IMG/VR virus record: IMGVR_UViG_3300025652_000047
Location: 1-64,000 of that record
DNA length: 64,000 nt
Strand: one strand, 5' to 3'
Origin: a virus
Shown here: positions 1 to 64,000 of the stretch, in pieces
How the letters are laid out: each line of letters begins with the position of its first letter
How positions within the stretch are numbered: the stretch's first letter is position 1
Program-made: the position numbers and the translations under genes
Notes under the pieces: model-generated
Seen by the model: only the letters and a program-made list of their open reading frames with translations
Told to the model about the DNA's origin: nothing
The model's database searches: none

Positions 1-203
1 GACTTCTTCATTTTAAGGTATTTTTTCTAATAAGATACGTTCTCTAAATTTATTTTTTTCTTCTCTGTCATCTGTTATATAATTCAGTATGTGGCCAGCT
101 ATATGTATATATACTTTATCAGCAAATATCATAGACATGAGTGTGAGAAATAGACACAGCGGCACAACAAATGCAAATTCAAGAATAAATAATATTATTT
201 TAA

Positions 204-299
204 TCATAGTTTTTTAGTTTTTCTTACATAAAATGCGTCTCCTAATCTACTTTCCCATCTACCTTTGCTTATTATGTAAATATTATATTTCGGATTCAT
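204..299 (-). pseudogene. Truncated N-terminus (31 aa) of a GREB1-like/TET-associated glycosyltransferase
   Basis: Manual translation gives MNPKYNIYIISKGRWESRLGDAFYVRKTKKL*. The first 19 aa match the typical MNPKYPxYIxSKGRWESRL start of this phage GT family, then similarity stops. Confidence 0.65.
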
Positions 300-534
300 C
301 TTTATTGTAGTATTTTTTTTCAGAAAATGCAGAACGGTTTAATTTTGGAAACCAGTAATTTTCCTTAGATTTTTTTACATCTTGATTTATCAACTCACTA
401 AATGCAATCATATCATTTTTAGTTTTGAAATGAAGTTTAATAGTGTGTAATGGTATTTCAGGTTTCATTGAAAATGAGGGCATATCTTGCCATTCCTCAT
501 CCCAAAAGTCTTTATCATCAAATAATTTATTCAT
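283..534 (-). CDS. Small conserved phage protein usually encoded next to GREB1/TAGT-like glycosyltransferases
   Basis: W.EEWQ.MP.F...I.LHF....D...FSELI.Q......WFP pattern; overlaps the start of the GT fragment. Confidence 0.55.
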   Translation of the reverse strand: MNKLFDDKDFWDEEWQDMPSFSMKPEIPLHTIKLHFKTKNDMIAFSELINQDVKKSKENYWFPKLNRSAFSEKKYYNKDESEI

Positions 535-648
535 GTGTTTTTGTTTTCTAATTAGTAAAAAAGACTGCGTACATTAGCGTAATCATAACATGGTGTTTGA
601 TGCTATAAATTTATGAAAAATAAATTTCCATCACAATACACTTGTTCG

Positions 649-831
649 TTATCTGCAATCTATTTTTTGCCCACTATCCTTAATTAGTTCATATAGAGAT
701 ACTATTCCTTGCTCTATGTTTTTACGTCTTGTAGCATGGAAGTAAGACTCTTTAGTCTTATAACCAAAGAACTTGGCTATATCCTTATTGGTTATGCCAA
801 GTTCTTTTTTGATTTTCCTTATTGCCATCAT
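649..831 (-). CDS. Small HTH DNA-binding protein (probable start 831/828)
   Basis: IKKELGITNKDIAKFFGY xre-like HTH; the start overlaps the upstream stop (ATGATG). Confidence 0.6.
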   Translation of the reverse strand: MMAIRKIKKELGITNKDIAKFFGYKTKESYFHATRRKNIEQGIVSLYELIKDSGQKIDCR

Positions 832-1331
832 ATAGCACATGAAGTTAAAGCGATTGTTTGACCATTCACCCACTGACTATAAGTCAATCCCTTTGGGTTC
901 TTGAAAGACAAATAGTCTTTCTTGCATTGAGCTGCAAACTTTTCAAAACTCCAACCCTTGTATGCGTGACGTACAGCGATGAATAATGCTTTGACATCAT
1001 CAATATCAATAGACATATTGATACTTGGATCGTCTGCACTTGGATTTGCACCCAAAGCATAAATGCGTCTCTCAGCATCTACCAACGGGCTACATGGTGA
1101 ACTCAACTTAGAGAAGTTCTTGTAGAACATTCTACCAAATAAATCCAAATCCTTTTTGGTTTCACAATCACCAGAAAGAATGCACGTTGCATAATGAAAA
1201 GCTAATAGCTCTTCTTTAGCATTACCAATGTGACCATTGTCTAACACATAAACAATGTCATTAAGAATCTCCATGTGAGAATCCATAGAATCAAGAAGAG
1301 AAGAAACTGAAGAAGAGAAAGAATAAGCCAT
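828..1331 (-). CDS. Hypothetical protein (probable start MAYSF at 1331)
   Basis: ORF track 828..1397; the first ~60 nt overlap a promoter, so the ATG at 1331 is more likely. Confidence 0.55.
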   Translation of the reverse strand: MAYSFSSSVSSLLDSMDSHMEILNDIVYVLDNGHIGNAKEELLAFHYATCILSGDCETKKDLDLFGRMFYKNFSKLSSPCSPLVDAERRIYALGANPSADDPSINMSIDIDDVKALFIAVRHAYKGWSFEKFAAQCKKDYLSFKNPKGLTYSQWVNGQTIALTSCAI

Positions 1332-1394
1332 AATAAAAGAATTAAAAAGTAACTTGGCAATATTGCCGATATGATTATCTTTATAACCATGATT

Positions 1395-1426
1395 CAAATA
1401 TATAGTATATACTACACATAATCAAA
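1395..1426 (-). promoter_or_regulatory. Bacteroidota sigma-A type promoter
   Basis: Minus strand TTTG-N20-TATATTTG matches the -33 TTTG / -7 TAnnTTTG consensus. Confidence 0.7.
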
Positions 1427-1573
1427 TTGTTTCGACAAATAAACTTAGTATTAACTAAACTTTAACATTTCAAAGCTCCGCAACTCAAAAAAATAGACAG
1501 TAGATAACAATAGATATGATGTTCATAGGCTACGCCTACGCCACATATTATCAGCGTTAGCGGTAATGCGTTG

Positions 1574-1846
1574 CTAACTCATTTTGCAGCTACCCGTTAC
1601 CCATTCCATTTTTTTAACCAAGTCAGGTTTACTGAGTCCCTTCTTGCAATGGGCATTTATTAATTTCATTAAGTCGGTGTAGAAATCAGAAGCACTACCG
1701 CTAACACTCGCTAAATCCCCATCTGAGGCTAGTTTGTATTGATGGTAGTCTTCTGTAATCTTTTCCAGTTGTTTGCCTGTGTAGATTGATCTGTCAGTAT
1801 GTAGCATTATGCCGTTTACCTCAGTCATGTATTCTTTAAAAGTCAT
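1574..1846 (-). CDS. Hypothetical protein reading through an attC-like site
   Basis: The DLASVSGSAS peptide is encoded by the 1694-1715 repeat. Confidence 0.55.
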   Translation of the reverse strand: MTFKEYMTEVNGIMLHTDRSIYTGKQLEKITEDYHQYKLASDGDLASVSGSASDFYTDLMKLINAHCKKGLSKPDLVKKMEWVTGSCKMS

Positions 1847-2076
1847 ATTCTCGTTATTTATACCGCCTCAGACGGTGTTTAGCTTTTTCGTTGTAAAACA
1901 TTAAAACGATTTTACAACAACGTGTATAAATAATAAAAATTACTTACCTTTCAACTCTTTAAGTTCTTTCTGCATTTTATGTAATTCATTATTTGTGTCG
2001 GGTGTTGGGTAATCAATCATTTGTATTCTCCAAATTTCCTCTTGTATCTTTTGTTCTAATTCTTTAATTCTTTTTT

Positions 2077-2289
2077 TCATAATCCTGAATGTTTATCCAT
2101 TAATGCTTCAAATACACTATAATCATAATCCATATCATTTAGTATTTCTAATTGCTCATCTGTCATAGCTACACCATCATAATCTGCACTTGATATATAT
2201 GCATCTTCAAATTCAGGGTATTGAGAAGTATCTGCTTCTACTTGTATATTACTCACTAAATCTGGATTTAATATTATTTCTTCACTCAT
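2077..2289 (-). CDS. Conserved acidic Bacteroidota-phage protein
   Basis: YPEFEDAYISSADYDG..MTDEQL motif. Confidence 0.6.
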   Translation of the reverse strand: MSEEIILNPDLVSNIQVEADTSQYPEFEDAYISSADYDGVAMTDEQLEILNDMDYDYSVFEALMDKHSGL

Positions 2290-2600
2290 AATTTGTTTTG
2301 TTTATATCTTTTCATTCTTGTTAATTTGCTTTGAACTTCTGTTTTATTATGACAAGTTCTGCATTCTATTAACATGTTATCTAAATCCCATGCTAATTCA
2401 CTCATAGAGGACTCCTGAGCCTCTTTTACTGAGACTAGGTGGCTACAATCCAATCTAGTATTTGAAGCATTCCTACCGCATGTTTCGCAGTAGGGGTACT
2501 CCATAGATTCCCATTTATCTCTTTTACTTTTTTTGATTTTTATATCTATCTGGGATTTCTTCCATCTTTTATCATTTGAATCTGAGTATGTGTTACTCAT
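2286..2600 (-). CDS. HNH/NinG-like endonuclease
   Basis: CETC...LDCSH...N...ECRTCH zinc/HNH pattern. Confidence 0.75.
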   Translation of the reverse strand: MSNTYSDSNDKRWKKSQIDIKIKKSKRDKWESMEYPYCETCGRNASNTRLDCSHLVSVKEAQESSMSELAWDLDNMLIECRTCHNKTEVQSKLTRMKRYKQNKL

Positions 2601-2621
2601 TATCCTTTGTGTTTATTTCTA

Positions 2622-2948
2622 TCATGGTTTTTCTTTTAAATTCTCTGCATCTGCATAATAGTCAATTGCATTCCAGATATGACCCATTACAGATCCATTT
2701 TGTAATGACATTTCTAGTATATCTAATGCTTCTGGTTTTGTACATTCATAGCGTTCTTGTACGTCATCTATACACCAAAGGTTTTCTAATTGGTAATAAT
2801 TTTCTTTATGCTTTGGTAATTTATCTTTTCCATGTTCAATGGTTAACATATCAAATTCTGACTTTAATAACTCTATTTGTTTTTCTGACCCTTCAAATAT
2901 TATTTTACTCATGATAATTCTCTCTTTATAAGTGCTTCTTGAATGCAA
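2622..2948 (-). CDS. Hypothetical protein
   Basis: ORF in co-directional run; probable start near MSKIIF. Confidence 0.55.
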   Translation of the reverse strand: MHSRSTYKERIIMSKIIFEGSEKQIELLKSEFDMLTIEHGKDKLPKHKENYYQLENLWCIDDVQERYECTKPEALDILEMSLQNGSVMGHIWNAIDYYADAENLKEKP

Positions 2949-3226
2949 AGGTATACAATTAAATCTCCAATTTTCTCTTCAACTTTAGCAATAGAAACTG
3001 GTTTACCAGCATCTATATCATTAAGTATATCTCTATAACTTATTCTGTGCTTTAACATAAACCCATCTAGAATCCTAGTAGGGTTTTCTTCCATTTCTTG
3101 AGCACCTTCGTCAAAATTATGGAAAGGATTATTATTTCTAACATATTCAAGACCTTTAACTACTAATAATTCTTTAGTAGATTCTAATCTATTTTCAATT
3201 ACTTCTCTAAATTCTAATTGATTCAT
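2909..3226 (-). CDS. DUF1599/nucleotide-modification-associated all-alpha (MazG-like) protein
   Basis: LL..KG.EY....PFHNF ... KH ... EKIGDLIVYL motif. Confidence 0.55.
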   Translation of the reverse strand: MNQLEFREVIENRLESTKELLVVKGLEYVRNNNPFHNFDEGAQEMEENPTRILDGFMLKHRISYRDILNDIDAGKPVSIAKVEEKIGDLIVYLCIQEALIKRELS

Positions 3227-3244
3227 ATTTTTATTTTTAATTAA

Positions 3245-3277
3245 CTATAGGACAACTATTTCTAGTTGCCCTATAAT
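3245..3277 (-). terminator. Hairpin downstream of the OMP gene
   Basis: TATAGGACAACT / AGTTGCCCTATA inverted repeat. Confidence 0.5.
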
Positions 3278-3294
3278 TATTATTATTTAATGAT

Positions 3295-4707
3295 TTAATA
3301 CCCAGAGTTCTTGTTACTTTTGTACTTATAAACTTTAGGTATTACTACTTTCACATCTGCTTCACATTTACAACAGCAGTCTTCTATTTTAGCTGCTAAT
3401 GGTACAGTTCTCTGCTCAATTAACGCTATTACGTCTTCTACTGTAGTATAAGTAGGAACAATTGCTATTCCAACTGTATCAACTTTAAATCCTCTAGGTG
3501 AATAAATTTCATGATCAATACCATCTGGGAAGCTATCCCCATCACTATCCAATGTAACTCCCCTTGTACTAACTGGAAATCCTTCTATAGTATTAGGTTC
3601 TTCATCTAAGATATTAATAACGCCATCATTATCACTATCTGTAAAATCACAAATAGGTCTCTGTTTAAGATCAGATATATCATTCAAAGTAGAAGATAAA
3701 GGATTTAACCAATATAATGGCTCTGTTCTTTTATTAAAATCTCCCAAATTAAAAGATAATCTGATGTTTGTATAGTGAGCTATATCTGCATTATTAGTTT
3801 GATCAACTGCAGTTCTAAATTTAATACCATCTAAATAATCATTATCCTGTAACATTACTTGATGTTCTATACCTATGTTGAATCTTTTAGAAATTTTTCT
3901 AGATATACCCATTGAAGTAGTTAATACCACATGAAAGTTTATATCGTCCCCAAGTCTAAAGATTCCACTTTTTTTAAAACCTTCAGTTTCATAGTCTCCA
4001 TCATAAATTTCGTTTAAAGCATCTTTAATCTCAGCTCTTCCAGCTTTGGTATTAAACTTATCATTGGTCCATCCAATTGATTGTCTCAAGTTCGTGTATG
4101 GGTTACCATTTTCATCTAATAAATCTAACTTTGCTTGGTGATTGGCAAACCCTGCTCCTATAACCATGTACCAATTCCATGTGTTTCTGTGTTTATGAAA
4201 TAATATATTACCTATATTTAAAACACCTTGAATTGCTCCATATACTTGTCTAGTTTGATATTTTGGAAACCATTCTCCATCAGATAATCCTAATGAAGGG
4301 TTATAACTACTAAAAGTAGGTTCTATTAACCCACCACCTAATGAACTATGTTTAGAAGGTTGAGGATCAAATCCTGATGCTTTTCCATAGAATACATCTG
4401 CTCTAATAGAAAATGCATAATGAATTGATTTCCTCAAATGAAGACCTAATCCATAACCACCTGGAATAGCCATATCGGTATCCCCAGAAATAAAGAAATG
4501 ACCAAAGTGAACCCCAAGTTCCCAAGCATCTTTTGGTTTGGATGGATATATTGCTTCTCCTACTCTCCATTTTGCATTGTTGTCTGGGTCTACAGTCATT
4601 GAATCAGTAATAATGTCAATGGTTTTAATTGTATCACTATCTTGTGAGTAAATATTAGGGACAAATACCCCTAATACTACACACAGTAAATAAAATTGTT
4701 TTCTCAT
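3295..4707 (-). CDS. Host-derived OmpA-family outer-membrane beta-barrel protein with TSP3-like repeats, lacking the OmpA C-terminal domain
   Basis: Signal peptide; P.KPK..WELG.H.G; beta-strand pattern; EPLYWLNPL; DSDNDGV and LDSDGDSFPD Ca-binding repeats; ends in DCCCKC tail instead of OmpA_C. Confidence 0.75.
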   Translation of the reverse strand: MRKQFYLLCVVLGVFVPNIYSQDSDTIKTIDIITDSMTVDPDNNAKWRVGEAIYPSKPKDAWELGVHFGHFFISGDTDMAIPGGYGLGLHLRKSIHYAFSIRADVFYGKASGFDPQPSKHSSLGGGLIEPTFSSYNPSLGLSDGEWFPKYQTRQVYGAIQGVLNIGNILFHKHRNTWNWYMVIGAGFANHQAKLDLLDENGNPYTNLRQSIGWTNDKFNTKAGRAEIKDALNEIYDGDYETEGFKKSGIFRLGDDINFHVVLTTSMGISRKISKRFNIGIEHQVMLQDNDYLDGIKFRTAVDQTNNADIAHYTNIRLSFNLGDFNKRTEPLYWLNPLSSTLNDISDLKQRPICDFTDSDNDGVINILDEEPNTIEGFPVSTRGVTLDSDGDSFPDGIDHEIYSPRGFKVDTVGIAIVPTYTTVEDVIALIEQRTVPLAAKIEDCCCKCEADVKVVIPKVYKYKSNKNSGY

Positions 4708-4808
4708 AAAATTATATTAAATAATTATTTTTAATTAACGATTGTAATGTACTGGAGTAGGTACTGTACCTATAGTTCTCCAACGTCTTCTTCTAAACTT
4801 CCTTTTCA

Positions 4809-5063
4809 TTAGTTTCTAATCTTAAAATACTCTCCTTTGAAAGCTAATGCTAATGTATTATTAGGGCTTACACTGATCTTTCTACCGTCTTTAGTCTTAA
4901 ATCTCATATTCCCTAACTCATTTTGTAAGTTATTTAAATAAGGTTTTACAGTTTCAAATCTATTTCTACCTGCTTTTGTTGTAAAAGCAATATCAAATTG
5001 TTTACTACCGTTTTCTTTAATCATATTAACGGCTCTTGTTCTTCTAATGTACTTAATTTTCAT
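4809..5063 (-). CDS. Hypothetical basic protein (SH3-like)
   Basis: F.IAFTTKAG..R pattern; ORF track. Confidence 0.5.
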   Translation of the reverse strand: MKIKYIRRTRAVNMIKENGSKQFDIAFTTKAGRNRFETVKPYLNNLQNELGNMRFKTKDGRKISVSPNNTLALAFKGEYFKIRN

Positions 5064-5074
5064 TGTTTATATAT

Positions 5075-5476
5075 TTATTTTTTTAAAAAATAAGACCTTT
5101 GGAGGTAACCTGCTCCATGTCTTGGGTTTGTATACTCTATATATTCTACTTTTAATTCGTTTAAAGCATTACATAATTCAGTTGTATAATAATCTTGACC
5201 TACTTGTATTAAATAAGCACCGCAATCATAAGTACTATATGAATTTGCTTTTTGTTCTGGAGTTACTAAAGTATCTTGCATAAATTCAAGTATCTCTTTC
5301 CAGTCTGACCTATTTTTTGCATTAACCCAATTATAAAATTCAAATAACCCACATCCTCCTTTTGGGTTATTAGTTTCTCCTATTGTATAGTCAGTTTCTT
5401 CTTCTCTTATTAAAAAATTAGTATGCCATCTACCTTTAGTAGTTTTTTCTTTAACGTATTTAGATACTTTCTCCAT
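5075..5476 (-). CDS. Hypothetical protein
   Basis: ORF in operon. Confidence 0.6.
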   Translation of the reverse strand: MEKVSKYVKEKTTKGRWHTNFLIREEETDYTIGETNNPKGGCGLFEFYNWVNAKNRSDWKEILEFMQDTLVTPEQKANSYSTYDCGAYLIQVGQDYYTTELCNALNELKVEYIEYTNPRHGAGYLQRSYFLKK

Positions 5477-5699
5477 TTTTTATTAGTTTTTTATATTCTT
5501 CAACTATAACTTCTTTCCTTATTTTACACCTATGTGGAGTAAATAATCCTGCAGCATCTGGTTCTAAGAACCTTTTTTGTATCTGAGGGATATAATTGAA
5601 TTTTAATTGGTAATATATTTCTAACATAGATACTAACTCTATGTCTTCATCATCTCTAGCCTTATTAATTCTAAGACTAATTGCTTTTCTATCTGTCAT
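5460..5699 (-). CDS. Hypothetical protein
   Basis: ORF in operon. Confidence 0.55.
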   Translation of the reverse strand: MTDRKAISLRINKARDDEDIELVSMLEIYYQLKFNYIPQIQKRFLEPDAAGLFTPHRCKIRKEVIVEEYKKLIKNGESI

Positions 5700-5702
5700 A
5701 AA

Positions 5703-7355
5703 TTAACTTTCACATGCTATACAAGAGTTTATTTCTCTAGCAAAATTCTGAGCTTCAGACTCTCCTATTTGGTAATATAATGTTTTTACACCTTCTTTCC
5801 AAGCTGTAATATACAATTGATTAATATCTTTTATAGATATATCATCATGTATACTTAAATTTAAACTTTGGGATTGATCTATAAACTTCTGTCTTTGTGC
5901 AGCTTGAGTTATTATTTCCATAGGACTAATTTCTACAAAGCTTTTAAATACTTCTTTATTAGGAATATCTAAATGCTGTACAGAACCATTATTATCAAGT
6001 ATAGACTTCCATATAGTAGGTGTATTCTTACCTATAGATTCTAAATGTCTAAGTAATGTAGGATTTTTGTATACTGATTTTACTTTAGCAGTATCCTTTA
6101 CAAAGTAATTAGAAGTTATAGGTTCTATACCTAACGATACTTGTCCAAGTATAAAGCTAGAACTCTTAGTAGGTGCAATAGCCATAGTAGTTGTATTTGC
6201 TCTACCTTCAATATAACTATTACTTATTCCTAATTCTGTATGACAATACTCAGAAGCTTTATAGGAGTCTTTCTTTAGGGTTTTAAATACTTCTTGGTTA
6301 AATTGTTTAGCTTTTATAGATTCAAACTCTATAAAATGCTCTTGTAAGTAACTATGGTATCCTAAAACTCCTATTCCAATTGCTCTATGGTTCTCTGCAA
6401 ATCTTACTGCTCTACCCATTCCTGGTAAATTCTTAGCTTTATTAATAAAATCTTGCATTACTGCATTTAAAAATAAAGTATAACAATGAATAGCATTTGT
6501 ATCTTTTATTTCATCCCAATGTAGTAAATTAATACTACCTAAGCAACATACAAATGATTCATCTATATTACTAGGTAAACATATTTCTGAACAAAGATTA
6601 GATGCTAGTATAATTTCCTCTTTATAAGGACTATTATCATTTACATTATCTTTGAAAAATATATAAGGGTAGCCTACTTCTTTTCTGCTTTCTATTAACT
6701 TAGCCCATACTACTCTTGAATGCTGATCTCCAGCTATCATCTTTTCCATAAAAGAATTCCCTACACATATACCATGTTGTAAATTCTGTATATCATTACC
6801 TTCTTTTCCAATATCTAAAAATTCTAGTATATCGTCATGTTCAATATCTAAATATATAGCACAAGCCCCTCTACGAGCTTCAGCCTGCTTACATTTATCT
6901 ATTATGGTATCAAATATATGGGAATAGTGTGTAGGACCGTCAGCAAGCCCTCCTGTGCTAATAGGAGTACCTCTAGGTCTAATTGCAGATACATATGCAG
7001 ATGTACCTCCTCCATACTTAGACATCATTCCTAATTCTCTACCCATATTAAGGATAGAATCTAAAGAATCATCACAGTAAGAACCATAGCAGCTAATAGC
7101 TAGTCCATCTTTCCTACCAAAGTTAGTCCATACAGGAGTACTAAAGGAATAATATCCTAAACTTGCGTAATTATAAAATTCAGTTACAAAAGATTGTCCT
7201 AATCCAAGTATGGAAGCTGCATTTTCAGCCATATCTTGAATTCTGGATTCACCTGTTTCATTTTCTTTTAAGTATCCTCTACTTAAAAAAGTTCTACTCT
7301 CTTCATTTAACCAGTAGAATGGCTTTCTGTCTTTATTAATCATCGAATAAGTCAT
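5703..7355 (-). CDS. nrdA: Ribonucleoside-diphosphate reductase class I, alpha subunit (no ATP-cone)
   Basis: FSTPVW.N.G, ISCY, GGGT, SNLCSEI, AIAPT.SSS, C-terminal CIAC. Confidence 0.95.
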   Translation of the reverse strand: MTYSMINKDRKPFYWLNEESRTFLSRGYLKENETGESRIQDMAENAASILGLGQSFVTEFYNYASLGYYSFSTPVWTNFGRKDGLAISCYGSYCDDSLDSILNMGRELGMMSKYGGGTSAYVSAIRPRGTPISTGGLADGPTHYSHIFDTIIDKCKQAEARRGACAIYLDIEHDDILEFLDIGKEGNDIQNLQHGICVGNSFMEKMIAGDQHSRVVWAKLIESRKEVGYPYIFFKDNVNDNSPYKEEIILASNLCSEICLPSNIDESFVCCLGSINLLHWDEIKDTNAIHCYTLFLNAVMQDFINKAKNLPGMGRAVRFAENHRAIGIGVLGYHSYLQEHFIEFESIKAKQFNQEVFKTLKKDSYKASEYCHTELGISNSYIEGRANTTTMAIAPTKSSSFILGQVSLGIEPITSNYFVKDTAKVKSVYKNPTLLRHLESIGKNTPTIWKSILDNNGSVQHLDIPNKEVFKSFVEISPMEIITQAAQRQKFIDQSQSLNLSIHDDISIKDINQLYITAWKEGVKTLYYQIGESEAQNFAREINSCIACES

Positions 7356-8316
7356 TTGCGGTTATTGATTTTGTTTTCTTAGTATAATCTATTGATCTTT
7401 TATAGAATATATCTCCTTCCTTTTTACTTTGTAATTCTACATCAAACCATAGAGTTGATTTTAAAAGGCTTTCGTCTATATCAAATTCTTTATCATATCC
7501 TATACTTTCTAAACTATTATTAAATCTGTTCTTTATAAACTCTTGGACTACTTTTACAGGTAAGAAATCTAATTTCCCCTCTTCAAATATCCAATCTAGT
7601 ACTTTACATTCTGCTTTATAAGCTTTCTGAACTGCAGATCTTATTAATTCTTCAAATTCTGAATCAAACCATTCTGGGTTTTCTTTTTTAATTATATTAA
7701 TTAATTCAGATCCAAACTGTCCATGTATTGTTTCTTCTTTACTAGTTGCTTGAACTACATTATCCATTCCACTAAGTACATTAAGCTCTTTGTTGAAAGA
7801 CATTATAATTAAGAATTGACTAAATAAAGATACATTCTCTATAAATAAACTAAATAATAATACGGACTTAGTAAACATTTTATTATCTCTACTTCTAGTA
7901 CCATCTAAATACTTATTTAAGTACTTTATTCTAGCTTGAATAGCAGGTACTTCTACTACAGTTTCAAATTCTCTCTGCAATCCAAGTTTCTCTATTAGGA
8001 AACTATAAGCATCAAAATGTCGTACTTCACTATCTGAAAAAGTAGCTCCAGTTGCTTGAATTTCAAGTACGGGGAGTCTTTTATACAGATCTCCCCAGAA
8101 TGCTTTTACGTTAACTTCTATTTGAGATATAGCTAACATTGCTCTTTTTATAACTTCTCTTTGTACTGGTGTTAGAGTAGTTTTATAATCAGATATATCA
8201 TTAGTTAGATTAAATTCAGTATGTAACCAGTAACTATGCCTTATTGCTTCCTTATATTTGAGTAGTTGAGGATATTCATAAGGTAATAAGGTTTTTCTTT
8301 CTTTAAATATTCCCAT
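7336..8316 (-). CDS. nrdB: Ribonucleotide reductase class I, beta subunit
   Basis: PYEYP, SQIE, SEVRH..AY, FIENVSLFSQF, KEETIH di-metal ligands. Confidence 0.95.
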   Translation of the reverse strand: MGIFKERKTLLPYEYPQLLKYKEAIRHSYWLHTEFNLTNDISDYKTTLTPVQREVIKRAMLAISQIEVNVKAFWGDLYKRLPVLEIQATGATFSDSEVRHFDAYSFLIEKLGLQREFETVVEVPAIQARIKYLNKYLDGTRSRDNKMFTKSVLLFSLFIENVSLFSQFLIIMSFNKELNVLSGMDNVVQATSKEETIHGQFGSELINIIKKENPEWFDSEFEELIRSAVQKAYKAECKVLDWIFEEGKLDFLPVKVVQEFIKNRFNNSLESIGYDKEFDIDESLLKSTLWFDVELQSKKEGDIFYKRSIDYTKKTKSITANDLFDD

Positions 8317-8323
8317 TATTAGT

Positions 8324-8719
8324 TTATTTTAAATATTTATTTATAAATTCAAGTTCTCTAAATGCGGTTCCGTCTACTCCTGTAATAGGAGTATAAACAT
8401 TACTAGGTCTTGTAAATACTCTATATACTGTAGTAGTTCTAACTTTTGGACATCCATAAAATGCGTAAGTTTTTTCATTTAAAATACTTTGTACAAAATT
8501 GTCTTTAGTTAGTCTAGGAAAATACCCTTTAGCAATTCCAAATAGGGCATCTATAGACCTATATCCACCTTGATGAAAAGCTGTAGATGTGCATTTTTTA
8601 TCCCAAAAAGTATTATTCTTAGTAGTTTCGTCGTGGTATCCAAAAGTACGTTCATTATAAATATAATTTACTACATCTATAGCTCTTTTAGGAGTTTTTT
8701 TTATATATTGTCTTTTCAT
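8324..8719 (-). CDS. Hypothetical protein, paralog of 21447..21866
   Basis: Shared KCT...H...G.YRSIDA and C..V....YRV motifs. Confidence 0.65.
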   Translation of the reverse strand: MKRQYIKKTPKRAIDVVNYIYNERTFGYHDETTKNNTFWDKKCTSTAFHQGGYRSIDALFGIAKGYFPRLTKDNFVQSILNEKTYAFYGCPKVRTTTVYRVFTRPSNVYTPITGVDGTAFRELEFINKYLK

Positions 8720-8972
8720 CTATTAGTTCTTTATATACTGCAGCTTCAGAGTAATTTTCAGCATCAACAGCTTGTTTTAATAATCTATGTAATTCTTCTA
8801 CATCATTTTCTACTATAGTTCGGTCTATAGTTCGTATGACTCCATTTTCTACATCCCATGCTTTTTCTACAGTACAGACCCCGTCAATTTCCTTTTTAAA
8901 CTCTCTATCTGGCAATCTGTCTGGTATAGGATGAATAAAGCCATCAAAGTATTCATCAAATATTGTTATCAT
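8688..8972 (-). CDS. Protein with C-terminal UVR (UvrB/UvrC) coiled-coil motif
   Basis: L...L.QAV.AENY.EAA.YK..I. Confidence 0.65.
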   Translation of the reverse strand: MITIFDEYFDGFIHPIPDRLPDREFKKEIDGVCTVEKAWDVENGVIRTIDRTIVENDVEELHRLLKQAVDAENYSEAAVYKELIDEKTIYKKNS

Positions 8973-9454
8973 AATTTGTTTAATGTTTTATAATAGTCAG
9001 TTTCTTTAAGTTTTAGAAATTGATCATATTTTTGTGTAATATAAATTTTACCTACTATTCGAGTAGAATTCTGATCTCTAGAGATACAAGTGTTAAGTGG
9101 TGTATTAAACTCTTTGATATAGAATAAGTCTCCATAGAAACTTGCCATAGTCTCAAACTCTTCTAAAGAAGCTTTTTTTAAGTTAATATTGTCTACTATA
9201 ACATCTATACCTCTCATATTTAACAAAGATACTAATTTATTAACAGAATACCAAATTATTTGCTCATTTTCTTTTAATTTTTTATGATTCCAATATTCTC
9301 GTATTCTAGCTGGATTGTAAGCAAATAACATTTCCCTTAATCTATCAGCATTTACTCTGACAGTATTAGGGTTTTCCCTGATATACTGTTGGCTCCAAGT
9401 AGATTTCCCTGATCTTGGAGGTCCAACAGTAAGAATAATTTTATTCTTCTTCAT
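8969..9454 (-). CDS. Polynucleotide kinase-like P-loop kinase (AAA_33)
   Basis: GPPRSGKSTW, RVN.D.LR, VIVDN.NL, C..R...R. Confidence 0.85.
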   Translation of the reverse strand: MKKNKIILTVGPPRSGKSTWSQQYIRENPNTVRVNADRLREMLFAYNPARIREYWNHKKLKENEQIIWYSVNKLVSLLNMRGIDVIVDNINLKKASLEEFETMASFYGDLFYIKEFNTPLNTCISRDQNSTRIVGKIYITQKYDQFLKLKETDYYKTLNKL

Positions 9455-9662
9455 CTTTTATTTCATCTGTTGTATTTAATGCTAATTGTAATCGTTTCTT
9501 AAGCCTACGAATTTGTCCATTTCTAGACTCTATCTCACCTTGTTGTTTATCAATAATCCCAGCAGCTAAGTATAAATCTCTAGTTAGGTTTATATTATCT
9601 ACTTTTAAAGTATTGAAAGTTTCTGTTACTCTACCTGTTTTTTTAGTTTTTGTTTTAGCCAT
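9441..9662 (-). CDS. Hypothetical coiled-coil protein
   Basis: ORF in operon. Confidence 0.55.
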   Translation of the reverse strand: MAKTKTKKTGRVTETFNTLKVDNINLTRDLYLAAGIIDKQQGEIESRNGQIRRLKKRLQLALNTTDEIKDEEE

Positions 9663-9999
9663 CTTGTTTGTTATACCAGTTAATAAATTCTATTACTAAG
9701 GAATATACCTCTTCTATGATTGTACAGGAGCCAGGAAAGTTACCATATAAAGTTAAATCTTTAGTTACTTCTTGATAAAAAAGACATCTATGACCTGTTA
9801 TACACCAAATTTTCTCTACTACAGGCATTAACCAATTCCAATCTTCATCGAATAGTAGTTCGTCAAAACAGTTGCCGTCTTGTTTATCATAGACCATCTG
9901 TGACATCCTCATCTCATTGTCGTACCATCCAATGTTCTTTTCTTTAGTGAATCCCATAAATTCAGCTATACGTTTATTACTTTCTACTACATTATCCAT
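9655..9999 (-). CDS. Conserved Bacteroidota-phage protein
   Basis: N..IAEFMG ... DWNWLMPVVEKI ... FI.WYN. Confidence 0.65.
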   Translation of the reverse strand: MDNVVESNKRIAEFMGFTKEKNIGWYDNEMRMSQMVYDKQDGNCFDELLFDEDWNWLMPVVEKIWCITGHRCLFYQEVTKDLTLYGNFPGSCTIIEEVYSLVIEFINWYNKQDG

Positions 10000-10942
10000 C
10001 TAGCTGTTCATTTTTAAAAAAGAAAGACTTTGCTTTAGTCCATTCTCTCCAGTTATAATGAGGTCTTCTTTTATCAGAATTAAATAACCAATTCCAATAC
10101 CTACCCCATCTTTTAGCAGTAGTAGGGCATGAATTTAAAGTAGGAGCTGTATTAACTTCTAATACATATGCTTTATCATCCTTGAACATTACATCTACAC
10201 CTCCACAATCAAGCCCTAGAGCCTCTACAGCGTGTACTGATTGCTTTAATACATCTAAGTAAGGTTCTGAATCATTCCATCTTACAACTTCAAATCCAGC
10301 TACATCATCTTCTACATTACCACCTCTATTGGCTGCTATATTCCAAGCTATATTACCATTGTTAGGGTTTTGCTTCTTCATGAGTCTAAGTACTTTACCA
10401 TGCCCTACATGTGTTCTAAATTCTAATTCTTTATCTATGAATCTAGCATAGTAGTACTTTTCAGGATTATAATGTGCATTAAACTCTTGTATACTATTAA
10501 GTATAATAAAGTTTTTACCTTTACTATGTACAAAAGGTCTGCATATAATAGGTAAATGTTTCTTTTTAATGTTATTAGGATTGATACTCTTAGGTACTCT
10601 AACTTCAGACTCATTCATTATAACTCTAGCTAATCCTTTGTCAGTTGCATTCCGTAATCCAGGGATCTTATTATAGACTATAGAACTAGCATTAGTATCT
10701 ATTGGCTCTTGGGAACCCCATCTGAGTACTACATAATCAGAAAAGTCTAGAGTATCGTCTTTTACTTTCTTATAGTTTTCTTTACTTTCTTGACTAAATA
10801 CTCTATAGTATTTTACAAATTTACCATTTCTTTTAGTAAATTGTCTTCTTTGTACTAGATTACCTGTATCACATGATTTAAACGCTTCTTTAGTCGAAGG
10901 TCTTCCATGTTTACCTGTAAGTACTACTTTTACTTTTGTCAT
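9992..10942 (-). CDS. ATP-grasp peptide ligase (RimK/phiEco32-like)
   Basis: P.I.RP..HSKG, EFR.HV, LGLD.GGVD, VLEVNTAP. Confidence 0.9.
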   Translation of the reverse strand: MTKVKVVLTGKHGRPSTKEAFKSCDTGNLVQRRQFTKRNGKFVKYYRVFSQESKENYKKVKDDTLDFSDYVVLRWGSQEPIDTNASSIVYNKIPGLRNATDKGLARVIMNESEVRVPKSINPNNIKKKHLPIICRPFVHSKGKNFIILNSIQEFNAHYNPEKYYYARFIDKELEFRTHVGHGKVLRLMKKQNPNNGNIAWNIAANRGGNVEDDVAGFEVVRWNDSEPYLDVLKQSVHAVEALGLDCGGVDVMFKDDKAYVLEVNTAPTLNSCPTTAKRWGRYWNWLFNSDKRRPHYNWREWTKAKSFFFKNEQLDG

Positions 10943-10949
10943 TTTAATA

Positions 10950-11594
10950 TTATATTAATAAATGATTATTAAAAACCTCTTCTTTAAATATAGGAGGTAA
11001 ATCTAATTCAATGTCTACAGCTATATCTTCTGGATATCCAAATTCTGCTTTTAGTAAATTTCTAAAGCCAGGTCTACCTTTATTATCTTTGTGCAATACA
11101 AGGTTATCCTGGTTTCTACTTTCTATTTTACCTTCTTTAATTATTTTTGGAAACAGCAAGTTTATATCTTCTACATTAGGATATAACTGACTATACTTAC
11201 CTTGTAAAAAATTTAGTTTCATATCTTCATATGGTAATTCTACCACTATCATATGGTAATTTTTATCGTAAGTATAATCAGTTACAAATCCTTTCTTTTG
11301 TTTAATCATAGCTAATCCTGCAGTAAACTTATTAGTGTAATGTTCCTTACTAGCATATTTATTTTTATGGTAAGGTCCAAATACATCTACAAGTATATAA
11401 AAGGTATTATCTAAGATTGATTTCTCATTAAATTCTAAATCTCCAACTCCAGTTGCAAGTATTGTAAACCTATTTAGTATATAAGCGTAAATACTTTTGT
11501 TAGTTAATTGTATACTGGGGTATAGGTATTTAAGACTTTTATTCTGAAATCTCTGTCCTGGTTGAATCTTTATCTGGTTGTTCTTGCTCCACAT
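10950..11594 (-). CDS. Conserved crAss-like hypothetical protein
   Basis: N.S..YL.P ... F..GKYS.LY ... ELD.PP...EE.F. Confidence 0.55.
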   Translation of the reverse strand: MWSKNNQIKIQPGQRFQNKSLKYLYPSIQLTNKSIYAYILNRFTILATGVGDLEFNEKSILDNTFYILVDVFGPYHKNKYASKEHYTNKFTAGLAMIKQKKGFVTDYTYDKNYHMIVVELPYEDMKLNFLQGKYSQLYPNVEDINLLFPKIIKEGKIESRNQDNLVLHKDNKGRPGFRNLLKAEFGYPEDIAVDIELDLPPIFKEEVFNNHLLI

Positions 11595-12042
11595 ACGTTG
11601 TTTTTGCAGTAACTACCTCTTTCATTAAGGCTTTCCAGTCTTTAAATGTCATAGTAATAAGATGTTCTTCTGGCTTATTACCAAATTTATGCATTAAAAG
11701 TCTAGGAGCCTTAAAGATTGTATGGTCGGAAGGAAAATACTCGCTCAATTTCTCGTGCATTTTTCTAAATTCAACATCAGCTTTAGGTCTTTGTTTAAGA
11801 TACCCTGCTTTACATTGAATTAGAAAATCTAAGTTGTCTGTAATTGGTCCATTAGGTGCAATATCTACACAACAATCATCTAGTAATCTACTACATGCTC
11901 TAGTTGTTTTTGCTTTGGTCCAACCCAAATCCTTGAGTACATTCACGATCATTCTTTCATAACCATGTCCTTTTCTTCTACTCTTCTTTGCTCTAGCAGA
12001 TGCTTCTGCTTTACTCTTTAATTTAATGTTTTCCATGTGCAT
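11539..12042 (-). CDS. PD-(D/E)XK nuclease, Holliday junction resolvase-like
   Basis: RKGH.YER ... VDI ... IQCK. Confidence 0.75.
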   Translation of the reverse strand: MHMENIKLKSKAEASARAKKSRRKGHGYERMIVNVLKDLGWTKAKTTRACSRLLDDCCVDIAPNGPITDNLDFLIQCKAGYLKQRPKADVEFRKMHEKLSEYFPSDHTIFKAPRLLMHKFGNKPEEHLITMTFKDWKALMKEVVTAKTTYVEQEQPDKDSTRTEISE

Positions 12043-13424
12043 TGTACTTCTTTATCTTTTAAAAAAATCTCGTAATAAGGAATCTGAGCTGAATAATAAT
12101 TTGCCATCTCAGTTTTTCTATCACATACATATTTCAACAAGTGACTTTGAAGATCTTCGTTATTTAATTCTTGTAAAATATCTTTAAATGTAATTTTAGT
12201 ATTACTTTTTAAGATTTCTAAACTGTTATTTGTAGCAAATTTAATAAAAGCTATATTCAATAACAGCCAATTTGATACTTTACCGTAATTTAAAGTACCT
12301 TCATGATACCTAAATTCAATAGTTCTACTGTCTGTAAAAAAGTAGTTATTCATATTAATTATAGAATATCTATTCGTATAGTGCCATTTTTGATTACCAT
12401 TCTTAGAGTGAGTTCTATTTTCTGGATTACTTCTTTCAGTTGGAGGTACTCCATCATTCCAAAAAGTCCAAATATCAGTAAAAGCTTTATTTAAACTTTC
12501 TTGATTAATAGATCCATCTTCTAATATATAATTTCTACCATAAGCTAAATTTAACTCAGGTAGTAATTTACAGTAATCTTTTGCGTCTCTACCTCTTCTA
12601 GTTAATGCAGATAACATTTTTTTAAATGGAGGAAACATAGCGTTAATTTCATTTTGAAATCTATACATCAATAAGTAGAAAGATACTGCAAACTCTTTTG
12701 TTCTAGGTAAATTTCCAATATGAATATGAGTACTAGTTTTCTCATCTACACTACACTGTCTAGATAAGTAATAACATTGTTCTTTTAGAGAAGATAATTC
12801 TCCACTCATAGGTACTGTTATATACTCATAACCACCTATACTTCCATCTTTTACAGGTACTAGATAAGTATCTTTCATCATATTTGGATGTAATGCACCT
12901 TCACTAGTTTCAAACTCAACTCCGTAAGTATAATCAAATACTTCATTTACTTTTGATAAATGCTTAGACTCTTGTATATACTTAGCCCATGCTATATCAA
13001 ATTGTGCATTGTTATCAGCACCATATAATCTAGTATTAAACTCTCCATAGTTTTCAACTGTTGCAGTTGGACTTGCATGAAAGATATCAGTTCCTGCTCT
13101 ATAGTAGTATTTTGGAAATTCTCTATAATCTTTAATATAAAATCCATCTATAGTTTTTACAGTATACTTATCTTTTCTAAAATACTCAAGTTCTCCATTA
13201 GGTTTTATTAGCCCTTTAACAATAGCATCAGTTAATCTACAATAAAGTTGCCTTTTCTTATTATAGTAACAATCAGTACTTTTATACCAGTATAAAGATC
13301 CTACTTTATAAGCTTCTCCACTATCTAATTTATTTCTCTTACCTTTAATGTACCACTCATTATCTATGAGGGTACATTTGTCTTTTAAAGTTTCATATCC
13401 ACTCTTCGTAATTACTGTTAGCAT
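12018..13424 (-). CDS. Amidoligase (COOH-NH2 ligase, Amidoligase_2 type)
   Basis: YGVEFET, DGSI.GYEY.T, STHIHIG, TIEFR.HEGT. Confidence 0.88.
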   Translation of the reverse strand: MLTVITKSGYETLKDKCTLIDNEWYIKGKRNKLDSGEAYKVGSLYWYKSTDCYYNKKRQLYCRLTDAIVKGLIKPNGELEYFRKDKYTVKTIDGFYIKDYREFPKYYYRAGTDIFHASPTATVENYGEFNTRLYGADNNAQFDIAWAKYIQESKHLSKVNEVFDYTYGVEFETSEGALHPNMMKDTYLVPVKDGSIGGYEYITVPMSGELSSLKEQCYYLSRQCSVDEKTSTHIHIGNLPRTKEFAVSFYLLMYRFQNEINAMFPPFKKMLSALTRRGRDAKDYCKLLPELNLAYGRNYILEDGSINQESLNKAFTDIWTFWNDGVPPTERSNPENRTHSKNGNQKWHYTNRYSIINMNNYFFTDSRTIEFRYHEGTLNYGKVSNWLLLNIAFIKFATNNSLEILKSNTKITFKDILQELNNEDLQSHLLKYVCDRKTEMANYYSAQIPYYEIFLKDKEVQCTWKTLN

Positions 13425-14694
13425 ATTCTTTATATTTTTCTAATGTTTCAAATATTACAGTCCCTTCTGGGTCTAAATCTTCTTTGTCAAATTCAAATAG
13501 TATAGAATCCATAGTTTTATGTAATTCTTCTATTTGGTCCATAAAATCTTGTGGCGAATAATATGCCATTTTTATGAATTGTCCTTGATCAAAATGGTAA
13601 TAAGTTTCTGATCCTATAGGTTGTATTATGCCATCAGCAAGTTCATCTTGATTAAAAAAGTAAGCATTTACATCTGCATTGTAGTATAACATATGGTGAG
13701 AAATATCCTTACTAAGTTGATCGTACTCTTTATCTATTAATCCTATATTTAAAGCAGTAGTTTCTAACGGATTTTCAGAAGGTTTATTGATAATATCAAC
13801 TAAAATTCCATTTATAAATTTCAATTTACTTTGAAAGTTATTCTCATGCATACTTACAATACTACCATCTTTAAGAAAGTTACCAACTCCAGTGTATAGC
13901 TTATTATCTTTATAATATGCTCCTCCACAGTATAGTACTTTACTACTACTTTTATTTAAAGAATCTAAAGTAGAAAAAGAAAGATTGTAAGGTAAAGCTA
14001 ATGCTTGTCGTTGTACTTTTGCTAATTCTACAAGTGGATAATTTCTATCTATAGGAGTTTCTTTTGTAACAGCAGCTTTATCATTCATTGTTATTAAAGA
14101 ATTACATAAAAAATGACTAACTACATTACCCTCAGCTATAACTTCTAAATCTCTTTCTAAAGTAGAAAAATACATAGTAGTACCTATATAACAAAAATGT
14201 AAAGGTCTTTCTACTTCTCCACCACTTTTACCAATCCAAAAAGTTGTAGAAGTTTTGTGCCTATATACAAAAGTTGCTCCACCAGTATAATATTGTAGAA
14301 ATTCAGTATTACCTTCTTTCATTAACTTTAATAGGTAACTAGTATCATTACTTCCAAGGTCACCAGATATACCAGTAATTTCTTCTAAAGCAAATTGGTT
14401 TTTAATAGTACCATTTAATACAAATACATGGTCACCATCTACTAGAGGCTGTGCATTTTTAACAGTATTAGCACCACTAGACCCTTTTCTAGTATGTCCT
14501 AATACAAACTTATTAGCTTTCTTAGGATACTCAGATTCTAAAGTAAGAGAATAAAAATCTCCAAGAGATTTTGTACATTTTTTATTAGTATAAATACCAG
14601 CAGAGTCTCCACCTCTTTCGTTATTTAATACACCAAGTATTTTAATCTTATTTAAATCTATGTTTGAGCCTATAGCTCCAAAAATTCCACACAT
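13393..14694 (-). CDS. Class II (Ntn) glutamine amidotransferase
   Basis: N-terminal MCGIFG, ERG.DSAG, GHTRK.S.G, NG.I.N, NDT. Confidence 0.9.
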   Translation of the reverse strand: MCGIFGAIGSNIDLNKIKILGVLNNERGGDSAGIYTNKKCTKSLGDFYSLTLESEYPKKANKFVLGHTRKGSSGANTVKNAQPLVDGDHVFVLNGTIKNQFALEEITGISGDLGSNDTSYLLKLMKEGNTEFLQYYTGGATFVYRHKTSTTFWIGKSGGEVERPLHFCYIGTTMYFSTLERDLEVIAEGNVVSHFLCNSLITMNDKAAVTKETPIDRNYPLVELAKVQRQALALPYNLSFSTLDSLNKSSSKVLYCGGAYYKDNKLYTGVGNFLKDGSIVSMHENNFQSKLKFINGILVDIINKPSENPLETTALNIGLIDKEYDQLSKDISHHMLYYNADVNAYFFNQDELADGIIQPIGSETYYHFDQGQFIKMAYYSPQDFMDQIEELHKTMDSILFEFDKEDLDPEGTVIFETLEKYKEYANSNYEEWI

Positions 14695-15050
14695 TATAAA
14701 TTTTGTTTTTTAGTTATAAAATCAACCCAATCTCCATTTTTAATTAGATTATTTGGATTGGTAAATCCCATATATGGATACAATTTACCTTGTACTCCAT
14801 CTATAGTAATATCTACTTCTGCATATCCTGCTCCTATTTCCATTCTATGGATCCCTTCGTAGTCTTCTTGGCTTACTTCTATTAAGTCAACTACTAAGCT
14901 TCTACTACCTTGTAAAATGCCTGGGTAAGATCCTAAAGAATATAAATCATAACCATGTACAACATGGCTACTTATGTGATTTAAAGATTTAATATGGTTT
15001 GCATTATACATCCCTGGTCTTAAGCTTCCGTATACAAATATGTTTTGCAT
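14694..15050 (-). CDS. Gamma-glutamylcyclotransferase (AIG2-like)
   Basis: IFVYGSLRPG..N, LG.YPG, ME...GY, I..GDW. Confidence 0.9.
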   Translation of the reverse strand: MQNIFVYGSLRPGMYNANHIKSLNHISSHVVHGYDLYSLGSYPGILQGSRSLVVDLIEVSQEDYEGIHRMEIGAGYAEVDITIDGVQGKLYPYMGFTNPNNLIKNGDWVDFITKKQNL

Positions 15051-15877
15051 GATTCTTCTTTTAAATAATTAATATTATTTTCGTCACAATATAGTCTAGC
15101 TGCTTCTACATCATAGTTGTTAATGATATCTTCTATAGGAGAGTATTCATTTATATCTTCCCTAATATACATAACATCTTTATTTAAGTCTTCACCTAAT
15201 TCAAGTTGTTGTATACAAGTTTCTATACCTTCCCATACCCATTCAATTAACTTAGCACTAGATAAGAAATAAGCTCCTAAAGATCTACATTCAATACCGT
15301 AATCTTTAAATCTTATTTCTCCTGCTCTGCCGTATAATTCTCTACGACCTCTTTCTGGATCTAATAAAATAGAAGGTAAGGTAATGTATTTATCAAACAA
15401 CTTAGCTAATCTTTCTTGTGTACCTATGTCTGTATTTTCATCTTTATCAGCAATACTTTCATGTCCAAAGTGAATATGAAATCCTGCAGATCTTAAATTA
15501 GGGTTTGTAGATTGTACAGGTGTACTCATACCTCGTTTGTATACATTCATACTGCTTTCACACCCAAATAAGGTAGCTTCAGCAGTATTTAACTCTTCAT
15601 CTGGGTATATTAACATTGAATTAAAACTATACTCATACTCAGGTATCATTTCAGCTACAGTAGTTAATCCATATTCAATATAACTAATGAATTCTTCAAA
15701 ATTATTTACTGGAGGTTGTGTAATTTCAACATTTACATTGTCTTCTTGTCTTGCACATCCATTACCAATACTTAAAGGCTCATCTTTAGTGCCTCCTATT
15801 TTACCTACTATAGATACAGGTATACCATTTTTTGCTATAGGAATTTCATAATCAGTCCCAATTTTCCAATCTTTCAT
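15020..15877 (-). CDS. phiEco32-like COOH-NH2 ligase type 2
   Basis: IG.D.E, GGTK..P, QEDNV..E, FGC, RSAG.HIH.G, RRELYG.AG..R...YG.E.R.L. Confidence 0.9.
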   Translation of the reverse strand: MKDWKIGTDYEIPIAKNGIPVSIVGKIGGTKDEPLSIGNGCARQEDNVNVEITQPPVNNFEEFISYIEYGLTTVAEMIPEYEYSFNSMLIYPDEELNTAEATLFGCESSMNVYKRGMSTPVQSTNPNLRSAGFHIHFGHESIADKDENTDIGTQERLAKLFDKYITLPSILLDPERGRRELYGRAGEIRFKDYGIECRSLGAYFLSSAKLIEWVWEGIETCIQQLELGEDLNKDVMYIREDINEYSPIEDIINNYDVEAARLYCDENNINYLKEESCKTYLYTEA

Positions 15878-16556
15878 CTAATGTTGTTTTTATTAAATAA
15901 TCAAATAATTTTGTATTTTCTAACTCTTCCATATGACCTTGGAATCCAAATATATTCTTACCTTTTACTCTGAATAATTCTAAATTGCTTTGCTCTTTTG
16001 AATATGCAATAGGACTAATCTCACTAGGTAAGGTTTTTAAATTTACAGTCTGATGGTGTAATGAATTAACTCCTGAAGTATATCCAGGAATAAATTGTAA
16101 ATAATTATACTTTTGGGTTAACTTTAAGTTCTCAACTATTTTACCTCTGTTCCCTTTGTTATTGTGTTGAGTAAAAAAAGAACCCTGAGTACTAGATGGA
16201 AGTTCTACATGTTGATTTAATGTGCCTCCATAATGTACATATAAGTCTTGAAATCCACGGCAAACTCCTATTATTGGAATATTAGCCTCAATATAATCTG
16301 GAAGAATATATTGTGAGAAATAATCATATTCTACATTAGGTGCTCCACTACCAATTCTATATTCTCCATATCTAAGAGGATTAATATCTGCACCCCCAGT
16401 AAGAACTATTGCATCTAAACTTTTATTAACTCCTTCATATGGAGCTATTGATTGTAAAGATCCAAACTTACTAAAGTATGTAAGATATGCTTGATTAACT
16501 TCGTAAGCTCCTTTATTAGTTTTATTTGGATATAGTATTCCTATTTTGTAATGCAT
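15852..16556 (-). CDS. Peptidase C26 / class I glutamine amidotransferase (PuuD-like)
   Basis: LTGGADI.P..YG, GVCRG.Q, VNSLHHQ, QGH.E. Confidence 0.88.
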   Translation of the reverse strand: MHYKIGILYPNKTNKGAYEVNQAYLTYFSKFGSLQSIAPYEGVNKSLDAIVLTGGADINPLRYGEYRIGSGAPNVEYDYFSQYILPDYIEANIPIIGVCRGFQDLYVHYGGTLNQHVELPSSTQGSFFTQHNNKGNRGKIVENLKLTQKYNYLQFIPGYTSGVNSLHHQTVNLKTLPSEISPIAYSKEQSNLELFRVKGKNIFGFQGHMEELENTKLFDYLIKTTLDERLENWD

Positions 16557-16879
16557 TTCATTTCATTTATGTTAGTAAAATAATTATGCAATTTAAGAAT
16601 TGCTAATCTAGCATCTTCAATGCTTAAATTAAAAGTATCATTATCTTTTAAGTTTAACTCATCTATATTTACAGGGAGTTGTAACTCAAAATCTTTATTA
16701 TCTTGTATTTTAGAATATAGATTACCATCTGTATCACATTTTTCAATAGATATAGTATGTCCATCACGTCTATTTATTGATAAAGTCCAACCGTCTCCTG
16801 CTTGATTAAACCCTGCGGTAGATCCTCCTAAATTAGATATAGGGTAAAAATTATCTTTCATTTTTATATAATATATCAT
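16541..16879 (-). CDS. Hypothetical protein
   Basis: ORF in operon. Confidence 0.55.
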   Translation of the reverse strand: MIYYIKMKDNFYPISNLGGSTAGFNQAGDGWTLSINRRDGHTISIEKCDTDGNLYSKIQDNKDFELQLPVNIDELNLKDNDTFNLSIEDARLAILKLHNYFTNINEMKCITK

Positions 16880-17798
16880 TTGTGAATTTTTTTAAAGTTT
16901 TAAAATCTTTTGTTATTAAATCTGCAGTATCATTACCTTTAGGTAAAAATAGTTGTTCTGCATTTAGCGTTCTAGCTAATAATCCTCCTTGAGTAATACC
17001 TGTTTTATCATTATCATATAGAACATATTTATTCTTATATTTATTAATATCTAACCCTAAATCTCCATACTCTTGTTGTTTACCAATAGCTTGTACATTA
17101 AATACTTTCCATAGTATTAATGCATCTAATTTGCTTTTGGTAATTAATATATGAGAATCATTAAATTCTTCAAGATAACAACTGTTGAAAATTTCATATT
17201 TACAATTACTCCACCATTTAAATTCTTGATTTCTAAAATACAATTTAGTATTTCCTGTTGGAAATGTAAAAGCTAAGGTTGGTATTTTGTTTGGATCGTG
17301 AAACCTATTCTTAAGTATTACAGGATCTTTCTTTGTATTTGTCCAATAAGCTTTTACTAGGTGTATTTCTGAATCAGAATTTAATATTTCTGGAGTTAAA
17401 TGTAATTCAGATAATATATTATTATCATCTGTAAAGGGTATAGTTTTGGTAAAAATAGTAATATTCTGTTCTACTGAAGGTTTATAATCAATAAGAGAAG
17501 GTGTAAAAGTATTAACCACAGTATCTATTAGTTCTTGTGTAGTACTTAAACCTTCTCTTATTTTGATTATATCAAATGCAGTAAATGCAAGTTTATTATT
17601 ATAAGTAGCATTATCTATAAAAAATAATACTCCGTTATGATAATTAAACCTGCATCCTGCATTAGTATCATGAGTCCTTAATAAACTGGTATATCTTTTA
17701 GTTAGGCTAGGATATCCTCCTATATACTGACTAAATATATCTTCTTGATATTTTCTAAGCAGGTAAGCTAAGTCTAGAGATATTCCATTGATCATCAT
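16851..17798 (-). CDS. DNA primase (TOPRIM, crAss-like)
   Basis: S.LR..D...C.F, ITKS.LD, YDND.TG, D.AD. Confidence 0.8.
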   Translation of the reverse strand: MMINGISLDLAYLLRKYQEDIFSQYIGGYPSLTKRYTSLLRTHDTNAGCRFNYHNGVLFFIDNATYNNKLAFTAFDIIKIREGLSTTQELIDTVVNTFTPSLIDYKPSVEQNITIFTKTIPFTDDNNILSELHLTPEILNSDSEIHLVKAYWTNTKKDPVILKNRFHDPNKIPTLAFTFPTGNTKLYFRNQEFKWWSNCKYEIFNSCYLEEFNDSHILITKSKLDALILWKVFNVQAIGKQQEYGDLGLDINKYKNKYVLYDNDKTGITQGGLLARTLNAEQLFLPKGNDTADLITKDFKTLKKFTNDILYKNER

Positions 17799-18279
17799 AA
17801 GTTAATAAAGGTTCTATTTTAATGTTTAAACTAACTCCTTCGCCTTTAAAGTATTTATTAAGCGCAGTAGTAGTAATTCCTAAATAAGCTGCTAGAGCTT
17901 TTTTAGTACACATTAAATAAATAGGATCCAATTGTTCACTATTGTAATCTGAAATTATTTCATTTAACTGTTTTTGAATACATTCTTTCATTCCTGGGGC
18001 AGATAAATCTCCTTCTATAAAAGCAGCTTTAAAATCTCCAGGTGATAGACCACATCTGTTAATTATAAATCCTTTAGTTATAGGTAAATATCTATAAGGG
18101 CTAATTTTATTTTTACTTCTAGATCTCATTGACCTTTTTTTAACTACAGGCAATGGTATTAAATTAGGATCTTCTTTTACTACTTCATCTACAGATTTTT
18201 TACCTAATTTATAACTATCATAAAGCATAAATATTACTCCTGCTATAATAAAAACTATAATACAAATTTTAAATATCAT
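17755..18279 (-). CDS. Membrane-anchored protein with C-terminal HTH-like motif
   Basis: N-terminal hydrophobic helix; TKKALAAYLGITTTALNKYF. Confidence 0.5.
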   Translation of the reverse strand: MIFKICIIVFIIAGVIFMLYDSYKLGKKSVDEVVKEDPNLIPLPVVKKRSMRSRSKNKISPYRYLPITKGFIINRCGLSPGDFKAAFIEGDLSAPGMKECIQKQLNEIISDYNSEQLDPIYLMCTKKALAAYLGITTTALNKYFKGEGVSLNIKIEPLLTYDDQWNISRLSLPA

Positions 18280-18300
18280 ATATATATAAGTTTAAAAATA

Positions 18301-18323
18301 AGAAAGAGGGGTTACCCTCTTCC
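18301..18323 (-). terminator. Intrinsic terminator after SSB gene
   Basis: AGAGGG-GTTA-CCCTCT hairpin followed by T-rich tract on the minus strand. Confidence 0.6.
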
Positions 18324-18343
18324 TTATTATGATTAATAATTAA

Positions 18344-19159
18344 TTAAAATGTAATTGGTTTGATTTCTGTTGCATCATCTGCTTGAGCTACAGCAGGACT
18401 TTCCCCTGTAAACTCTTGAAATTCAATACTAGTAGCTAATTTAATAGGATATCCAGCAGCTTCTTGAGTTGCTAACATCTTCTTAAATTGCTTCTTAGCA
18501 TAGTTCATACTAGCCATGTGATAGAAACAGTTGTTTTTAGTAATTATATTCTGATAATTTCTAGTAGCACCTGTATCAGTCATTGTCTCTTTTACTCCAA
18601 AAGGTACAATCATAGTCATAGCATTATCATTAAATATCTTAACTAGAGAATCTAGACTAACTACATTTCCATTATAAATATTAGCTGGATTATATCCTAC
18701 TTTATTTACTAGTTCATCTAAGAATAAAGTATCTTTATCTATACCTAATCCTTGTTTGAAAAAAGATACTAATGATTCTTCACCTATAAAAGCTGGTCTT
18801 GAGATTTCCCCAAACCAAGCCATATTAGGATTAGAAGTAATAGCTGCTTCATCTACTCCCCAAGAGAAGTTACCTTTAGTACTAACAAATTGAGTTTTAC
18901 CAGTACTAGATAACTGGGGAGTATTGCCCAATAAGAAATCTATTACTTGGTATCCTGCACTCTCATTATGTACTAGTATGCGTACTGGTTTTAAATTATT
19001 ATCACCTATCGCATTGTAGGTCATATTTCTAGGATATCCTGTGATAGCCTCAAATTCTTCTGAAGTAGGGTTTACCTTTTTCAGGGTTACTTGTCCTAAT
19101 CCCGTGTATTGAGAAAAGGTAGTAGTTGGTTCTTTACTTGTGTTAATTCCTTGAATCAT
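18344..19159 (-). CDS. Probable single-stranded DNA-binding protein (crAss-like)
   Basis: YTG......VNP, S.TGK.QF...G...W, RPA..GEE.L..F, acidic C-tail; next to the AAA_24 ATPase. Confidence 0.6.
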   Translation of the reverse strand: MIQGINTSKEPTTTFSQYTGLGQVTLKKVNPTSEEFEAITGYPRNMTYNAIGDNNLKPVRILVHNESAGYQVIDFLLGNTPQLSSTGKTQFVSTKGNFSWGVDEAAITSNPNMAWFGEISRPAFIGEESLVSFFKQGLGIDKDTLFLDELVNKVGYNPANIYNGNVVSLDSLVKIFNDNAMTMIVPFGVKETMTDTGATRNYQNIITKNNCFYHMASMNYAKKQFKKMLATQEAAGYPIKLATSIEFQEFTGESPAVAQADDATEIKPITF

Positions 19160-19177
19160 AGTTTGTGTTTAGTTTGT

Positions 19178-19858
19178 TTAATAATTAATAATTGCATCTA
19201 AAATAAGGTTGTAGTCATTTGGTATAATTCCTTCTAACATTCCTTGATTACTTCTAGCGGTATTGCTACCATTGTTTTGAGTCTCTAATAAGAACTCTGG
19301 TTCTCCTGTAGCATCATTCTTACTTACTACAGAGTATAATACATGTTCAAGATTACCTTCTATTTGCATCTTGTTAGCTAGTTTACCTAAAGTCTTTAAT
19401 CGTACTCTAGTTTCATGTCCTGATTTATAAGTTTCTGTATGCCCACATATAAATGCTACTTTCTCATCCTCAAACATATCTGCTGCTATTCCTGCATTTA
19501 TATGTTCTATAATATCAGAGTATGCTGCAGGTAATTGGTGTAAAGTTGTAGTAGGGTTAAATTTCTTACCATATTCTGCTCTACCTCCTAACCAAGTAGG
19601 ATTCTTCTTGTCTGCATTATACCATATATTAGTTCCAGATTCTAATGTTCTCATACCTGAACTTTTACCAGTGCCAGGTTCTCCAAGTATTAGTACTATT
19701 TCAAATCCTAAATCAGTAAGTTGATTTACAAAGTGAGATATAGTTATACCATAATCAAACCACTGATCATGTCCAGGCTTCTTCTTATCAGCTACATACT
19801 GTCGTTCTTGTATAGCTGTTAAAGTATCTATACATATACTTTTAATCTTCTTTGCCAT
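19178..19858 (-). CDS. AAA_24/Sak4-like ATPase with rearranged motif order
   Basis: Walker A GEPGTGKS, Walker B-like SICIDT at the N-terminus, KTLGK...IEG, TARS..GM, IPND. Confidence 0.8.
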   Translation of the reverse strand: MAKKIKSICIDTLTAIQERQYVADKKKPGHDQWFDYGITISHFVNQLTDLGFEIVLILGEPGTGKSSGMRTLESGTNIWYNADKKNPTWLGGRAEYGKKFNPTTTLHQLPAAYSDIIEHINAGIAADMFEDEKVAFICGHTETYKSGHETRVRLKTLGKLANKMQIEGNLEHVLYSVVSKNDATGEPEFLLETQNNGSNTARSNQGMLEGIIPNDYNLILDAIINY

Positions 19859-19874
19859 TCTTTAATTTTAATTG

Positions 19875-20918
19875 TTAAATAAATTTGTATTTTTCTTTGT
19901 CTTCATCTGTTAACTCTGTAAAAAAGTTACTAGCTCCATTAAATTTAAACAGTATTGATTGATTAGAGTTACCATATCTATTTTTAAGTATATTCACTGA
20001 TCTTAGAGAATCAACTCCATTATCATATGCCCACTTTTTCAAGTTAATATTCCTAAAATTATTTTTAGCAACTATGTTATCATGTCTAAATGGATCAAAT
20101 ACTCCCATTACAATCATTGCATCATTCTTAGTAGATTTTGCATCTGCTAGGTTATTAAGTCTAGGCTCTAATGCATTTGCTTTTGCATGAGCTATATCTT
20201 CCCCTACATTTGCTTGTTGTTGTACTTTTATTGATGTATAATTGAATTTCTTAGTAAACATTTTTCTAGAATAATCTGTACTATACTTTAATATAGTTTG
20301 CATTTGAGAATTTCCTTTCTCTGTATTCAATAGACTCATGTGATCACATACTACTATTACATGTTCATCTGGATTATCAGGAACATAATGGTCATAGTAT
20401 TCTTCGCCTTCTTTGACTACTTTTACATGCTTACCTCTAATACCTGCAAAATTATAAACATGCTTCATTATTCCAGTAGGATTGTAAATATAGTCTATTA
20501 TTTCAATATACTCAAGGTATTGTTTAAGTGTTTCTTCACTTTTTCTTACTATCTCAAAATTTACTATTTTATCACTAATTCCTTGAAGGTCTAAGACAGA
20601 GTATGTTACTCCTGAATCTCTTAATATTAAATAAGATAGTAAGGAATCTGTAAACTCTTCTAGTGACTCTTCTAAGGCATAGTATAGTATCTTTAAATCT
20701 ACACCATTCTTTATAGCGTATTCTATAGGATTAATTACTCCTATAGTTTTAGTAAATTGAGTTTTACCAACTCCAGTAGCTGCAGTAAGTATATAAGGTG
20801 TACCCTTAATTACTCCTGGAACCATTGAAGCTAGTTTAGGATAAACAAAAGGAACATAATTTCTTATTCCTTGTGCTTTCTTAATGTGTACTTCTTCTAA
20901 TTCTTTAATTCTTTCCAT
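19875..20918 (-). CDS. dnaB: Replicative SF4 helicase
   Basis: AATGVGKT, YALEES, VVCDH, QQ, ILKNRYG. Confidence 0.85.
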   Translation of the reverse strand: MERIKELEEVHIKKAQGIRNYVPFVYPKLASMVPGVIKGTPYILTAATGVGKTQFTKTIGVINPIEYAIKNGVDLKILYYALEESLEEFTDSLLSYLILRDSGVTYSVLDLQGISDKIVNFEIVRKSEETLKQYLEYIEIIDYIYNPTGIMKHVYNFAGIRGKHVKVVKEGEEYYDHYVPDNPDEHVIVVCDHMSLLNTEKGNSQMQTILKYSTDYSRKMFTKKFNYTSIKVQQQANVGEDIAHAKANALEPRLNNLADAKSTKNDAMIVMGVFDPFRHDNIVAKNNFRNINLKKWAYDNGVDSLRSVNILKNRYGNSNQSILFKFNGASNFFTELTDEDKEKYKFI

Positions 20919-20956
20919 AATATATTATTTCTATACTTTCCTTCCGAGAGAGATAG

Positions 20957-21460
20957 TTACAATGTATTATTAGTTAAATTAGTTTCTAAGTCGCCAAAGT
21001 CGGCTTCTTCTAAGGTAGCTCCTAATGCGGAGTCCCCATTCTTTTCAATAAAATAGTGAGCTTTCATGATATATCTAGCATCTGTATTTTCGATATACCA
21101 ATTAGTAGCTGCTAGTATTTGCTGAGGAGTATAGCTGTTTTGTTTTAAGAATTTCTTCATTTTCTTAATTACACCTGATCTATCTCCCATTGCTCCAGGC
21201 TTAATGCCCCTAAATAAGCTCCTATAATCATTTATCCAATCTAAATTAGGTTCTTGAAAAAGATCCACATTTAGGTAATATTTGTTAGTTTCATAGTTTT
21301 TATTTATAACATTAGCATGATCTAATTTTACAATTACTATAGTAGGAATAAACTTTGTAATATCTAATTCAAAGTAAATCCCTACTAAGCAACTATAACC
21401 TACATCTACGTCAATCTCATATTCTAAAAACTTAACTTTTAAGTCTTTATTCAATGTCAT
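20957..21460 (-). CDS. Putative replication initiator/helicase loader (crAss-like)
   Basis: YR.LF....G.R.....K..KF.....IL.AT..Y....YI.KAHYFI.K; directly upstream of dnaB. Confidence 0.5.
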   Translation of the reverse strand: MTLNKDLKVKFLEYEIDVDVGYSCLVGIYFELDITKFIPTIVIVKLDHANVINKNYETNKYYLNVDLFQEPNLDWINDYRSLFRGIKPGAMGDRSGVIKKMKKFLKQNSYTPQQILAATNWYIENTDARYIMKAHYFIEKNGDSALGATLEEADFGDLETNLTNNTL

Positions 21461-21866
21461 CTAAATTATATTTTTTAAGTATTTGTGGTATATATGGGTA
21501 GTTTGTCTTTATTGTTCTGCTAAAATTATTAAATTGTATAAGGTCTGATATAAAGAAACTAGTTTGTAAGTTTGGTGAGAGTACACGATAGCAAGTTATA
21601 TTCTTTACTACTTCACATATTTGAAAATGATACCCTTTAGTCGTTAATATTTCAGCTTTAAACCTATCTTTGTTATAGCTAGGTATATGAGAACATAGTA
21701 TAGCATATATAGCATCAATAGACCTGTATGTCCCAGAAGTAACATGTATTTTAGTACATTTTAAATCTTTAAAAGAAGGCTTAGCTGTTTGTCCAGAATT
21801 TGTCCCATATAAATGGGCTAATAATGATTGTAAGTTTGTAATATTAGCATCTACGAATTGATCCAT
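21447..21866 (-). CDS. Hypothetical protein, paralog of 8324..8719
   Basis: KCT..H...GTYRSIDA motif. Confidence 0.65.
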   Translation of the reverse strand: MDQFVDANITNLQSLLAHLYGTNSGQTAKPSFKDLKCTKIHVTSGTYRSIDAIYAILCSHIPSYNKDRFKAEILTTKGYHFQICEVVKNITCYRVLSPNLQTSFFISDLIQFNNFSRTIKTNYPYIPQILKKYNLDDIE

Positions 21867-22939
21867 GTTATTTTATTTTGATTAAATAATTTAAGAGCGT
21901 TTTTTGTCCAAACAATATCTTGAGTATCTTTATATGTACATACATGTATTTCTGCTGTCGTACCTTCTGGATCTAAATTCATTGTTCTTAATATCTTCTG
22001 TATAGCATCTTCTTGTGAACTAGTTAAGTGGTGTATTACTGCCTTTTTTAAAGTAGGATCAGTAAACCCTCTACTTAAGTATTTACATACTGCAATATTA
22101 TTTAAATCTCCAGATAAAAACTTATCTAAAACATCTTTAGACTTGCTATGGTATCCATTACCTAAATAATCTGCTCTATCTGTTCTTGATGTAAATACTA
22201 TACATCTATCTAATGAATCTACAATATCTTTAGCTTTTTTAAGCTTAGAGAAATACCTACTTATATATTGAGACCTCATTAACCCTATTTGCATACGCTT
22301 TTGGATTAAAGTTCTTCTATTATAAAGAGATCTTGGGTTATCATAAGTATCTTTCAGTTGTCCATTAATCTCTAATAACTTACCTGTCCAAAAATTGTAA
22401 CTTTTTAACTCCGTAGTCTTCCATTTACCTACGTCTACATACTCTTCAGTTTCATTTAACTCTACTTGATGTATATAAATATGATAATCAGCAATTACAT
22501 TCTCATCTATGGCTTGTTGTATAGAATATTCATATACTATATCCATTTTAAGGTCCTGTAAGAGCCGATCTTTCATTTTATCTCCTAGACTACCAGTACA
22601 TCCATAAAGGATATTCTTATAAGGCTTTAAGTGCTTTACATTAGCAGGAGATAGAGTATCTATTTCATCTATAAGTATAGCATCATAGCTATCATCTTTA
22701 ATCTTTTTAATACTTGATTTATTAATAATCTTATAAGTACCATTGAACTTCCATTTTTCAATCTCATTTATCCAACCTATTTTTAAATCATTATTAGGAA
22801 TAACAATAAGTATATGCAATCCTTGCAATGTCTCTAAACATACTTTAGTTTTTCCAAATCTAGGGGATGCTAATAATATTCCTCCATTTTTAAATGCTTG
22901 TACAGCCTCTGCCTGTCTGGATTCTCTTGTATATTTCAT
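21851..22939 (-). CDS. SF2 DNA helicase
   Basis: Q-motif RQ.EA, SPRFGKT, IDEID, TGS, Q..LR.. Confidence 0.85.
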   Translation of the reverse strand: MKYTRESRQAEAVQAFKNGGILLASPRFGKTKVCLETLQGLHILIVIPNNDLKIGWINEIEKWKFNGTYKIINKSSIKKIKDDSYDAILIDEIDTLSPANVKHLKPYKNILYGCTGSLGDKMKDRLLQDLKMDIVYEYSIQQAIDENVIADYHIYIHQVELNETEEYVDVGKWKTTELKSYNFWTGKLLEINGQLKDTYDNPRSLYNRRTLIQKRMQIGLMRSQYISRYFSKLKKAKDIVDSLDRCIVFTSRTDRADYLGNGYHSKSKDVLDKFLSGDLNNIAVCKYLSRGFTDPTLKKAVIHHLTSSQEDAIQKILRTMNLDPEGTTAEIHVCTYKDTQDIVWTKNALKLFNQNKITWINS

Positions 22940-22948
22940 AAGATATTT

Positions 22949-23584
22949 TTAAAGGTCGTTGTTTAATAATTTGTGAGAATATGCAGTTACTATACTCTTG
23001 AATCTTTCTGGTGCTCCTTCATGTTCAGGATGCCCTTGCACTGCTAACATATGAGTTTCTGGATAGTATACTATTTCTGGTTCAATTTCTGGCTTTTCAA
23101 ATCCATGAGGTAGTCCTTCGTATACTTTAGTTAACTCAGATGCAAAAGCTAATATCTTGTACTGATGTTTCTTTAAGTTAAAAGGATACATCATTTGATG
23201 GTGAGTACTAGTTACATCATAAGTTTCTTTAAAATGAGTATCTGTTACAGGATGGATATAAGATTGTCCTCTTACATTTTGAATTAACTTACCACCTGAA
23301 TATACTGTAGCAAGCTGTGCTCCTCTACAAATACCTAATATAGGTAACTGTAAAACTATAGCTTTAGCTATTTCTTCACATTCATTGATATCTCTAGTAG
23401 GGTTATAACTAGTAGTTGGGTGTTTAGTTTCATTATATAGTGCTGGCATTACATCTGCTCCACCTGTTAATATAACTATATCTGCTTTTTCTAAAGTATC
23501 TACTACAATTGAATTTTGGATTGCATTTTTATATGTAGACTCTCCACCTATAATATATACATTAATATTGTTATTTTTACTCAT
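22949..23584 (-). CDS. Second peptidase C26 / class I GATase
   Basis: LTGGADV.P.LY, GICRGAQ, STHHQMM, QGHPE. Confidence 0.88.
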   Translation of the reverse strand: MSKNNNINVYIIGGESTYKNAIQNSIVVDTLEKADIVILTGGADVMPALYNETKHPTTSYNPTRDINECEEIAKAIVLQLPILGICRGAQLATVYSGGKLIQNVRGQSYIHPVTDTHFKETYDVTSTHHQMMYPFNLKKHQYKILAFASELTKVYEGLPHGFEKPEIEPEIVYYPETHMLAVQGHPEHEGAPERFKSIVTAYSHKLLNNDL

Positions 23585-23594
23585 TTTTTTATAT

Positions 23595-25820
23595 TTAGTG
23601 TTCCCAAATCTTCGAGATTTCTCCTGAAGTTTTAAATTTAACAGTAGGACAGAAAAATTCTGCTGCTTCTACCATATATTCTCCTTGTAATTTAGATACT
23701 TCATCTTTATTACTTTCATCTGTTTGACTACAGATTTCATCATGCAATAATAAACATAATTTCCAATTTAATTCTGGATGATTTACATAATGGCGTCTAC
23801 ATCTAATCTGTGCATACTTACTCTGTTTAGCTGATGTACCTTGTATTTTAAGATTACATCCTCTATTGCCAAGTCTTGATTTAAATATACCTATATCAGT
23901 ATAGTTCTCTTTAATATGTGGCTTATCTTTGTATAAGTTTCTTTTGTATTTTTCTCGTTGATCTTGAGATTTATTCTTATACTCATCTGTAAAGAAGAAA
24001 CTGCTATTATATCTTTCCTTTTTCTTAATGTCTTCATACCCATCTTGGATATAAATAGCTTGTAATTTAGGTTCAAAAAGTACATATCCCTTAGCTAAAG
24101 CTTCAGACATAGAATCTTTAATAAATGATTCTAACTCAGGAAATGCTGAGAAATAATCAGTTACTAAATGCTCTGCTTCCTCTTGGGAGATACCTAATTG
24201 CTTAGATAATGATATAGCTGTTATGCCATATGCTAAACCAAAATTAATAGATTTAGTATTCTGTCTTGTACCTTTCATCCATTTTTCATAATCAGGATGA
24301 CTATCAGGATATATCTTAAAATTGATATCACTAACTTCACCTACTAATTGAGCAGTATAACTATGAAAATCAGATCCAAATAACTCATGACCATTATTAA
24401 AGAAATCTAATAAGGATGGATCTTGAGATAATCCTGCAATAACATGACTTTCTTGACTCGAATAATCATTTACTACTAAATATTCATCTCCAGCATGAAA
24501 TGCATCTCTATGTGTACTAGGTACAGCTAATAAATTAGGTTTAGTAGTTGCTGTTCTACTACTTATCAAATGCTGTCTGTAATTAGGATGTAACCTCTTA
24601 GTAATAGGATGTACATACTTTAAAAAATCAACACCATAGGTAGTTATATTCATTTGTGACTTCCTAACTAGTAAGTAAGCCATTTTAAGGCTATCTAAGC
24701 ATTGGATCTCTATGTCTGTATCTGTAAGGTAATTCTTTTTAAATGGAGAACTTGATAGTACTGCTTTAGCACCTACAGACCATTCCATTCGTTTAGTTTG
24801 CTTACTCTTCTCTTTATCACATATTCCTAAGTCTCTAAACAAAGCTATTACTTGCTTAGGACTACTCCAATCTATAATACAATCACCATCTGGATTAAAT
24901 AAAGATAGCTGACCATAGTTAGGAAAGTTATTAACTACATACTTGTTTAGAATATCTAACCTATCATAATAGATAGTTTTGTTCTTTTTAGCTAATTCTT
25001 CCCATACTTGTATATTAAATGGCATTCCATTTAACTCCATGTCTGCAACTACTTGTGTATATTCAGATTCAAATCTGATATTATCTTTATTACAAAAATG
25101 AAATCCAAGTAGATCATGCCCTTCTAATTGCTTGGCTTTTACTTCTAAAGGAATTGTAACATCTTCAGCTCCATATTTAATCTGCTCATAAGTAAATGGC
25201 TTATCTTCTATTTTAAGAAAACCTAACCTAATAGATTTGTCTATGAAATTAATATCTTCTAACTCAAATTGAGATATAGAATCATTAATATCATGTTTTG
25301 ATATCTGATTAGTATTAATTACTTTTAACTGATTAAATAGATCAAAAGAATCTTGTGATTTATAATTAAGATACTTTTTACTCATAGCTTCTAAACTAAG
25401 ACCTATATTAAGTCCGTTATACAAGCTTATCTCAGCAAGCATAGTATCATATACTTTACGCATACTAATGCCATAGTTATGCTTAAAATGCTTACCCTCA
25501 AACTTAAGATTTTGACCTACTAAAAGTAAATCATGATTCCAATTTATAAGATCTAATAAAGGTTTTAATGCAATTGCATCATAATCTCTAGTATCTATTA
25601 TAAATTGCTCATCTAAATCTCCTATCTGTAACATAACTATCTCTGTAAGATAAGGATCTAATCCTCCTCTATAGATAGTTTCATCAAATGTTCCAGGTTC
25701 AAATTTAGGAGTAGTTTCTATATCTATTCCTAACTCTGGCTTACCTCTACAATATTCTATGCAGTCTTCCAGAGTACAGTTATTTATTCCTTCGACTTTA
25801 TAATTTGCTATTAATCTCAT
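23595..25820 (-). CDS. polA: DNA polymerase family A with 3'-5' exonuclease
   Basis: Exo GIDIETT/GQNLKFE/YGAED; motif A DYSSQE, motif B RQNTKSINFGLAYG, motif C LHDE. Confidence 0.93.
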   Translation of the reverse strand: MRLIANYKVEGINNCTLEDCIEYCRGKPELGIDIETTPKFEPGTFDETIYRGGLDPYLTEIVMLQIGDLDEQFIIDTRDYDAIALKPLLDLINWNHDLLLVGQNLKFEGKHFKHNYGISMRKVYDTMLAEISLYNGLNIGLSLEAMSKKYLNYKSQDSFDLFNQLKVINTNQISKHDINDSISQFELEDINFIDKSIRLGFLKIEDKPFTYEQIKYGAEDVTIPLEVKAKQLEGHDLLGFHFCNKDNIRFESEYTQVVADMELNGMPFNIQVWEELAKKNKTIYYDRLDILNKYVVNNFPNYGQLSLFNPDGDCIIDWSSPKQVIALFRDLGICDKEKSKQTKRMEWSVGAKAVLSSSPFKKNYLTDTDIEIQCLDSLKMAYLLVRKSQMNITTYGVDFLKYVHPITKRLHPNYRQHLISSRTATTKPNLLAVPSTHRDAFHAGDEYLVVNDYSSQESHVIAGLSQDPSLLDFFNNGHELFGSDFHSYTAQLVGEVSDINFKIYPDSHPDYEKWMKGTRQNTKSINFGLAYGITAISLSKQLGISQEEAEHLVTDYFSAFPELESFIKDSMSEALAKGYVLFEPKLQAIYIQDGYEDIKKKERYNSSFFFTDEYKNKSQDQREKYKRNLYKDKPHIKENYTDIGIFKSRLGNRGCNLKIQGTSAKQSKYAQIRCRRHYVNHPELNWKLCLLLHDEICSQTDESNKDEVSKLQGEYMVEAAEFFCPTVKFKTSGEISKIWEH

Positions 25821-25984
25821 AACCTAGTGCATTTATGAATATTACAGTATATAATAGAAGGAATTCTACCTTTATCTGTATTTACATCTATTTGTGCTTC
25901 TTGAGCACCTTCTATTGCAATTAAAATTCCAATTTCATTATACTCTTCACTCTTCACTTTGTCTCCTATTTTTAAATTATTCAT
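25817..25984 (-). CDS. Small SH3-like protein (55 aa, not in ORF track)
   Basis: Manual translation MNNLKIGDKVKSEEYNEIGILIAIEG...; stop overlaps polA start. Confidence 0.55.
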   Translation of the reverse strand: MNNLKIGDKVKSEEYNEIGILIAIEGAQEAQIDVNTDKGRIPSIIYCNIHKCTRL

Positions 25985-26011
25985 CTTTTTTTGTTTGGTA
26001 TCATTAGTAAA

Positions 26012-26045
26012 ATGGTGACACTACTTCTCCAAGTAATGTCACCAA
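26012..26045 (-). terminator. Hairpin terminator
   Basis: TGGTGACACTACTT / AAGTAATGTCACCA inverted repeat. Confidence 0.55.
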
Positions 26046-26050
26046 AATTA

Positions 26051-26467
26051 TTATACAGTCTGAACTTCTACAATCTCATGCCCTGCTCTTGAAAAAGCAG
26101 TATCAACTTCTACACTAAAACTTGGATCTTTTACATCTCCAAGCACTACAGTTTTGTAGGACTCTACTGTCCTTACTTCTCCCGTCTTATCAGTGAAGTT
26201 ATATGGTACTACTTTTCTTCTTACAATATCTCCTAAAAGAAAAGTACCTTCTTTTTCATCAAAACCTAAGTCGTTGATGCCATTATCCCACCTGTTTTCC
26301 CAAGCTACAATAGTTCCTGTTTGTGGTACACCTTTTGCAAATGCTATTGTTCCATCTGCATTTGTGAATTTACTAATTACATTCTTACGAACATTAATTA
26401 CTCTGTAGTTTTTTTGTGCCTTTTCTGATAATTTAGGCTCTGATACATTTGTGATTTCTAAATACAT
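26051..26467 (-). CDS. Putative OB-fold/ssDNA-binding protein
   Basis: G.IV.R.V.PY...G..R.V.SY..VV pattern; own terminator. Confidence 0.45.
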   Translation of the reverse strand: MYLEITNVSEPKLSEKAQKNYRVINVRKNVISKFTNADGTIAFAKGVPQTGTIVAWENRWDNGINDLGFDEKEGTFLLGDIVRRKVVPYNFTDKTGEVRTVESYKTVVLGDVKDPSFSVEVDTAFSRAGHEIVEVQTV

Positions 26468-26509
26468 ACTATTTTGTTTAAATGTTAATTAATATACCTA
26501 TATTAGGTA

Positions 26510-26770
26510 TTAAAATGATTTCAATGGTTTATTCTTATCAAAAGAAGCTTGAACTCCCTCTAATGCATATATTAATTCTCTCTCTGAGAATTTTCCACAC
26601 ACATTATATCTTAGGTTCTTAACCATATAAATATGTGTAATAATTACGTCTAGTTTAGCTAGTAGATCTTTTCTACTTCTAAATTTTGATTGTAACCTCA
26701 TTACAGATCTATCAAATTTTACTTTGTTACTTGCTGCACTCCATAACTCTTCTTTCGTTCTATTATTCAT
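26510..26770 (-). CDS. Hypothetical protein
   Basis: ORF track. Confidence 0.55.
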   Translation of the reverse strand: MNNRTKEELWSAASNKVKFDRSVMRLQSKFRSRKDLLAKLDVIITHIYMVKNLRYNVCGKFSERELIYALEGVQASFDKNKPLKSF

Positions 26771-26825
26771 CTGAATAATTTAAAATATAATACTTATATA
26801 CGTTTACTAGGTACGTATTGGAACC

Positions 26826-27221
26826 TTAATAACAATCTATCGCATTTGGCTTTATATACAATAGAAATGCCTCTCTAGGAGTAGATAAACCACTATCTAA
26901 AGAGGATAATACTTTGCTAATGATACTTTTACTAGTCCAAAATGGAGTTGTTCTATCATTAACGTATACAAATGCTACATTTACTGTAGTATCTGGATTT
27001 ATACCATCACTCAATAACAAATATGAGTAAATGTTCATACTATCATAAAAACAGTCTTCATGACCATCATCTATGAAACGAAACTCTAAAGTTCCTCTCT
27101 CTGTTAAATTATCATGTATGTTAACACACGACATTGGTGCATTTTGAGAATATGCAGCATTATAGAATCCAGCTATTAATATAACTGCAATTATTACGAA
27201 TAATGTTTTTAATTTTTTCAT
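26826..27221 (-). CDS. Secreted hypothetical protein
   Basis: Sec signal peptide ending AYS-Q. Confidence 0.6.
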   Translation of the reverse strand: MKKLKTLFVIIAVILIAGFYNAAYSQNAPMSCVNIHDNLTERGTLEFRFIDDGHEDCFYDSMNIYSYLLLSDGINPDTTVNVAFVYVNDRTTPFWTSKSIISKVLSSLDSGLSTPREAFLLYIKPNAIDCY

Positions 27222-27227
27222 TCTTTT

Positions 27228-27758
27228 TTAGTTTAATACAAATGTATATTGAAAAGTGTTATTGTTTGGATTAGTGTCCCCACCTGATCCCATTATAATA
27301 GTACCTAAAAATTGAGTAGTTTCATTTTGAACATATTCTATACATTCAAAAGAAATTTCTATTATAGAACTACCTATTATATCAGTATTACTTACTAGAT
27401 AGACTAAATTTCCTCCTACATAAGTGTAATCCCAATCTTCATTATTAGTAGGTAATATAAATCCACAAATATCTATTGTATTAGATACTTCAGGTATGCT
27501 AGCTTGTAATAAATCAGTATCAGGTAGTATAAGTAATACTGTTACAGGTCCACATACTTCATCGTCATTTATATTCTCAATAGAGAATATCATAGACCTT
27601 ACATCTCCTAGTCCACCAAAACTACCTCCATTATTACAAGATGCTACTGTATATTCTGTTATACATGGAGTTAATACTTGGTCTGTTGAAGGTATGCTAT
27701 CTGTAGAACATGATCCTATTGTTAATGCTGCAATTAGCATTATTGATAATTTTTTCAT
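27228..27758 (-). CDS. Lipoprotein with DUF11-like Ig domain
   Basis: Lipobox LTIGS-C; ENI.....GPVTV ... NEDW ... GSGGDTNPNNN. Confidence 0.65.
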   Translation of the reverse strand: MKKLSIMLIAALTIGSCSTDSIPSTDQVLTPCITEYTVASCNNGGSFGGLGDVRSMIFSIENINDDEVCGPVTVLLILPDTDLLQASIPEVSNTIDICGFILPTNNEDWDYTYVGGNLVYLVSNTDIIGSSIIEISFECIEYVQNETTQFLGTIIMGSGGDTNPNNNTFQYTFVLN

Positions 27759-28008
27759 TCTTTTAATTTGTAAAGTTTATAAATATATACAAGTGCAACT
27801 ATCGGCAATGTATATTCCATGATCATTGTTAATGTATCCCATTGTAATAGACTAATCCAGCCTATTACAATGAGCATTAATACAAATGATAGTAGTCCTA
27901 CTACCATTACTTTAAAACATTCCATATGTACTGTGTTTTTATATTCCTAGTATATTGTTGTAAGTGAAATAATCTTCTTTCCCTTGTATTCCTTCTCCTA
28001 TGGTAATG

Positions 28009-28212
28009 TTATTTTTCTAATAGGTTAAGTAAATAACCTATTAAACAGATCATAATTATTCCAAATGGGAAAAATATGACGTTGTTTACTAGGAAACTAG
28101 CATTACTAGATAGTAATTCAACTAGTCCTAATGCTACTATTAAGCAAAAGCCTAGTATTAATGCGATAGATATTGCTATAAATGCAGTCCGTACTGTTTT
28201 TCGTAAGATCAT
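28009..28212 (-). CDS. Small two-TM membrane protein
   Basis: Two hydrophobic helices. Confidence 0.55.
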   Translation of the reverse strand: MILRKTVRTAFIAISIALILGFCLIVALGLVELLSSNASFLVNNVIFFPFGIIMICLIGYLLNLLEK

Positions 28213-28334
28213 CTTATTTTATTTTAAGGTTATAAAAAATGAAAGCTACCCAGCTTTCTTTCAGAGTTAATTCTCTTGCGCTCTATTTGATAAAGATGTC
28301 CAGCGTGACACCTAAATATTAATTACCCCAATAA

Positions 28335-28532
28335 TTAATCTCTCTTTTGCTTAAAAATCCATACTAAATATACAACTACAGCAATTGGTAGTGTATATTG
28401 TAAACATAAGGTAAGTATATTACTACCTATAGTGCTTATGATTCCTAAAACAACAAATAATAGTATAAATGCTACTAAGCCTGCTATAACTACTCCTATG
28501 GCTCCTAAAAGCTCTTCAGTTTGTTTATTCAT
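28335..28532 (-). CDS. Small membrane protein
   Basis: Two hydrophobic helices. Confidence 0.6.
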   Translation of the reverse strand: MNKQTEELLGAIGVVIAGLVAFILLFVVLGIISTIGSNILTLCLQYTLPIAVVVYLVWIFKQKRD

Positions 28533-28545
28533 GATTAGTTATTTT

Positions 28546-28950
28546 TTACCAACAAAGATATTGTTCTAATATTACATATCCTACTAACATTGAGGCTGCA
28601 ATAGATAATATTACTGTTACACCTATTAATATTTTTTCAGCACGTGGAGATGTAAAAGACTCTAGGTAATTATCAGCTTTAGATACCCAATTTGGCATTT
28701 TAAAATTATATTTAAGGGTTACCCATGTCCACGCCTCGGTTATACCTATAACCAAACATACTAGTAATGGTGATGCAAATGAAATTAATAATATATATAA
28801 AATATCTATTATTAATTGTTCTCTTGTTATTATTTCACATTGTTCAGGAGCTAAAGTTACTGGTAAATAATGTAGTAACATATACATTACAATAAGTCCT
28901 ATTATACTTAAAATAGATCCTCCTATATAAAATTTTAATAATTCTTTCAT
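28546..28950 (-). CDS. Three-TM membrane protein
   Basis: Three hydrophobic segments. Confidence 0.6.
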   Translation of the reverse strand: MKELLKFYIGGSILSIIGLIVMYMLLHYLPVTLAPEQCEIITREQLIIDILYILLISFASPLLVCLVIGITEAWTWVTLKYNFKMPNWVSKADNYLESFTSPRAEKILIGVTVILSIAASMLVGYVILEQYLCW

Positions 28951-28955
28951 GATTG

Positions 28956-29276
28956 TTATATTTTAATGTTTTTAATAGTAGTCCTAACCTTCTCAGCTAG
29001 GCCATGTCTTTCATTATACTTGTTACCTCTATACTCAGGATATTGTTCTTGTACTTTTCTTCTATTTCTACTTATAGTAGTAGGTGAGTATAAATTAGTA
29101 CTACTAATAACTTTTAAAAGCTCCATAGCAGTCATGTTAGGTACATCATATCCTAATGTACCTAACTGACCATATAGTACGTTAGCTATAAGCCTAGCAT
29201 CGTTATCAGCTAAAGATTTATCCAAGCTTATCCAGTGTTTTATTATATCTGCAAGTTTTTGCTTGATTATAGCCAT
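28956..29276 (-). CDS. Conserved Bacteroidota-phage protein
   Basis: L.D.D..L ... TI.R.RRK.QE.YPE.RG. Confidence 0.65.
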   Translation of the reverse strand: MAIIKQKLADIIKHWISLDKSLADNDARLIANVLYGQLGTLGYDVPNMTAMELLKVISSTNLYSPTTISRNRRKVQEQYPEYRGNKYNERHGLAEKVRTTIKNIKI

Positions 29277-29403
29277 TGTTAGTTATTTTAAGTGACAGGA
29301 TATCCTAGTATAATAAGAGCTATACCAGTTACTGCTAATCCTAGTAAAGTAAAAGCAGTTGCAATACTTAAACCTATTGCAGTGTGTTTAAAGATTGATT
29401 TTA

Positions 29404-29670
29404 TCATATTGTTGCGTTTAATTGAGCTATATGCTCGTGAGTATTGAAAATTGTTTCTAAAGCGTTTAATTCTTCAAGCATAGCAGCTTGCGTAGGTCCA
29501 CACACTAAATGAGATGCAGGATTAGGGATATTTGCATATGAATCTAAACCTACAAAAGTATCTTGGAATTGCATAATAGTATTAACCCTAATAGCCTTAC
29601 CATTATAATCGCATAAGAATAAGATAGCTAAAGTATTAGGATTTAAATAATCTCTGTTTATTAATTGCAT
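29404..29670 (-). CDS. Hypothetical protein
   Basis: ORF track. Confidence 0.55.
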   Translation of the reverse strand: MQLINRDYLNPNTLAILFLCDYNGKAIRVNTIMQFQDTFVGLDSYANIPNPASHLVCGPTQAAMLEELNALETIFNTHEHIAQLNATI

Positions 29671-29694
29671 TGTTCTTTATTTAATTAGTTAATA

Positions 29695-29915
29695 AATTCG
29701 CCCAACAGTAATACTGCTGTCCTCGTGTCAATAGAGTTAGAGCTAAAGTTTATCCAGTATCTTATGGTTACTTGCTTCGCCACCTACTAATTGAAAAGGT
29801 ATCTATACCTAGTAAGATTTTCTTGTTACAGGAACTTACTATTAACTCAGGTCTACTACACTACATAGCTTATGTTCGTGCGACACCACACTATCATAGG
29901 AGCTATCCTATGCAT
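29695..29915 (-). ncRNA. Candidate structured ncRNA
   Basis: ~290-nt intergenic region, GC-richer than its flanks; minus-strand GTGTC/GACAC, GAGTTA/TAACTC, CATAGGA/TCCTATG pairings. Confidence 0.4.
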
Positions 29916-29959
29916 TTATCTTCTGTAGAATGATCAAAAAACTCTTGTTGCTCTAAAGA

Positions 29960-30331
29960 TTAAGTTTCTAACTCTTGTATCTCTATCATTGCTTCTACCA
30001 TTGCGTCCTCATCTGCCTTCAATGGTTCAAGTATAGAATCAATATCTAACTCTACTTCTCCATACTGATCCATTAATCTATGCTTACGCATAAACTGAAC
30101 AGCACTGGTATAGCTATTAAAATCAATAATTTCTATTCCATTGTTGAAATATATAACAGGATGCCAATAATCAGTATTAATTTCATATGTAACCTGAGCA
30201 TTAAACCATATAGACTCTTTAACTTTACATAGTAAAGAATATAAAGCAGGAATTACACCATTGCCAGGTTCTAAACCTAGTTTAATACATAATTCATCAT
30301 TGTTGATAATATTGTTAATTATAGTTTGCAT
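29960..30331 (-). CDS. Hypothetical protein
   Basis: ORF track. Confidence 0.6.
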   Translation of the reverse strand: MQTIINNIINNDELCIKLGLEPGNGVIPALYSLLCKVKESIWFNAQVTYEINTDYWHPVIYFNNGIEIIDFNSYTSAVQFMRKHRLMDQYGEVELDIDSILEPLKADEDAMVEAMIEIQELET

Positions 30332-30358
30332 TGTTATTTATTTAATGATTAAAAAAAA

Positions 30359-30505
30359 TATACTCCTGTGGACTTGAACCACAATTAATAATAACTTCAG
30401 GATGTTCCCTGCATTTTATATTATACCATTGAACCTCTCAGTAAAGAGTCAGTTCTGGACTTATGACTTTGTTATTATTAACCTCGCACGTAAAGAGAGA
30501 GTATA
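30359..30505 (-). ncRNA. tRNA-shaped RNA with the anticodon loop replaced by a 75-nt domain
   Basis: Acceptor TATACTC/GAGTATA; T-arm TGTGG-TTCAAGT-CCACA; 11-bp stem TTAATAATAAC/GTTATTATTAA. Confidence 0.6.
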
Positions 30506-30659
30506 CACTTGAACACTCTTGGAAACATTGTTTGTGTTAGCACCATCATAATAGCTGAATCCTAGTCATTGAACAAGCCTATTGCACTATTATAATGGTC
30601 ACGTAGATACATTAAAATTACAGGTCTTAAACAGGGTTTATGTAATGTTATTCCCTATG

Positions 30660-31250
30660 CGTCTGCACCTTTATCTACTTGCTGTAAACTCCTAAGTGTG
30701 TAAACTAATCAGCTCACTATTTATATTCTATCAACATATTACAATACAGTTGATACACTTGAATGATTTATATACTAGATATGAGAATCTAAGCGATATT
30801 ATTTTCAAACTCATTTTTAATTATGTTTCTAACAAACACACTCAAGTAATTTATATTCACTCTTCATTTAATTGCTTATGAAGGGTTTAAGTCTTCAATT
30901 GAGTCAATTAGGTGGTAGGTTTCACCTGCTAATTCATAAAATAGGTCACGACCTTCGTCTGTCTACCTAGTCTACATGTTAATGCAGCTTACTTGAAAGC
31001 TTATACATTGGCGCATCAATAGGGACTTTCAGCCTATTAGATTAACTCCATTTATGCTTTGGATTCATGGATTCCCATGTATTATCTCCAATGTATAAGT
31101 AATAATACACTCAATGTCTTATGCAATTACCAGTCAATACTACTAGAGTACTGAATTTCTGCAACCTGCATAAGACGTAGATAAAGGTACACAAGCTGAT
31201 CAGTGCTTACCCAACTCCGTTTTCCTCCCAATATCTACAGGAGTGTGTAT
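30660..31250 (-). ncRNA. Large (~600 nt) pseudoknotted ncRNA candidate
   Basis: Perfect 10-12 bp helices 30667-78/31177-88, 31000-11/31088-99, 31116-25/31167-76; also 30705-14/31194-203 and 30688-93/31239-44; mismatches resolve as G-U on the minus strand; no credible ORF. Confidence 0.65.
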
Positions 31251-31363
31251 AATACTATAACCAAACCTCATGGTTACTACGCATACTTAATTTTAGATGT
31301 GGTATATATTTTGTTGTATGTTCCACTTTTCCAATGTTGGTAGGTTATAGTATATTAAATTTG

Positions 31364-31413
31364 TAAGTGCTGAAGGACTCGAACCTCTATCTGCTACCTA
31401 ACTAGCGCACTTA
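31364..31413 (-). ncRNA. 50-nt mini-tRNA mimic (acceptor + D-like + T arm, no anticodon arm)
   Basis: TAAGTGC/GCACTTA stem, GCTA-GTTAGG-TAGC hairpin, AGG-TTCGAGT-CCT T-loop. Confidence 0.55.
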
Positions 31414-31661
31414 TGAACAACTACTTAAAATCGTAGCTGTTCGCTGAATCTTGAGTCATTAAGACCCCATATATACTTACGAACATAGTATAGTATTTAG
31501 TAGTTAATGTTATGACCCTCTATAGATCAAGATTTCAATGCCTTTTAGCTTAGTCTAAGTATTAATACCTACATAGAATGTAAGCATAATACTCCACTAG
31601 CTAATACTGGTGAGGCTTATTACAACCTCATGGTTTATTGCCATTTGCAATTTACATGTGT

Positions 31662-31725
31662 AGAATTTTGCTATTCCATAGCAAAATTTGAGGGTGAACC
31701 CTACCCGTTTAAGGGTAGAGTTCTA
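31662..31725 (-). terminator. Tandem hairpins downstream of the 105-aa early gene
   Basis: AATTTTGCTAT/ATAGCAAAATT and GAAC.CTACCC/GGGTAG.GTTC inverted repeats. Confidence 0.55.
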
Positions 31726-31729
31726 GCCA

Positions 31730-32047
31730 CTAGAAGTTAGTGACGCTGTCCTCCCAGACCACGTGGTGGTTGGTGTACGAAGTCCCTTGGACGACTTCCA
31801 TTTCGCCAGTAGTCTGGTTCGGAACTTTTTTAGGTTGCGCTACCACAACTTTAGTGCGAAGCTCGAACTTGTCACCGTTAGGCACTAGTCTTTTGGCGAA
31901 AGACTCAGCGTTAAAGCTGATTCGAGTCCTAGTCTCGTTAATCCACTGAGACTGATAGCCGTTAGGCTTACCTGTTTCACGGTCAAGCTCAGGCTTAGTG
32001 CCAAATGAAGTAATGTCTAATTTTGCTTTGATTTCAGAAAGTGTCAT
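31730..32047 (-). CDS. Hypothetical protein, first gene of the leftward unit, with atypically high GC
   Basis: 105-aa ORF with visibly more C/G than its neighbours; A-rich leader; followed by hairpins. Confidence 0.7.
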   Translation of the reverse strand: MTLSEIKAKLDITSFGTKPELDRETGKPNGYQSQWINETRTRISFNAESFAKRLVPNGDKFELRTKVVVAQPKKVPNQTTGEMEVVQGTSYTNHHVVWEDSVTNF

Positions 32048-32149
32048 AGTTGTTGTATTTAGTAATTTGTAAATGCAATATGACCTCAGGGGTCATCCTC
32101 GCTAGTAATTAGCAATGGGCTATTGTTTGTTATACATGAACCCAAGTTT

Positions 32150-32420
32150 CCCTAGCGATTTGGTTTTTTTTAAAAATTTTTTTTTTTTTCTTATCCATCC
32201 AAGGGGGTTACTATAGGGATTGGATGGATGGATGGGGGGGGTTTGGTTTATACTATATGTCGCTGGAAAACACGTAAAAAACAGCGGAGGGTATATTTTA
32301 GGCGACTATTTCGGCTATTTTTCTAATTTACAAATAATTAAATTTAGATTTCCATTAATTTATTCTCATATAATAAGCTATACCCTAGGTGGTTATTGAC
32401 TTTACGGTTAATTAATTTTT
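32150..32420. other. Strand-switch region, candidate replication origin
   Basis: Divergence point of the two gene blocks; long T tracts; ATCCATCCAA/TTGGATGGAT inverted repeat (32193-32229); G runs. Confidence 0.45.
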
Positions 32421-32442
32421 TTTAAAAATAATTGCTTAAAAA

Positions 32443-32474
32443 CTTGCATATGTCAAATGTTTGTTTTATATTTA
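32443..32474 (+). promoter_or_regulatory. Bacteroidota-type promoter for the rightward unit
   Basis: CTTG-N20-TATATTTA, close to the TTTG/TAnnTTTG consensus. Confidence 0.6.
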
Positions 32475-32477
32475 CAT

Positions 32478-32790
32478 CTGTTATATTAGTTCAACTACTA
32501 ATTACATCTTGGTTAATAGCATCTATCCTTATAGAAAGCACAAGATCAGAAGTTGGGTTGTAGGCTATGCTCTTGAGATAATAGAGGAACATAATGGCTA
32601 AGATGTCCCCAATAATAACAAAAATTGCCTGTATATAATACTTAGGGAGGAATAATACTAAGGGTTGATATAGAAGTACCTCTGTGGGTGTAGGATTAAG
32701 TTCTAACGTACAGTAAGTGGAAATTACAGGTTAATATCGGATTTAAGAAATTAGATCTCAAAAAAGATAAAAATTTTTAGGGGGATTCTT
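32478..32790 (+). ncRNA. Candidate structured leader/ncRNA (~300 nt)
   Basis: ACATCTTGGTTA(32504)/TGGCTAAGATGT(32595) helix with G-U pairs on +; crossing TTGGG/CCCAA and TGTAGGC/GCCTGTA pairings; several hairpins. Confidence 0.55.
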
Positions 32791-32821
32791 GAGTTTAGTT
32801 AAGAACAAAAAATATAAGATT

Positions 32822-33205
32822 ATGGAATTAAATTTATTAAACAAGCGGTTAAGTGACAAGACTAGCAAGGATGTTAGTGAGTTACAATTTTACAGGTATT
32901 TTTTACTTATATTAAATGAGTCCCAGGGTATATTAACTACTAAGCAGTTGGATATGGTATCTTATATGATGTCTAAGGGTACTTCTTTTAAATGCAAGGG
33001 TAGTGGCATATTAGACATTATGAATAAGGAGTTGTACATGAGTAAGCAGCATATATCAAATGTTAGGAGTCAGTTAATAAAGAAGGAGATAATTAACGAG
33101 GACGGTAGTTTATCTAAGTTATTTGCGCCTTTAGTGCATTTAGTGGACCAAAAGAGAGAGATTAAATTAGTATTACCAATGAAGATTAAAGAAAATGAGT
33201 ATTAG
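32822..33205 (+). CDS. Winged-helix DNA-binding protein
   Basis: LT.KQLD ... MSKQHISNVRSQLIKKEII; ATG at 32822 preferred. Confidence 0.6.
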   Translation: MELNLLNKRLSDKTSKDVSELQFYRYFLLILNESQGILTTKQLDMVSYMMSKGTSFKCKGSGILDIMNKELYMSKQHISNVRSQLIKKEIINEDGSLSKLFAPLVHLVDQKREIKLVLPMKIKENEY

Positions 33206-33437
33206 AGACAACATTGATGACTTATACAGAGTTTATCAGTTAGAGCATGGTGCGATCCCTGAGATGTTAATTATGAATCATTATGATTACTTATCCTTTA
33301 AGGATGAGATGGGGGTTGATTTTTTAGATGAGATTGACCATTACCATGGTTTACAGATAAGGGTAGAGGAAGAATCAGAGACTAGATTAGAGAGTTATGC
33401 GACTTACGAGCCAAGAGACGATTATTACTATGACTAG
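33195..33437 (+). CDS. Hypothetical acidic protein
   Basis: ORF in operon. Confidence 0.55.
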   Translation: MSIRDNIDDLYRVYQLEHGAIPEMLIMNHYDYLSFKDEMGVDFLDEIDHYHGLQIRVEEESETRLESYATYEPRDDYYYD

Positions 33438-33615
33438 TAAAGAGACAGGTTATCCTGTTGAATTAGTGGAGTATGTGTATAGAAACTTTTACGCTACTTT
33501 GAGGAGTATGTTAACTAATAGGGTAGCCGACTTCATAAAATTAGAGAAATTTTTAAAATTTAAAGACGATGAAAAAGAACAATATGCTAGAAGGATTAAA
33601 TCTAGCGGAGAATGA
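33397..33615 (+). CDS. HU/IHF-like DNA-binding protein (short)
   Basis: II...SKETGYP.E.VE.V...F...LR......IKL..F.KF. Confidence 0.55.
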   Translation: MRLTSQETIITMTSKETGYPVELVEYVYRNFYATLRSMLTNRVADFIKLEKFLKFKDDEKEQYARRIKSSGE

Positions 33616-34132
33616 GAGTGAGAGGTCCTATGTAGAGGATCAGGTATTTACGTTACAGGATGTAGAGGATGTAGCTACTTATAATAAGAACATTAAGGAT
33701 TTTGATCCTATGTATAATAATTTAGAGAGTATTAATTACAACATACTTGTTAGGGCGTATAAGACATCTCCAGTAGAGGAAGATGGGGTATTTATACCAC
33801 CTACTAGAAATATAGAGGTATCTACTGCTGGGGGCAAGGGAGTTTGGACTACTGTAGCTGATCCTTGGTTATTTAGTCAGAAGGTAGTTGCGGTATCTGG
33901 ATTAAAGACTGATAGGAAGGATATAGTACCAGGAGAGGAGTTAATTATTAGTCAGGCTATGATAGGTATTACACCTACTGGGGATGCTGACAATGTGACT
34001 TTAAATTTAAAGAATTCATTTATTCATCCTGAATCAGGACTTTCGGGTATGCCTACAGATCCAGCTAACAAGCATCATGGCTACTTTTTAATCCCTGTTT
34101 CACAATTATTATTTTCATGTGGAGTAAAATAA
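33569..34132 (+). CDS. GroES-like co-chaperonin
   Basis: NILVR.......GVFIP ... KVVAVS ... VPGEE.I; GroEL present in the same unit. Confidence 0.55.
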   Translation: MKKNNMLEGLNLAENESERSYVEDQVFTLQDVEDVATYNKNIKDFDPMYNNLESINYNILVRAYKTSPVEEDGVFIPPTRNIEVSTAGGKGVWTTVADPWLFSQKVVAVSGLKTDRKDIVPGEELIISQAMIGITPTGDADNVTLNLKNSFIHPESGLSGMPTDPANKHHGYFLIPVSQLLFSCGVK

Positions 34133-34377
34133 AATATGCTTGGCATAATCCTATTAACGTCTTGTATTTTATACAGGGGTGTTTAAACTGGTTGATTATG
34201 AAGTTAACAGGAGTGCCTATAGGTCATAGTAAATATATTAATAAACGATTAGGAGCTAAGGAGTGTTTAGAGAATGGAGTATGTTTAGAATGTGGGTGTA
34301 ACACTAATTTGATGTTACTTTCATCTAAGCCATGTCCAAAGCGCACATATTCTCCTGATGAAAAGCCTTGTTATTAA
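34117..34377 (+). CDS. Cys-rich zinc-binding protein
   Basis: C..NG.C..CGC......KPC......CY. Confidence 0.6.
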   Translation: MWSKIKYAWHNPINVLYFIQGCLNWLIMKLTGVPIGHSKYINKRLGAKECLENGVCLECGCNTNLMLLSSKPCPKRTYSPDEKPCY

Positions 34378-34673
34378 TGTGGGATGCAGAGATTAAAGAC
34401 CTAGGAGATGTCCAGGCAACGGTAAAGCAGACAATAGTATATACGTATACAGGAGACAAGAAGATTAAATCAGTAAGGACCTCATGTGGGTGTACTGTAG
34501 CTTCTTATCCAAAAACAGATACAGGATATACTATTAATGCACAATTTACACCTAAGCACAGTAGTAAAGACTACAAGAAGAATGGGAGTATAACGGTTAC
34601 TTTTACAGACAATATAATAAAAATATTAAAATTTAAATCAAATGTTAAGACAAACAATGGTCCAGGAAATTAA
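34368..34673 (+). CDS. DUF1573-like Ig domain protein
   Basis: DLG.V......Y.Y.G...I..V..SCGCT ... K.ITV. Confidence 0.75.
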   Translation: MLLMWDAEIKDLGDVQATVKQTIVYTYTGDKKIKSVRTSCGCTVASYPKTDTGYTINAQFTPKHSSKDYKKNGSITVTFTDNIIKILKFKSNVKTNNGPGN

Positions 34674-34836
34674 CTGGAAATCAGATAAGATAGCTAATAC
34701 AAAGGAAACAATTAGTAAATATTTATTTGGGTGGAACTATAGGACTTTTATAAATGAGACACATAATATTAACTGGGAGGCTTCAAAGGAGGACAATATT
34801 CCTGGGATAGTTCAAGGATTTAAGAATGGCTACTAA
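34642..34836 (+). CDS. Hypothetical protein
   Basis: ORF in operon. Confidence 0.45.
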   Translation: MLRQTMVQEINWKSDKIANTKETISKYLFGWNYRTFINETHNINWEASKEDNIPGIVQGFKNGY

Positions 34837-35392
34837 GGGTTGGACTCCTGATACTAACTGTTGGAAAGCTAATCCACATTTTATTACTATGCGTCCTTTT
34901 TCAGAGTTATATGAAACTGATGAAGGGGGAATATTATCTAGTAATTATATGTGGATGGTTATTCTTATGGAGGAGAATGATGAGGAGATAAACCCACAGT
35001 ATAGCTTACCTGAAGAAACTAGGATACAGAATGCAAAAGACAAGTTCTTTCCTAAGTTCAACAAAGACTTTGAGTTATATATGGGTTGCAAGTTACAATA
35101 TTCAGACCAGACTATGTCTTTTGCACAGAGGGCTGTAAAGTTACATCAAGACCAGATAAAGAGGTATCAAGAGTTTATAGACAATACAGAGCTTACTTTA
35201 GATACTCCTGATACAGAGGGAAAGATGAGAATTATACCTGGAACAATAAAGCAGGTAGCTGCATTATCAAAGACTATAACTGGATTATTTAAAGAGTTAA
35301 AAGATTTAGAAGTATTATGGCAACTAGAAAAGACGGAAGCACAATTAAAGGGAGGAAGGAAATTGACAGCTTCAGAGAAGGGTTTGATATAA
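34826..35392 (+). CDS. Conserved crAss-like protein (possible small terminase)
   Basis: W..NP....PF..LY..D ... KGGRKLT.SEKG.I C-terminus. Confidence 0.45.
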   Translation: MATKGWTPDTNCWKANPHFITMRPFSELYETDEGGILSSNYMWMVILMEENDEEINPQYSLPEETRIQNAKDKFFPKFNKDFELYMGCKLQYSDQTMSFAQRAVKLHQDQIKRYQEFIDNTELTLDTPDTEGKMRIIPGTIKQVAALSKTITGLFKELKDLEVLWQLEKTEAQLKGGRKLTASEKGLI

Positions 35393-35637
35393 AATTTAAT
35401 ATTCCTTTAGATTTTATTGCAGTATTAGAAAATGGTAATGTAATAACAGATGGTAACAGGACTTACTATTTAAGATTAGAGGATATTATAATGGTAGAGA
35501 GGAATTCTGAAGGCGTAGAACAAGACTCTTTTATATATAAAATTGAAGATGCTCCTCTCTATGTAAAAAATCATTATATAGATTTATTAAAAATGAATTT
35601 GGAAAGATTAGGAGTTAATTTAAAGCAAAAAGATTAA
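35317..35637 (+). CDS. Hypothetical protein
   Basis: ORF track; start uncertain. Confidence 0.45.
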   Translation: MATRKDGSTIKGRKEIDSFREGFDIKFNIPLDFIAVLENGNVITDGNRTYYLRLEDIIMVERNSEGVEQDSFIYKIEDAPLYVKNHYIDLLKMNLERLGVNLKQKD

Positions 35638-35638
35638 C

Positions 35639-35944
35639 ATGATAATAAGCGCATTAAAAAGAAAAGGATTTATGTTAATGAATTCTACAGGATTTACAGA
35701 TGAACTATGGAGTCCTGAAAATAACTTTATTATACATGTAGATTGGGTTACTAATAATCAAATCACAGTTATAGGTAGAAGTAAAGCAGGAGGATCTAAT
35801 CAATATCTATTTAATAACCCAATAGATTTTGAAAAGTGGATTAACAGTAATTTTAAAGATCCTAGACATAAGGTTATAAGATATACTGATCACAATAATA
35901 AGAAAGTTGAAATTAATAATGAAAGATATGAATACCCATTATGA
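35639..35944 (+). CDS. Hypothetical protein
   Basis: ORF in operon. Confidence 0.55.
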   Translation: MIISALKRKGFMLMNSTGFTDELWSPENNFIIHVDWVTNNQITVIGRSKAGGSNQYLFNNPIDFEKWINSNFKDPRHKVIRYTDHNNKKVEINNERYEYPL

Positions 35945-36228
35945 TAAAAGCACATAGCGAATACGTTAAGAAAATGAAGACTAATAGTAATCAACAAGCA
36001 ATTATACAAGACCATTTTTCTAAATCAATACCTTGGAGTGGAAATATGACTACTAAAATGATGGAAGAAGCTTTAGATTTTTATGGTAAGAATGCAATAG
36101 AACAAAGCGGTAAAGGGGTTGTTATAGAAGTAACCAACCCAAGATTATATGAATGGTACATGGAGAAACAAAAGCAAGAAGTAGCACCATTAGATGTATT
36201 TTATAAAAACCATAAAGACAGCGAATGA
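35941..36228 (+). CDS. Hypothetical protein
   Basis: ORF in operon. Confidence 0.55.
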   Translation: MIKAHSEYVKKMKTNSNQQAIIQDHFSKSIPWSGNMTTKMMEEALDFYGKNAIEQSGKGVVIEVTNPRLYEWYMEKQKQEVAPLDVFYKNHKDSE

Positions 36229-36572
36229 TAACACTAGCAGGAGAATTAAAAGGAATAAAACAATTAGTAGACGGTAGTTTAACTATTCCAATACACACAC
36301 AAGAGCTTAGTCCAGAAAAAATGGCAGCAATATTTACCATGAGTAAATTCTGTTACATAGGATTAAAGCCAGAAGCATTTACAGCAAAGGAGTTATCTGA
36401 TTTAGATAATATGAAGTCAGATGCTTCATTTGGACAGACCTTATCAAAGAGAATGAGGAATACATTATATGTAGTATATAAGAAGAGTAATATAGATGAA
36501 TCTTTTGAAAACTACTATTCCAGACGAATGAGTGATTTAATTGAATTAATAAAAGATGAGATAGATGAGTGA
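36225..36572 (+). CDS. Conserved phage protein
   Basis: DGSL.I...TQEL ... T.S.R.R..LY ... FE.YY...M. Confidence 0.6.
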   Translation: MITLAGELKGIKQLVDGSLTIPIHTQELSPEKMAAIFTMSKFCYIGLKPEAFTAKELSDLDNMKSDASFGQTLSKRMRNTLYVVYKKSNIDESFENYYSRRMSDLIELIKDEIDE

Positions 36573-36834
36573 TGAATTAGATAAAACATATGGGGAAAGG
36601 ATATATGGAGTATCTTATGATGTACCCCCAGATGATATAGTATCTGAGATTAAATACAATACTGCTAAGTTAGCTGACTCATGGGCTGACATAATGGAAA
36701 GTTCTACTTTAGATATGAAAGACCAAGATATGGATGCTCAAGCAAACACTATGGTTAAAGTAGATTATATAATTAGGGCTTTAGAAAAGTTAGAAGAGTG
36801 TAGTTTTTTAGCAGTAAAATCACAGTATATATGA
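36565..36834 (+). CDS. Hypothetical helical protein
   Basis: T.GE...G.S ... V..IK...A.L.D ... A...LE.....AVK. Confidence 0.55.
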   Translation: MSDELDKTYGERIYGVSYDVPPDDIVSEIKYNTAKLADSWADIMESSTLDMKDQDMDAQANTMVKVDYIIRALEKLEECSFLAVKSQYI

Positions 36835-37118
36835 AAGAAATAGAGTTGGCTGGAGCTAAATGGTGTGTACCATGTAAGAATACTAAAGATAATATATCTA
36901 AAGTAGCTTATCAAATGGGTGCAAATATGACTTACCATGACTTAGGAGCTAAAGAACATCTACATAGAAACCTAGGAGATTTAAAAGATAGAGGATATAT
37001 TATGGGTAATTTAGTAGGTATACCTATGTTTTTTGTAGATAAAAAGCAGATACCAGGTCCTACAAGTTTAGAAATGTCAGACATATATATTTGGATTACA
37101 GACAATTATAGTACTTAA
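36831..37118 (+). CDS. Thioredoxin/glutaredoxin-like protein
   Basis: GAKWCVPCK active site; GIP.F cis-Pro motif. Confidence 0.85.
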   Translation: MKEIELAGAKWCVPCKNTKDNISKVAYQMGANMTYHDLGAKEHLHRNLGDLKDRGYIMGNLVGIPMFFVDKKQIPGPTSLEMSDIYIWITDNYST

Positions 37119-37131
37119 GAAATACATTCGT

Positions 37132-37213
37132 GCAGGATAGTTTCTGGTTGTACTATCTGTAAATTCAAACAACTTAATAGGTGAATAGCAGGAGAGGCTC
37201 GAAGCTCTCCTGC
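37132..37213 (+). ncRNA. Small pseudoknot plus T-loop-like hairpin upstream of the tRNA
   Basis: CAGGATAGT/ACTATCTG stem, loop GTTG pairing with downstream CAAC; GCAGGAGAG...CTCTCCTGC hairpin then TTTT. Confidence 0.4.
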
Positions 37214-37218
37214 GTTTT

Positions 37219-37290
37219 GGCTTAGTAGCTCAACTGGAAGAGCCCTACCTTTTAAGTAGGAAGATATAGGTTCGACTCCTATCTAAGCCA
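37219..37290 (+). tRNA. tRNA-Lys (TTT)
   Basis: GGCTTAG/CTAAGCC acceptor, TAGCTCAACTGGAAGAGC D-arm, CCTAC-CTTTTAA-GTAGG, ATAGG-TTCGACT-CCTAT; CCA not encoded. Confidence 0.92.
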
Positions 37291-37315
37291 CAATAATATA
37301 ACGTATGAAAAACGT

Positions 37316-40300
37316 ATGAAAGAATATAAACATTGGAATTGTGGGCAGCCTGACTGGATAAAGATAGATAATATAAAAGAATTTAATCTAGATGAGGTAA
37401 AGATATTCCACCCACAAGATCCTAGATATGTAGAGTATTGGAAGCAAGAGAAGAAGTACTGTATAGAAGGCAGGTGGGAAAGACAATTTGGAGGATGGAT
37501 GCATATGCCAGGTTGTTTATATTTCTATGGTAAGTTTGGTATAATTGTAGATACAGACAAGTTTACAAAAGTAACTGAAAAAATTAAACCCCTAATCCAG
37601 GACTTAGAGTTTGAACAAGCTTTTATGTTTTGGGAAGCTAGGGGTTTTTCTGGGTATATAGATGACGATGAATATACCTCAGATAACATGTGGTTCAAAT
37701 TCAATGAGAAAGGATTACCTACCACAGAAGAGATAGAGAAAATGGGAGATTCCCAAAGAACTGCAGTTCTTAACCTTATAAATAATAATGGTAATTTAAA
37801 GGAATATCTAACACCAAGAAAGAATTTAAGAAGAATTGCAGAGAAGCCTTTAGGTAGACCTTTGTTTCAAAATGATGCAAAGAATAAAGATACTATGGGT
37901 TGTCATGCTAAAGATAGTAAATTTAGAATGTATGATGGTTCTGTTAAAGAAGTATTTGATATAAAAATTGGGGATGCTTTAATGGGTCCCGATAGTTCTC
38001 CAAGAGAAGTTAATGAAATATTAACTGGAGAGAATGTTATGGTTAAAATTACTCCTAAATATGGAGACGCTTTTAAAATAACTCCAAATCATATTCTTAG
38101 AGTTAGGGAAACTAATAAACATACAAATGAAAAATTAGAATATGATTTACCTGTTTGGGAATATTTAAACAAATCAGATTCTAAAAAATCATTTATAGAA
38201 ATAATAGATAGAAATAAAATTGAATATCCTGAAGTACCTTTAGTTTTAGACCCTTACTTTATAGGACTATGGTTAGGAGATGGGTTTAAAAGAGAGAAAT
38301 TAATATGTATTAATCAAGGTAAAGATAAAGAAATTTTAAATTGGTTATTAGAATATTGTAACTCTAAAGATAATTTGTCATATACTACTTCCGTATCTAA
38401 AAACGGTTTATCAAATGGTTTTACAACTAGATTTAGATTAACAGATTCTAATTTATCAGGTAAAGGAAATTATTGGGCTAAAACTTTTAGAAATAACAAA
38501 CACATACCTAATGAGTATCTTATTAATAGTTTAGATAATAGATTAAAATTATTAGCAGGGTATATTGATTCTGATGGATGTTACGAAAAAAAATCAAATA
38601 GATATACAATTACGTCTGTAGATTTAGATTTATTAACCCAAACGCAAGAGTTAGCAAGATCCTGTGGATTTAGAGCAGAGATAAATAAACCTAGTAAAAC
38701 TGGTATTACTGATTCTTTAAAATATAACTTAAGAATTATAGGAGATATTAATTCTATTCCAGTGAAATTAAGTTATAAAAAAGCAACAGGAATTAGAGAA
38801 AAATTCCATAGAAATACATTTACAACTCAAGTATTACCTCCTGAAAAGTTCTATGGAGTAGAAGTTGATAAAGATCATTTGTATATGCTTGCTGATGGTA
38901 ACAAAGATCACAACAGTAGGGGTGGAGGTAAGAGTTTCTTTGAAGCTGTTGCAGTCCAACTATATACTTTAACTTTTGATGGGGCTACAGAGTATATTAT
39001 AGATCAAGTACAAAAGGTTGAGACTTGTATAGGTTCAGGAGATACTGATAAGTCAGGAGAACTTGTACAGAAAGTAGTAGATGCAATGAATGAGTTTGCT
39101 ATTAACCCTAAGCTAGGAGCATGGGGACAACAGGGAGACTCTGACTGGACTCCTAATCCTTTTTATAGGGATATGAATGGACCAACTAACGCAGGTAACA
39201 AGCAAAAAGGAGGTTGGGTACATAAGTACGAGAAGAAGATTAATGGTAGATGGGTAGATGGATTTGGAACAGGAACAAGAATGTTTCATGTATCTTACTC
39301 TTCAAATAAGAAAGCAGGAGCAGAAGCAGGAGCTGGAGGTAGATATAATGTATCTACAGTAGAGGAAAAAGGTTTAACTATATTACTTATAATGTTGTGG
39401 AACTCAAATAGAGCCACAGTAATGAGAAATGGAGTTCAATTTGGAGTACAATCTTTCTTAGGAACATCTGGTAATGCAGAACTAGTATTACCTTCAAAAG
39501 AGATGTTTACTACTCCTCATGAATTTAACCTAGTAGCTTATCCTGATGTATGGGAAGGCACTGGAGATCTAGGATTCTTTATACCTGCGTATATGACGTA
39601 TAGGCAATTTAAAGATGTAAATGGAAATACAGATGTTAAAGCAGCGAGAGAGCATTGGTTAAAAGGGTATTTAGCAGCAGGAGAATCTGCAAACCCTAAG
39701 ACTCTTAGGATGTACTGTATGAATTATCCTGATATACCATCTCATATGTGGGTAACAGATGCTCAGTATCTTTTACCTTATGAAGAAGCTATAGATAGAG
39801 AGAGGCATTTAATGGATAAGAAGTTATACCAAACCATAGGTACTGCTATAGATTTAAGATGGGATACTTCAAAACAGAATGGAGTTACTTATGATATAGT
39901 ACATAATCCACAGCCTTTCTATGATTTTCCAATTAGGAAGGATATGGAAAGGATGGATGGAGAAATAATGATGTATCAGACTCCACAAGAGATTAGAGGA
40001 GTTGTACCTAATGATATGTATTTCTTTGTACATGATCCATATGTATCAGATAACCAAGAAGACGGGGCTTCATTAGGGGTAACCTATGGATTTTTAAATC
40101 CTAAATATTCAGTAACACATGATGGAAGTCAATTAGTATGTTCATATATAGGAAAGCCAAAAGGAGGAAAAAAAGCATATTATCAAAATTTAGAGAAGTT
40201 ATTAGCTTTCTACGGCAATCCCTTTAGGGGACTAGCATATGAAGCAAACAGAGGAGAGTACTGTAGGTCTTATTTCGAGAAGAAAGGGAAACTACATTTA

Positions 40301-40711
40301 CTAGCTTTAAGACCACAGCATGCAAAGGGAGATGGCATATACGAAAAAAATGTTACTCAATTTGGATATATGGTTGGAGCTAGAGGAGCAATAGGTAAAT
40401 TAACTATGGTAGATGATACTAATGATTTTTTATTATCAGATGTAGTTAGGAGTAATGGTACAAATAAATTAATTGAGACTATACCTTGTATATTTTTAAT
40501 TAGACAAATAGCACAGTTTACATTGAATGGTAACTTTGATGCAGTATCATCTTTAATTTTAGTACCTACATTTATTTCAGAACAAGAGTCCTATATGACT
40601 CAAATTAGAAAACAAAAAGAAACAAACAGATTACAGTTTTTATCAACAAATAGCGCAATACATGACAAGAATAATAGACACAAAGGAAAAGGTATTAACA
40701 GGCTTATCTAA
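37316..40711 (+). CDS. Terminase large subunit (crAss-like), intein-containing
   Basis: YW..E...CIEG...MPG.LYFY, RGGGKS Walker A, EE.G Walker B, GTSG, HDPY nuclease, YEANRG, GNFD.VS. Confidence 0.9.
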   Translation: MKEYKHWNCGQPDWIKIDNIKEFNLDEVKIFHPQDPRYVEYWKQEKKYCIEGRWERQFGGWMHMPGCLYFYGKFGIIVDTDKFTKVTEKIKPLIQDLEFEQAFMFWEARGFSGYIDDDEYTSDNMWFKFNEKGLPTTEEIEKMGDSQRTAVLNLINNNGNLKEYLTPRKNLRRIAEKPLGRPLFQNDAKNKDTMGCHAKDSKFRMYDGSVKEVFDIKIGDALMGPDSSPREVNEILTGENVMVKITPKYGDAFKITPNHILRVRETNKHTNEKLEYDLPVWEYLNKSDSKKSFIEIIDRNKIEYPEVPLVLDPYFIGLWLGDGFKREKLICINQGKDKEILNWLLEYCNSKDNLSYTTSVSKNGLSNGFTTRFRLTDSNLSGKGNYWAKTFRNNKHIPNEYLINSLDNRLKLLAGYIDSDGCYEKKSNRYTITSVDLDLLTQTQELARSCGFRAEINKPSKTGITDSLKYNLRIIGDINSIPVKLSYKKATGIREKFHRNTFTTQVLPPEKFYGVEVDKDHLYMLADGNKDHNSRGGGKSFFEAVAVQLYTLTFDGATEYIIDQVQKVETCIGSGDTDKSGELVQKVVDAMNEFAINPKLGAWGQQGDSDWTPNPFYRDMNGPTNAGNKQKGGWVHKYEKKINGRWVDGFGTGTRMFHVSYSSNKKAGAEAGAGGRYNVSTVEEKGLTILLIMLWNSNRATVMRNGVQFGVQSFLGTSGNAELVLPSKEMFTTPHEFNLVAYPDVWEGTGDLGFFIPAYMTYRQFKDVNGNTDVKAAREHWLKGYLAAGESANPKTLRMYCMNYPDIPSHMWVTDAQYLLPYEEAIDRERHLMDKKLYQTIGTAIDLRWDTSKQNGVTYDIVHNPQPFYDFPIRKDMERMDGEIMMYQTPQEIRGVVPNDMYFFVHDPYVSDNQEDGASLGVTYGFLNPKYSVTHDGSQLVCSYIGKPKGGKKAYYQNLEKLLAFYGNPFRGLAYEANRGEYCRSYFEKKGKLHLLALRPQHAKGDGIYEKNVTQFGYMVGARGAIGKLTMVDDTNDFLLSDVVRSNGTNKLIETIPCIFLIRQIAQFTLNGNFDAVSSLILVPTFISEQESYMTQIRKQKETNRLQFLSTNSAIHDKNNRHKGKGINRLI
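37901..38914 (+). mobile_element. Intein (338 aa) with LAGLIDADG homing endonuclease
   Basis: MG|CHAKDS...TPNHIL...FIGLWLGDG...LLAGYIDSDG...FYG.EVD.DH.Y.L.DG..DHN|S. Confidence 0.93.
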
Positions 40712-42071
40712 AGCTGCAGATGTAGTAGCCTCCACAATGGGAGCACATGGTAAGTATGTACTTATAAACAAGAATGGAGAATCTAGGTTTACAAAAGATG
40801 GAGTATCAGTAGCAGAAGAAATTATACTAAGAGATCCTGTAGAAAATATAGGTGCACAGTTAGTTATTAATTCTGCTAAAAAAACAGTAGAAGACTGTGG
40901 GGATGGTACAACTGCAACTTCAGTATTACTACGAGCAATGGCTAATAGAGATATTCCTACTAATACAAGGGAGTATGTATCTAAATTAAAGGAAGATATA
41001 GAAACAGTTATTTCCAAAGTAGAGTCAAGTTCTAAAGAGTTAAAGACTCTAGATGAATTAGAATCTATAGCCTCTACGTCTGGTAATTCTAAAGAAGTAG
41101 GACAAATACTTAAAACTGTATATGAGCAAGTAGGATTAGAGTCTAGAGTTACTTTAGAAGAAGACGAAGATTCTACAGAAACATATTATGAAGTTGCTAG
41201 AGGAGTTGAATTTATAGGTAATACAGGATATATTTCTGAGAGGTTTAAAAATCAACGTAATGGATACTGTATATTTGAGAATGCATTAGTTATTATAGAT
41301 GAAAATAAAAGTTCAGACCATACTACATATACGGAAGCTATAAAAGCTGCCAATGCTATGGGAGCACCTTTAGTAATAATTTCACCTAATTTTTCTAATG
41401 CAGTAATATCTACTATAGCTGCAAATATGTCTAAGGGATTAAAAGCTTGTTTGGTAAGTGCTCCAGGTTGGGGTAGAAATCAAAAAGAGAATTTTAGAGA
41501 TATAGAAGCTCTTAGAAATGAAAAGTGGCTAGTAGATAAAATAGTTATTACTCCAGTAGCATTTACTATCTTCACAGAGAGCAAAGAAGGTATAGATGAG
41601 AGAATCAAAGAAGTAGAAGATTCATTCGATGGGTATATAGAAGACCATGAAGTAAGATTTGCTGAAGTAAGAATAAATAAACTAAGAGGTTCCACTGCTA
41701 TTATATATGTAGGAGGAATAACAGAAAAGAACAGACAAGAAGAGTTTGATAGAATAGAAGATGCTCTAGGAGCTGTACAGACAGCCATAGAGGGAGGATA
41801 TGTAAAAGGAGGGGGTATCGCACTAGCTGAAGCCGCAAAAGGCTCTCAGATTGAGGATATATGTTTCTCTCCAGCATTCCAGATTAAAAGTAATGCAGAG
41901 TTAGACCAGACTATTGAAGAAGTCAATGTGCTTACTAAGAACCCATGTAATCTTTTAAAAGAAGGTATTATAGATCCTACTCCAGTAGTAGTTCAATCCT
42001 TAAAGAATGCATTTGCATCTTATGAGTTACTTTTAAACACAAATTATATACTAAATAATGAGAGCATTTAA
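40662..42071 (+). CDS. groEL: GroEL-like chaperonin
   Basis: V.STMG..G..V, TKDGVSVA, GDGTTAT, APGWG, I.VGG.TE....E..DRIEDAL.A...A...G.V.GGG.AL, GIIDP. Confidence 0.92.
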   Translation: MTRIIDTKEKVLTGLSKAADVVASTMGAHGKYVLINKNGESRFTKDGVSVAEEIILRDPVENIGAQLVINSAKKTVEDCGDGTTATSVLLRAMANRDIPTNTREYVSKLKEDIETVISKVESSSKELKTLDELESIASTSGNSKEVGQILKTVYEQVGLESRVTLEEDEDSTETYYEVARGVEFIGNTGYISERFKNQRNGYCIFENALVIIDENKSSDHTTYTEAIKAANAMGAPLVIISPNFSNAVISTIAANMSKGLKACLVSAPGWGRNQKENFRDIEALRNEKWLVDKIVITPVAFTIFTESKEGIDERIKEVEDSFDGYIEDHEVRFAEVRINKLRGSTAIIYVGGITEKNRQEEFDRIEDALGAVQTAIEGGYVKGGGIALAEAAKGSQIEDICFSPAFQIKSNAELDQTIEEVNVLTKNPCNLLKEGIIDPTPVVVQSLKNAFASYELLLNTNYILNNESI

Positions 42072-44646
42072 TACAGCGAATATACCGCTAAATTTAAAAG
42101 TACCAGATTCTAAGAAAGTTAAGGACTGGTATATAGATTACATGGAGTACTCCGTCCCTTATAAAGACGCATATATAGAAGACTACAACAGACTCCATAA
42201 GAATTACCAGATTTACAATGGAGATTTGTCAAGCATAAAAGAGGAGACAAAGAAAGTTTGTAATCCTTTAGGAGTCTATTCAGACTTTAACATAGAGGAA
42301 GAGTTAGTATCTTACCCTAAATTGCATAACCTAGTTAACATTCTAAAAGGTGAGAAACTAAAAAGGGTAGAGGATTTCAAGGTTATGATTCTTTCTGCTA
42401 AAGCAATTAAAGATAAAAATGAGCAGTTATTAGCTGCTATAAGTGCATCTGTAGAGGAAAGGGTACAGATTAAGATACAGGAGATGCAGGCACGTATGGA
42501 AGGTATGCCACCTACTGAGATTGAAAAAATGATCCAAGAGCTGCGGACACAAGAAGAGCCAGCAGATATTAGATTAAAAAACTTTACATCTGAATGGGAA
42601 ATATTTTACTCGCATGCTTTAAAATTCTGTAAGACCACTCAAGAGACTAAAGCAAAGGAGCTTGATACAATTGCAGATTTAATTATAAATGATAGGTTCT
42701 TTGTTCACTCAGGATGGAAACATGGAGTACCTGTAGTAGAAGTATGGAATCCTTTAAGCACTAAGTTTCATAAATCTCCTAATGAGCCTAAGATACACAA
42801 AGGAGATTGGATTGCACATATAGATACTCTTTCTCCAGCTCAAGTAATAGAAGAGTACATAGATGATCTTTCTGATAAAGAGATAGAAGAGTATTCATTT
42901 ATATCTAGTTCAATTAGAGACAAAAGAAATTCATTAGGTGTAGGGTCTAGAAGTATCCAAGGGTATGAAAAAGACTATGACTATTTAGAAGAGTTATATG
43001 ATGAAAATATAGCAAATCAAAAGAGATCTGATGGGTTATATCAAAGTCAAAATTTAAGAGAAAATCAGTTAGTTACTAGGACTAGGTTTGAGTTCAAGGC
43101 GTTTAAGCCTGTGTACTTTATGAGTTATATTAATGAATTAGGAGAGAAGCTTACTTTACTAGTAAGAAATGACTTTGAGATTCCTAAAACTGCAGAGAAA
43201 GTAAAGTTTACTAATAAATTTGGACATAAGACTTCTAAGTATGTATGGATGGATGATGATTCTGAATATACAGCAGAGGAGATCTGGATACCAAGAAAAT
43301 ATGAAATAACTAGATTAGACTCTGATAAGTATTTAAGATATAGAGAAGTACCTTACCAAACTACCAACTTAGAAAATCCTTATGCTAATTTTTCTTTATC
43401 TACTAAAGGAATTGTTTTAACAGCTAGGAATGCAGATTCAGTATCTTTATTTGAACGAGCATTGCCATTATATATGCAGTACTTGTTTGTAAAGAATATA
43501 CAGAATAGAGAGTTAGCAAAGTATGAAGGGTATGTACAAAATATAGATATTGATCAAATACCAGAGTCTTTAGGTAAAGATGTTGATGGAGAGATTATTA
43601 ATGATCCTCTAAAGGTAGCACTAGTTTACCAAAGATATTTAGGTAAGAACTTTTATTCTGGATCTCAAGTAGGAGTATCTGGGTTACCTAATCCTCAAAG
43701 AACACCTGGAGGACATGGTATGATGTTATCTACTGCTAATGAAATATATCTTCTACAGCAGTTATTAGAGTTATTAGAAAGAGAAATGTCTATGTCTATG
43801 GGAATAAGTCCACAAAGACAAGCTGCATTTAGTTCTAATTCAAATGTATCTGATAACCAACAAGCTATTGCTCAATCTCACCATATTACTGAGCCATTGT
43901 TTTTTGCACACTCTCAAGTATGGGCAGATGTATTTAATGACTACTTAGGTAACTTTAGAACTTATGCAGAGAGAGTATTACTAGAAGATAAAGAAGAACA
44001 TTCATTAGAGTACTTACTTGAAGATGGTACTAGAGAGTTATTTAAAATAACTAATAAATCTGTAGAAATGCTAAATACTATGGTATTCTGTACTAATACA
44101 GGTAATAACATAGAGTATCAGAACTATATGAAGCAGAACTCTCAAGCTTTTTCTCAAAACCCAGATGGTATGGAATCAGTATCAATGTTACTGAAGTCTA
44201 TTACATCAGGACAGTCTGCAGAAGAGACACATAAGTTAATTCAGTTAGAAATTAAAAAGCAACAAGATAGAATGCAAGCAAATCAAGAAGCTAGTATCCA
44301 ATCTCAAGAGAAGATGGCACAGATGCAGAAAGAACAAGTAGAAGATGCACAAGCTCACGAAATACAGTTAATGGGTATGCGTAATGCATCTAGTGAGAAA
44401 ATAGCTGCTATGAATAATACAGCTAGATCTGAAGATAAAGATGCTGACAATGATGGAGTGCCTGATTACATGGAAGTATTAAAGTTAGGTCAAGATGCAG
44501 AGATTAAAAGTAGAGAGTTAGATATTAAAGACCGTGATATGGATATCAAAGAATCTAAACTTAGGAGTGAAAAGGAGATTAAAGAAAAAGATATTGCTAG
44601 TAAAGAGAAAATAGCAGCATCTAAATCTACTCAAAATAGTAATTAA
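42058..44646 (+). CDS. Portal protein (crAss-like)
   Basis: Size and position after the terminase; YP.L..VN.L.GE, GISPQR, SH.ITEP.F, C-terminal D.D.DGVPD and coiled tail. Confidence 0.85.
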   Translation: MRAFNTANIPLNLKVPDSKKVKDWYIDYMEYSVPYKDAYIEDYNRLHKNYQIYNGDLSSIKEETKKVCNPLGVYSDFNIEEELVSYPKLHNLVNILKGEKLKRVEDFKVMILSAKAIKDKNEQLLAAISASVEERVQIKIQEMQARMEGMPPTEIEKMIQELRTQEEPADIRLKNFTSEWEIFYSHALKFCKTTQETKAKELDTIADLIINDRFFVHSGWKHGVPVVEVWNPLSTKFHKSPNEPKIHKGDWIAHIDTLSPAQVIEEYIDDLSDKEIEEYSFISSSIRDKRNSLGVGSRSIQGYEKDYDYLEELYDENIANQKRSDGLYQSQNLRENQLVTRTRFEFKAFKPVYFMSYINELGEKLTLLVRNDFEIPKTAEKVKFTNKFGHKTSKYVWMDDDSEYTAEEIWIPRKYEITRLDSDKYLRYREVPYQTTNLENPYANFSLSTKGIVLTARNADSVSLFERALPLYMQYLFVKNIQNRELAKYEGYVQNIDIDQIPESLGKDVDGEIINDPLKVALVYQRYLGKNFYSGSQVGVSGLPNPQRTPGGHGMMLSTANEIYLLQQLLELLEREMSMSMGISPQRQAAFSSNSNVSDNQQAIAQSHHITEPLFFAHSQVWADVFNDYLGNFRTYAERVLLEDKEEHSLEYLLEDGTRELFKITNKSVEMLNTMVFCTNTGNNIEYQNYMKQNSQAFSQNPDGMESVSMLLKSITSGQSAEETHKLIQLEIKKQQDRMQANQEASIQSQEKMAQMQKEQVEDAQAHEIQLMGMRNASSEKIAAMNNTARSEDKDADNDGVPDYMEVLKLGQDAEIKSRELDIKDRDMDIKESKLRSEKEIKEKDIASKEKIAASKSTQNSN

Positions 44647-44750
44647 TTTTACTAAAAGTTAAATATGTTTGGAACTTCAAATAGTGTCTAGTATACATTT
44701 TGAAGTTTCAACATATTATATTATATTTATAAAACATAAAAAGAAAAATT

Positions 44751-45776
44751 ATGGAAAATACGTTTGAGATTCCACTAGTGGATGACCTATTAGACAATGA
44801 AGATGTAGAAGTAATAACAGACCCTGACTTTTACAAGGATGGTGATGTAGATAGTTCTACAGAAAAGGAAGATACTATAGAAGAAGATAGTATTTCCTCT
44901 ACAGAAGATGTAGAAGATGCAGAAGTAGAAGAAGAAATTGCAGTTAATGAAGATCCTACTGCTGTTGGTACATATAAGACTTTAATAGATAAAGGTTTTA
45001 TATCCGAAAGGGAGGACTGGGATGGAACATTTGATAAATTAGATGAAATCTTTGATGAGATTCCAGAAAATGTAAAGAATGATATTCTATCTAATACTAA
45101 CCCTAAAGGTAAGCAGATAATGGAATTTATCATGAATAAAGGTCACGACCTTGATGATGATGATATCCAAGGATTTCTAAACCTTTACAGTCAACCAACT
45201 GAAGTTGATTCAATAAGTGCAGCAAAAGACATAATTACTGCACAATTAAAGTCTCAAGGATTTGATGATGATATGATCGAATCTAATATTGACCTTTTAG
45301 AGTCCAAAGACTACGAAGGGGAAGCTTTAAAAGAACTAGCTAATAAATATGTTAAGGGTACTGCACAGGATCCAGACAAAGTATTAGAAGCTCAGAGACA
45401 AGAACAGATGGAGCTAGAAGCTGCACAAAGGGAATTTACTAATCATTTATATGATAATATAGATAATAATAAATACCCAAAAAGAACAAAAGAAGCTATA
45501 AAAGCTAATTATAGAAGTAATGCATATGTAGATAGATTTACAGAAGCATTTACGAATCCAGAAGCATTAGTACAATTAATAACATTAAGCCAGTACTATG
45601 ATTCAAAGACAAAAACATTTGACCTGACCGAGTTTGCAAAAGTAGCAGCTTCTAAGCAGGTAGAAAAATTAAAAGACAACTCCATTAGGCAAAACTATAG
45701 TTCAACGACACAAAATGGTCAAAAAGCTAAAGGAAAGTCTAGCCCAATGGATGATGTTCAATTTGTTAATCCTTAA
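44751..45776 (+). CDS. Capsid scaffolding protein (putative)
   Basis: Highly acidic, helical; between portal and MCP. Confidence 0.65.
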   Translation: MENTFEIPLVDDLLDNEDVEVITDPDFYKDGDVDSSTEKEDTIEEDSISSTEDVEDAEVEEEIAVNEDPTAVGTYKTLIDKGFISEREDWDGTFDKLDEIFDEIPENVKNDILSNTNPKGKQIMEFIMNKGHDLDDDDIQGFLNLYSQPTEVDSISAAKDIITAQLKSQGFDDDMIESNIDLLESKDYEGEALKELANKYVKGTAQDPDKVLEAQRQEQMELEAAQREFTNHLYDNIDNNKYPKRTKEAIKANYRSNAYVDRFTEAFTNPEALVQLITLSQYYDSKTKTFDLTEFAKVAASKQVEKLKDNSIRQNYSSTTQNGQKAKGKSSPMDDVQFVNP

Positions 45777-45792
45777 TATAAATAAATAAAAA

Positions 45793-47421
45793 ATGAGTAC
45801 ATTTAGAAAAACCGCATTGGAGTTTACACGAAGAGAAACTCTTGGAGGTTCATTTCAGGACTCATTCTCACATGCGCAGATGTTTAAAAAGTATGGTCCT
45901 CACAACTTCGGTGTGAGAGGAGCACAACTGTTTTCATCTAAACCTGGGTCACATTTACTTAATAAAAAATTCCTTTACATGACTAAAGGAAATAATAACG
46001 TACATACACTCCGTCCAGGAGTTGATGATTATAAGTGGGCTTTGATTAGTGAGACTGAGACAGCATTTACTATTACTGATGTTCTAGTACCCCTAGACAG
46101 TAAACCAGGTAGAGCTGGGCTATCCTTTATGATTGGACTTGATACTCCACATGTACATGAGCCTACAGTACTTAAAACTGAAAGTTCTGATGCACCTATG
46201 ATGAAAATTATAGGACATGGTAAAAGAGTATCTGATAATAATTATCACTATGTAGTAGAACTACAAGATGGAGATCCAAGTTCATGGATAGATATCAAAT
46301 ACCTAATGCCAGGTAGAAAAGTTATTGATGCAACTACACAAGTAGCAACAGAACTTAACACAAAATATTCAGCTCCTATTTTTAATCAAATGTTTGAACT
46401 ACAATCTGTAGTTGGTGCATTTGCTAGAAAAGTAGAAGTTACTGATAAATTTATCAGACTAGAGATGGGTTGTAGACAAGGTGGTTCTGCATCTGGTATG
46501 TCTTACTCTGATGGTACAAGCTCTCACAATGGAGAAGCTCTAGGAGTAGGGTATATGTATTACTCTGAAACTAAGAACCTTGGAAACAAAGGTAAAGGTG
46601 GAAAGAGTACTAGAGTAATGGCTGGTACATATCTTACTAAGATGGAATCTATTCTAGAAGAAAGAATTCACAGAGATGTTGAATTCAATATGGAATGGGG
46701 TCGTCTACAGTTCTCACAAGATCATGATTCTGGAAGACCTATCAAAACACCTCCAGGATGGAGACAGTTAGTAAAAGATGGTAACTTCTATTCTCATAAT
46801 GGTTCGTTAACTCTTTCAGATTTATCTGAATACCTAATGTCTGTATTTATTACAAGACGAGATTTCTCTGATAGATTGATTATTCTTTCTACAGGAGAAG
46901 CAGGAGTTGACTTCTTCCACAGATTAATTGCAAGAGAAGCTTCACAGTTCCAATATGTAACTGTTGATGATAAGTTTATCCGTAATGTAGATTCTAGATT
47001 CCACCAAAACTCTTTAGAGTATGGATCTCAGTTTACATCTATTAGACTTACAAACGGTCTAGTGATCCAAGTTCAACATGATCCAATTAAAGATGATAGA
47101 AATCTATTCTCTGAAATGGCTCCAGGAGCTGACAGAACATTAGAAAGTTATGCATATGATATCTTTGATTTCGGAGCTACTGACCAAAAAGCAGCAGCAG
47201 CAGGAAATGCTAACATTACATGTATACAAGAAGGTGGAGTAGAATCTTACTACACAGTATCTAACATATACGATCCTGTTACAGGAGCAATCAATGACGG
47301 TTCAAATGCCTATTCTAATAATAAGAAAATGGGTATGTATAGAGAAATGTCAAGTGGGCTTTGTGTATGGGATACAGAAAGAATTGGTAGAATTGAATTT
47401 GATCCTACTTTAGATTACTAA
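45793..47421 (+). CDS. Major capsid protein (crAss-like HK97 fold)
   Basis: YKW.L, Y.V.LQ, G...PG.RQ..K, TGEAG...F...I, YG.QFT......G..I.V.H.P..D, ESY....FD. Confidence 0.85.
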   Translation: MSTFRKTALEFTRRETLGGSFQDSFSHAQMFKKYGPHNFGVRGAQLFSSKPGSHLLNKKFLYMTKGNNNVHTLRPGVDDYKWALISETETAFTITDVLVPLDSKPGRAGLSFMIGLDTPHVHEPTVLKTESSDAPMMKIIGHGKRVSDNNYHYVVELQDGDPSSWIDIKYLMPGRKVIDATTQVATELNTKYSAPIFNQMFELQSVVGAFARKVEVTDKFIRLEMGCRQGGSASGMSYSDGTSSHNGEALGVGYMYYSETKNLGNKGKGGKSTRVMAGTYLTKMESILEERIHRDVEFNMEWGRLQFSQDHDSGRPIKTPPGWRQLVKDGNFYSHNGSLTLSDLSEYLMSVFITRRDFSDRLIILSTGEAGVDFFHRLIAREASQFQYVTVDDKFIRNVDSRFHQNSLEYGSQFTSIRLTNGLVIQVQHDPIKDDRNLFSEMAPGADRTLESYAYDIFDFGATDQKAAAAGNANITCIQEGGVESYYTVSNIYDPVTGAINDGSNAYSNNKKMGMYREMSSGLCVWDTERIGRIEFDPTLDY

Positions 47422-47473
47422 AAATCGCTATCTGTTTTTGATTATATATAGATAATCAAACTGGAGATTGGTT

Positions 47474-47509
47474 ATAGGTGACAACATGAAAAGGAACCTA
47501 TTTTTTTTA
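47474..47509 (+). terminator. Probable terminator after MCP
   Basis: ATAGGT...ACCTAT followed by a T9 tract. Confidence 0.5.
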
Positions 47510-47536
47510 AATTAACAACGAAAAAGTTAAAATGAT

Positions 47537-48667
47537 ATGAAAAATCATACATTATATGTTAATCCTGTACAAGGGATTAGTGTCCAAGGAAGGCACACAA
47601 GAACTTACAAAACATTTGATCCTGTAACAGGAGAAGAAGTTAATAGAAGTCCTATTAATCAATCAAGAGGGTCAAAGGTACATGATCAGTATAAGTTTAA
47701 AGCAGATTATGCTAAACGAAGATTGATTACTGGTTTAGATGTACTAATTGAAAATCCTTTTAAAGGTAAAAAAGCTACTGAGTTACAAGTAGAATATGGT
47801 CTATCAAAGTTATGGGATTCATTATTAGAATCATTAGTAATAGAAGATAAGATTTCAAAACAAAGAGAATTTGAAGTAAAAGATGGAGTAGATCCAGATT
47901 TCTATACTTCAGAAATGAAAGGTGCAACTTTAATGGATGCAGGAAAAGGTACTGAACGAGATGCAGAAGCCCCAACCTTTCTACAAAAATTTAAGATTGT
48001 TCTTTATCCTAGAACTAATAGATTTTCATCAGACTCACCTAGAGGAAGGTTATCTATGCAGTTGATAAAGAATCATAATAGGATTGCAAGCTCACTAGAT
48101 GATATTAATCCTACTTCGCATAGATTCTTTATTTCTGAAGAAAATGAAGCTACAGAAAGAAGAGTTAAACGAAGAGAGAAGATTACTGAAGCAGCATACA
48201 ACTATGAAACTCTTAAACGTAAGTTTGAGGCTTTAGATAGATACAAAGCAGCGATAGTACTAAAAGATAATAATGGTATTAACATCCTAAAAGGACGAGC
48301 TACTGATGATAAAGTAAAAGAAGTTTTACTTGAGTATATCTCTAGTACTAATAGGCATCAACTTTCTAATGGGGAAAGGTTAACTGCTTTAGTTGAAAGA
48401 ATGGGTATAGCTGAAGAGTCTTATAAAATAGATATTGAGTACTTAATACAACAAGCTCTAAATGGTAATGTAATTACTGCTAGAGATGGAAGGTATACAT
48501 GGCACTCACAAATACAAGATCCTAATGTAGGGGAGTTTACTTCATCACTTACATTTAAAAACTTTATTCTTTCTGAATATGAAAAATACTCTCCAAAGAG
48601 TAAATCTCAGAACTGGTATAAGATTTTATTTGATGAAGTTAAATCAAAAGACATTTGGATAGAATAA
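47537..48667 (+). CDS. Conserved crAss-like structural protein following MCP
   Basis: Position in the conserved capsid block; motif-level resemblance only. Confidence 0.55.
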   Translation: MKNHTLYVNPVQGISVQGRHTRTYKTFDPVTGEEVNRSPINQSRGSKVHDQYKFKADYAKRRLITGLDVLIENPFKGKKATELQVEYGLSKLWDSLLESLVIEDKISKQREFEVKDGVDPDFYTSEMKGATLMDAGKGTERDAEAPTFLQKFKIVLYPRTNRFSSDSPRGRLSMQLIKNHNRIASSLDDINPTSHRFFISEENEATERRVKRREKITEAAYNYETLKRKFEALDRYKAAIVLKDNNGINILKGRATDDKVKEVLLEYISSTNRHQLSNGERLTALVERMGIAEESYKIDIEYLIQQALNGNVITARDGRYTWHSQIQDPNVGEFTSSLTFKNFILSEYEKYSPKSKSQNWYKILFDEVKSKDIWIE

Positions 48668-48668
48668 T

Positions 48669-49415
48669 ATGGATGCATTAATTGAGAGAGTACACGTACT
48701 GGTAAAGGCTAAGGTAGAAAAGCTAGATTCAAATTCTAGATATGATCTACCCCCAGCATTAATAGATGAGCTGATTAATGTTAGTCAGGATAACTATGTA
48801 GATGCAGCATTTGCAGGTACTGTACTGGCTCAAGGAATGGGGTTTGAAGCTACACAAATGAGAATAGATATGATATCTAATTTGGTAGTAAAGCAACCTG
48901 AGCAAGCTCCTTTATTCCCTATATCTCATAATGATGGGGTTTATGAAGTGCCATTTTCATATCTTACACATAAGTATAGACATTTAGTAAGAGTTAGTAT
49001 TCAGACAGATTGTGGTCCAGTTAATTTAAAGCTAGACCAACATAATCAATTAAATACTATTTTAAATGATCAATTTTCAAAGCCTTCTAGAAAATGGAAA
49101 AGAATTCCGTTTACTATTGCAAGGGCATCATCAGGGAATGGATCTGCTTTATACTTATACACAAACAAGGAATTTACAATTTCAACAGTAGATGTTGAAT
49201 ATATTAAACAACCTAGAAGAGCTTTTATTGGTGGCTATAATAGTATAGAAACTACTAAAAACTTAGAAGGTTATTCACAGACTGATGATTCAGTTAATCC
49301 AGAAATAGATGAAACTTTCATTGATGTTCTAGTTAACTTTGTTGTTAGGGAATGGGAGGCTATGCAGATTACTGACTATAATGTAGCACAGAGTCAATTA
49401 TCTTCCAATATTTAA
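48669..49415 (+). CDS. Tail ring/adaptor protein (crAss-like)
   Basis: KLDS.....P..ID..IN..Q ... GFE.TQ.RID ... L.D.F.KP ... EYIK.P. Confidence 0.7.
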   Translation: MDALIERVHVLVKAKVEKLDSNSRYDLPPALIDELINVSQDNYVDAAFAGTVLAQGMGFEATQMRIDMISNLVVKQPEQAPLFPISHNDGVYEVPFSYLTHKYRHLVRVSIQTDCGPVNLKLDQHNQLNTILNDQFSKPSRKWKRIPFTIARASSGNGSALYLYTNKEFTISTVDVEYIKQPRRAFIGGYNSIETTKNLEGYSQTDDSVNPEIDETFIDVLVNFVVREWEAMQITDYNVAQSQLSSNI

Positions 49416-49434
49416 TTAAAATAATTTTATTAAA

Positions 49435-50880
49435 ATGACACAATTTAAAAGAAATAATAAGCTTGACATGGAAGAAATTCTGGTTGCAAAGCCACAAGCT
49501 TTTTCAAAAAACACTCCTGTATTAGGAGCTAGTAACATGAACCTAGTAGATGGACAATTTGGTGTAGCATCTGCAGATTTTTATGGTACAGTTACTGCAA
49601 ATACATTTTTAGCAGGTGGTGAGACAGCATCAAATGTTAGAGCTATTAGAGTAATTCAGGGTACACCTGCAAGTTCTAATTTAGCATTAGCGGATGCATG
49701 GCAAGTATCTGATCCTGCGTATGTAGCATCAGATGATATACACAAAGATAATGTAAGATCTCTTACTTTAACTAAGCCTAGGACAGCAGTATATTCTGCA
49801 ACTGCGGTTGTTGATTTTCCTGCACCTTTAGACAATTCTGATTATGGAATTATAGTAGAGATGGACTCTAATCAAATAGAGAAAACTCATGGGTTCAATA
49901 CTAAATCAGCAATAAGCAAAATACTTAGCCCTGATTTTACAGATTTAGGTACAGTTAGTCCTAAAGATTATGTACTTCAGAATTTACTTTACAAACTTAA
50001 CCTTAAGTCTTTTACTTTCACAGGAGAGAACGGAGATTCAAAAGGTAAAGATCCGTTTGTAGCTTTAGCTATCAATGCAGTAGGTGGAGCAGGTACTCCA
50101 ATAGGTGCAATAGTAGTAGGAGATGTAGTACCATTTATGACATACCAAGGTATCACATCTAGTGTTACAATTACTCCAGAGATGGTAGCAGGTTTAGCAA
50201 AATTACTTAAGTTACAAGCTGCAGCAGTAACTGCAGGAGATGCAACTGAAGCAATTGTAGCTGCATCTACAATAGAGGTAATTGACCTTACTACTGCAGG
50301 AGCAGCAGCTAAAGTAGATGGCTTTATTGTTTTAGGTGAGAGAGATTCAATTCCATTAGGAGTGAATACTAATCCAAATTATACAGTAGATGTTACAGTT
50401 AATTTAACTGATGCATTTAGAGTATCTGAAGGATTTAGCCAAACAAAGTCTTACAGTGAAGAGTCTAAAAACATGAATTGGTCTTTAGCTAATAGACGTA
50501 GATCACAAAGAATGAATCATAATCTATATGTAGAAACTGATTATCCTTCATTCAATGTAGTAGAAGGTTTTAATTATGTTGGAGAAAATACTCCATATAC
50601 TTCTGCTATTTTAGATTACTTTGATTACGAGGAAACTTTAACTAGAGAGGAGCATAATCCTAAGCAATTAGTTATGCTTATGCCAGCAGTTATGGATGTA
50701 ACAGAAACAGTTACTACTGTACTAGCAGCTTATACTTCTGATACTGATAATTTATTTTCAGTAATTGCAGTTAGTGCAGACGGTGCTACTTCAAATGTAC
50801 CATTTGTAACTGATTACAATGCAGTATTTGTACCTTGGGTAGCAAGTACTGATGCAGTAATTGTAGGTACTCTTTCTTAA
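49435..50880 (+). CDS. Auxiliary capsid/structural protein (crAss-like)
   Basis: Position, Ala/Thr-rich beta content, own terminator. Confidence 0.55.
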   Translation: MTQFKRNNKLDMEEILVAKPQAFSKNTPVLGASNMNLVDGQFGVASADFYGTVTANTFLAGGETASNVRAIRVIQGTPASSNLALADAWQVSDPAYVASDDIHKDNVRSLTLTKPRTAVYSATAVVDFPAPLDNSDYGIIVEMDSNQIEKTHGFNTKSAISKILSPDFTDLGTVSPKDYVLQNLLYKLNLKSFTFTGENGDSKGKDPFVALAINAVGGAGTPIGAIVVGDVVPFMTYQGITSSVTITPEMVAGLAKLLKLQAAAVTAGDATEAIVAASTIEVIDLTTAGAAAKVDGFIVLGERDSIPLGVNTNPNYTVDVTVNLTDAFRVSEGFSQTKSYSEESKNMNWSLANRRRSQRMNHNLYVETDYPSFNVVEGFNYVGENTPYTSAILDYFDYEETLTREEHNPKQLVMLMPAVMDVTETVTTVLAAYTSDTDNLFSVIAVSADGATSNVPFVTDYNAVFVPWVASTDAVIVGTLS

Positions 50881-50895
50881 TATTTACAAATATAT

Positions 50896-50938
50896 AATGC
50901 AAACTTTTCCTAGTAATGGGAGAGGTTTGCATTTTTTA
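50896..50938 (+). terminator. Intrinsic terminator
   Basis: AATGCAAAC...GTTTGCATT hairpin plus T tract. Confidence 0.65.
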
Positions 50939-50950
50939 ATATAATATCCC

Positions 50951-51580
50951 ATGGACATTAAAAAAACATTTATAAAAGTATTTAATTCTAAAGATACTAT
51001 TTTTGGGAGATCAGATGCTAGAGAATCTAAAAGTATAAGTGGAGGATTAGCTAACTATAATAAAAGTTTTATAAGTTTAGTATCTAAAGCGTTAGAATAT
51101 TTGGGAAATACTGAAGGAAATTCCCTATGCGATGCAATTAAAAATTGCACTCCAGATATAGACATTATAACTTCATTTGAACTCCAAAATAATACTTACA
51201 ATCTTGGGGATTTTAAAGACCAAGTATTACGAATTAGAAATATAGGAGATGATCCTACAAAAGGACTTATTACAGTATTTATGTCTGATATAGCTGGATT
51301 TACAATTACTTTTGACCAGACTCAAACAACTGCTTCCGTAGTTTTAGGATCAAAAGATGTAAATAATAATGACTGGATAGCAATACCTATGGTAGGTGGA
51401 ATAGCATATCAGAGTATAGTATCTATACCAGGAAACGGAGAAAGTAAAATTGGAATAATTACAGAAGCAACTCAAGCAGGTGTAAGTTCAACTATGGAGA
51501 TTATTATACAGAATGGATCTGGAGGAGAAACTAATTACACTAATAACTCAGACACTAAACTTCTTTCGGTTTCAGCATAA
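50951..51580 (+). CDS. Short fibre/decoration protein: shared N-terminal anchor plus DUF11-like Ig domain
   Basis: MDIKKTFIKVFNSKDTIFGRSD; PTKG.ITV ... NNDW ... GSGGETNYTNN. Confidence 0.65.
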   Translation: MDIKKTFIKVFNSKDTIFGRSDARESKSISGGLANYNKSFISLVSKALEYLGNTEGNSLCDAIKNCTPDIDIITSFELQNNTYNLGDFKDQVLRIRNIGDDPTKGLITVFMSDIAGFTITFDQTQTTASVVLGSKDVNNNDWIAIPMVGGIAYQSIVSIPGNGESKIGIITEATQAGVSSTMEIIIQNGSGGETNYTNNSDTKLLSVSA

Positions 51581-51700
51581 AAATATAATAATGGATATTA
51601 AAAAAACATTTATAAAAGTATTTAATTCTAAAGATACTATTTTTGGGAGATCAGATTCTGCTGGATCATCTAAAGTAATAGGTGGATTAGCTAACTACAA
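50951..51700 (+). repeat. Direct repeat encoding identical N-termini of two adjacent genes
   Basis: 50951-51016 and 51591-51656 differ at one base; similarity continues through GGLANYN. Confidence 0.9.
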
Positions 51701-53825
51701 TCGTAAATTTGTAGATTTAGTAGCAATGGCTGCTGCAGAACTCAATATAGCAAATGTAGGAGGATCTGTTATTTCAGGAGTTACAGAAGTTCCTGATTTC
51801 AATGCAAGTACATACCCAGAAGGTACAGTAGTGCAAGGAGATAGTATAGGAGCATTTATTTCTGATGGTATCCAGTGGGTAACACTTCAATCATCTCAAA
51901 AAAAAGTTATTGAAATACCTAATACTGAATTTGCTATTGTTAGTAATCCTACTATATCAGAAGTGAGAACTTGGGTTGATGCAAATTTGACTGATTTACA
52001 GAAAGTAAACAGTGAACTCTATATGATAGAAGCTTTGCAAGACTTTTCTACTGAAGATGTATATACTGGGGTAACTTTCTTTACTCCAGGATTAAGTGGG
52101 GTAGCTGATATTAATATTACATCAATGGATATTGATGGCGTTAATTATCCAATAAGCTCTTCATATAAAACTGGAGGTGTATATGACCAAGACGTAGTAC
52201 AACTTTTAATAGATATAAATACAGCTACAGCAAGTGCAGGCTTAGTATTTGATACTATAACTGTAGGTGGACCACACCAAACTGGGGATAATTTTATTAT
52301 GCCTCTTAATTTAGTTTCAGGTAATTCTGAATCTATTAATATAAGTATTAACTTTGATAATATAGCAACTCTTGGTCCTGAAACTATAGATTATGAGCTT
52401 GTATATACTATTACAACATTAGGTTCAACTCCAGATGAACCAGATTATATTTGGAGTATTGTTCAAGATGAAATCTTACAAAAGTTTAGAAGACAAAATG
52501 ATGGTGCAATTTGGTACATAGATCCTTCAATAGCAGTAGGGAGAGAAGTTTATGGACAAAAAGGTAACCCTGATAGACCTTTAAGAGTATTTGATCATAT
52601 ACAAGCTAATGCTAATTTAGTAGACAATGATACAGTATTATTTAGAGCAGGAAATTACACAACTACTAACGCAACTGCAATTGTCAAAGGTAATGTATAT
52701 TATAAATTTGAACCAGGTGCAATAGTAGGAGGGTCTGCTGTTGGTACAAAGATTATTACTGCTCCTGACGGTGAATTTTTAAATATTACAGGATATTTAG
52801 ATACTCAAATGTACGTAGAATCTGATGGAGTAGGGGAAGTATCGGTTACTGCAAAAGCACTTGGAAATCTAATTATAACAAATGGAACTGTATCTAAAGT
52901 ACATATGGATGTAGACCACATTGAAGGTCAAAATACATCTAGTTCATTTTTAAGTTTTTATACCCCTAATGATATAGGAGCAGTAGTAGCAAATATAAAA
53001 ACATTACGTAGTAATTTTCTTACTGATAGTTTTCCAAATAATTGTGATTATAACGTAAATATAGGTAGGATATTATTCGATGGTTATAATGGTCCTCAAC
53101 TTTTTCCTATTTATCAAGTAGATGGATTAAATGCAAATATAAATATAGGATCCGTTATAGTAAATGGAGATAGTTTACCAAGTAATGCACTTATTGGTAA
53201 AGCCATAGGGGGGTCAGGGCATTACCTTACCAATTCCACTGTTAATATAACAGTTGATTATTTTAAAGCTATAACCGCACCTTCAAGTGAATTTAATACT
53301 TCAAGTTTAGTAAATCTAAATTCCCTCCTTACTTTTACAAATAGCAATATTACTTTAGATATAAAATCAGGAGTTACAGCCTATCAATTATACAAAGGAG
53401 GTGCAAATGATACAGTTACTGATGCTTGGACTAATTCAAATATTACTTACAAAGGCAATTTAGAATTACTTGGGTTATTTGATCCACTACAACAATTTAT
53501 GGTTATGGATTCTACTTCATACATAGCTTTAGAAGGTAAATTTACAACTCCTGCTGCCAACTTACTTAGGTTATCTAGAATAACATCTGCAGGCACAATT
53601 TTTATAAGAGATGCAAAATTGCAATCTGAAAAAGAAGCTATTGAAGTTACAAGTCCAGATTCTATAATAATAACTAACAGTACAATTATTACAGATGGTA
53701 CAGTAGATATAATAAATACTACTAATGATGTAGTATCAGATAGTGTAGTTACAAATACACTTGTAACAGGAGGTTATTCTGTAGTAGGTACTGCACCAGT
53801 CAGAAATGCAGCTTTTAGAATATAA
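51591..53825 (+). CDS. Long fibre/receptor-binding protein with beta-helix (pectin-lyase-like) domain; true start 51591
   Basis: Same N-terminal anchor; WYIDPS...G.KGNPDRP...DTVLFRAGNY beta-helix cap; N/I-rich repeats. Confidence 0.7.
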   Translation: MDIKKTFIKVFNSKDTIFGRSDSAGSSKVIGGLANYNRKFVDLVAMAAAELNIANVGGSVISGVTEVPDFNASTYPEGTVVQGDSIGAFISDGIQWVTLQSSQKKVIEIPNTEFAIVSNPTISEVRTWVDANLTDLQKVNSELYMIEALQDFSTEDVYTGVTFFTPGLSGVADINITSMDIDGVNYPISSSYKTGGVYDQDVVQLLIDINTATASAGLVFDTITVGGPHQTGDNFIMPLNLVSGNSESINISINFDNIATLGPETIDYELVYTITTLGSTPDEPDYIWSIVQDEILQKFRRQNDGAIWYIDPSIAVGREVYGQKGNPDRPLRVFDHIQANANLVDNDTVLFRAGNYTTTNATAIVKGNVYYKFEPGAIVGGSAVGTKIITAPDGEFLNITGYLDTQMYVESDGVGEVSVTAKALGNLIITNGTVSKVHMDVDHIEGQNTSSSFLSFYTPNDIGAVVANIKTLRSNFLTDSFPNNCDYNVNIGRILFDGYNGPQLFPIYQVDGLNANINIGSVIVNGDSLPSNALIGKAIGGSGHYLTNSTVNITVDYFKAITAPSSEFNTSSLVNLNSLLTFTNSNITLDIKSGVTAYQLYKGGANDTVTDAWTNSNITYKGNLELLGLFDPLQQFMVMDSTSYIALEGKFTTPAANLLRLSRITSAGTIFIRDAKLQSEKEAIEVTSPDSIIITNSTIITDGTVDIINTTNDVVSDSVVTNTLVTGGYSVVGTAPVRNAAFRI

Positions 53826-53862
53826 ATTTTCAATTAATACACAACATTTAAAATAAAAAATT

Positions 53863-54084
53863 ATGGGTAAGTATAACGATTTAACAATAATGGATCAGAT
53901 AAAAGGATGGAGATATAGTTTATTATATGTAGCTGCATTCTTAGTTATGTTAGCATATTTCTATATATTTGATAACACAGAAGAAGTATCTAATTCAGAT
54001 ACTGTAATGATAGCAGTTCCATACATTGTCATAGGAGCAATTGCAGGGGTAGTACATTGGAAAAAGCTATTAGGAACTAAGTAA
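53863..54084 (+). CDS. Two-TM membrane protein (holin candidate)
   Basis: Two hydrophobic helices, basic C-terminus. Confidence 0.45.
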   Translation: MGKYNDLTIMDQIKGWRYSLLYVAAFLVMLAYFYIFDNTEEVSNSDTVMIAVPYIVIGAIAGVVHWKKLLGTK

Positions 54085-54103
54085 CATAATAAATATATAA
54101 ACA

Positions 54104-54466
54104 ATGGGAATTTTGAAAATAGCACTAGTTATAGTAGCAATAGTATATTGGATTATATATACTGCAAAAGTAGATGCTGGACATATTTTAGAAGGGGAAG
54201 GTATTAAAGACCATACTCCTAGAACAATACAAAGAATCTGTGTTGGAGTACTAGTTGCTTGTATTCATCCTTTCCTTGGTTTAATTACAGCTCTTTTGTT
54301 TTGGGCGTTATTTGATACTATATTAAATTATTTAAGAGGACTCCCACTTTCATATATAGGTAATACTGCAAAAACAGATATATTTTTTACTAATCATAAA
54401 TATACTTACTGGGCATTAAAAGGACTTGCTTTATTTTGGTCATTAATTCTAATAACATATATATAA
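54104..54466 (+). CDS. Multi-TM membrane protein
   Basis: H..R ... FW.LFD..LN.LRG....YIG.TA..D. Confidence 0.6.
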   Translation: MGILKIALVIVAIVYWIIYTAKVDAGHILEGEGIKDHTPRTIQRICVGVLVACIHPFLGLITALLFWALFDTILNYLRGLPLSYIGNTAKTDIFFTNHKYTYWALKGLALFWSLILITYI

Positions 54467-54467
54467 T

Positions 54468-56714
54468 ATGAACACAACTTTTAATTGTTATAACAGTGTA
54501 ATCATAGAAAACCCTGATTCTAACCCTTACTATGGGATATTTTCAGGCTTTGACTATGTTAATATGTCTGCATATGGTGGGGATAGTTATACTGTAGTAA
54601 CATCAAACCAAGATATTATTGATGCTTTTGCAGCATTAGGTATACCAGTCAAACTAAATGGCTACGAGATAGTTATATTAGATACTACTTATAGTGCTGT
54701 AAATCTAACTTCTTCAAAGAATCCTGAAATAAAATTTACAGATGCATTAAGTGTAGATACTTGTATTACTACAGAGACTAGGTTTAACTTAGCATTTTAT
54801 GGAGGAGATTCTATAGAGTTTTTATATTCCATAGAAGAAATAAAAACTAGATTAGAATTTTTAACTCAAGTAGATGTTACAGTAACAACATGTGGAGCTA
54901 TTTTTGATAAGTATCCTGGATCTGTTCAAGATATTATAATAGATAGTGACCCTACAGCAACATATACCATAAGTACGGTAGCTACTTCAATTGATTTTGG
55001 AATACATAATGCTATAGATTTAACTCCATATGGAGGCACTATAATAGGTGTAACTACAGAAGCACAGGTTATAACAGCTTTTGCAGCATTAGGAATTACA
55101 ATAACTTTTGATGATACTGCACCTATATTGGTAGAGTACACAGGAGCTGTATACCCTATAGAATTATGCTTAATAGATACTTTTGAAATAACAGGTTTTA
55201 ACTTTGATAAAGTTAATTTTCCTGTAGAATACGGAGGTACACAAGTACTTAATTCACCTGCTGCTATACAGAGTTATTTAGCAACTAATTATTCAACATC
55301 TACTACGTTTGTAAATAACCCTACAGGTTATACTTACACTGTAGTTACTCCAGTATGTACAGAGATAGCAAATATAACTACAGATATATTCAATGTTGTT
55401 TCCGCTAATCCTGATATATATGAGTTTTGTATAGAACAAAATACATCTTTTTCTACTAATATATTGGGTAATGATTCAATGGTAGATGGTGAAGAAGTAA
55501 TTAAAATAAATGGACAAAGTGTTGTAACAGGTACTTCTGTTAATATTGCTGCTGGATTAGATATAATTTACGAAGGTAATGGAGATATTCAAATAGTAGG
55601 TTCAAATGATTACGTATCTAATTTAACAGACACAGTTACTTATACAATAAGAAACAATGATAATCAAGAGGCTGGGTCTTTTATTCAGTTTTGCTTTGCA
55701 GATACTCCAGTAGTTAATCCTGATGCAGTTACAATGACTTGTAATACGCCATCAGCGTTACTTACAGTATTAGCAAATGACTTTACTGCATACAATAACC
55801 TAACTATAACACATATAAATAATATACAAATAGGAGTACAAACTAGTATTAACTTAGAACCTGGGTTAGATATTACAAGTATAGATACTGCAGTAGGCTT
55901 TATAATTACACCTAGCGATGATTACCAAGGTTCTGGTAGTATATCTTATACAGTAACAAATGGAGCCTTTACAGCTACTGGGTACGTAGAGTATGTAGTA
56001 AGTGATTGTGATCCATGTGTTACAAACAATTTAACATTTCCAGTGACAGCAGATTGTGCTGAATTATGCTGGAGTTCATTATTAAATTCACTATCTCCAG
56101 TTGCTAATTTTATACTACAATTCTTAGATAGTTCTGGGAACCCAGTAGAAAATGCAAATGGAGACATAATAAAAGTTGCAAATGGTACATTCTATGATTC
56201 GAGTAGTACTTTGCCTATTGACACTTGTATACCTTTTAAAGCAGGAGACTATTCAGTAGAAATAATAGATTCTGATTTAGGTAGTAATTTACTATGTCCT
56301 TCATTGGATTTTACTATGTTGCCAGTAACTTGTGATGGAAACCCTTGTACATTTAGTTATAATGGACCAGGTGGAGTAGCTTCTAGTTTACAATTTAATG
56401 TAGAAGTAGGTCCTACAGCTACTATAACAATAGTAGATTTTGAACCTTATAGTCAGCCAGATGGAATAGTAATAGAGTATAATGGCAGTGTTATATATCA
56501 TACAGGATTATCTGCAACAATGCCATATATAAGTGATGCAATAACTAGTTTTGTATGTAGTGGAATAATTTATACTTCACAAATAGTTCCTGATCCTGTT
56601 AATGTAGACATATCAGTACCATACATACCAGGAGTAGAAACTGCTTTAGTAAGTATTTATGGAAAACCATGTACAACTACAGGTTGGAATCTAACAATTA
56701 AATGTACCGCATAA
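54468..56714 (+). CDS. Virion/tail-associated protein with cadherin-like (Ig_9) repeats, Cys-rich
   Basis: A.PD......N......L.ND ... TYT repeats (x2); internal duplication AYGG...V.T....I.AFAALGI. Confidence 0.65.
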   Translation: MNTTFNCYNSVIIENPDSNPYYGIFSGFDYVNMSAYGGDSYTVVTSNQDIIDAFAALGIPVKLNGYEIVILDTTYSAVNLTSSKNPEIKFTDALSVDTCITTETRFNLAFYGGDSIEFLYSIEEIKTRLEFLTQVDVTVTTCGAIFDKYPGSVQDIIIDSDPTATYTISTVATSIDFGIHNAIDLTPYGGTIIGVTTEAQVITAFAALGITITFDDTAPILVEYTGAVYPIELCLIDTFEITGFNFDKVNFPVEYGGTQVLNSPAAIQSYLATNYSTSTTFVNNPTGYTYTVVTPVCTEIANITTDIFNVVSANPDIYEFCIEQNTSFSTNILGNDSMVDGEEVIKINGQSVVTGTSVNIAAGLDIIYEGNGDIQIVGSNDYVSNLTDTVTYTIRNNDNQEAGSFIQFCFADTPVVNPDAVTMTCNTPSALLTVLANDFTAYNNLTITHINNIQIGVQTSINLEPGLDITSIDTAVGFIITPSDDYQGSGSISYTVTNGAFTATGYVEYVVSDCDPCVTNNLTFPVTADCAELCWSSLLNSLSPVANFILQFLDSSGNPVENANGDIIKVANGTFYDSSSTLPIDTCIPFKAGDYSVEIIDSDLGSNLLCPSLDFTMLPVTCDGNPCTFSYNGPGGVASSLQFNVEVGPTATITIVDFEPYSQPDGIVIEYNGSVIYHTGLSATMPYISDAITSFVCSGIIYTSQIVPDPVNVDISVPYIPGVETALVSIYGKPCTTTGWNLTIKCTA

Positions 56715-58207
56715 TGATATCATATAACACTAATTATATTAATATAGTAAATGATTATATTCCTCAAGTTTTTAACTCTAAGGATTTACTAAAATTATCT
56801 GTAGAGGGTAAAAAGAACTGTTGTACAGATTTAGAATCTATAGAGTTTGATTTACAATATGATCCATCTTGTATATTTACTGCAAGTTATCAGAATTATC
56901 AAGAGCAATCTACATGTACCCCTACAGGAAGTAAAAATCCAGAGGATTGCTTACCTAATCCAATTGCATCTTACTATAAGAATGTATCGGAGTTATATAT
57001 TTTGTTAGGAGGTAAGTCTACTAATATACTTGATAGAGTATATGATATGACTTTAGAAGCTGATATTACACTATTACAGGAAGATATTATTGCTTATTTT
57101 ACAGCTAACAATATAAAAGCCGTAGTAGAAGTTAATATCACTACTAACAGTACAGGATATCTAAAAACAGAAATACTTATATCTAATTTACCTACTAATG
57201 TAAAGTTTGAAAGCTTTATATTAGCAAATGATGAGACTTGTTATGTTAACATAGTTGCAGTATGTGACTTTGGTATTGCATGTGCAGTATCTCAATATGA
57301 GTTACCTAATAATGCTTATATATATTCTATAGTAACAGATGATACTGAATTAATATTATCATCTACTGTAGGGAAGTTTGCGACAGAAGAAGAGTTACAA
57401 GTACTTACTGATTTAATGGCTAATCTCAATTACAATATTGAGTTTTCATTTGATGATACTAATTTTATAGTAAGTACATTAGATAATCCAATTAACTATA
57501 TTAAGTATAAAGTAGGAGCTGGGGAATTTACTTCTTTTAGTACATGTATAACATATGAAGAAGAGCTACCTAAATGTGTATACTCTACAAAGATACCAAA
57601 AGGAAATACAGTTAATTCTGTGTTAGTATATAATGAAGACGAAAGTTTTACTTCTTCTTTATTTGTAGGATCAATAGATTTAACTACGGATACTTATGAA
57701 AATGATTTATACCAAAGTTTCTTACCTTCTAACAGTACTATAACAGTTGAAGAAGACTCTATAACTATAGAGATTACAGATGGAACATATATTCCTTATT
57801 CTATAATAGTAGATGATGTAGTATATTACTTTGCTTGTAACTCGTTAGAATATTTTCAAAATAACTATGACTCCGACTCAATAGAGTTTACAGGTAATGG
57901 GCTCAACTTAAAGTCTGAGTATTTAGGAGGATATACTTCAGGAGTATACAACGTAAAGCTTACAGTTGAGACACAAGAGCAGATAATATCAGAAAGCTAT
58001 TGTTTGTTTGTTGATTTAGACCTCAAGTGTAAAATAGCAAAGCTTACAGACTTAGATGAGCTAAGAGAAGCTATATTTTTATATGAAGCTTTAAATAGCA
58101 TACAAGACTGTGCAGATTGTGAATGTGAAAATGCTTGTATTTTATACCAAGAACTATACAATATTCTTTCAAGAAACAATATAACAAGTGAAAACTGTAA
58201 CTGCTAA
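56702..58207 (+). CDS. Tail hub/collar-like protein with Cys-rich C-terminus
   Basis: GVY.V.L ... C.FVD..LKCK ... C..C.C..AC..Y..L ... CNC. Confidence 0.55.
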   Translation: MYRIMISYNTNYINIVNDYIPQVFNSKDLLKLSVEGKKNCCTDLESIEFDLQYDPSCIFTASYQNYQEQSTCTPTGSKNPEDCLPNPIASYYKNVSELYILLGGKSTNILDRVYDMTLEADITLLQEDIIAYFTANNIKAVVEVNITTNSTGYLKTEILISNLPTNVKFESFILANDETCYVNIVAVCDFGIACAVSQYELPNNAYIYSIVTDDTELILSSTVGKFATEEELQVLTDLMANLNYNIEFSFDDTNFIVSTLDNPINYIKYKVGAGEFTSFSTCITYEEELPKCVYSTKIPKGNTVNSVLVYNEDESFTSSLFVGSIDLTTDTYENDLYQSFLPSNSTITVEEDSITIEITDGTYIPYSIIVDDVVYYFACNSLEYFQNNYDSDSIEFTGNGLNLKSEYLGGYTSGVYNVKLTVETQEQIISESYCLFVDLDLKCKIAKLTDLDELREAIFLYEALNSIQDCADCECENACILYQELYNILSRNNITSENCNC

Positions 58208-58433
58208 TATAATAGATAGTAAAGTAAATGCAATAAAGGCTGCTAAGTTCCTTATGGACTGTGGTTACGATGATAGTGAGTATATAGACAATTGGTTAAA
58301 AAATTCTGAATGTCCAGAACTTGCTTGTAAGATCATACTAGTAGATCCTTTATGTTCTACAACTTCAAAAAGTTGTATTACAATAAAGAATAAAATTAAA
58401 GTAACAGAAAAATCAAAGATTTGTAATGATTAA
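58188..58433 (+). CDS. Small Cys-rich structural protein
   Basis: ORF overlapping neighbours in the structural operon. Confidence 0.5.
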   Translation: MKTVTANIIDSKVNAIKAAKFLMDCGYDDSEYIDNWLKNSECPELACKIILVDPLCSTTSKSCITIKNKIKVTEKSKICND

Positions 58434-61400
58434 GATAACAAAAGAATTTACTTTAGAAAATGTAGTGGGAGAATTCACATATGAGTGGGTACTCCCTGAT
58501 TGCATTACTCTAATTTCTAGTGTAGTAGTAGATACTACAATAACAGCAACTTTTGATTTCTGCGATAATAACTGCTTATTAGATTCTAATCTAATAGGCT
58601 TAACTATTAAAAGTAGTGATGGATGTATAACAGAAATAGAAAGCATCTTTAATAACGTCTGTAAGGACTTTGCATTTACACAAGGAGGTATAGTCCCACT
58701 AGAAGACTGTGACGGCTGTACAATAGCTTATAAAGCACCTGTCAACGATATTAATGGAGTTTATAACTGGACTTATGATGAAGATATCTTTACAGCATCA
58801 TTATTGGGTAATAGAATATACTTAACGTATAAAGACAATATAGAAGTTACAGTTACTTCTACTCCATTATCAGTAGTAGTAAATAATGAATATGGATGTA
58901 CATTAGAAGACACCCTACCTTTACCTATATGTTCATATGAAAGTTTAAAGTTTGACTTTGAACTAGTATGTTCAGGAGATAGAGATGGTAACTTTGCATA
59001 TGTAACTCCAAAATTAACACCTTTAAATAGTCCTTGTGGTTTAGAACTAGATTATAGAACTACTACAATATTGTCTGTATTAAATATAGACTCTTCGTAC
59101 CTTACTTTAAGTACAGGAGCTGATTATGTTAAAGTTATATTAGATGGAATAAGCCCTAATAGTACTATAGTAGTAGAGTTACAAACAAAAGATTGTACAG
59201 GATTCCCTTACATATATACTTTATGTTTAGCACCTAGACCTTGTTCTGATGTTCCTAACATAAATAACTTTGAACATACTTTTGGGTGTGAAGAATGTGC
59301 AGATACAACTAAATTTAGACCCGTAAACTCTAGTAGAGAGGAAGATTGCAGCTCTAATTTAAGTATCAACTTAGAAGATTTAATAGAGGGAGATATAGAC
59401 TGGTCTACATTTACGTTTGTACCTAGAACAGGACAAACATTAAACGGATCTACTTCTCTTACTACACCACATGGTGACGCTAATTTAGATATAAACAGAA
59501 ATGTATTATTTACATATACTGGAGGATTAGTTAATACTGAAGTAGTTGAATATAGAATAGAAATAAACGGAGTAGAAACCTTTGGAGTATTAAACTTTAA
59601 AGGAACCAGATGTGGAGATACTCCAGTAGCAATAGATTTAGAAGTTTGTGTACTATCAGATAGCCAAACAGACTATATTGATATAACCGCAAATGATTCT
59701 GGAGATATAGCAGAGCTTATAATTGTAGAATATCCTCAAGTACAGACTTTAGTAAATGGATTTAATGTTAAGTTCATTCCTAATGGGTATATTGGGACAA
59801 CTGTATTGAAATATAGAGTAAAGAGTTCTACAGGTGTAGAGTCAAATATAGCTAGAGTTGCTATTACTTCAATAAATGCAGATATAACTACTACAGATTT
59901 ATCAGTATGTCTAGGAGATATACTCGATCTTAATACTTTAGTAGATGATAATACTGGAATGCCTTGGTCATTTGTAGGGTTTACTACAGAAGTATCAGAT
60001 ATTCCAGGAGATTTAGATAGTTCTACGTTCAGCGTAGGAGATGTTATAAGTAATCCTGCAATTACATTATCAGAAGCAGGTATTTTTACTTTCCAATATG
60101 GTGAAATAGGTACATGTAATGCATATACTACAGTCAATGTAGAAGTAATAGATGATAATGCACAAGTAGATTTAACTGTTGCAGTATGTAATAGTACTGC
60201 AGATTCTTATAATCTCAATGAGTTAACTAATTTAACTGATGGTACATGGACTGATTTAAATCAAACTAATGTATTAGACGTAGATGGAGTTACAGTATAC
60301 TCTACAATACCAACAGGAGCCTATATGTTTAGGTATAATAAAGTAAGTACAGGTATATATAATACAACAACTTGTAACAATACTTTTATATTAACTTTAG
60401 ATATGCAATCAGAACTAGAAGACGTTGCTCCTATTTGTTTAAGCTATTGTTCTTATGGTCCAAATCCTGAATTAGATTTAGATTGTAAAACCAATCCTAT
60501 AGTACTTAATTCAGAACCTACTACAGGATGTGAATATGATTTATATGAGCAAGTAGGGTTACCTACAGGTAGTAAAATACAGCTATTAAATGCACCATTT
60601 ACACCTATATATTTACATATTAATGGTATGGATCTACTGTTAACAACAGGGTCTTTCTTACCAGAAGGGCAAGCTATATGGGCTAACGGAGATGCACCTT
60701 TAGGTACATATGTATTTAGGGCTTTCTACGGAGATGCTTGTACAAAAGAAGTTGATTTTGAAGTAAACATATATGCTGCATCTTGTCAGTTAGAAAGTGA
60801 TACTATTACAAAATGTAACTCTGATAATGCATTCAATATATTCACTGAATTAACAGGAAGTTCTAGTTGTTTAGATAATAATATAACAGGATTAACACTA
60901 ATATCTGAAAACCTAACAGGTACAGGTACAGTTGATTACAATTTAACAACAGGAGACTTTACTCCAGGAGCACCAGGACAATGGGTGTTTGGATTTACTT
61001 CTACAGTAATTGGAACTGATGGTACTTGCTCTGCATGTAATGTAGATGCTACTATAACAGTAATAGTTACTCCAATACCAGGACCAGGAGTTCCGCAACC
61101 AGGTACAGTCTGTAATGATGGTACTTGTGTAGTAGATGTATACCCTGACATGTTTATAGCTAATCAAACTATATTAGGTACATTCTGCTTTGACGGATTT
61201 GCAACAACTCCATCAGGAACTCCTATAGCAGGAGGATGGGGAGGTATAGAGCCTACATTATTACCTGGAGATATATCAGGTCCTGCATATACTTTTGAAG
61301 GAGCACTAGAAGGTTTCTATTTCTTTAGTAATAAAGTAGAAGATGCCAATGGTTGTTCTTCAACTTCACAAACAATAGTTCAAGTAACTAGTGCAGGTTC

Positions 61401-61758
61401 AGCAGGAACAGCAGATGTAATTGCAGATGTTTGTGAATTAACTCCAGCATGTTATACTCTACTAGATCACTTAACAGGAGAAGGTACAGGTGGAACATGG
61501 ACAACAGGAGGTACTTACACAACAGCATTTATTAGTTGTGACCCAGGATTCTTTGTATTAGGAGATACAGCAACATTTAATACAGAAGGTATGCCAGCAG
61601 GCACATATACCTTTACATATACAGTAACTACTCCAAACAACTTATATCCTATATATGATGGGTGTATATCTTGTACAGGTAGCACAGCAACAATTTCAAT
61701 AACAATAACAGCAGCAATACCAGCAGGGGGAGGAAGTTCTCAGATGGTATGTGCATAA
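58426..61758 (+). CDS. Large Cys-rich Ig-repeat fibre protein (putative base)
   Basis: Repeats of AG...VC.....L...L....G.W......G.Y.F.Y....C....V.V; ends PAGGGSSQMVCA. Confidence 0.7.
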   Translation: MIKITKEFTLENVVGEFTYEWVLPDCITLISSVVVDTTITATFDFCDNNCLLDSNLIGLTIKSSDGCITEIESIFNNVCKDFAFTQGGIVPLEDCDGCTIAYKAPVNDINGVYNWTYDEDIFTASLLGNRIYLTYKDNIEVTVTSTPLSVVVNNEYGCTLEDTLPLPICSYESLKFDFELVCSGDRDGNFAYVTPKLTPLNSPCGLELDYRTTTILSVLNIDSSYLTLSTGADYVKVILDGISPNSTIVVELQTKDCTGFPYIYTLCLAPRPCSDVPNINNFEHTFGCEECADTTKFRPVNSSREEDCSSNLSINLEDLIEGDIDWSTFTFVPRTGQTLNGSTSLTTPHGDANLDINRNVLFTYTGGLVNTEVVEYRIEINGVETFGVLNFKGTRCGDTPVAIDLEVCVLSDSQTDYIDITANDSGDIAELIIVEYPQVQTLVNGFNVKFIPNGYIGTTVLKYRVKSSTGVESNIARVAITSINADITTTDLSVCLGDILDLNTLVDDNTGMPWSFVGFTTEVSDIPGDLDSSTFSVGDVISNPAITLSEAGIFTFQYGEIGTCNAYTTVNVEVIDDNAQVDLTVAVCNSTADSYNLNELTNLTDGTWTDLNQTNVLDVDGVTVYSTIPTGAYMFRYNKVSTGIYNTTTCNNTFILTLDMQSELEDVAPICLSYCSYGPNPELDLDCKTNPIVLNSEPTTGCEYDLYEQVGLPTGSKIQLLNAPFTPIYLHINGMDLLLTTGSFLPEGQAIWANGDAPLGTYVFRAFYGDACTKEVDFEVNIYAASCQLESDTITKCNSDNAFNIFTELTGSSSCLDNNITGLTLISENLTGTGTVDYNLTTGDFTPGAPGQWVFGFTSTVIGTDGTCSACNVDATITVIVTPIPGPGVPQPGTVCNDGTCVVDVYPDMFIANQTILGTFCFDGFATTPSGTPIAGGWGGIEPTLLPGDISGPAYTFEGALEGFYFFSNKVEDANGCSSTSQTIVQVTSAGSAGTADVIADVCELTPACYTLLDHLTGEGTGGTWTTGGTYTTAFISCDPGFFVLGDTATFNTEGMPAGTYTFTYTVTTPNNLYPIYDGCISCTGSTATISITITAAIPAGGGSSQMVCA

Positions 61759-61771
61759 AACAAATAAAAAA

Positions 61772-62539
61772 ATGGCTTGTACAATACTATTAAGCGACCA
61801 ATTAAATTTACCTAGTCCAGGGGGTTATTATATATACCTGGGATATAATGTAGAATCCCAGATTAATGCATCTATAAACACTCCAGGGGACAATGGGGAT
61901 TTGTGTTTTGGAATAACAGACCCTTTAACTGACAGTACTCCTAGTTTATATGCGGATGTAGGACCACTAAATGGATTAGACGCTAATGCTTTTATCTCTG
62001 GAACCCCTAGCCCTACAATAGATTTTACAGGAGTAACTCCAGGGTTCTACGGCTTTATGTACATAGTAGGAGATGATAGTGATAATGGAATAATAGATGG
62101 AATAGAATGTGGAGATGTAGAATGCTTTGAAATAGAAGTAATAGCAGGTCCTTCTGCAATGTCAACATGTAATGAAGGAGCAGATGATCCTTGTCTTTCT
62201 ATATGTGAATCTAATTTACCTACAGATCCTGTTATAGATTTAACTTCGTTTTTTGATGTAGACCCTGCTGTTGCAGGAGCCCCTGGATTTATTGCAGGAG
62301 GAAGTTGGGAACATACTGGGGGAGCATTTGTTACTTTAAACGGCAATGATGCTACTATTTTAGCAGGAGCACCTATAGGTACTATTGTATTTACATATAC
62401 AATTCTACCTACTGAGTTAGGCGCAGTTCACCCTCCAGATGGAGATTGTGATGATTGTACTTCAATAGTAACAGTAACTATACAAATAACTGAACAACTA
62501 TCAGCAGGTGAAGGAAGTTCATTAGCAGTTTGTAACTAA
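61772..62539 (+). CDS. Two-domain Ig-repeat protein (putative polymerising subunit); true start MACTILL
   Basis: Starts mid-repeat (ACTILLSDQL...PGGY); ends with the first strand of a repeat, SAGEGSSLAVCN. Confidence 0.75.
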   Translation: MACTILLSDQLNLPSPGGYYIYLGYNVESQINASINTPGDNGDLCFGITDPLTDSTPSLYADVGPLNGLDANAFISGTPSPTIDFTGVTPGFYGFMYIVGDDSDNGIIDGIECGDVECFEIEVIAGPSAMSTCNEGADDPCLSICESNLPTDPVIDLTSFFDVDPAVAGAPGFIAGGSWEHTGGAFVTLNGNDATILAGAPIGTIVFTYTILPTELGAVHPPDGDCDDCTSIVTVTIQITEQLSAGEGSSLAVCN

Positions 62540-62550
62540 AATATAAATAG

Positions 62551-64000
62551 ATGGCGTTTTGTTTAAATACACTTTTAGATCCTGGATACATACCTAATGG
62601 CACTTGGCTACAGGTATCTAATCCAGCAGGTGCAACTATGTATACTCCAGTAGGAGCAGATGGTTGTATAGAAGATTGGAGTATAGAAAGTGATAAGTTA
62701 ACAGTTACAGGAGAATCTTGTCCTGTACCTGGAACTTATACATTTAGTTATGATATACCTGGATTAGACTGTATAGACCCTGCATTTGTAGAAGTAGATA
62801 TAGTAGATAGTCCAACTGAAATAGCGACCCCTGATACATTATATGTATGTAGGGATGGTTCAGAAGTTGTAGGAGCTGATCATACTTTTATGTTAGCAAA
62901 TGGATCTACTATAACTAATTACAGTATAGATGCTTTCTTTAGACAATGTGATGGGGTATCTATTATAGATTATTCATTATCAGCAACTACAGGTGGCAGT
63001 GGTATTGCAGATTTTGAAAATTCATTTACACTAATTTGGAATAATATAGATAATATTGTAAATTCAAACTTTGGGTTTACACATACAACTCAAAGTTGTA
63101 CTACAATAAATATAAATACTTTTGGAGATTTAAATTGTGGAGACCAGCTAGATATTAAAATGATAGTAAGTCCTGATATAGAGGGTTACAATAGTACCTT
63201 AGTTACTTGTGATACAGTAAATGTATATGATAATATGCCAACTGGGTTAGTTACGTTTCTAAATAATATAACCGTTGGACCTCTATCTCCTATAGGTGGA
63301 GAAGCATTATTTAATATAGATACAGTAGGATATAATGGATGTACTTCAACAGGGCAAATAAGAATACAATCTAGTACAGACAATGGTGTAACATGGAAAA
63401 ATATTTTAATTTCTGATACTGTTGATCCTTTATTAAATCCTACTATACAATATAAAGTTATATGGATACCAGAAGGAGTACCTGCAGGATTTGATTGTGG
63501 AGGTATTTCTATTCTTACGATAGATACGGATAATTGTTGTGATGATACTCCAGGAATAGAATGCCAAGAAGCATTAGTAGAAGAGGCAGGAACTGATTGG
63601 GAAATAACTATAAATGGAGTTAGTGAAGTTTATTATAGTCCTTCTAGTTTTGTACTTAATGATGCTCTTAATCAACAAGCATTACTAGATTATTTAAATA
63701 CTATAGCATGTAATACGGTTACAATTTCAGCAAATGTAACTACGGGAATATTACAAATATTTAACTTTAACGGTACAATAGATAGTATAACAAGTTCTTC
63801 AGGAAATATAGGAGTATTTACTTCTCCTTGTTGTACTGAAGTTACAGATATATCTTTCTTGAGTGGTAGTTTTATTACTGATACAATACCTTGTTCAACT
63901 GCAGATATAGCACTAGTTAATACTGGGAATGAAAATCTTATTTTAGAAGCTAATCAAGATGTAACAGAATGGGAGTTAACTGGAATAGATGGAACTGTTA
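62551..64000 (+). CDS. Cys-rich Ig-repeat protein, partial (runs off the window; absent from ORF track)
   Basis: Manual translation MAFCLNTLLDPGYIPNGTWLQV...PGTYTFSYDIPGLDCIDPAFVEVDIV...; no stop seen to the window end. Confidence 0.8.
   Translation, partial: MAFCLNTLLDPGYIPNGTWLQVSNPAGATMYTPVGADGCIEDWSIESDKLTVTGESCPVPGTYTFSYDIPGLDCIDPAFVEVDIVDSPTEIATPDTLYVCRDGSEVVGADHTFMLANGSTITNYSIDAFFRQCDGVSIIDYSLSATTGGSGIADFENSFTLIWNNIDNIVNSNFGFTHTTQSCTTININTFGDLNCGDQLDIKMIVSPDIEGYNSTLVTCDTVNVYDNMPTGLVTFLNNITVGPLSPIGGEALFNIDTVGYNGCTSTGQIRIQSSTDNGVTWKNILISDTVDPLLNPTIQYKVIWIPEGVPAGFDCGGISILTIDTDNCCDDTPGIECQEALVEEAGTDWEITINGVSEVYYSPSSFVLNDALNQQALLDYLNTIACNTVTISANVTTGILQIFNFNGTIDSITSSSGNIGVFTSPCCTEVTDISFLSGSFITDTIPCSTADIALVNTGNENLILEANQDVTEWELTGIDGTV

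Follow-up and report, generated by a model that had tools for sequence, protein, structure and literature searches.

The tRNAs that phages encode are nowadays regarded as countermeasures to host defences that target tRNAs, and the non-decoding tRNA mimics of phages are, to our knowledge, much less understood. Both tRNA punctuation and 3' processing of the mascRNA type are established principles. The species 1 RNA of phage T4 (rnaC) has, as far as we know, been without an assigned function for decades. It is a stable RNA of 139 nt (NC_000866, 70908-71046) made from the precursor of the T4 tRNA cluster, and transcription terminates just after it (PMC2330249). Its termini are paired, a canonical T arm adjoins the 3' strand that pairs with the 5' end, and it has no anticodon. 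The tRNA-like YrlA RNAs, which belong to the Y RNAs of bacteria and phages, are non-decoding RNAs with a tRNA-like domain that are cut by RNase P and receive CCA (PMC4201824). In the tRNA-like domain of tmRNA (RF00023 and relatives), the termini form the acceptor stem, the D region is reduced, the T arm is canonical, and a long helix leaves at the place of the anticodon stem. In mascRNA (RF01684), a eukaryotic RNA of ~60 nt with a short anticodon-like arm, the tRNA-like fold lies in a longer transcript.

The DNA analysed here, which we call the window, is a stretch of 64,000 nucleotides from the start of an IMG/VR virus record of 78.9 kb. Its DNA polymerase is ~25% identical to polymerases of crAss001-type phages, polymerase comparison places its nearest relatives among marine metagenome contigs, and the window phage is a marine crAss-like phage. 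On the minus strand, which it shares with the leftward early genes, lies a tRNA-like RNA of 147 nt (30359..30505), whose position i corresponds to window coordinate 30506-i and which scores 189.5 bits with a covariance model that had the window sequence as its only input (R1) and 138 bits with a three-sequence model (R2). RNAfold gave a four-way junction as both the MFE and the centroid structure, at -37 kcal/mol (z = -3.25; 0 of 200 shuffled sequences folded as well). The acceptor stem pairs UAUACUC(U) (UAUACUCU, 30505-30498) with (G)GAGUAUA (GGAGUAUA, 30366-30359), which gives 7 bp and a putative eighth pair, U8-G. It is followed by a D-like hairpin of 3 bp (30483..30497; CUC, a 9-nt loop and GAG), by an A/U-rich long arm in which UUAAUAAUAAC (30471..30482) pairs with GUUAUUAUUAA (30384-30395) over 11 bp, or 12 counting a closing G-U, and by a T arm, UGUGG-UUCAAGU-CCACA (30367..30383). 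The long arm encloses a distal domain of exactly 75 nt (30396..30470), predicted in the MFE structure to form two hairpins, GAAC..CUC/GAG..GUUC (30426-30458) and CAGG/CCUG (30398-30411). A run of eight U residues (30351..30358) stands directly 3' of the acceptor 3' strand. The first-pass annotation had described this layout, with an acceptor stem, a weak D-like hairpin, a canonical T arm and an 11-bp stem around 75 nt with hairpins, and both RNAfold structures reproduced the tRNA-shaped fold, the stem and its two-hairpin insert included. A search of the window for an antisense target of the 75-nt insert gave a longest match of 12 nt, which is chance level.

One hallmark of a tRNA is present: a 7-bp acceptor closed by the termini is stacked on a 5-bp T stem with a UUCRANY-type loop. 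Neither the window RNA nor any homologue has a 5-bp/7-nt anticodon stem-loop or a variable loop; the stem in the anticodon position is 11-15 bp long among the members and encloses 75-85 nt, and at most 1 nt lies between the long arm and the T stem. The D loop carries G-N-G, in contrast to the adjacent GG of tRNAs.

Judged by architecture, the T4 species 1 RNA is the nearest analogue of this element, not a homologue. Both are phage-encoded RNAs of ~140 nt with paired termini, a T arm beside the 3' strand and no anticodon, and the window RNA would likewise be stable. In T4 two separate long hairpins stand where the D and anticodon arms would sit, a resemblance by architectural analogy only, whereas the window element has a small D hairpin and one branched arm; R2 scores rnaC at 14 bits, on a par with the T4 tRNAs, so there is no sequence or profile homology. 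The T4 gene lies within a tRNA gene cluster, whereas the window element stands alone among small early ORFs. With tmRNA the element shares all four parts of the tRNA-like domain named above, but it is about half the length of the smallest tmRNAs and lacks the G3-U70 alanine identity pair, a tag ORF and pseudoknots. The YrlA RNAs share a tRNA-like domain on a non-decoding RNA, but their termini form the Ro60-binding stem, so that the topology is permuted relative to the window element, and they are encoded beside Ro60. As with mascRNA, the fold could direct RNase P and RNase Z cleavage, and its place at the 3' end of a 1.4-kb ORF-free tract recalls mascRNA; the large conserved branched arm sets it apart, and the setting is not general, the relatives being without a long ncRNA upstream.

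Homologues were found in related phages. At 76-77% polymerase identity stand L052, with which L053 and L054 are equivalent, and L056, and a search of 479 kb with R1 returned full-length matches in L056 (5001-5135, 39.9 bits, E 6e-6) and in L052/L053 (5667-5805, 32.3 bits, E 2.6e-4). A fourth distinct member, in L104 (1066-1203), came from a degenerate pattern scan combined with R2, which scores L056 at 135 bits, L052/L053 at 96.5 bits and L104 at 89 bits. The relatives that carry the RNA, at least three, are uncultured marine phage contigs; the members are 135-147 nt long, and each of the four phage records holds a single copy.

The reach of the family was examined by several searches. Three degenerate patterns were scanned in viral contigs and two in genome contigs: L104 was the sole new member, the matches in L168 and L169 fail to fold and are put down to chance, and the scan of 185,579 species genomes gave no member, its 61 matches being ordinary tRNAs or chance. 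R2 found none in 151 Bacteroidota genomes, and it also picks genuine tRNAs through their acceptor and T arms, at 13-23 bits. In the fetched flanks of phages with a 29-40% identical polymerase neither R1 nor R2 had a match; a related-locus search that started from the two small ORFs flanking the element returned nothing, searches of GenBank phages with megablast and blastn gave nothing relevant, and an exact 25-mer of the element had no match among viral contigs. A search anchored on the terminase returned relatives at 25-33% identity only, none of them with the tRNA-like RNA. The large subunit of this terminase is unusually long (1131 aa; 37316-40711, plus strand), and terminases on contigs that bear the label of giant-virus MAGs match its ATPase part (residues 196-570) at 25-33% identity. 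We found no Rfam family for the tRNA-like RNA and, in our searches, no paper that describes it.

Covariation was counted over 21 tRNA-like pairs in an alignment of the four sequences. Pairing is kept in 98.8% of the pair cells, compared with 29-55% in slid-register controls, and 8 of the 21 pairs change on both sides, a level of covariation that 0 of 500 shuffles match; the four distinct members include three that are closely related, and these statistics rest on few events. The changes on both sides fall in acceptor pairs 5-7, in four of the five T-stem pairs and in one pair of the long arm. All eight acceptor pairs are paired in each of the four sequences (100%), with pairs 5-7 swapping CUC/GAG for GCG/CGC; this acceptor-stem covariation comes from the window copy, the most divergent member. 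The T stem differs in each phage (UGUGG/CCACA, GAGAG/CUCUU, GGGAG/CUCUC and AGAGG/CCUCU) around a UUCRAGU loop found in 4/4 members. Other positions are invariant: the first four acceptor pairs (UAUA/UAUA), the U8-G pair, the CUC/GAG D stem and the GUUA/UAAU base of the long arm. Pairs that never vary are uninformative on pairing, hence the contact at the elbow and the eighth acceptor pair are putative. The D loop keeps a U-rich 5' side and G-N-G-Y at its 3' side.

The long branched arm is present in 4/4 members. Its five basal pairs (GUUAR/YUAAU) are kept, one of them with compensatory changes. The arm of the L052 group is built of 5 bp, a 5-nt bulge, 10 bp, a 7-bp hairpin, another hairpin and an unpaired GAAAUAC, and the changes within this group turn G-U into A-U pairs, pairing being kept. 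The arm of the window RNA has the same two-hairpin topology and no sequence similarity to that of its relatives, the window topology being an energy prediction alone.

In the members the sense strand folds 5-10 kcal/mol better than the antisense (in the window, -37 against -31.4 kcal/mol), and the T-loop consensus and the invariant U-G and G-U pairs are confined to the gene strand, which makes this a feature of RNA and not of DNA. The tRNA-like RNA is neither a chance fold nor a decayed tRNA. The first-pass annotation had read it as a tRNA mimic and had proposed a covariation search in related phages; the eight compensatory pairs in four sequences and the long arm in all of them bear out a mimic under selection.

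The genes around the RNA turn over while the RNA stays. The stretch compared runs from the first early gene (28% identical) to two polymerase-adjacent genes (~60% identical), and nothing in the window corresponds to the ATG-initiated ORFs of at least 40 aa that L052 and L056 carry there. Nor are the ORFs just downstream of the element related between the phages; in the window this ORF starts 27 nt past the 3' end of the RNA and 19 nt past the last base of the U-run. At the DNA level only the tRNA-like RNA and a motif of ~100 nt persist in the early region. The neighbouring ORFs have thus been replaced while the RNA persisted, which argues for selection on the RNA itself.

In the window the element belongs to the ORF-free tract (30332-31729, minus strand), which is heavily base-paired and extends 5' of the RNA up to the 3' side of the first early gene. 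The relatives carry small ORFs at this place, and most of the tract is specific to the window phage. The first early gene (31730-32047, minus strand) is G+C-rich and encodes 105 aa, with 28% identity in L052 and L056. Its product has no Pfam or PHROG family, and a search of a set of 5.8 billion proteins returned only the protein itself. An AlphaFold model (pLDDT 80) found nothing in the PDB with Foldseek at E <= 0.001, and the weak OB/SSB-like rows that VIA-align returned (Z <= 3.1) are uninterpretable.

The tract holds two further structured pieces. The ~100-nt motif (window 30998-31100, minus strand; L052 3699-3803, plus strand) forms a four-way junction of three hairpins and a closing stem, UACAUUGG/CCAAUGUA; its window and L052 copies are 76% identical and show five compensatory pairs in a two-sequence RNAalifold analysis, and the motif has no Rfam match. 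The other, a weaker tRNA-like candidate of 50 nt without an anticodon arm (31364..31413, minus strand), scores 16.1 bits with R2 (E ~0.9) and folds into acceptor, D and T arms with z = -1.56; no homologue of it was found in the relatives. Both tRNA-like pieces of the window have an AATGACT..GATTCAGC motif 30-48 nt upstream, and 17 of 2000 shuffles align as well. A repeated sequence, AGCTTGACCTGANNATGTCGCAAA followed by a T-run, stands after ORF stops in L052 (3661-3684 and 4072-4095) and in L056 (3393-3416); the window, searched with up to 3 mismatches, does not contain this candidate phage-specific promoter or terminator.

Elsewhere the window carries a cluster with ATP-grasp, Amidoligase_2, GATase_6, a phiEco32-like COOH-NH2 ligase and two Peptidase_C26 genes (9992-16556 and 22949-23584), which looks like a peptide- or metabolite-modifying gene set, as well as an AAA_33 kinase (8969-9454) and ribonucleotide reductase subunits (5703-8316). 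No partner protein gene travels with the tRNA-like RNA among the ORFs scanned: no tRNA-related Pfam family was found in 36 window ORFs (the rightward structural genes being left out), in five ORFs around the RNA in L052 or in the ORF after it in L104, and six-frame searches of the four phage records found no gene for PTH2 or a CCA-adding enzyme.

Our preferred reading, which we hold with about even confidence, is that the element is the gene for a non-decoding tRNA mimic cut from an early transcript by the host enzymes that process tRNAs. The mimic would be transcribed together with the leftward early genes, and its acceptor/T stack and elbow would be handled by host enzymes that size up tRNAs. 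RNase P may cut at U1, the 5' end of the mimic; the 3' end would lie at or just before the U-run, possibly with CCA added, and the product would be a stable RNA of ~140 nt, the early transcript being cut at the same time. RNase P normally measures a 12-bp acceptor/T stack. The stack of the mimic comes to 13 bp if U8-G forms, and this length and the G-N-G of the D loop are weaknesses of the processing reading. Substrate recognition by RNase P and by the CCA-adding enzyme runs through the acceptor/T stack and the elbow, without the anticodon arm (PMC4919913), and it is this part of a tRNA that the mimic conserves. The YrlA RNAs are a precedent for the action of host tRNA enzymes on such a mimic. 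The window phage also encodes a genuine tRNA-Lys(UUU) (37219-37291, plus strand), which lies immediately upstream of the terminase gene and behind a terminator-like hairpin; this tRNA has no encoded CCA, and CCA-less substrates must therefore be matured in the host, for which marine Flavobacteriia are candidates.

The strongest competitor, which we consider possible but on balance doubtful, is that the fold acts purely in cis as a punctuation mark or stabiliser: it would mark the polycistronic early transcript for RNase P and for 3' cleavage, separating the upstream RNA from the downstream ORF or leaving a protective structure on one of them, and the excised RNA would have no function of its own. 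The location of the element, always intergenic, on the gene strand and 27-43 nt before the next ATG in all four members, fits such a role equally well. In the window it would also mark the 3' boundary of a segment of ~860 nt; the 50-nt piece and the element flank this segment (30506-31363), and the one further conserved RNA motif lies within it. An acceptor/T minihelix would suffice for cleavage, yet 4/4 members keep a branched arm of 75-85 nt in which G-U to A-U changes preserve pairing, and this argues against a bare punctuation mark. The genes and RNAs on either side differ between the phages, so that there is no common cargo to release, and the second tRNA-like piece is weak and unique to the window phage. 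The first-pass annotation had also suggested a processing signal for the adjacent large RNA. This cannot be the general role, since no large ncRNA adjoins the element in L052, L056 and L104, where small ORFs stand on both sides; such a role could hold only as a local extra in the window phage.

That the element is a transcription terminator or attenuator, its closing helix and U-run acting on RNA polymerase at the end of an early unit and its tRNA shape being incidental or regulatory, we judge improbable. A run of 5-8 T residues does follow 4/4 members, directly or after two nucleotides (UA), and transcription of the T4 tRNA cluster ends after the species 1 RNA gene (PMC2330249). The helix next to the U-run, however, opens with four A-U pairs and is the closing helix of a four-way junction, in contrast to the G+C-rich hairpin with a U-run right behind it that makes an intrinsic terminator, and a terminator scan picked internal hairpins only. 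Termination would need neither a canonical T loop nor a conserved D hairpin, and the 27-43 nt before the next ORF leave no room for a promoter of its own.

That the element is a decayed tRNA, or a tRNA gene that an insertion or intron has interrupted, and has no selected function is very unlikely. The T arm and acceptor stem look tRNA-derived, and phages do carry tRNA genes, the tRNA-Lys gene of the window among them. Against this origin, all four homologues share the long arm in place of an anticodon stem-loop and variable loop, and compensatory changes maintain the pairing while the neighbouring genes are replaced. An ordinary tRNA was rejected on the missing anticodon stem-loop and variable loop, and a recent interruption on the arm common to all homologues, which disposes of the notion of ordinary tRNAs with a recent insertion. 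As for an intron, ARAGORN made no call on the window element in its default, -i and -m modes (lowered thresholds gave only overlapping junk), Rfam 15 gave no call on it at the gathering threshold or at E up to 10, an intron family included, and a group I intron would not fit into 75 nt, as the first-pass annotation had noted. Default ARAGORN and Rfam at E up to 10 made no call on the relatives either.

That the RNA is a miniature tmRNA or a YrlA-type Y RNA is scarcely credible, for although its termini lie in the acceptor stem as in tmRNA, with a reduced D arm and a long helix leaving the tRNA-like domain, pair 3 is U-A and not G-U in 4/4 members, tag frame and pseudoknot set are missing and ARAGORN -m and Rfam are silent, and against YrlA stand the opposite topology, with the termini in the acceptor stem and not in a Ro-binding stem, and the failure of a six-frame search that detected its controls to find a TROVE/Ro60 gene (PF05731) in the four phage records, which are 21-89% complete.

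Under the reading as a processed, non-decoding mimic, the constant tRNA top half would serve maturation and stability, and the long arm, variable between lineages in sequence and constant in topology, would carry the specific job of the RNA. This job would most likely be to bind or titrate a protein of the host or the phage that recognises the body of a tRNA. As candidate functions the first-pass annotation had named a decoy for anticodon nucleases and a ligand of the ribosome or a synthetase. A more specific and rather unlikely version combines these parts: the tRNA half would be a handle that borrows host maturation and the fast-evolving arm a lineage-specific payload, together forming a decoy, free of a cleavable anticodon loop, for a host factor that recognises tRNAs, such as a tRNA-targeting defence nuclease, and in the window phage the two tRNA-like marks would in addition excise the ~860-nt RNA.

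The element is a second tRNA-like phage RNA of ~140 nt, unrelated to the T4 species 1 RNA and kept while the genes next to it turn over, and it belongs to a class that standard tRNA and Rfam annotation misses. A constant tRNA top half with a variable arm offers a compact, testable model for such RNAs. That an RNA of T4 and an unrelated element of marine crAss-like phages are both tRNA-like suggests that tRNA-like RNAs may be a recurrent device of phages.

Follow-up and report, generated by a model that had tools for sequence, protein, structure and literature searches.

The DNA analysed here (the window) is the first 64 kb of an IMG/VR virus record of 78.9 kb. The TerL, portal and major head protein of the window match crAss-type PHROG families, and its DNA polymerase has 24-26% identity to the polymerases of crAss-like phages. 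Judged from these sequences, the source is an uncultured, divergent crAss-like phage, a member of a group that ranks with the most abundant known viruses. The genes and the tract discussed below are situated as follows.

283-32047, minus strand: genes of the replication/early arm, including those for a DNA polymerase and a ribonucleotide reductase and a helicase-like gene
31730-32047, minus strand: first gene of the replication/early arm
30332-31729, minus strand: ORF-free, helix-rich tract of 1,398 nt, between the first arm gene and the next gene
29960-30331, minus strand: next gene past the tract
from 32789, plus strand: genes of the other arm, including those for terminase, portal and capsid

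The tract contains the region 30660-31250, which an initial annotation had flagged as a single large, pseudoknotted non-coding RNA. Outside this 1.4-kb tract the genome is densely coded. The tract is co-oriented with its arm, and 0.3-1.7 kb separate it from the strand switch and from the point where cumulative GC skew is lowest; the DNA polymerase gene lies ~5 kb downstream of the tract, and the G+C content of the tract is not below that of its neighbours. An identical first arm gene is known in seven contigs. The initial annotation had seen no credible ORF in the flagged region, and the minus strand of the whole tract indeed holds none of at least 50 aa under table 11, table 4 (TGA=W), TAG=Q or TAA=Q, the longest being 34 aa with a TTG start. 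A recoded protein gene was considered as well and rejected, there being no long frame with TAG read as Q, TGA as W or TAA as Q.

Five helices had been listed in the flagged region, and every one of them is present.

30667-30678 with 31177-31188: perfect part of helix H1, 12 bp, Watson-Crick
31000-31011 with 31088-31099: helix P1, 12 bp, perfect Watson-Crick
31116-31125 with 31167-31176: 10 bp, perfect Watson-Crick
30705-30714 with 31194-31203: crossing helix, 10 bp, with one A-C mismatch on the plus strand that becomes G-U on the minus strand
30688-30693 with 31239-31244: crossing helix, 6 bp

Perfect helices are more frequent here than in dinucleotide shuffles: the 591 nt contain three of at least 10 bp (mean 0.28 in shuffles, p about 0.002) and two of at least 12 bp (0.02 in shuffles), and the 1.4-kb tract contains five of at least 11 bp (0.45 in shuffles), the most in the window. 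When the 64 kb is scanned with a sliding 591-nt window (635 positions), no position but this one contains two perfect inverted repeats of at least 12 bp. The whole 64 kb has 15 perfect inverted repeats of 12-15 bp with arms at most 600 nt apart, several of which are in coding DNA; 13515-13529/14097-14111, 14227-14240/14752-14765 and 2102-2115/2458-2471 are examples. These 15 repeats exceed an extrapolation from the shuffles (about 0.13 per 1.4 kb), a comparison of quantities that do not correspond exactly. With G-U pairs included, helices of at least 12 bp number 3 versus 1.66 in shuffles (p 0.25), which is not above chance. Because the helix counts with G-U pairs stay within chance, the crossing helices carry no statistical weight, and the pseudoknot that the initial annotation had built on them is unsupported. 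The fold of 611 nt has a z-score of -3.75 on the minus strand and -2.95 on the plus strand, a thermodynamic signal that is modest against the genome background (mean z -1.5, sd 1.9, for 300-nt windows). A reading of H1 as the terminal inverted repeats of a MITE-like element was rejected, as it is single-copy and without target duplication, and imperfect pairing extends past its arms.

One part of the region is conserved. A covariance model (R1) describes a four-way-junction RNA (the core), the parts of which are given here from the closing stem through hairpins A, B and C.

30998-31099, minus strand: conserved four-way-junction RNA (core), ~100 nt
31088-31099 with 31000-31011, minus strand: closing stem P1, 12 bp
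31086 with 31013, minus strand: extra G-C pair
after the extra G-C pair, minus strand: junction strand of 6 nt
31066-31079, minus strand: hairpin A, 5 bp with a tetraloop
31047-31063, minus strand: hairpin B, 4 bp with a 9-nt loop that includes invariant AGCAUAA
between hairpins B and C, minus strand: A-rich linker
31017-31039, minus strand: hairpin C, 7 bp with a variable loop
after hairpin C, minus strand: last junction strand, AUGCG

R1 defines the family by the 12-bp closing stem, the three hairpins and the invariant strands AGAUAAUA, AGCAUAA and AUGCGCC. It scores the window at 113 bits (E 1.5e-24) and the relatives at 100-116 bits, and the core folds with a z-score of -3.2. The junction strands and the loop of hairpin B are invariant across the four distinct sequences; a pairing is conceivable between the GCAU of this loop and the AUGC in the strand after hairpin C, two stretches in which the sequences do not vary.

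The initial annotation had proposed covariation in homologues as a check, and in the core it is present. The alignment comprises 29 pairs, and all 113 of its 113 pair cells are standard, compared with 27-46% paired in slid alignment controls. Compensatory change on both sides is seen at five pairs in three helices; with just four distinct core sequences to compare, of which three are closely similar, few events underlie this covariation. At four pair positions a total of six cells hold G-U or U-G on the minus strand; these become A-C on the opposite strand, where 107 of the 113 cells are standard. The core RNA is therefore on the minus strand of the window, and the earlier statement that wobble pairs fix this strand holds for the conserved core. 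As judged from the alignment and the database searches, the core is a conserved RNA of a new, previously uncatalogued family.

The four distinct core sequences are those of the window, of L002/L003/L137, of L124/L133 and of L196. A DNA polymerase search of IMG/VR yielded two contigs only, L002 and L003 (77% protein identity), which are identical to each other in the compared region. Across the whole 1.4-kb tract, the window and L002/L003 match over only 92 nt (31004-31095, 76% identity); their first arm genes have 31% protein identity, and the subsequent early genes are unrelated. The third variant was obtained by a pattern scan from two metagenome contigs, L124 and L133, and the fourth, L196, by a pattern scan of IMG/VR. 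L196 is crAss-like by its TerL (phrog_6681) and has no tblastx similarity to the window or to the 22-kb L002 locus. In total, the junction-based patterns found L124, L133 and L137 together with 18 chance matches in metagenomes, and L196 followed by 8 further chance matches in IMG/VR.

In every lineage for which upstream DNA is available, the core is situated early in this arm, past the first gene. A 60-aa ORF sits between the first gene and the core in L124, and L002 and L124 differ in where the core stands relative to small ORFs; its presence does not depend on which genes adjoin it. It stands nearly alone in L002 and L124, in the former right after a terminator hairpin and a strictly conserved 24-nt box, whereas in L196 it is embedded in at least 530 nt of ORF-poor, strong folds (z -5.8) that have no sequence likeness to the window outside the core. 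In L002, L124 and L196, five or six U come after the closing stem; the window has no U-run there. A GC-rich, terminator-like hairpin followed by the 24-nt box (AAGCTTGACCTGA..ATGTCGCAAA) occurs at 3629-3690 and 4071-4106 of L002, 470-525 of L124 and 9967-10027 of L196. The box is 97% shared between phages with otherwise unrelated genes, which suggests an early promoter signal; at up to three mismatches it is absent from the window.

The core is present in one copy per phage genome by R1 search, the whole genomes of the relatives included, and these genomes have neither an extra copy nor any other conserved piece. R1 finds no further match in the 64 kb, in 41 bacterial candidate loci or in the 8 further viral candidates. 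The 41 stretches had come from a junction-pattern scan of bacterial genomes; none is a core copy and all are chance matches. Neither the tract nor the core nor the L196 module has a match in GenBank phages, and a 14-mer scan gave, among the matches listed, chance matches only, besides the known relative L050. With the flanking small proteins as queries, no relatives were found in IMG/VR, and the protein database returned the query alone. The unit of ~600 nt that the initial annotation had proposed is accordingly reduced to a conserved unit of ~100 nt: the remaining ~490 nt have no counterpart in the three related lineages, and half of them fold like background.

When the 1.4 kb is folded by partition function, it resolves into successive modules, each closed locally, and pair probabilities are 0.93-1.0. 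Their order along the transcript is 31500-31725, 31364-31413, 31252-31353, the H1 domain, 30542-30599 and 30358-30504, with the following features apart from the core.

31500-31725, minus strand: very stable hairpin array, directly after the first arm gene
31664-31688, minus strand: hairpin with an 11-bp perfect stem and a 3-nt GGA loop
31364-31413, minus strand: tRNA-like fold of 50 nt that lacks an anticodon arm; its acceptor-like stem has 7 bp, its D-like hairpin carries GG in the loop, and its T-arm-like hairpin has the loop UUCGAGU
31252-31353, minus strand: stem-closed module of 102 nt with an 11-bp perfect stem (pair probability 0.97, z -2.5)
31177-31191, minus strand: 5' arm of H1, 12 perfect bp, or 15 bp with one U-G
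31116-31176, minus strand: long bipartite hairpin directly 5' of the core, with stems of 11 bp and 8 bp
30700-30997, minus strand: 3' half of the H1 domain, ~300 nt with weak local hairpins only
30664-30678, minus strand: 3' arm of H1, closing a domain of 528 nt (31191-30664)
30542-30599, minus strand: hairpin of 14 bp
30358-30504, minus strand: tRNA-shaped module at the 3' end of the tract, with an acceptor-like stem, a 12-bp stem enclosing 75 nt, a T-arm (UUCAAGU loop) and then a U-run

H1 has a pair probability of 0.99 in the fold of the whole 1.4 kb and is not present in the relatives. The hairpin at 31116-31176 (z -5.1, none of 200 shuffles as good, pair probability 0.96-0.98) is not conserved in the relatives either. 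The 3' half of the H1 domain has no similarity in the relatives, and its folding (z -1.0 for 30700-30849 and -1.6 for 30850-30997) equals the genome background, against -2.5 to -5.1 for the modules. The 300-nt window 31501-31800 has a z-score of -11.6, extreme among the 143 windows scored (1-42900), and 31355-31740 reaches -116.9 kcal/mol on the minus strand (z -5.5) compared with -96.2 kcal/mol on the plus strand (z -3.6). The tRNA-like fold at 31364-31413 has helix probabilities of 0.93-0.97 and a fold z-score of only -1.4; the MFE fold of 30358-30504 is a cloverleaf (z -2.5), which appears terminator-like in a consensus scan. A motif, AATGACT(2-3 nt)GATTCAGC, occurs twice on the minus strand (31443-31459 and 30554-30569), its copies ending ~30 nt upstream of the fold at 31364-31413 and ~50 nt upstream of that at 30358-30504, and in exact form it is found nowhere else in the 64 kb.

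The initial annotation could assign the RNA to no known family, and a scan of the whole window with Rfam 15 at gathering thresholds agrees, with tRNA-Lys as the sole match. Permissive scans of 29800-32300 and of the core alone (128 nt) gave chance miRNA lines only, and the relatives gave no Rfam match. GOLLD and ROOL, with which the RNA had been compared, have no covariance-model match at E up to 10, nor have OLE, HEARO, RNase P and group I/II introns. The initial annotation had also noted that such large RNAs sit near tRNAs, which is not the case here. The only tRNA gene found by ARAGORN and Rfam, tRNA-Lys (UUU) at 37219-37291, is 6 kb off in the other arm, and neither program recognises a tRNA in the two tRNA-like folds at the borders of the tract; RF00005 gave no line at E up to 10 for 30345-30515 or 31350-31425. 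These folds are assigned by eye and have no significant model score. A hidden tRNA or tmRNA was rejected, since ARAGORN gave noise at low threshold and 37219-37291 only at default. The sole Rfam line for 31350-31425 is mascRNA-menRNA (10.6 bits versus a gathering threshold of 42.5, E 7.8), which is non-significant. The fold at 31364-31413 resembles mascRNA (MALAT1 3' end, RF01684) in its acceptor-like stem, D-like hairpin, T-arm and much reduced anticodon region, and in bordering a long non-coding RNA. However, the alignment is non-significant, the z-score is only -1.4 and the fold lies outside the flagged coordinates. No tmRNA was found in the window by ARAGORN or RF00023; the same tools detect the tmRNA of the phage phi14:2, so this search has power.

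The closest known parallel, by position only, is offered by the early non-coding RNAs of phi14:2, a crAss-like phage of Cellulophaga. Two of its long intergenic regions, at the g004-g005 and g005-g006 junctions at the head of the early arm, give RNA above the level of most genes that persists late and whose function is unknown (bioRxiv, 10.1101/2020.03.07.982082). In each of these two crAss-like phages the early/replication arm carries at its head a tract free of ORFs (1.4 kb in the window, 1.7 kb in the phi14:2 record), which shares the orientation of the arm and precedes the DNA polymerase by ~5 kb. In contrast to the window, where none is detectable, part of the phi14:2 tract is a tmRNA gene. 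This gene lies in the second region (NC_021806, L205:4031-4500), between the removed g005 and g006; ARAGORN gives it the tag GSSVQKLAMVA*, and RF00023 scores it at 46 bits (gathering 47, E 1.4e-16). In phi14:2, R1 scores no higher than 12 bits (E 0.29), and a blastn comparison gave nothing meaningful. The lack of homology to the phi14:2 tract and the tmRNA within it imply that the parallel is one of position and kind, not of family.

A real structured non-coding RNA of ~100 nt is present on the minus strand; the proposed 600-nt 'ornate' fold around it is lineage-specific. We consider it somewhat probable that the tract is a string of independently folding RNA modules, one of which is conserved, and not a demonstrated giant of the GOLLD/ROOL class. 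The tract would be transcribed early with its arm and would yield a stable RNA, in which the lineage-specific, 15-bp H1 would enclose the core, the strong neighbouring hairpin and the ~300 nt of weakly folded RNA. Within it the core, a 12-bp closing stem that carries three hairpins, would display its invariant junction strands and 9-nt loop, and these unpaired nucleotides would form a tertiary core or a contact site. The bordering tRNA-like folds would serve as processing or end-protecting signals. The core may work in trans by offering a host or phage protein a folded surface to bind, with a part in taking over the host or in countering its defences. This trans, protein-binding step is put forward tentatively, its chance being a little below even; it is argued from the mobility of the core relative to ORFs, its occurrence in phages with unrelated neighbours, its invariant unpaired nucleotides and the precedent of phi14:2. 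Against the proposal as a whole, Pfam detected no Ro60, RtcB, SmpB or reverse transcriptase and indicated no partner protein in the 20 replication-arm ORFs scanned (828-23584). The U-run that three of the four sequences have after the closing stem would also suit a terminator or an attenuator, and since H1 is statistically unusual, a larger single fold keeps a share of the probability.

That larger fold, one ornate RNA of about 530-850 nt that is closed by H1, knotted by the crossing helices, includes the core as a domain and is akin to GOLLD/ROOL, appears rather unlikely. As with GOLLD and ROOL, the candidate is a large, ORF-free, helix-rich RNA in a phage genome with tRNA-like elements nearby, and these elements border a tract that lies amid tightly packed genes. 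H1 pairs with high probability, the perfect helices exceed shuffles, and the region is unique in the genome for its two helices of at least 12 bp. However, the GOLLD and ROOL units are 500-800 nt long, whereas the conserved unit here is ~100 nt, with no true tRNA gene adjacent and no Rfam match to these or other large RNAs. Outside the core nothing is conserved in three related lineages, 30700-30997 folds at background, the crossing helices are at chance level once G-U is allowed, and coding DNA of this genome likewise holds perfect 12-15 bp repeats spaced about as far apart. An elaborated form, in which the 528-nt H1 domain and the bordering tRNA-like folds make up a large ornate phage RNA of a new class that is cut by host RNase P/Z at the tRNA-like punctuation and assembles into a particle or scaffold like GOLLD/ROOL, with the four-way junction as its functional heart, would be improbable.

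The core could instead be a cis control element (an attenuator, a terminator or a riboswitch-like sensor), in which the closing stem and the U-run stop or pass transcription into the downstream early genes. Its situation ~12 nt (L002) and ~50 nt (L196) behind the 24-nt box would suit this role, as would the five or six U after the closing stem in L002, L124 and L196 and the invariant junction nucleotides, which are reminiscent of ligand-binding aptamers. Since the window has neither a U-run after the stem nor the box, the core shifts relative to ORFs between L002 and L124, no alternative anti-terminator pairing is seen and no riboswitch family matches, we regard a cis element as unlikely. It is very unlikely that the tract beyond the core is spacer DNA that is neutral or in decay, such as what is left of tRNA-type genes, with its other helices due to chance or left over. 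The lack of conservation beyond the core, the failure of the tRNA-like pieces in tRNA models, the background level of the weak middle segment and the extension of the genome-wide excess of perfect inverted repeats into coding DNA would all be explained in this way. However, phage genomes rarely retain as much as 1.4 kb of DNA that has no use, genes are densely packed elsewhere in this genome, several modules have z-scores of -2.5 to -11.6 with a clear advantage of the minus strand, and the tract is the richest part of the window in perfect helices of at least 11 bp. Finally, a DNA-level element (a replication origin, hairpin promoters or a recombination site), to which the nearby strand switch and GC skew minimum and the many inverted repeats might point, including the 11-bp hairpin at 31664-31688 whose GGA loop may resemble that of the hairpin promoters of coliphage N4, is scarcely credible, as in the covarying helices the wobble pairs suit just one of the two strands, iterons and other families of direct repeats are absent and the G+C of the tract is not lower than that of its neighbours.

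If the tract is, as we favour, a string of modules, the long stretches without genes that head the early arms of crAss-like phages may each be a mosaic of RNA modules open to exchange and not a single giant fold. In phi14:2, a cultured crAss-like phage, the early non-coding RNAs are very abundant and their role is unknown. Because the core is compact, covarying, single-copy and common to phages with unrelated neighbours, it offers a tractable handle on this question; at ~100 nt it is small enough to be synthesised, probed and used as bait for a partner.

Further features of the window lie outside the tract. The divergent intergenic region between the arms (32410-32790) has 85% DNA identity to 2645-3013 of L002 and no long ORF; it is far more conserved than the flanking genes and may contain promoters, an origin or another RNA. 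The TerL ORF (37316-40711) encodes 1,131 aa, and its PHROG matches are split between residues 211-490 and 612-1113, which suggests an insertion (an intein or an extra domain). In the replication arm, 9992-16556 and 22949-23584 contain amidoligase, ATP-grasp, COOH-NH2 ligase, glutamine amidotransferase and peptidase C26 genes, and this amidoligase/ATP-grasp cluster may be a peptide- or metabolite-modifying set.

Follow-up and report, generated by a model that had tools for sequence, protein, structure and literature searches.

What becomes of a protein domain when one gene stops just after its first strand and the next gene starts with the remainder? This question is raised by three consecutive genes, here called P1, P2 and P3, at the end of a 64,000-nucleotide stretch of DNA (the window) from a marine crAss-like phage. 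It was originally predicted that an Ig-like repeat is split across three gene boundaries in this region. The split is real and has the same phase each time, although there are two boundaries between three genes and not three. Judging from their sequences, P1, P2 and P3 probably plug together into one modular fibre. Here we describe the evidence for the split, its conservation in related phages, and the explanations that compete to account for it.

An Ig-like repeat divided between consecutive genes

The features of the locus are collected in Table 1. The translation of P1 ends in IPAGGGSSQMVCA followed by the stop, that of P2 runs from MACTILLSDQ to LSAGEGSSLAVCN and the stop, and that of P3 starts with MAFCLNTLLDPGYIPNGTW. 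Read at full length, P3 ends in IIRLQF and has no donor tail. The motif AG-x5-7-VC-x is the C-terminus of both P1 and P2, and MA(x)C..LL is the N-terminus of both P2 and P3. P1 has the C-terminal tail and no acceptor N-terminus. The three proteins thus fall into the three classes that had been proposed, P1 being donor only, P2 acceptor and donor, and P3 acceptor only. The repeat motif described for P1 was also found; the Cys of its VC element is present, but the second Cys is absent in some internal repeats.

Table 1. Positions of the split-domain genes and their parts in the window.
Feature	Position	Strand	Description
Three conserved Cys-rich virion genes upstream (748, 501 and 81 aa)	54468..58433	+	Travel with P1-P3
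P1 (1110 aa)	58426..61758	+	Unique N-terminal half, then PKD/Ig-like repeats; donor only
P1 tail, AAIPAGGGSSQMVCA	61714..61755	+	Linker and strand A, assigned by cross-junction profile alignment and conservation in homologues
P1-P2 spacer, 13 nt	61759..61771	+	A-rich
P2 (255 aa)	61772..62539	+	Two Ig-like domains; acceptor N-terminus MAC..., donor tail SAGEGSSLAVCN
P2 N-terminal acceptor domain, residues 1-124	61772..62143	+	Starts at strand A', without strand A
P2 tail, residues 242-255	62495..62536	+	Most conserved segment of the P2 family
P2-P3 spacer, 11 nt	62540..62550	+	Frame change; TAG directly upstream of the P3 ATG, in the P3 frame
P3 (535 aa in full)	62551..64000 in the window; end at genome position 64158	+	Acceptor N-terminus MAFCLNTLLD

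The phase of the split was read against a reference profile for which 200 repeats of cellular giant (bacterial T9SS) adhesins were used, all of them uninterrupted; two earlier profiles of uninterrupted repeats, from 9 and 2 sequences, were dropped as too small. The larger profile spans both gene boundaries continuously and places the nick in the A-A' loop, the P2 gene encoding the rest of the domain begun by the P1 tail. When the N-terminus of an acceptor is aligned alone, the alignment begins at profile position 23-26 (25 for P2). When the last 14 residues of the upstream protein are prefixed, it is continuous from position 7-9, with a gain of 6-11 bits. All 11 junctions, taken from the window and from related loci, showed such a gain, and each exceeded the gains of all 10 shuffled-tail controls. 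The composite of tail and acceptor lacks only about 3 residues of the A-A' loop. By these alignments, the strand missing from the downstream protein is exactly the one that the upstream protein has as a surplus. At the sequence level, and for P2 also in its structure model, the acceptor N-termini are Ig-like domains missing one strand, as in donor-strand fibres.

No match to P1-P3 was found in Pfam (E ≤ 0.1) or PHROGs. The P2-family profile matches 10-46 repeats in each of dozens of giant proteins with CHU_C, Ig_7 and K319L-like PKD domains, and it matches the solved PKD domains of KIAA0319L with an E value of 6.4e-6. This significant profile similarity makes the P1-P3 repeats members of the PKD/Ig_7 type (PF22352, PF19081), the same domain family as the giant T9SS adhesins of Bacteroidota and KIAA0319L. 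Among the genes upstream of P1, the 748-aa protein has a Big_9 Ig domain match in Pfam. The 748-, 501- and 81-aa proteins each have a Cys within their last 1-4 residues.

Conservation of the split among related phages

Standalone proteins of the P2 family are numerous, with about 55 diverged members when representatives are clustered at 50% identity. We counted termini in 47 aligned members, which share 24-52% identity. The protein ends one residue after its last Cys in 42 of these, and a Cys is found at residue 2-4 in 43. The second residue is small in all 47, compared with 15 of 48 background ORFs of this phage, and would therefore permit removal of the initiator Met. In the P2 tail, A245, G246, S250, A252, V253, C254 and N255 are invariant across 10 homologues (34-50% identity). 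The homologues of P1, 1090-1164 aa long, end without exception in AG...C-x.

The order P1-P2-P3 was found in at least four diverged phage lineages, and a donor gene precedes an acceptor gene in the window and in loci L003, L007-L010, L006/L014, L015 and L012. As had been anticipated, the phase of the gene boundary is conserved in homologous phages, and the homologues are not fused ORFs. In a phage collection, neither the region nor P2 had a match at the DNA or protein level, P2 alone as query matched none of the viral contigs, and no relative was found among genome contigs. The last 21 nt of P2 are identical in four phages; codon bias can account for this identity, and we do not read it as a sign of a recombination hotspot.

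The joint is also kept where the genes have moved apart. In L011 and L012 the tail and acceptor sides are retained although the genes are not adjacent, and in one complete genome the only donor lies 11 kb away from a lone acceptor. Such arrangements make sense only as an association at the protein level. A point against such a joint is that donors and acceptors are not always equal in number in related genomes: G001 has a single donor for two acceptors, and L017 has two donors for three acceptors.

A proposed plug-and-socket joint between proteins

The explanation we favour, with somewhat better than even confidence, is a plug-and-socket joint. The C-terminal tail would give strand A in trans, and P1, P2 and P3 would form a defined chain with a conserved base and a variable tip. 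P1, P2 and P3 would be successive segments of one beads-on-a-string virion fibre or adhesin. Each upstream protein would end with a linker and strand A, and each downstream protein would start at A'. After translation, the P1 tail would become the missing edge strand of the first domain of P2, and the P2 tail would dock likewise on P3. P1 would form the conserved, virion-proximal base. P3, the most variable of the three proteins, would lie at the distal end and is probably the receptor-binding part. When the particle reaches an oxidising medium, the invariant tail Cys could lock the joint by forming a disulfide between the proteins. As with docking and the disulfide, we infer the stoichiometry of the chain and its place on the virion.

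A less likely alternative: closure within one protein

An alternative that we regard as unlikely is that the last domain of each protein is folded back on, or capped, by the tail of that same protein. The conserved cut would then be a domain-boundary junction for module exchange by recombination, and P1, P2 and P3 would join by other surfaces or not at all. Module exchange is suggested by the comparison of two phages in which P2 is 40% identical and the flanking P1 C-terminus 61-74% identical. However, closure within one protein leaves unexplained both the complementary loss and excess of a strand across the boundary and the stop of the gene one residue past the Cys.

Structure models of P2 bear on both explanations. 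In the AF2 model (pLDDT 82.5), the N-terminal domain has strands at residues 4-6, 19-26, 82-84, 91-99 and 115-123, and nothing in it corresponds to the strand at 142-145, which is strand A of the uninterrupted domain 2. The tail, homologous to that strand, is unpaired in the monomer models. In neither model is it a strand or inside the compact domain, which agrees with the original expectation that it does not fold back as a strand of its own domain and speaks against closure. On the other side, the pLDDT of the tail is about 83 even with the N-terminal domain removed, so that its confident placement is independent of the acceptor domain, as closure within P2 would have it. The tail may pack on its own domain. 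The P2 domains superpose on end-to-end tandem domains, and the tail thus points away from the N-terminus of P2 itself. The fold matches Ig, cadherin and Rib domains (Z about 6). A further point against the joint is that the acceptor domain may be stable on its own, since strand A lies at the edge of the sheet.

Cysteine parity was used to weigh pairing within a protein against pairing between proteins, and its direction differs between lineages. All 124 uninterrupted cellular repeats have an even number of Cys, and where there are two (82 of 82 such repeats) they are the strand-A Cys and one that immediately precedes the last strand. Of these, the strand-A Cys is the homologue of the penultimate Cys in the tail. 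A Cys at the start of strand A' occurs in fewer than 4% of cellular repeats, against 43 of 47 members of the split family. In 42 of the 47 members the N-terminal domain has an even number of Cys, and domain 2 an odd number made even by the single tail Cys. In addition, nearly all donor last domains have both Cys of a CxxC or adjacent CC just ahead of the last strand, compared with 42 of 124 cellular repeats. These counts favour closure within one protein, where the tail Cys would bond the extra Cys of the CxxC and the N-terminal Cys would replace the strand-A Cys in the acceptor domain. The lineage without the N-terminal Cys (P0022, L011, L014) has instead three Cys in the N-terminal domain, two in domain 2 and one in the tail, a parity that fits pairing between proteins and not within one.

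The disulfide that was first proposed, between the tail Cys and the N-terminal Cys of the next protein, is not supported. Whole lineages lack the N-terminal Cys and retain the tail Cys, and in the uninterrupted repeats the homologous Cys bonds the Cys before the last strand instead. Inter-protein disulfides do stabilise the tail of the crassvirus PhicrAss001 (PMC10172136). A candidate phage thioredoxin gave only a sub-threshold match.

Two improbable readings: a polymeric shaft or a broken gene

It was also suggested that P2 polymerises head to tail; the resulting shaft would vary in length and have P1 as its base and P3 as its cap. P2 does have both socket and plug. In L011 and L014 no acceptor gene adjoins the P2-type gene downstream, which leaves its tail without another known partner, and the Cys parity of these loci fits pairing of the tail with an N-terminal domain. 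We nevertheless consider such a polymer improbable. Every locus has a single P2 gene, and related phages, L017 for example, encode several different modules in series. Moreover, P1 tails (SSQMVC-x) differ from P2 tails (S[LI]AVCN), the N-termini of P2 and P3 are likewise distinct, and these differences are conserved between phages whose P2 proteins are 40% identical. The fall in identity to the related phage L003, from 60% for P1 to 40% for P2 and 27.5% for P3, resembles a defined fibre running from base to tip, and a self-polymerising P2 shaft is thus not borne out.

That the three ORFs are one gene, broken by sequencing error or recent mutation or joined by read-through, frameshifting or bypassing, has practically no chance of being correct: the concatenated ends do read as one domain, but the same cuts recur in independent assemblies, many samples and about 55 diverged clusters, every downstream gene has its own ATG with the conserved MA(x)C start, and read-through, frameshift and assembly error are excluded by spacers of 6-100 nt, variable frames (P2 differs in frame from P1) and up to four extra in-frame stops, an extra stop being present at the P1-P2 boundary too.

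A possible general connector

The plug-and-socket joint could have a wider use. We put forward, as a tentative and rather doubtful extension, that the natural split PKD domain is a general and possibly disulfide-latched connector for exchangeable fibre segments in crass-like and other Bacteroidota phages. Each joint would bring together three clustered Cys (tail, N-terminal and before the last strand), which would permit thiol-disulfide exchange on docking, and one donor base could carry alternative acceptor tips.

If the joint works as we propose, it would explain how the long, flexible, multi-protein fibres of crass-like phages are assembled; the cryo-EM study of PhicrAss001 could not resolve such fibres (PMC10172136). 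Receptor-binding ends could be swapped with the virion-proximal base untouched, since the modules have diverged far more than the connector ends on either side. Modules of this kind probably underlie the host range of Bacteroidota phages in the sea and the gut. The joint would also parallel, in nature, the split-domain tags engineered for ligation, and it would offer a handle for predicting which fibre genes go together in uncultured phage genomes.

Comparison with known systems

The giant T9SS adhesins share the domain family of P1-P3 but not their organisation. Their repeats are uninterrupted in one chain with an even Cys count, and they have a signal peptide and a T9SS sorting domain. P1-P3 gave no CHU_C match, and their starts (MIKITKEF, MACTILL and MAFCLNT) have no hydrophobic leader.

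In type V pili (FimA/Mfa1), an N-terminal strand of each incoming subunit is removed, and C-terminal strands of its neighbour fill the resulting groove. These pili belong to Bacteroidota, the host phylum of the P1-P3 phage. Type V pilins, however, are lipoprotein precursors that are activated by proteolysis and have a different, two-domain fold, whereas in P1-P3 the strand is absent from the gene and not removed by a protease. No lipobox, signal peptide or Pfam FimA/Mfa match was found in P1-P3. In SpyTag/SpyCatcher, an Ig-like domain is reassembled in trans from a terminal strand and the remaining part, and the two are covalently locked. That pair was engineered by splitting CnaB2, from a different fold family, and is locked by an isopeptide bond, whereas the split in P1-P3 is natural and its putative lock a disulfide.

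Subunits of chaperone-usher pili (Fim, Pap, Caf1) have an incomplete Ig-like fold, to which the adjacent subunit adds the missing strand (PMC4789730). There the last strand (G) is missing, the donor extension is N-terminal, a periplasmic chaperone and an usher are involved, and the products are homopolymers. In P1-P3 the missing strand is A and the donor C-terminal, assembly would take place in the cytoplasm or in the particle, and a defined hetero-chain is more likely than a homopolymer. We found no signal peptides in P1-P3 and no chaperone or usher family in the neighbouring genes scanned.

The original prediction held that no phage fibre is known to assemble in this way. Our literature search likewise turned up no account of a phage fibre that assembles by donor-strand complementation, but the Lactococcus phage Tuc2009 provides an Ig precedent. 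Its crystal structure shows that a C-terminal hairpin of BppU completes the Ig-like domain of BppA, giving a composite that resembles a titin Ig domain (PMC4742702). The likeness lies in a C-terminal extension that fills in a beta-sheet in the Ig-like domain of a separately encoded virion protein, as would be the case in P1-P3, judging from sequence. In Tuc2009 the extension is a 25-residue hairpin that supplies two strands to the C-terminal domain of an accessory carbohydrate-binding protein. In P1-P3, the N-terminal domain of the following segment, a PKD-type fold, would receive just one strand, A, in a joint that has an invariant Cys and repeats along the chain.

Identity of the repeat and its phage

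The window covers the first 64 kb of a linear 78,947-bp IMG/VR record with a G+C content of about 31%. Genes for a large terminase, a portal and a major head protein were recognised with PHROGs, and the portal shares about 23% identity across its full length with those of crAss-like phages of Bacteroides, Flavobacterium and Cellulophaga. This likeness identifies the virus, at the sequence level, as a distant, marine-type crass-like phage. P1, P2 and P3, neighbouring virion proteins, are encoded on the plus strand, in the late block that follows the head genes, between three conserved Cys-rich proteins (748, 501 and 81 aa) upstream and collagen-like and very long fibre proteins with a DUF285 adhesin downstream. 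The window also carries a GroEL-like chaperonin gene and, just 5' of the terminase, a small ORF with a WCVPC motif that could serve as a redox helper for Cys-rich virion proteins.

Features of the split-repeat region and related loci
Feature	Position	Strand	Description
P1	58426-61758	+	1110 aa; N-terminus MIKITKEF...; C-terminus ...IPAGGGSSQMVCA
P2	61772-62539	+	255 aa; N-terminus MACTILLSDQ...; C-terminus ...LSAGEGSSLAVCN
P2 tail, residues 241-255	62495-62536		no beta pairing in model
P2 last 21 nt	62519-62539		TCATTAGCAGTTTGTAACTAA
P3	62551 to genome position 64158	+	535 aa, extends beyond window; N-terminus MAFCLNTLLDPGYIPNGTW...; C-terminus ...IIRLQF, no tail
Fibre genes 3' of P3	L002 5176-19783 = genome 64176-78783		collagen-repeat fibre; 1825-aa fibre with fibritin-like repeats; 1021-aa fibre; 1136-aa DUF285 (BspA-like) repeat adhesin (E 1e-186)
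GroEL-like chaperonin	40662-42071	+	469 aa; Pfam Cpn60_TCP1, E 2.7e-24; between terminase and portal, overlapping both
WCVPC ORF	36831-37118	+	95 aa; DsbA/thioredoxin matches sub-threshold (E 0.015, 0.068)
Five consecutive virion proteins	54468-62539	+	Cys within last 1-4 residues: ...KCTA, ...NCNC, ...ICND, ...VCA, ...VCN
L017 (IMGVR_UViG_3300020049_006862)	5187-10238		491-aa donor; 230-aa acceptor without tail or N-terminal Cys; 207-aa acceptor plus donor; 745-aa acceptor
G001 donor-acceptor pair	L018 852-3144		P1-like 515-aa donor (MITITK..., ending AGADSEIATCE), then 244-aa acceptor
G001 second acceptor	L016 8001-8963		320 aa, MACPVINLRSDLL; alone, 11 kb downstream of the pair

P1-P3 had no match in Pfam or PHROGs. 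A P2-homologue profile matched 133 proteins among 1.84 billion representatives, about 55 of them standalone proteins of 170-275 aa aligned end to end and the remainder giants of 1,000-5,600 aa with 10-46 repeats each. In the sampled giants, type IX secretion domains (CHU_C) occur alongside Ig_7 and K319L-like PKD domains; the P2-family profile also matches solved KIAA0319L PKD domains (E 6e-6), and the AF2 model of P2 consists of two Ig-like sandwiches (pLDDT 82.5, pTM 0.75). Thus, the repeat is a PKD/Ig_7-type module of Bacteroidota surface adhesins.

Split of the repeat and conservation of the cut

The original prediction that this repeat is split across gene boundaries was confirmed and extended, although only two of the three boundaries claimed (P1/P2 and P2/P3) are present. 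The profile used to test this was built from 200 uninterrupted repeat units of the giant cellular proteins and is independent of the phage proteins. Acceptor N-termini (first domains lacking strand A) by themselves join it at position 23-26; with the last 14 residues of the upstream protein prefixed, the alignment becomes continuous from position 7-9 and scores 6-11 bits more. This gain was obtained at 11/11 junctions (window, L003, L008, L012, L014, L015 and L017), each beating 10/10 shuffled-tail controls. For P2/P3, aligning LSAGEGSSLAVCN joined to MAFCLNTLLDPGYIPNGTW with the consensus pnaGtdntlsvCnsssstidLftllgggadagGtW places the nick in the loop that follows the first strand; this loop is about 3 residues shorter than usual.

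The cut itself is conserved. Nine close P2 homologues (34-50% identity) have equal length and ends, with tail residues A245, G246, S250, A252, V253, C254 and N255 invariant. In a 47-member P2-family alignment (24-52% identity), the stop falls exactly one residue past the last Cys in 42 members, that residue being N in 33, and a Cys lies among residues 2-4 in 43. The second residue is small (A, S, P, C, T or G) in every one of the 47, compared with 15/48 background ORFs of the phage; such a residue permits removal of the initiator Met. Sorted by their ends, the matches form three classes: donor only (P1 family, P0080, P0091), acceptor plus donor (P2 family, P0119) and acceptor only (P3 family, P0144). 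The cellular giants have neither end, with signal peptides and T9SS sorting domains in their place. The gene-boundary phase recurs in related phages: P1-P2-P3 order with matching ends was found at L003, L007, L008, L009 and L010, P1-P2 at L006, L014 and L015, and P2-P3 at L012.

Two further observations concern P2. Its last 21 nt are identical in the window, L003, L008 and L010, at about 40% identity between the P2 proteins of these phages; this may need no explanation beyond codon bias. In the Logan pair P0002/P0015 (longest contig 7089 bp for both), a P3 homologue 99% identical over its first 130 residues and a P2 homologue only 50% identical may lie on one contig, which would mean that fibres otherwise nearly identical swap P2 modules.

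Translational fusion or sequence error across P1/P2/P3 is ruled out by spacers (13 and 11 nt in the window; 6, 12, 13, 33, 99 and 100 nt at related loci), variable frame relations between neighbouring split genes, and up to 4 further in-frame stops in between. All of these genes' stops are TAA, and P3 has a TAG directly 5' in its own frame. Nor does the joint depend on adjacency: at L011, genes for small membrane proteins come next after the P2-type gene, and at L012 these small membrane proteins lie 5' of P2-P3. In G001, a complete 106,629-bp genome with terminal repeats, one donor and two acceptors suggest alternative tips for one base. An acceptor that lacks strand A and whose gene is distant from every donor is difficult to account for unless another protein supplies that strand.

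Structure models and cysteines

In the modelled P2, residues 142-145 (...LSIC), the strand-A segment of the uninterrupted second domain, form a beta-strand; the N-terminal domain has no equivalent of it, and the homologous C-terminal tail is unpaired. By structural alignment, the compact part of the second domain ends at about residues 241-246. Both domains together superpose on the end-to-end tandem domains of cadherin-23 and SraP (rmsd 5.6-6.0 A over 138-150 residues), so the modelled tail exits at the end opposite the N-terminus of P2. Tail pLDDT is 92 then 83, although the tail lies outside the compact domain and is not a strand. To see whether this confidence stems from docking on the protein's own first domain, residues 125-255 were folded alone at equal alignment depth; the tail again scored about 83 and was again non-strand. 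Confident placement, with pLDDT of about 83-92 across the two AF2 models, is thus independent of an acceptor domain in these predictions, and the tail may pack on domain 2; this counts against strand completion.

A disulfide between the tail Cys and the next protein's N-terminal Cys had also been proposed. Cys counts in 124 uninterrupted cellular repeats are even, two in 82 and four in 41, apart from a single repeat with five, and in 82/82 two-Cys repeats these are the strand-A Cys and one just before the last strand. The tail Cys is therefore homologous to one that bonds inside the domain following it, which differs from the proposed pairing with the N-terminal Cys. Moreover, whole lineages (P0008, P0010, P0022, P0028, L006, L011 and L014) lack the N-terminal Cys and keep the tail Cys. 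The N-terminal Cys itself occurs in <4% of uninterrupted repeats but is near-universal in split acceptors.

Cys parity within the split family appears to point both ways. Even counts in the N-terminal domain and in domain 2 plus tail (42/47 P2-family members) would allow all disulfides to form within one protein, whereas the lineage without the N-terminal Cys (3 in the N-terminal domain, 2 in domain 2, 1 in the tail) fits inter-protein pairing only. Homologues of the five Cys-ending virion proteins in L003, L006, L008 and L014 mostly carry a Cys within this terminal stretch too. In the crassvirus PhicrAss001, disulfides that link different proteins of the tail are established (PMC10172136).

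Discussion

The prediction of joining by strand completion stands in part. We regard a plug-and-socket joint, in which the tail of the upstream protein would plug into the incomplete first domain of the next, as the most economical explanation, somewhat better than an even bet, with binding, disulfide and stoichiometry putative.

The proposed self-polymerisation of P2 into a pilus-like shaft is less likely. The L011/L014 lineage, in which a P2-type tail has no known partner, speaks for it. However, every locus has a single P2 gene, and the tails (P1 SSQMVC-x, P2 S[LI]AVCN) and heads (P2 MAC.I.L, P3 MA.FCL..LLDPGY) are distinct and conserved, even between phages with only 40% P2 identity. Identity to L003 falls from 60% (P1) through 40% (P2) to 27.5% (P3), as is usual on going from virion-proximal to receptor-binding parts. 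At the relative L017, whose genes make sense only if TGA is taken to encode an amino acid (table 4 used), sockets outnumber plugs, and different modules stand in series, not repeated copies of one. Together, these features favour a defined P1-P2-P3 hetero-chain.

Type V pili also use a C-terminal donor, and are built from proteolytically activated lipoproteins. P1-P3 would share the donor idea but show no lipoprotein or proteolytic-activation features. Chaperone-usher pili have the opposite polarity and require export machinery (as summarised in PMC4789730). In the crystal structure of the Tuc2009 tripod, BppU contributes a C-terminal hairpin of 25 residues that completes a beta-sheet of the BppA Ig-like domain, and the composite resembles titin (PMC4742702). 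Ig-domain completion in trans between phage structural proteins has therefore been solved once. What would be new here is that the proposed joints are serial and donate the first strand, the domain is of PKD type, the penultimate Cys is invariant and the host phage is crass-like.
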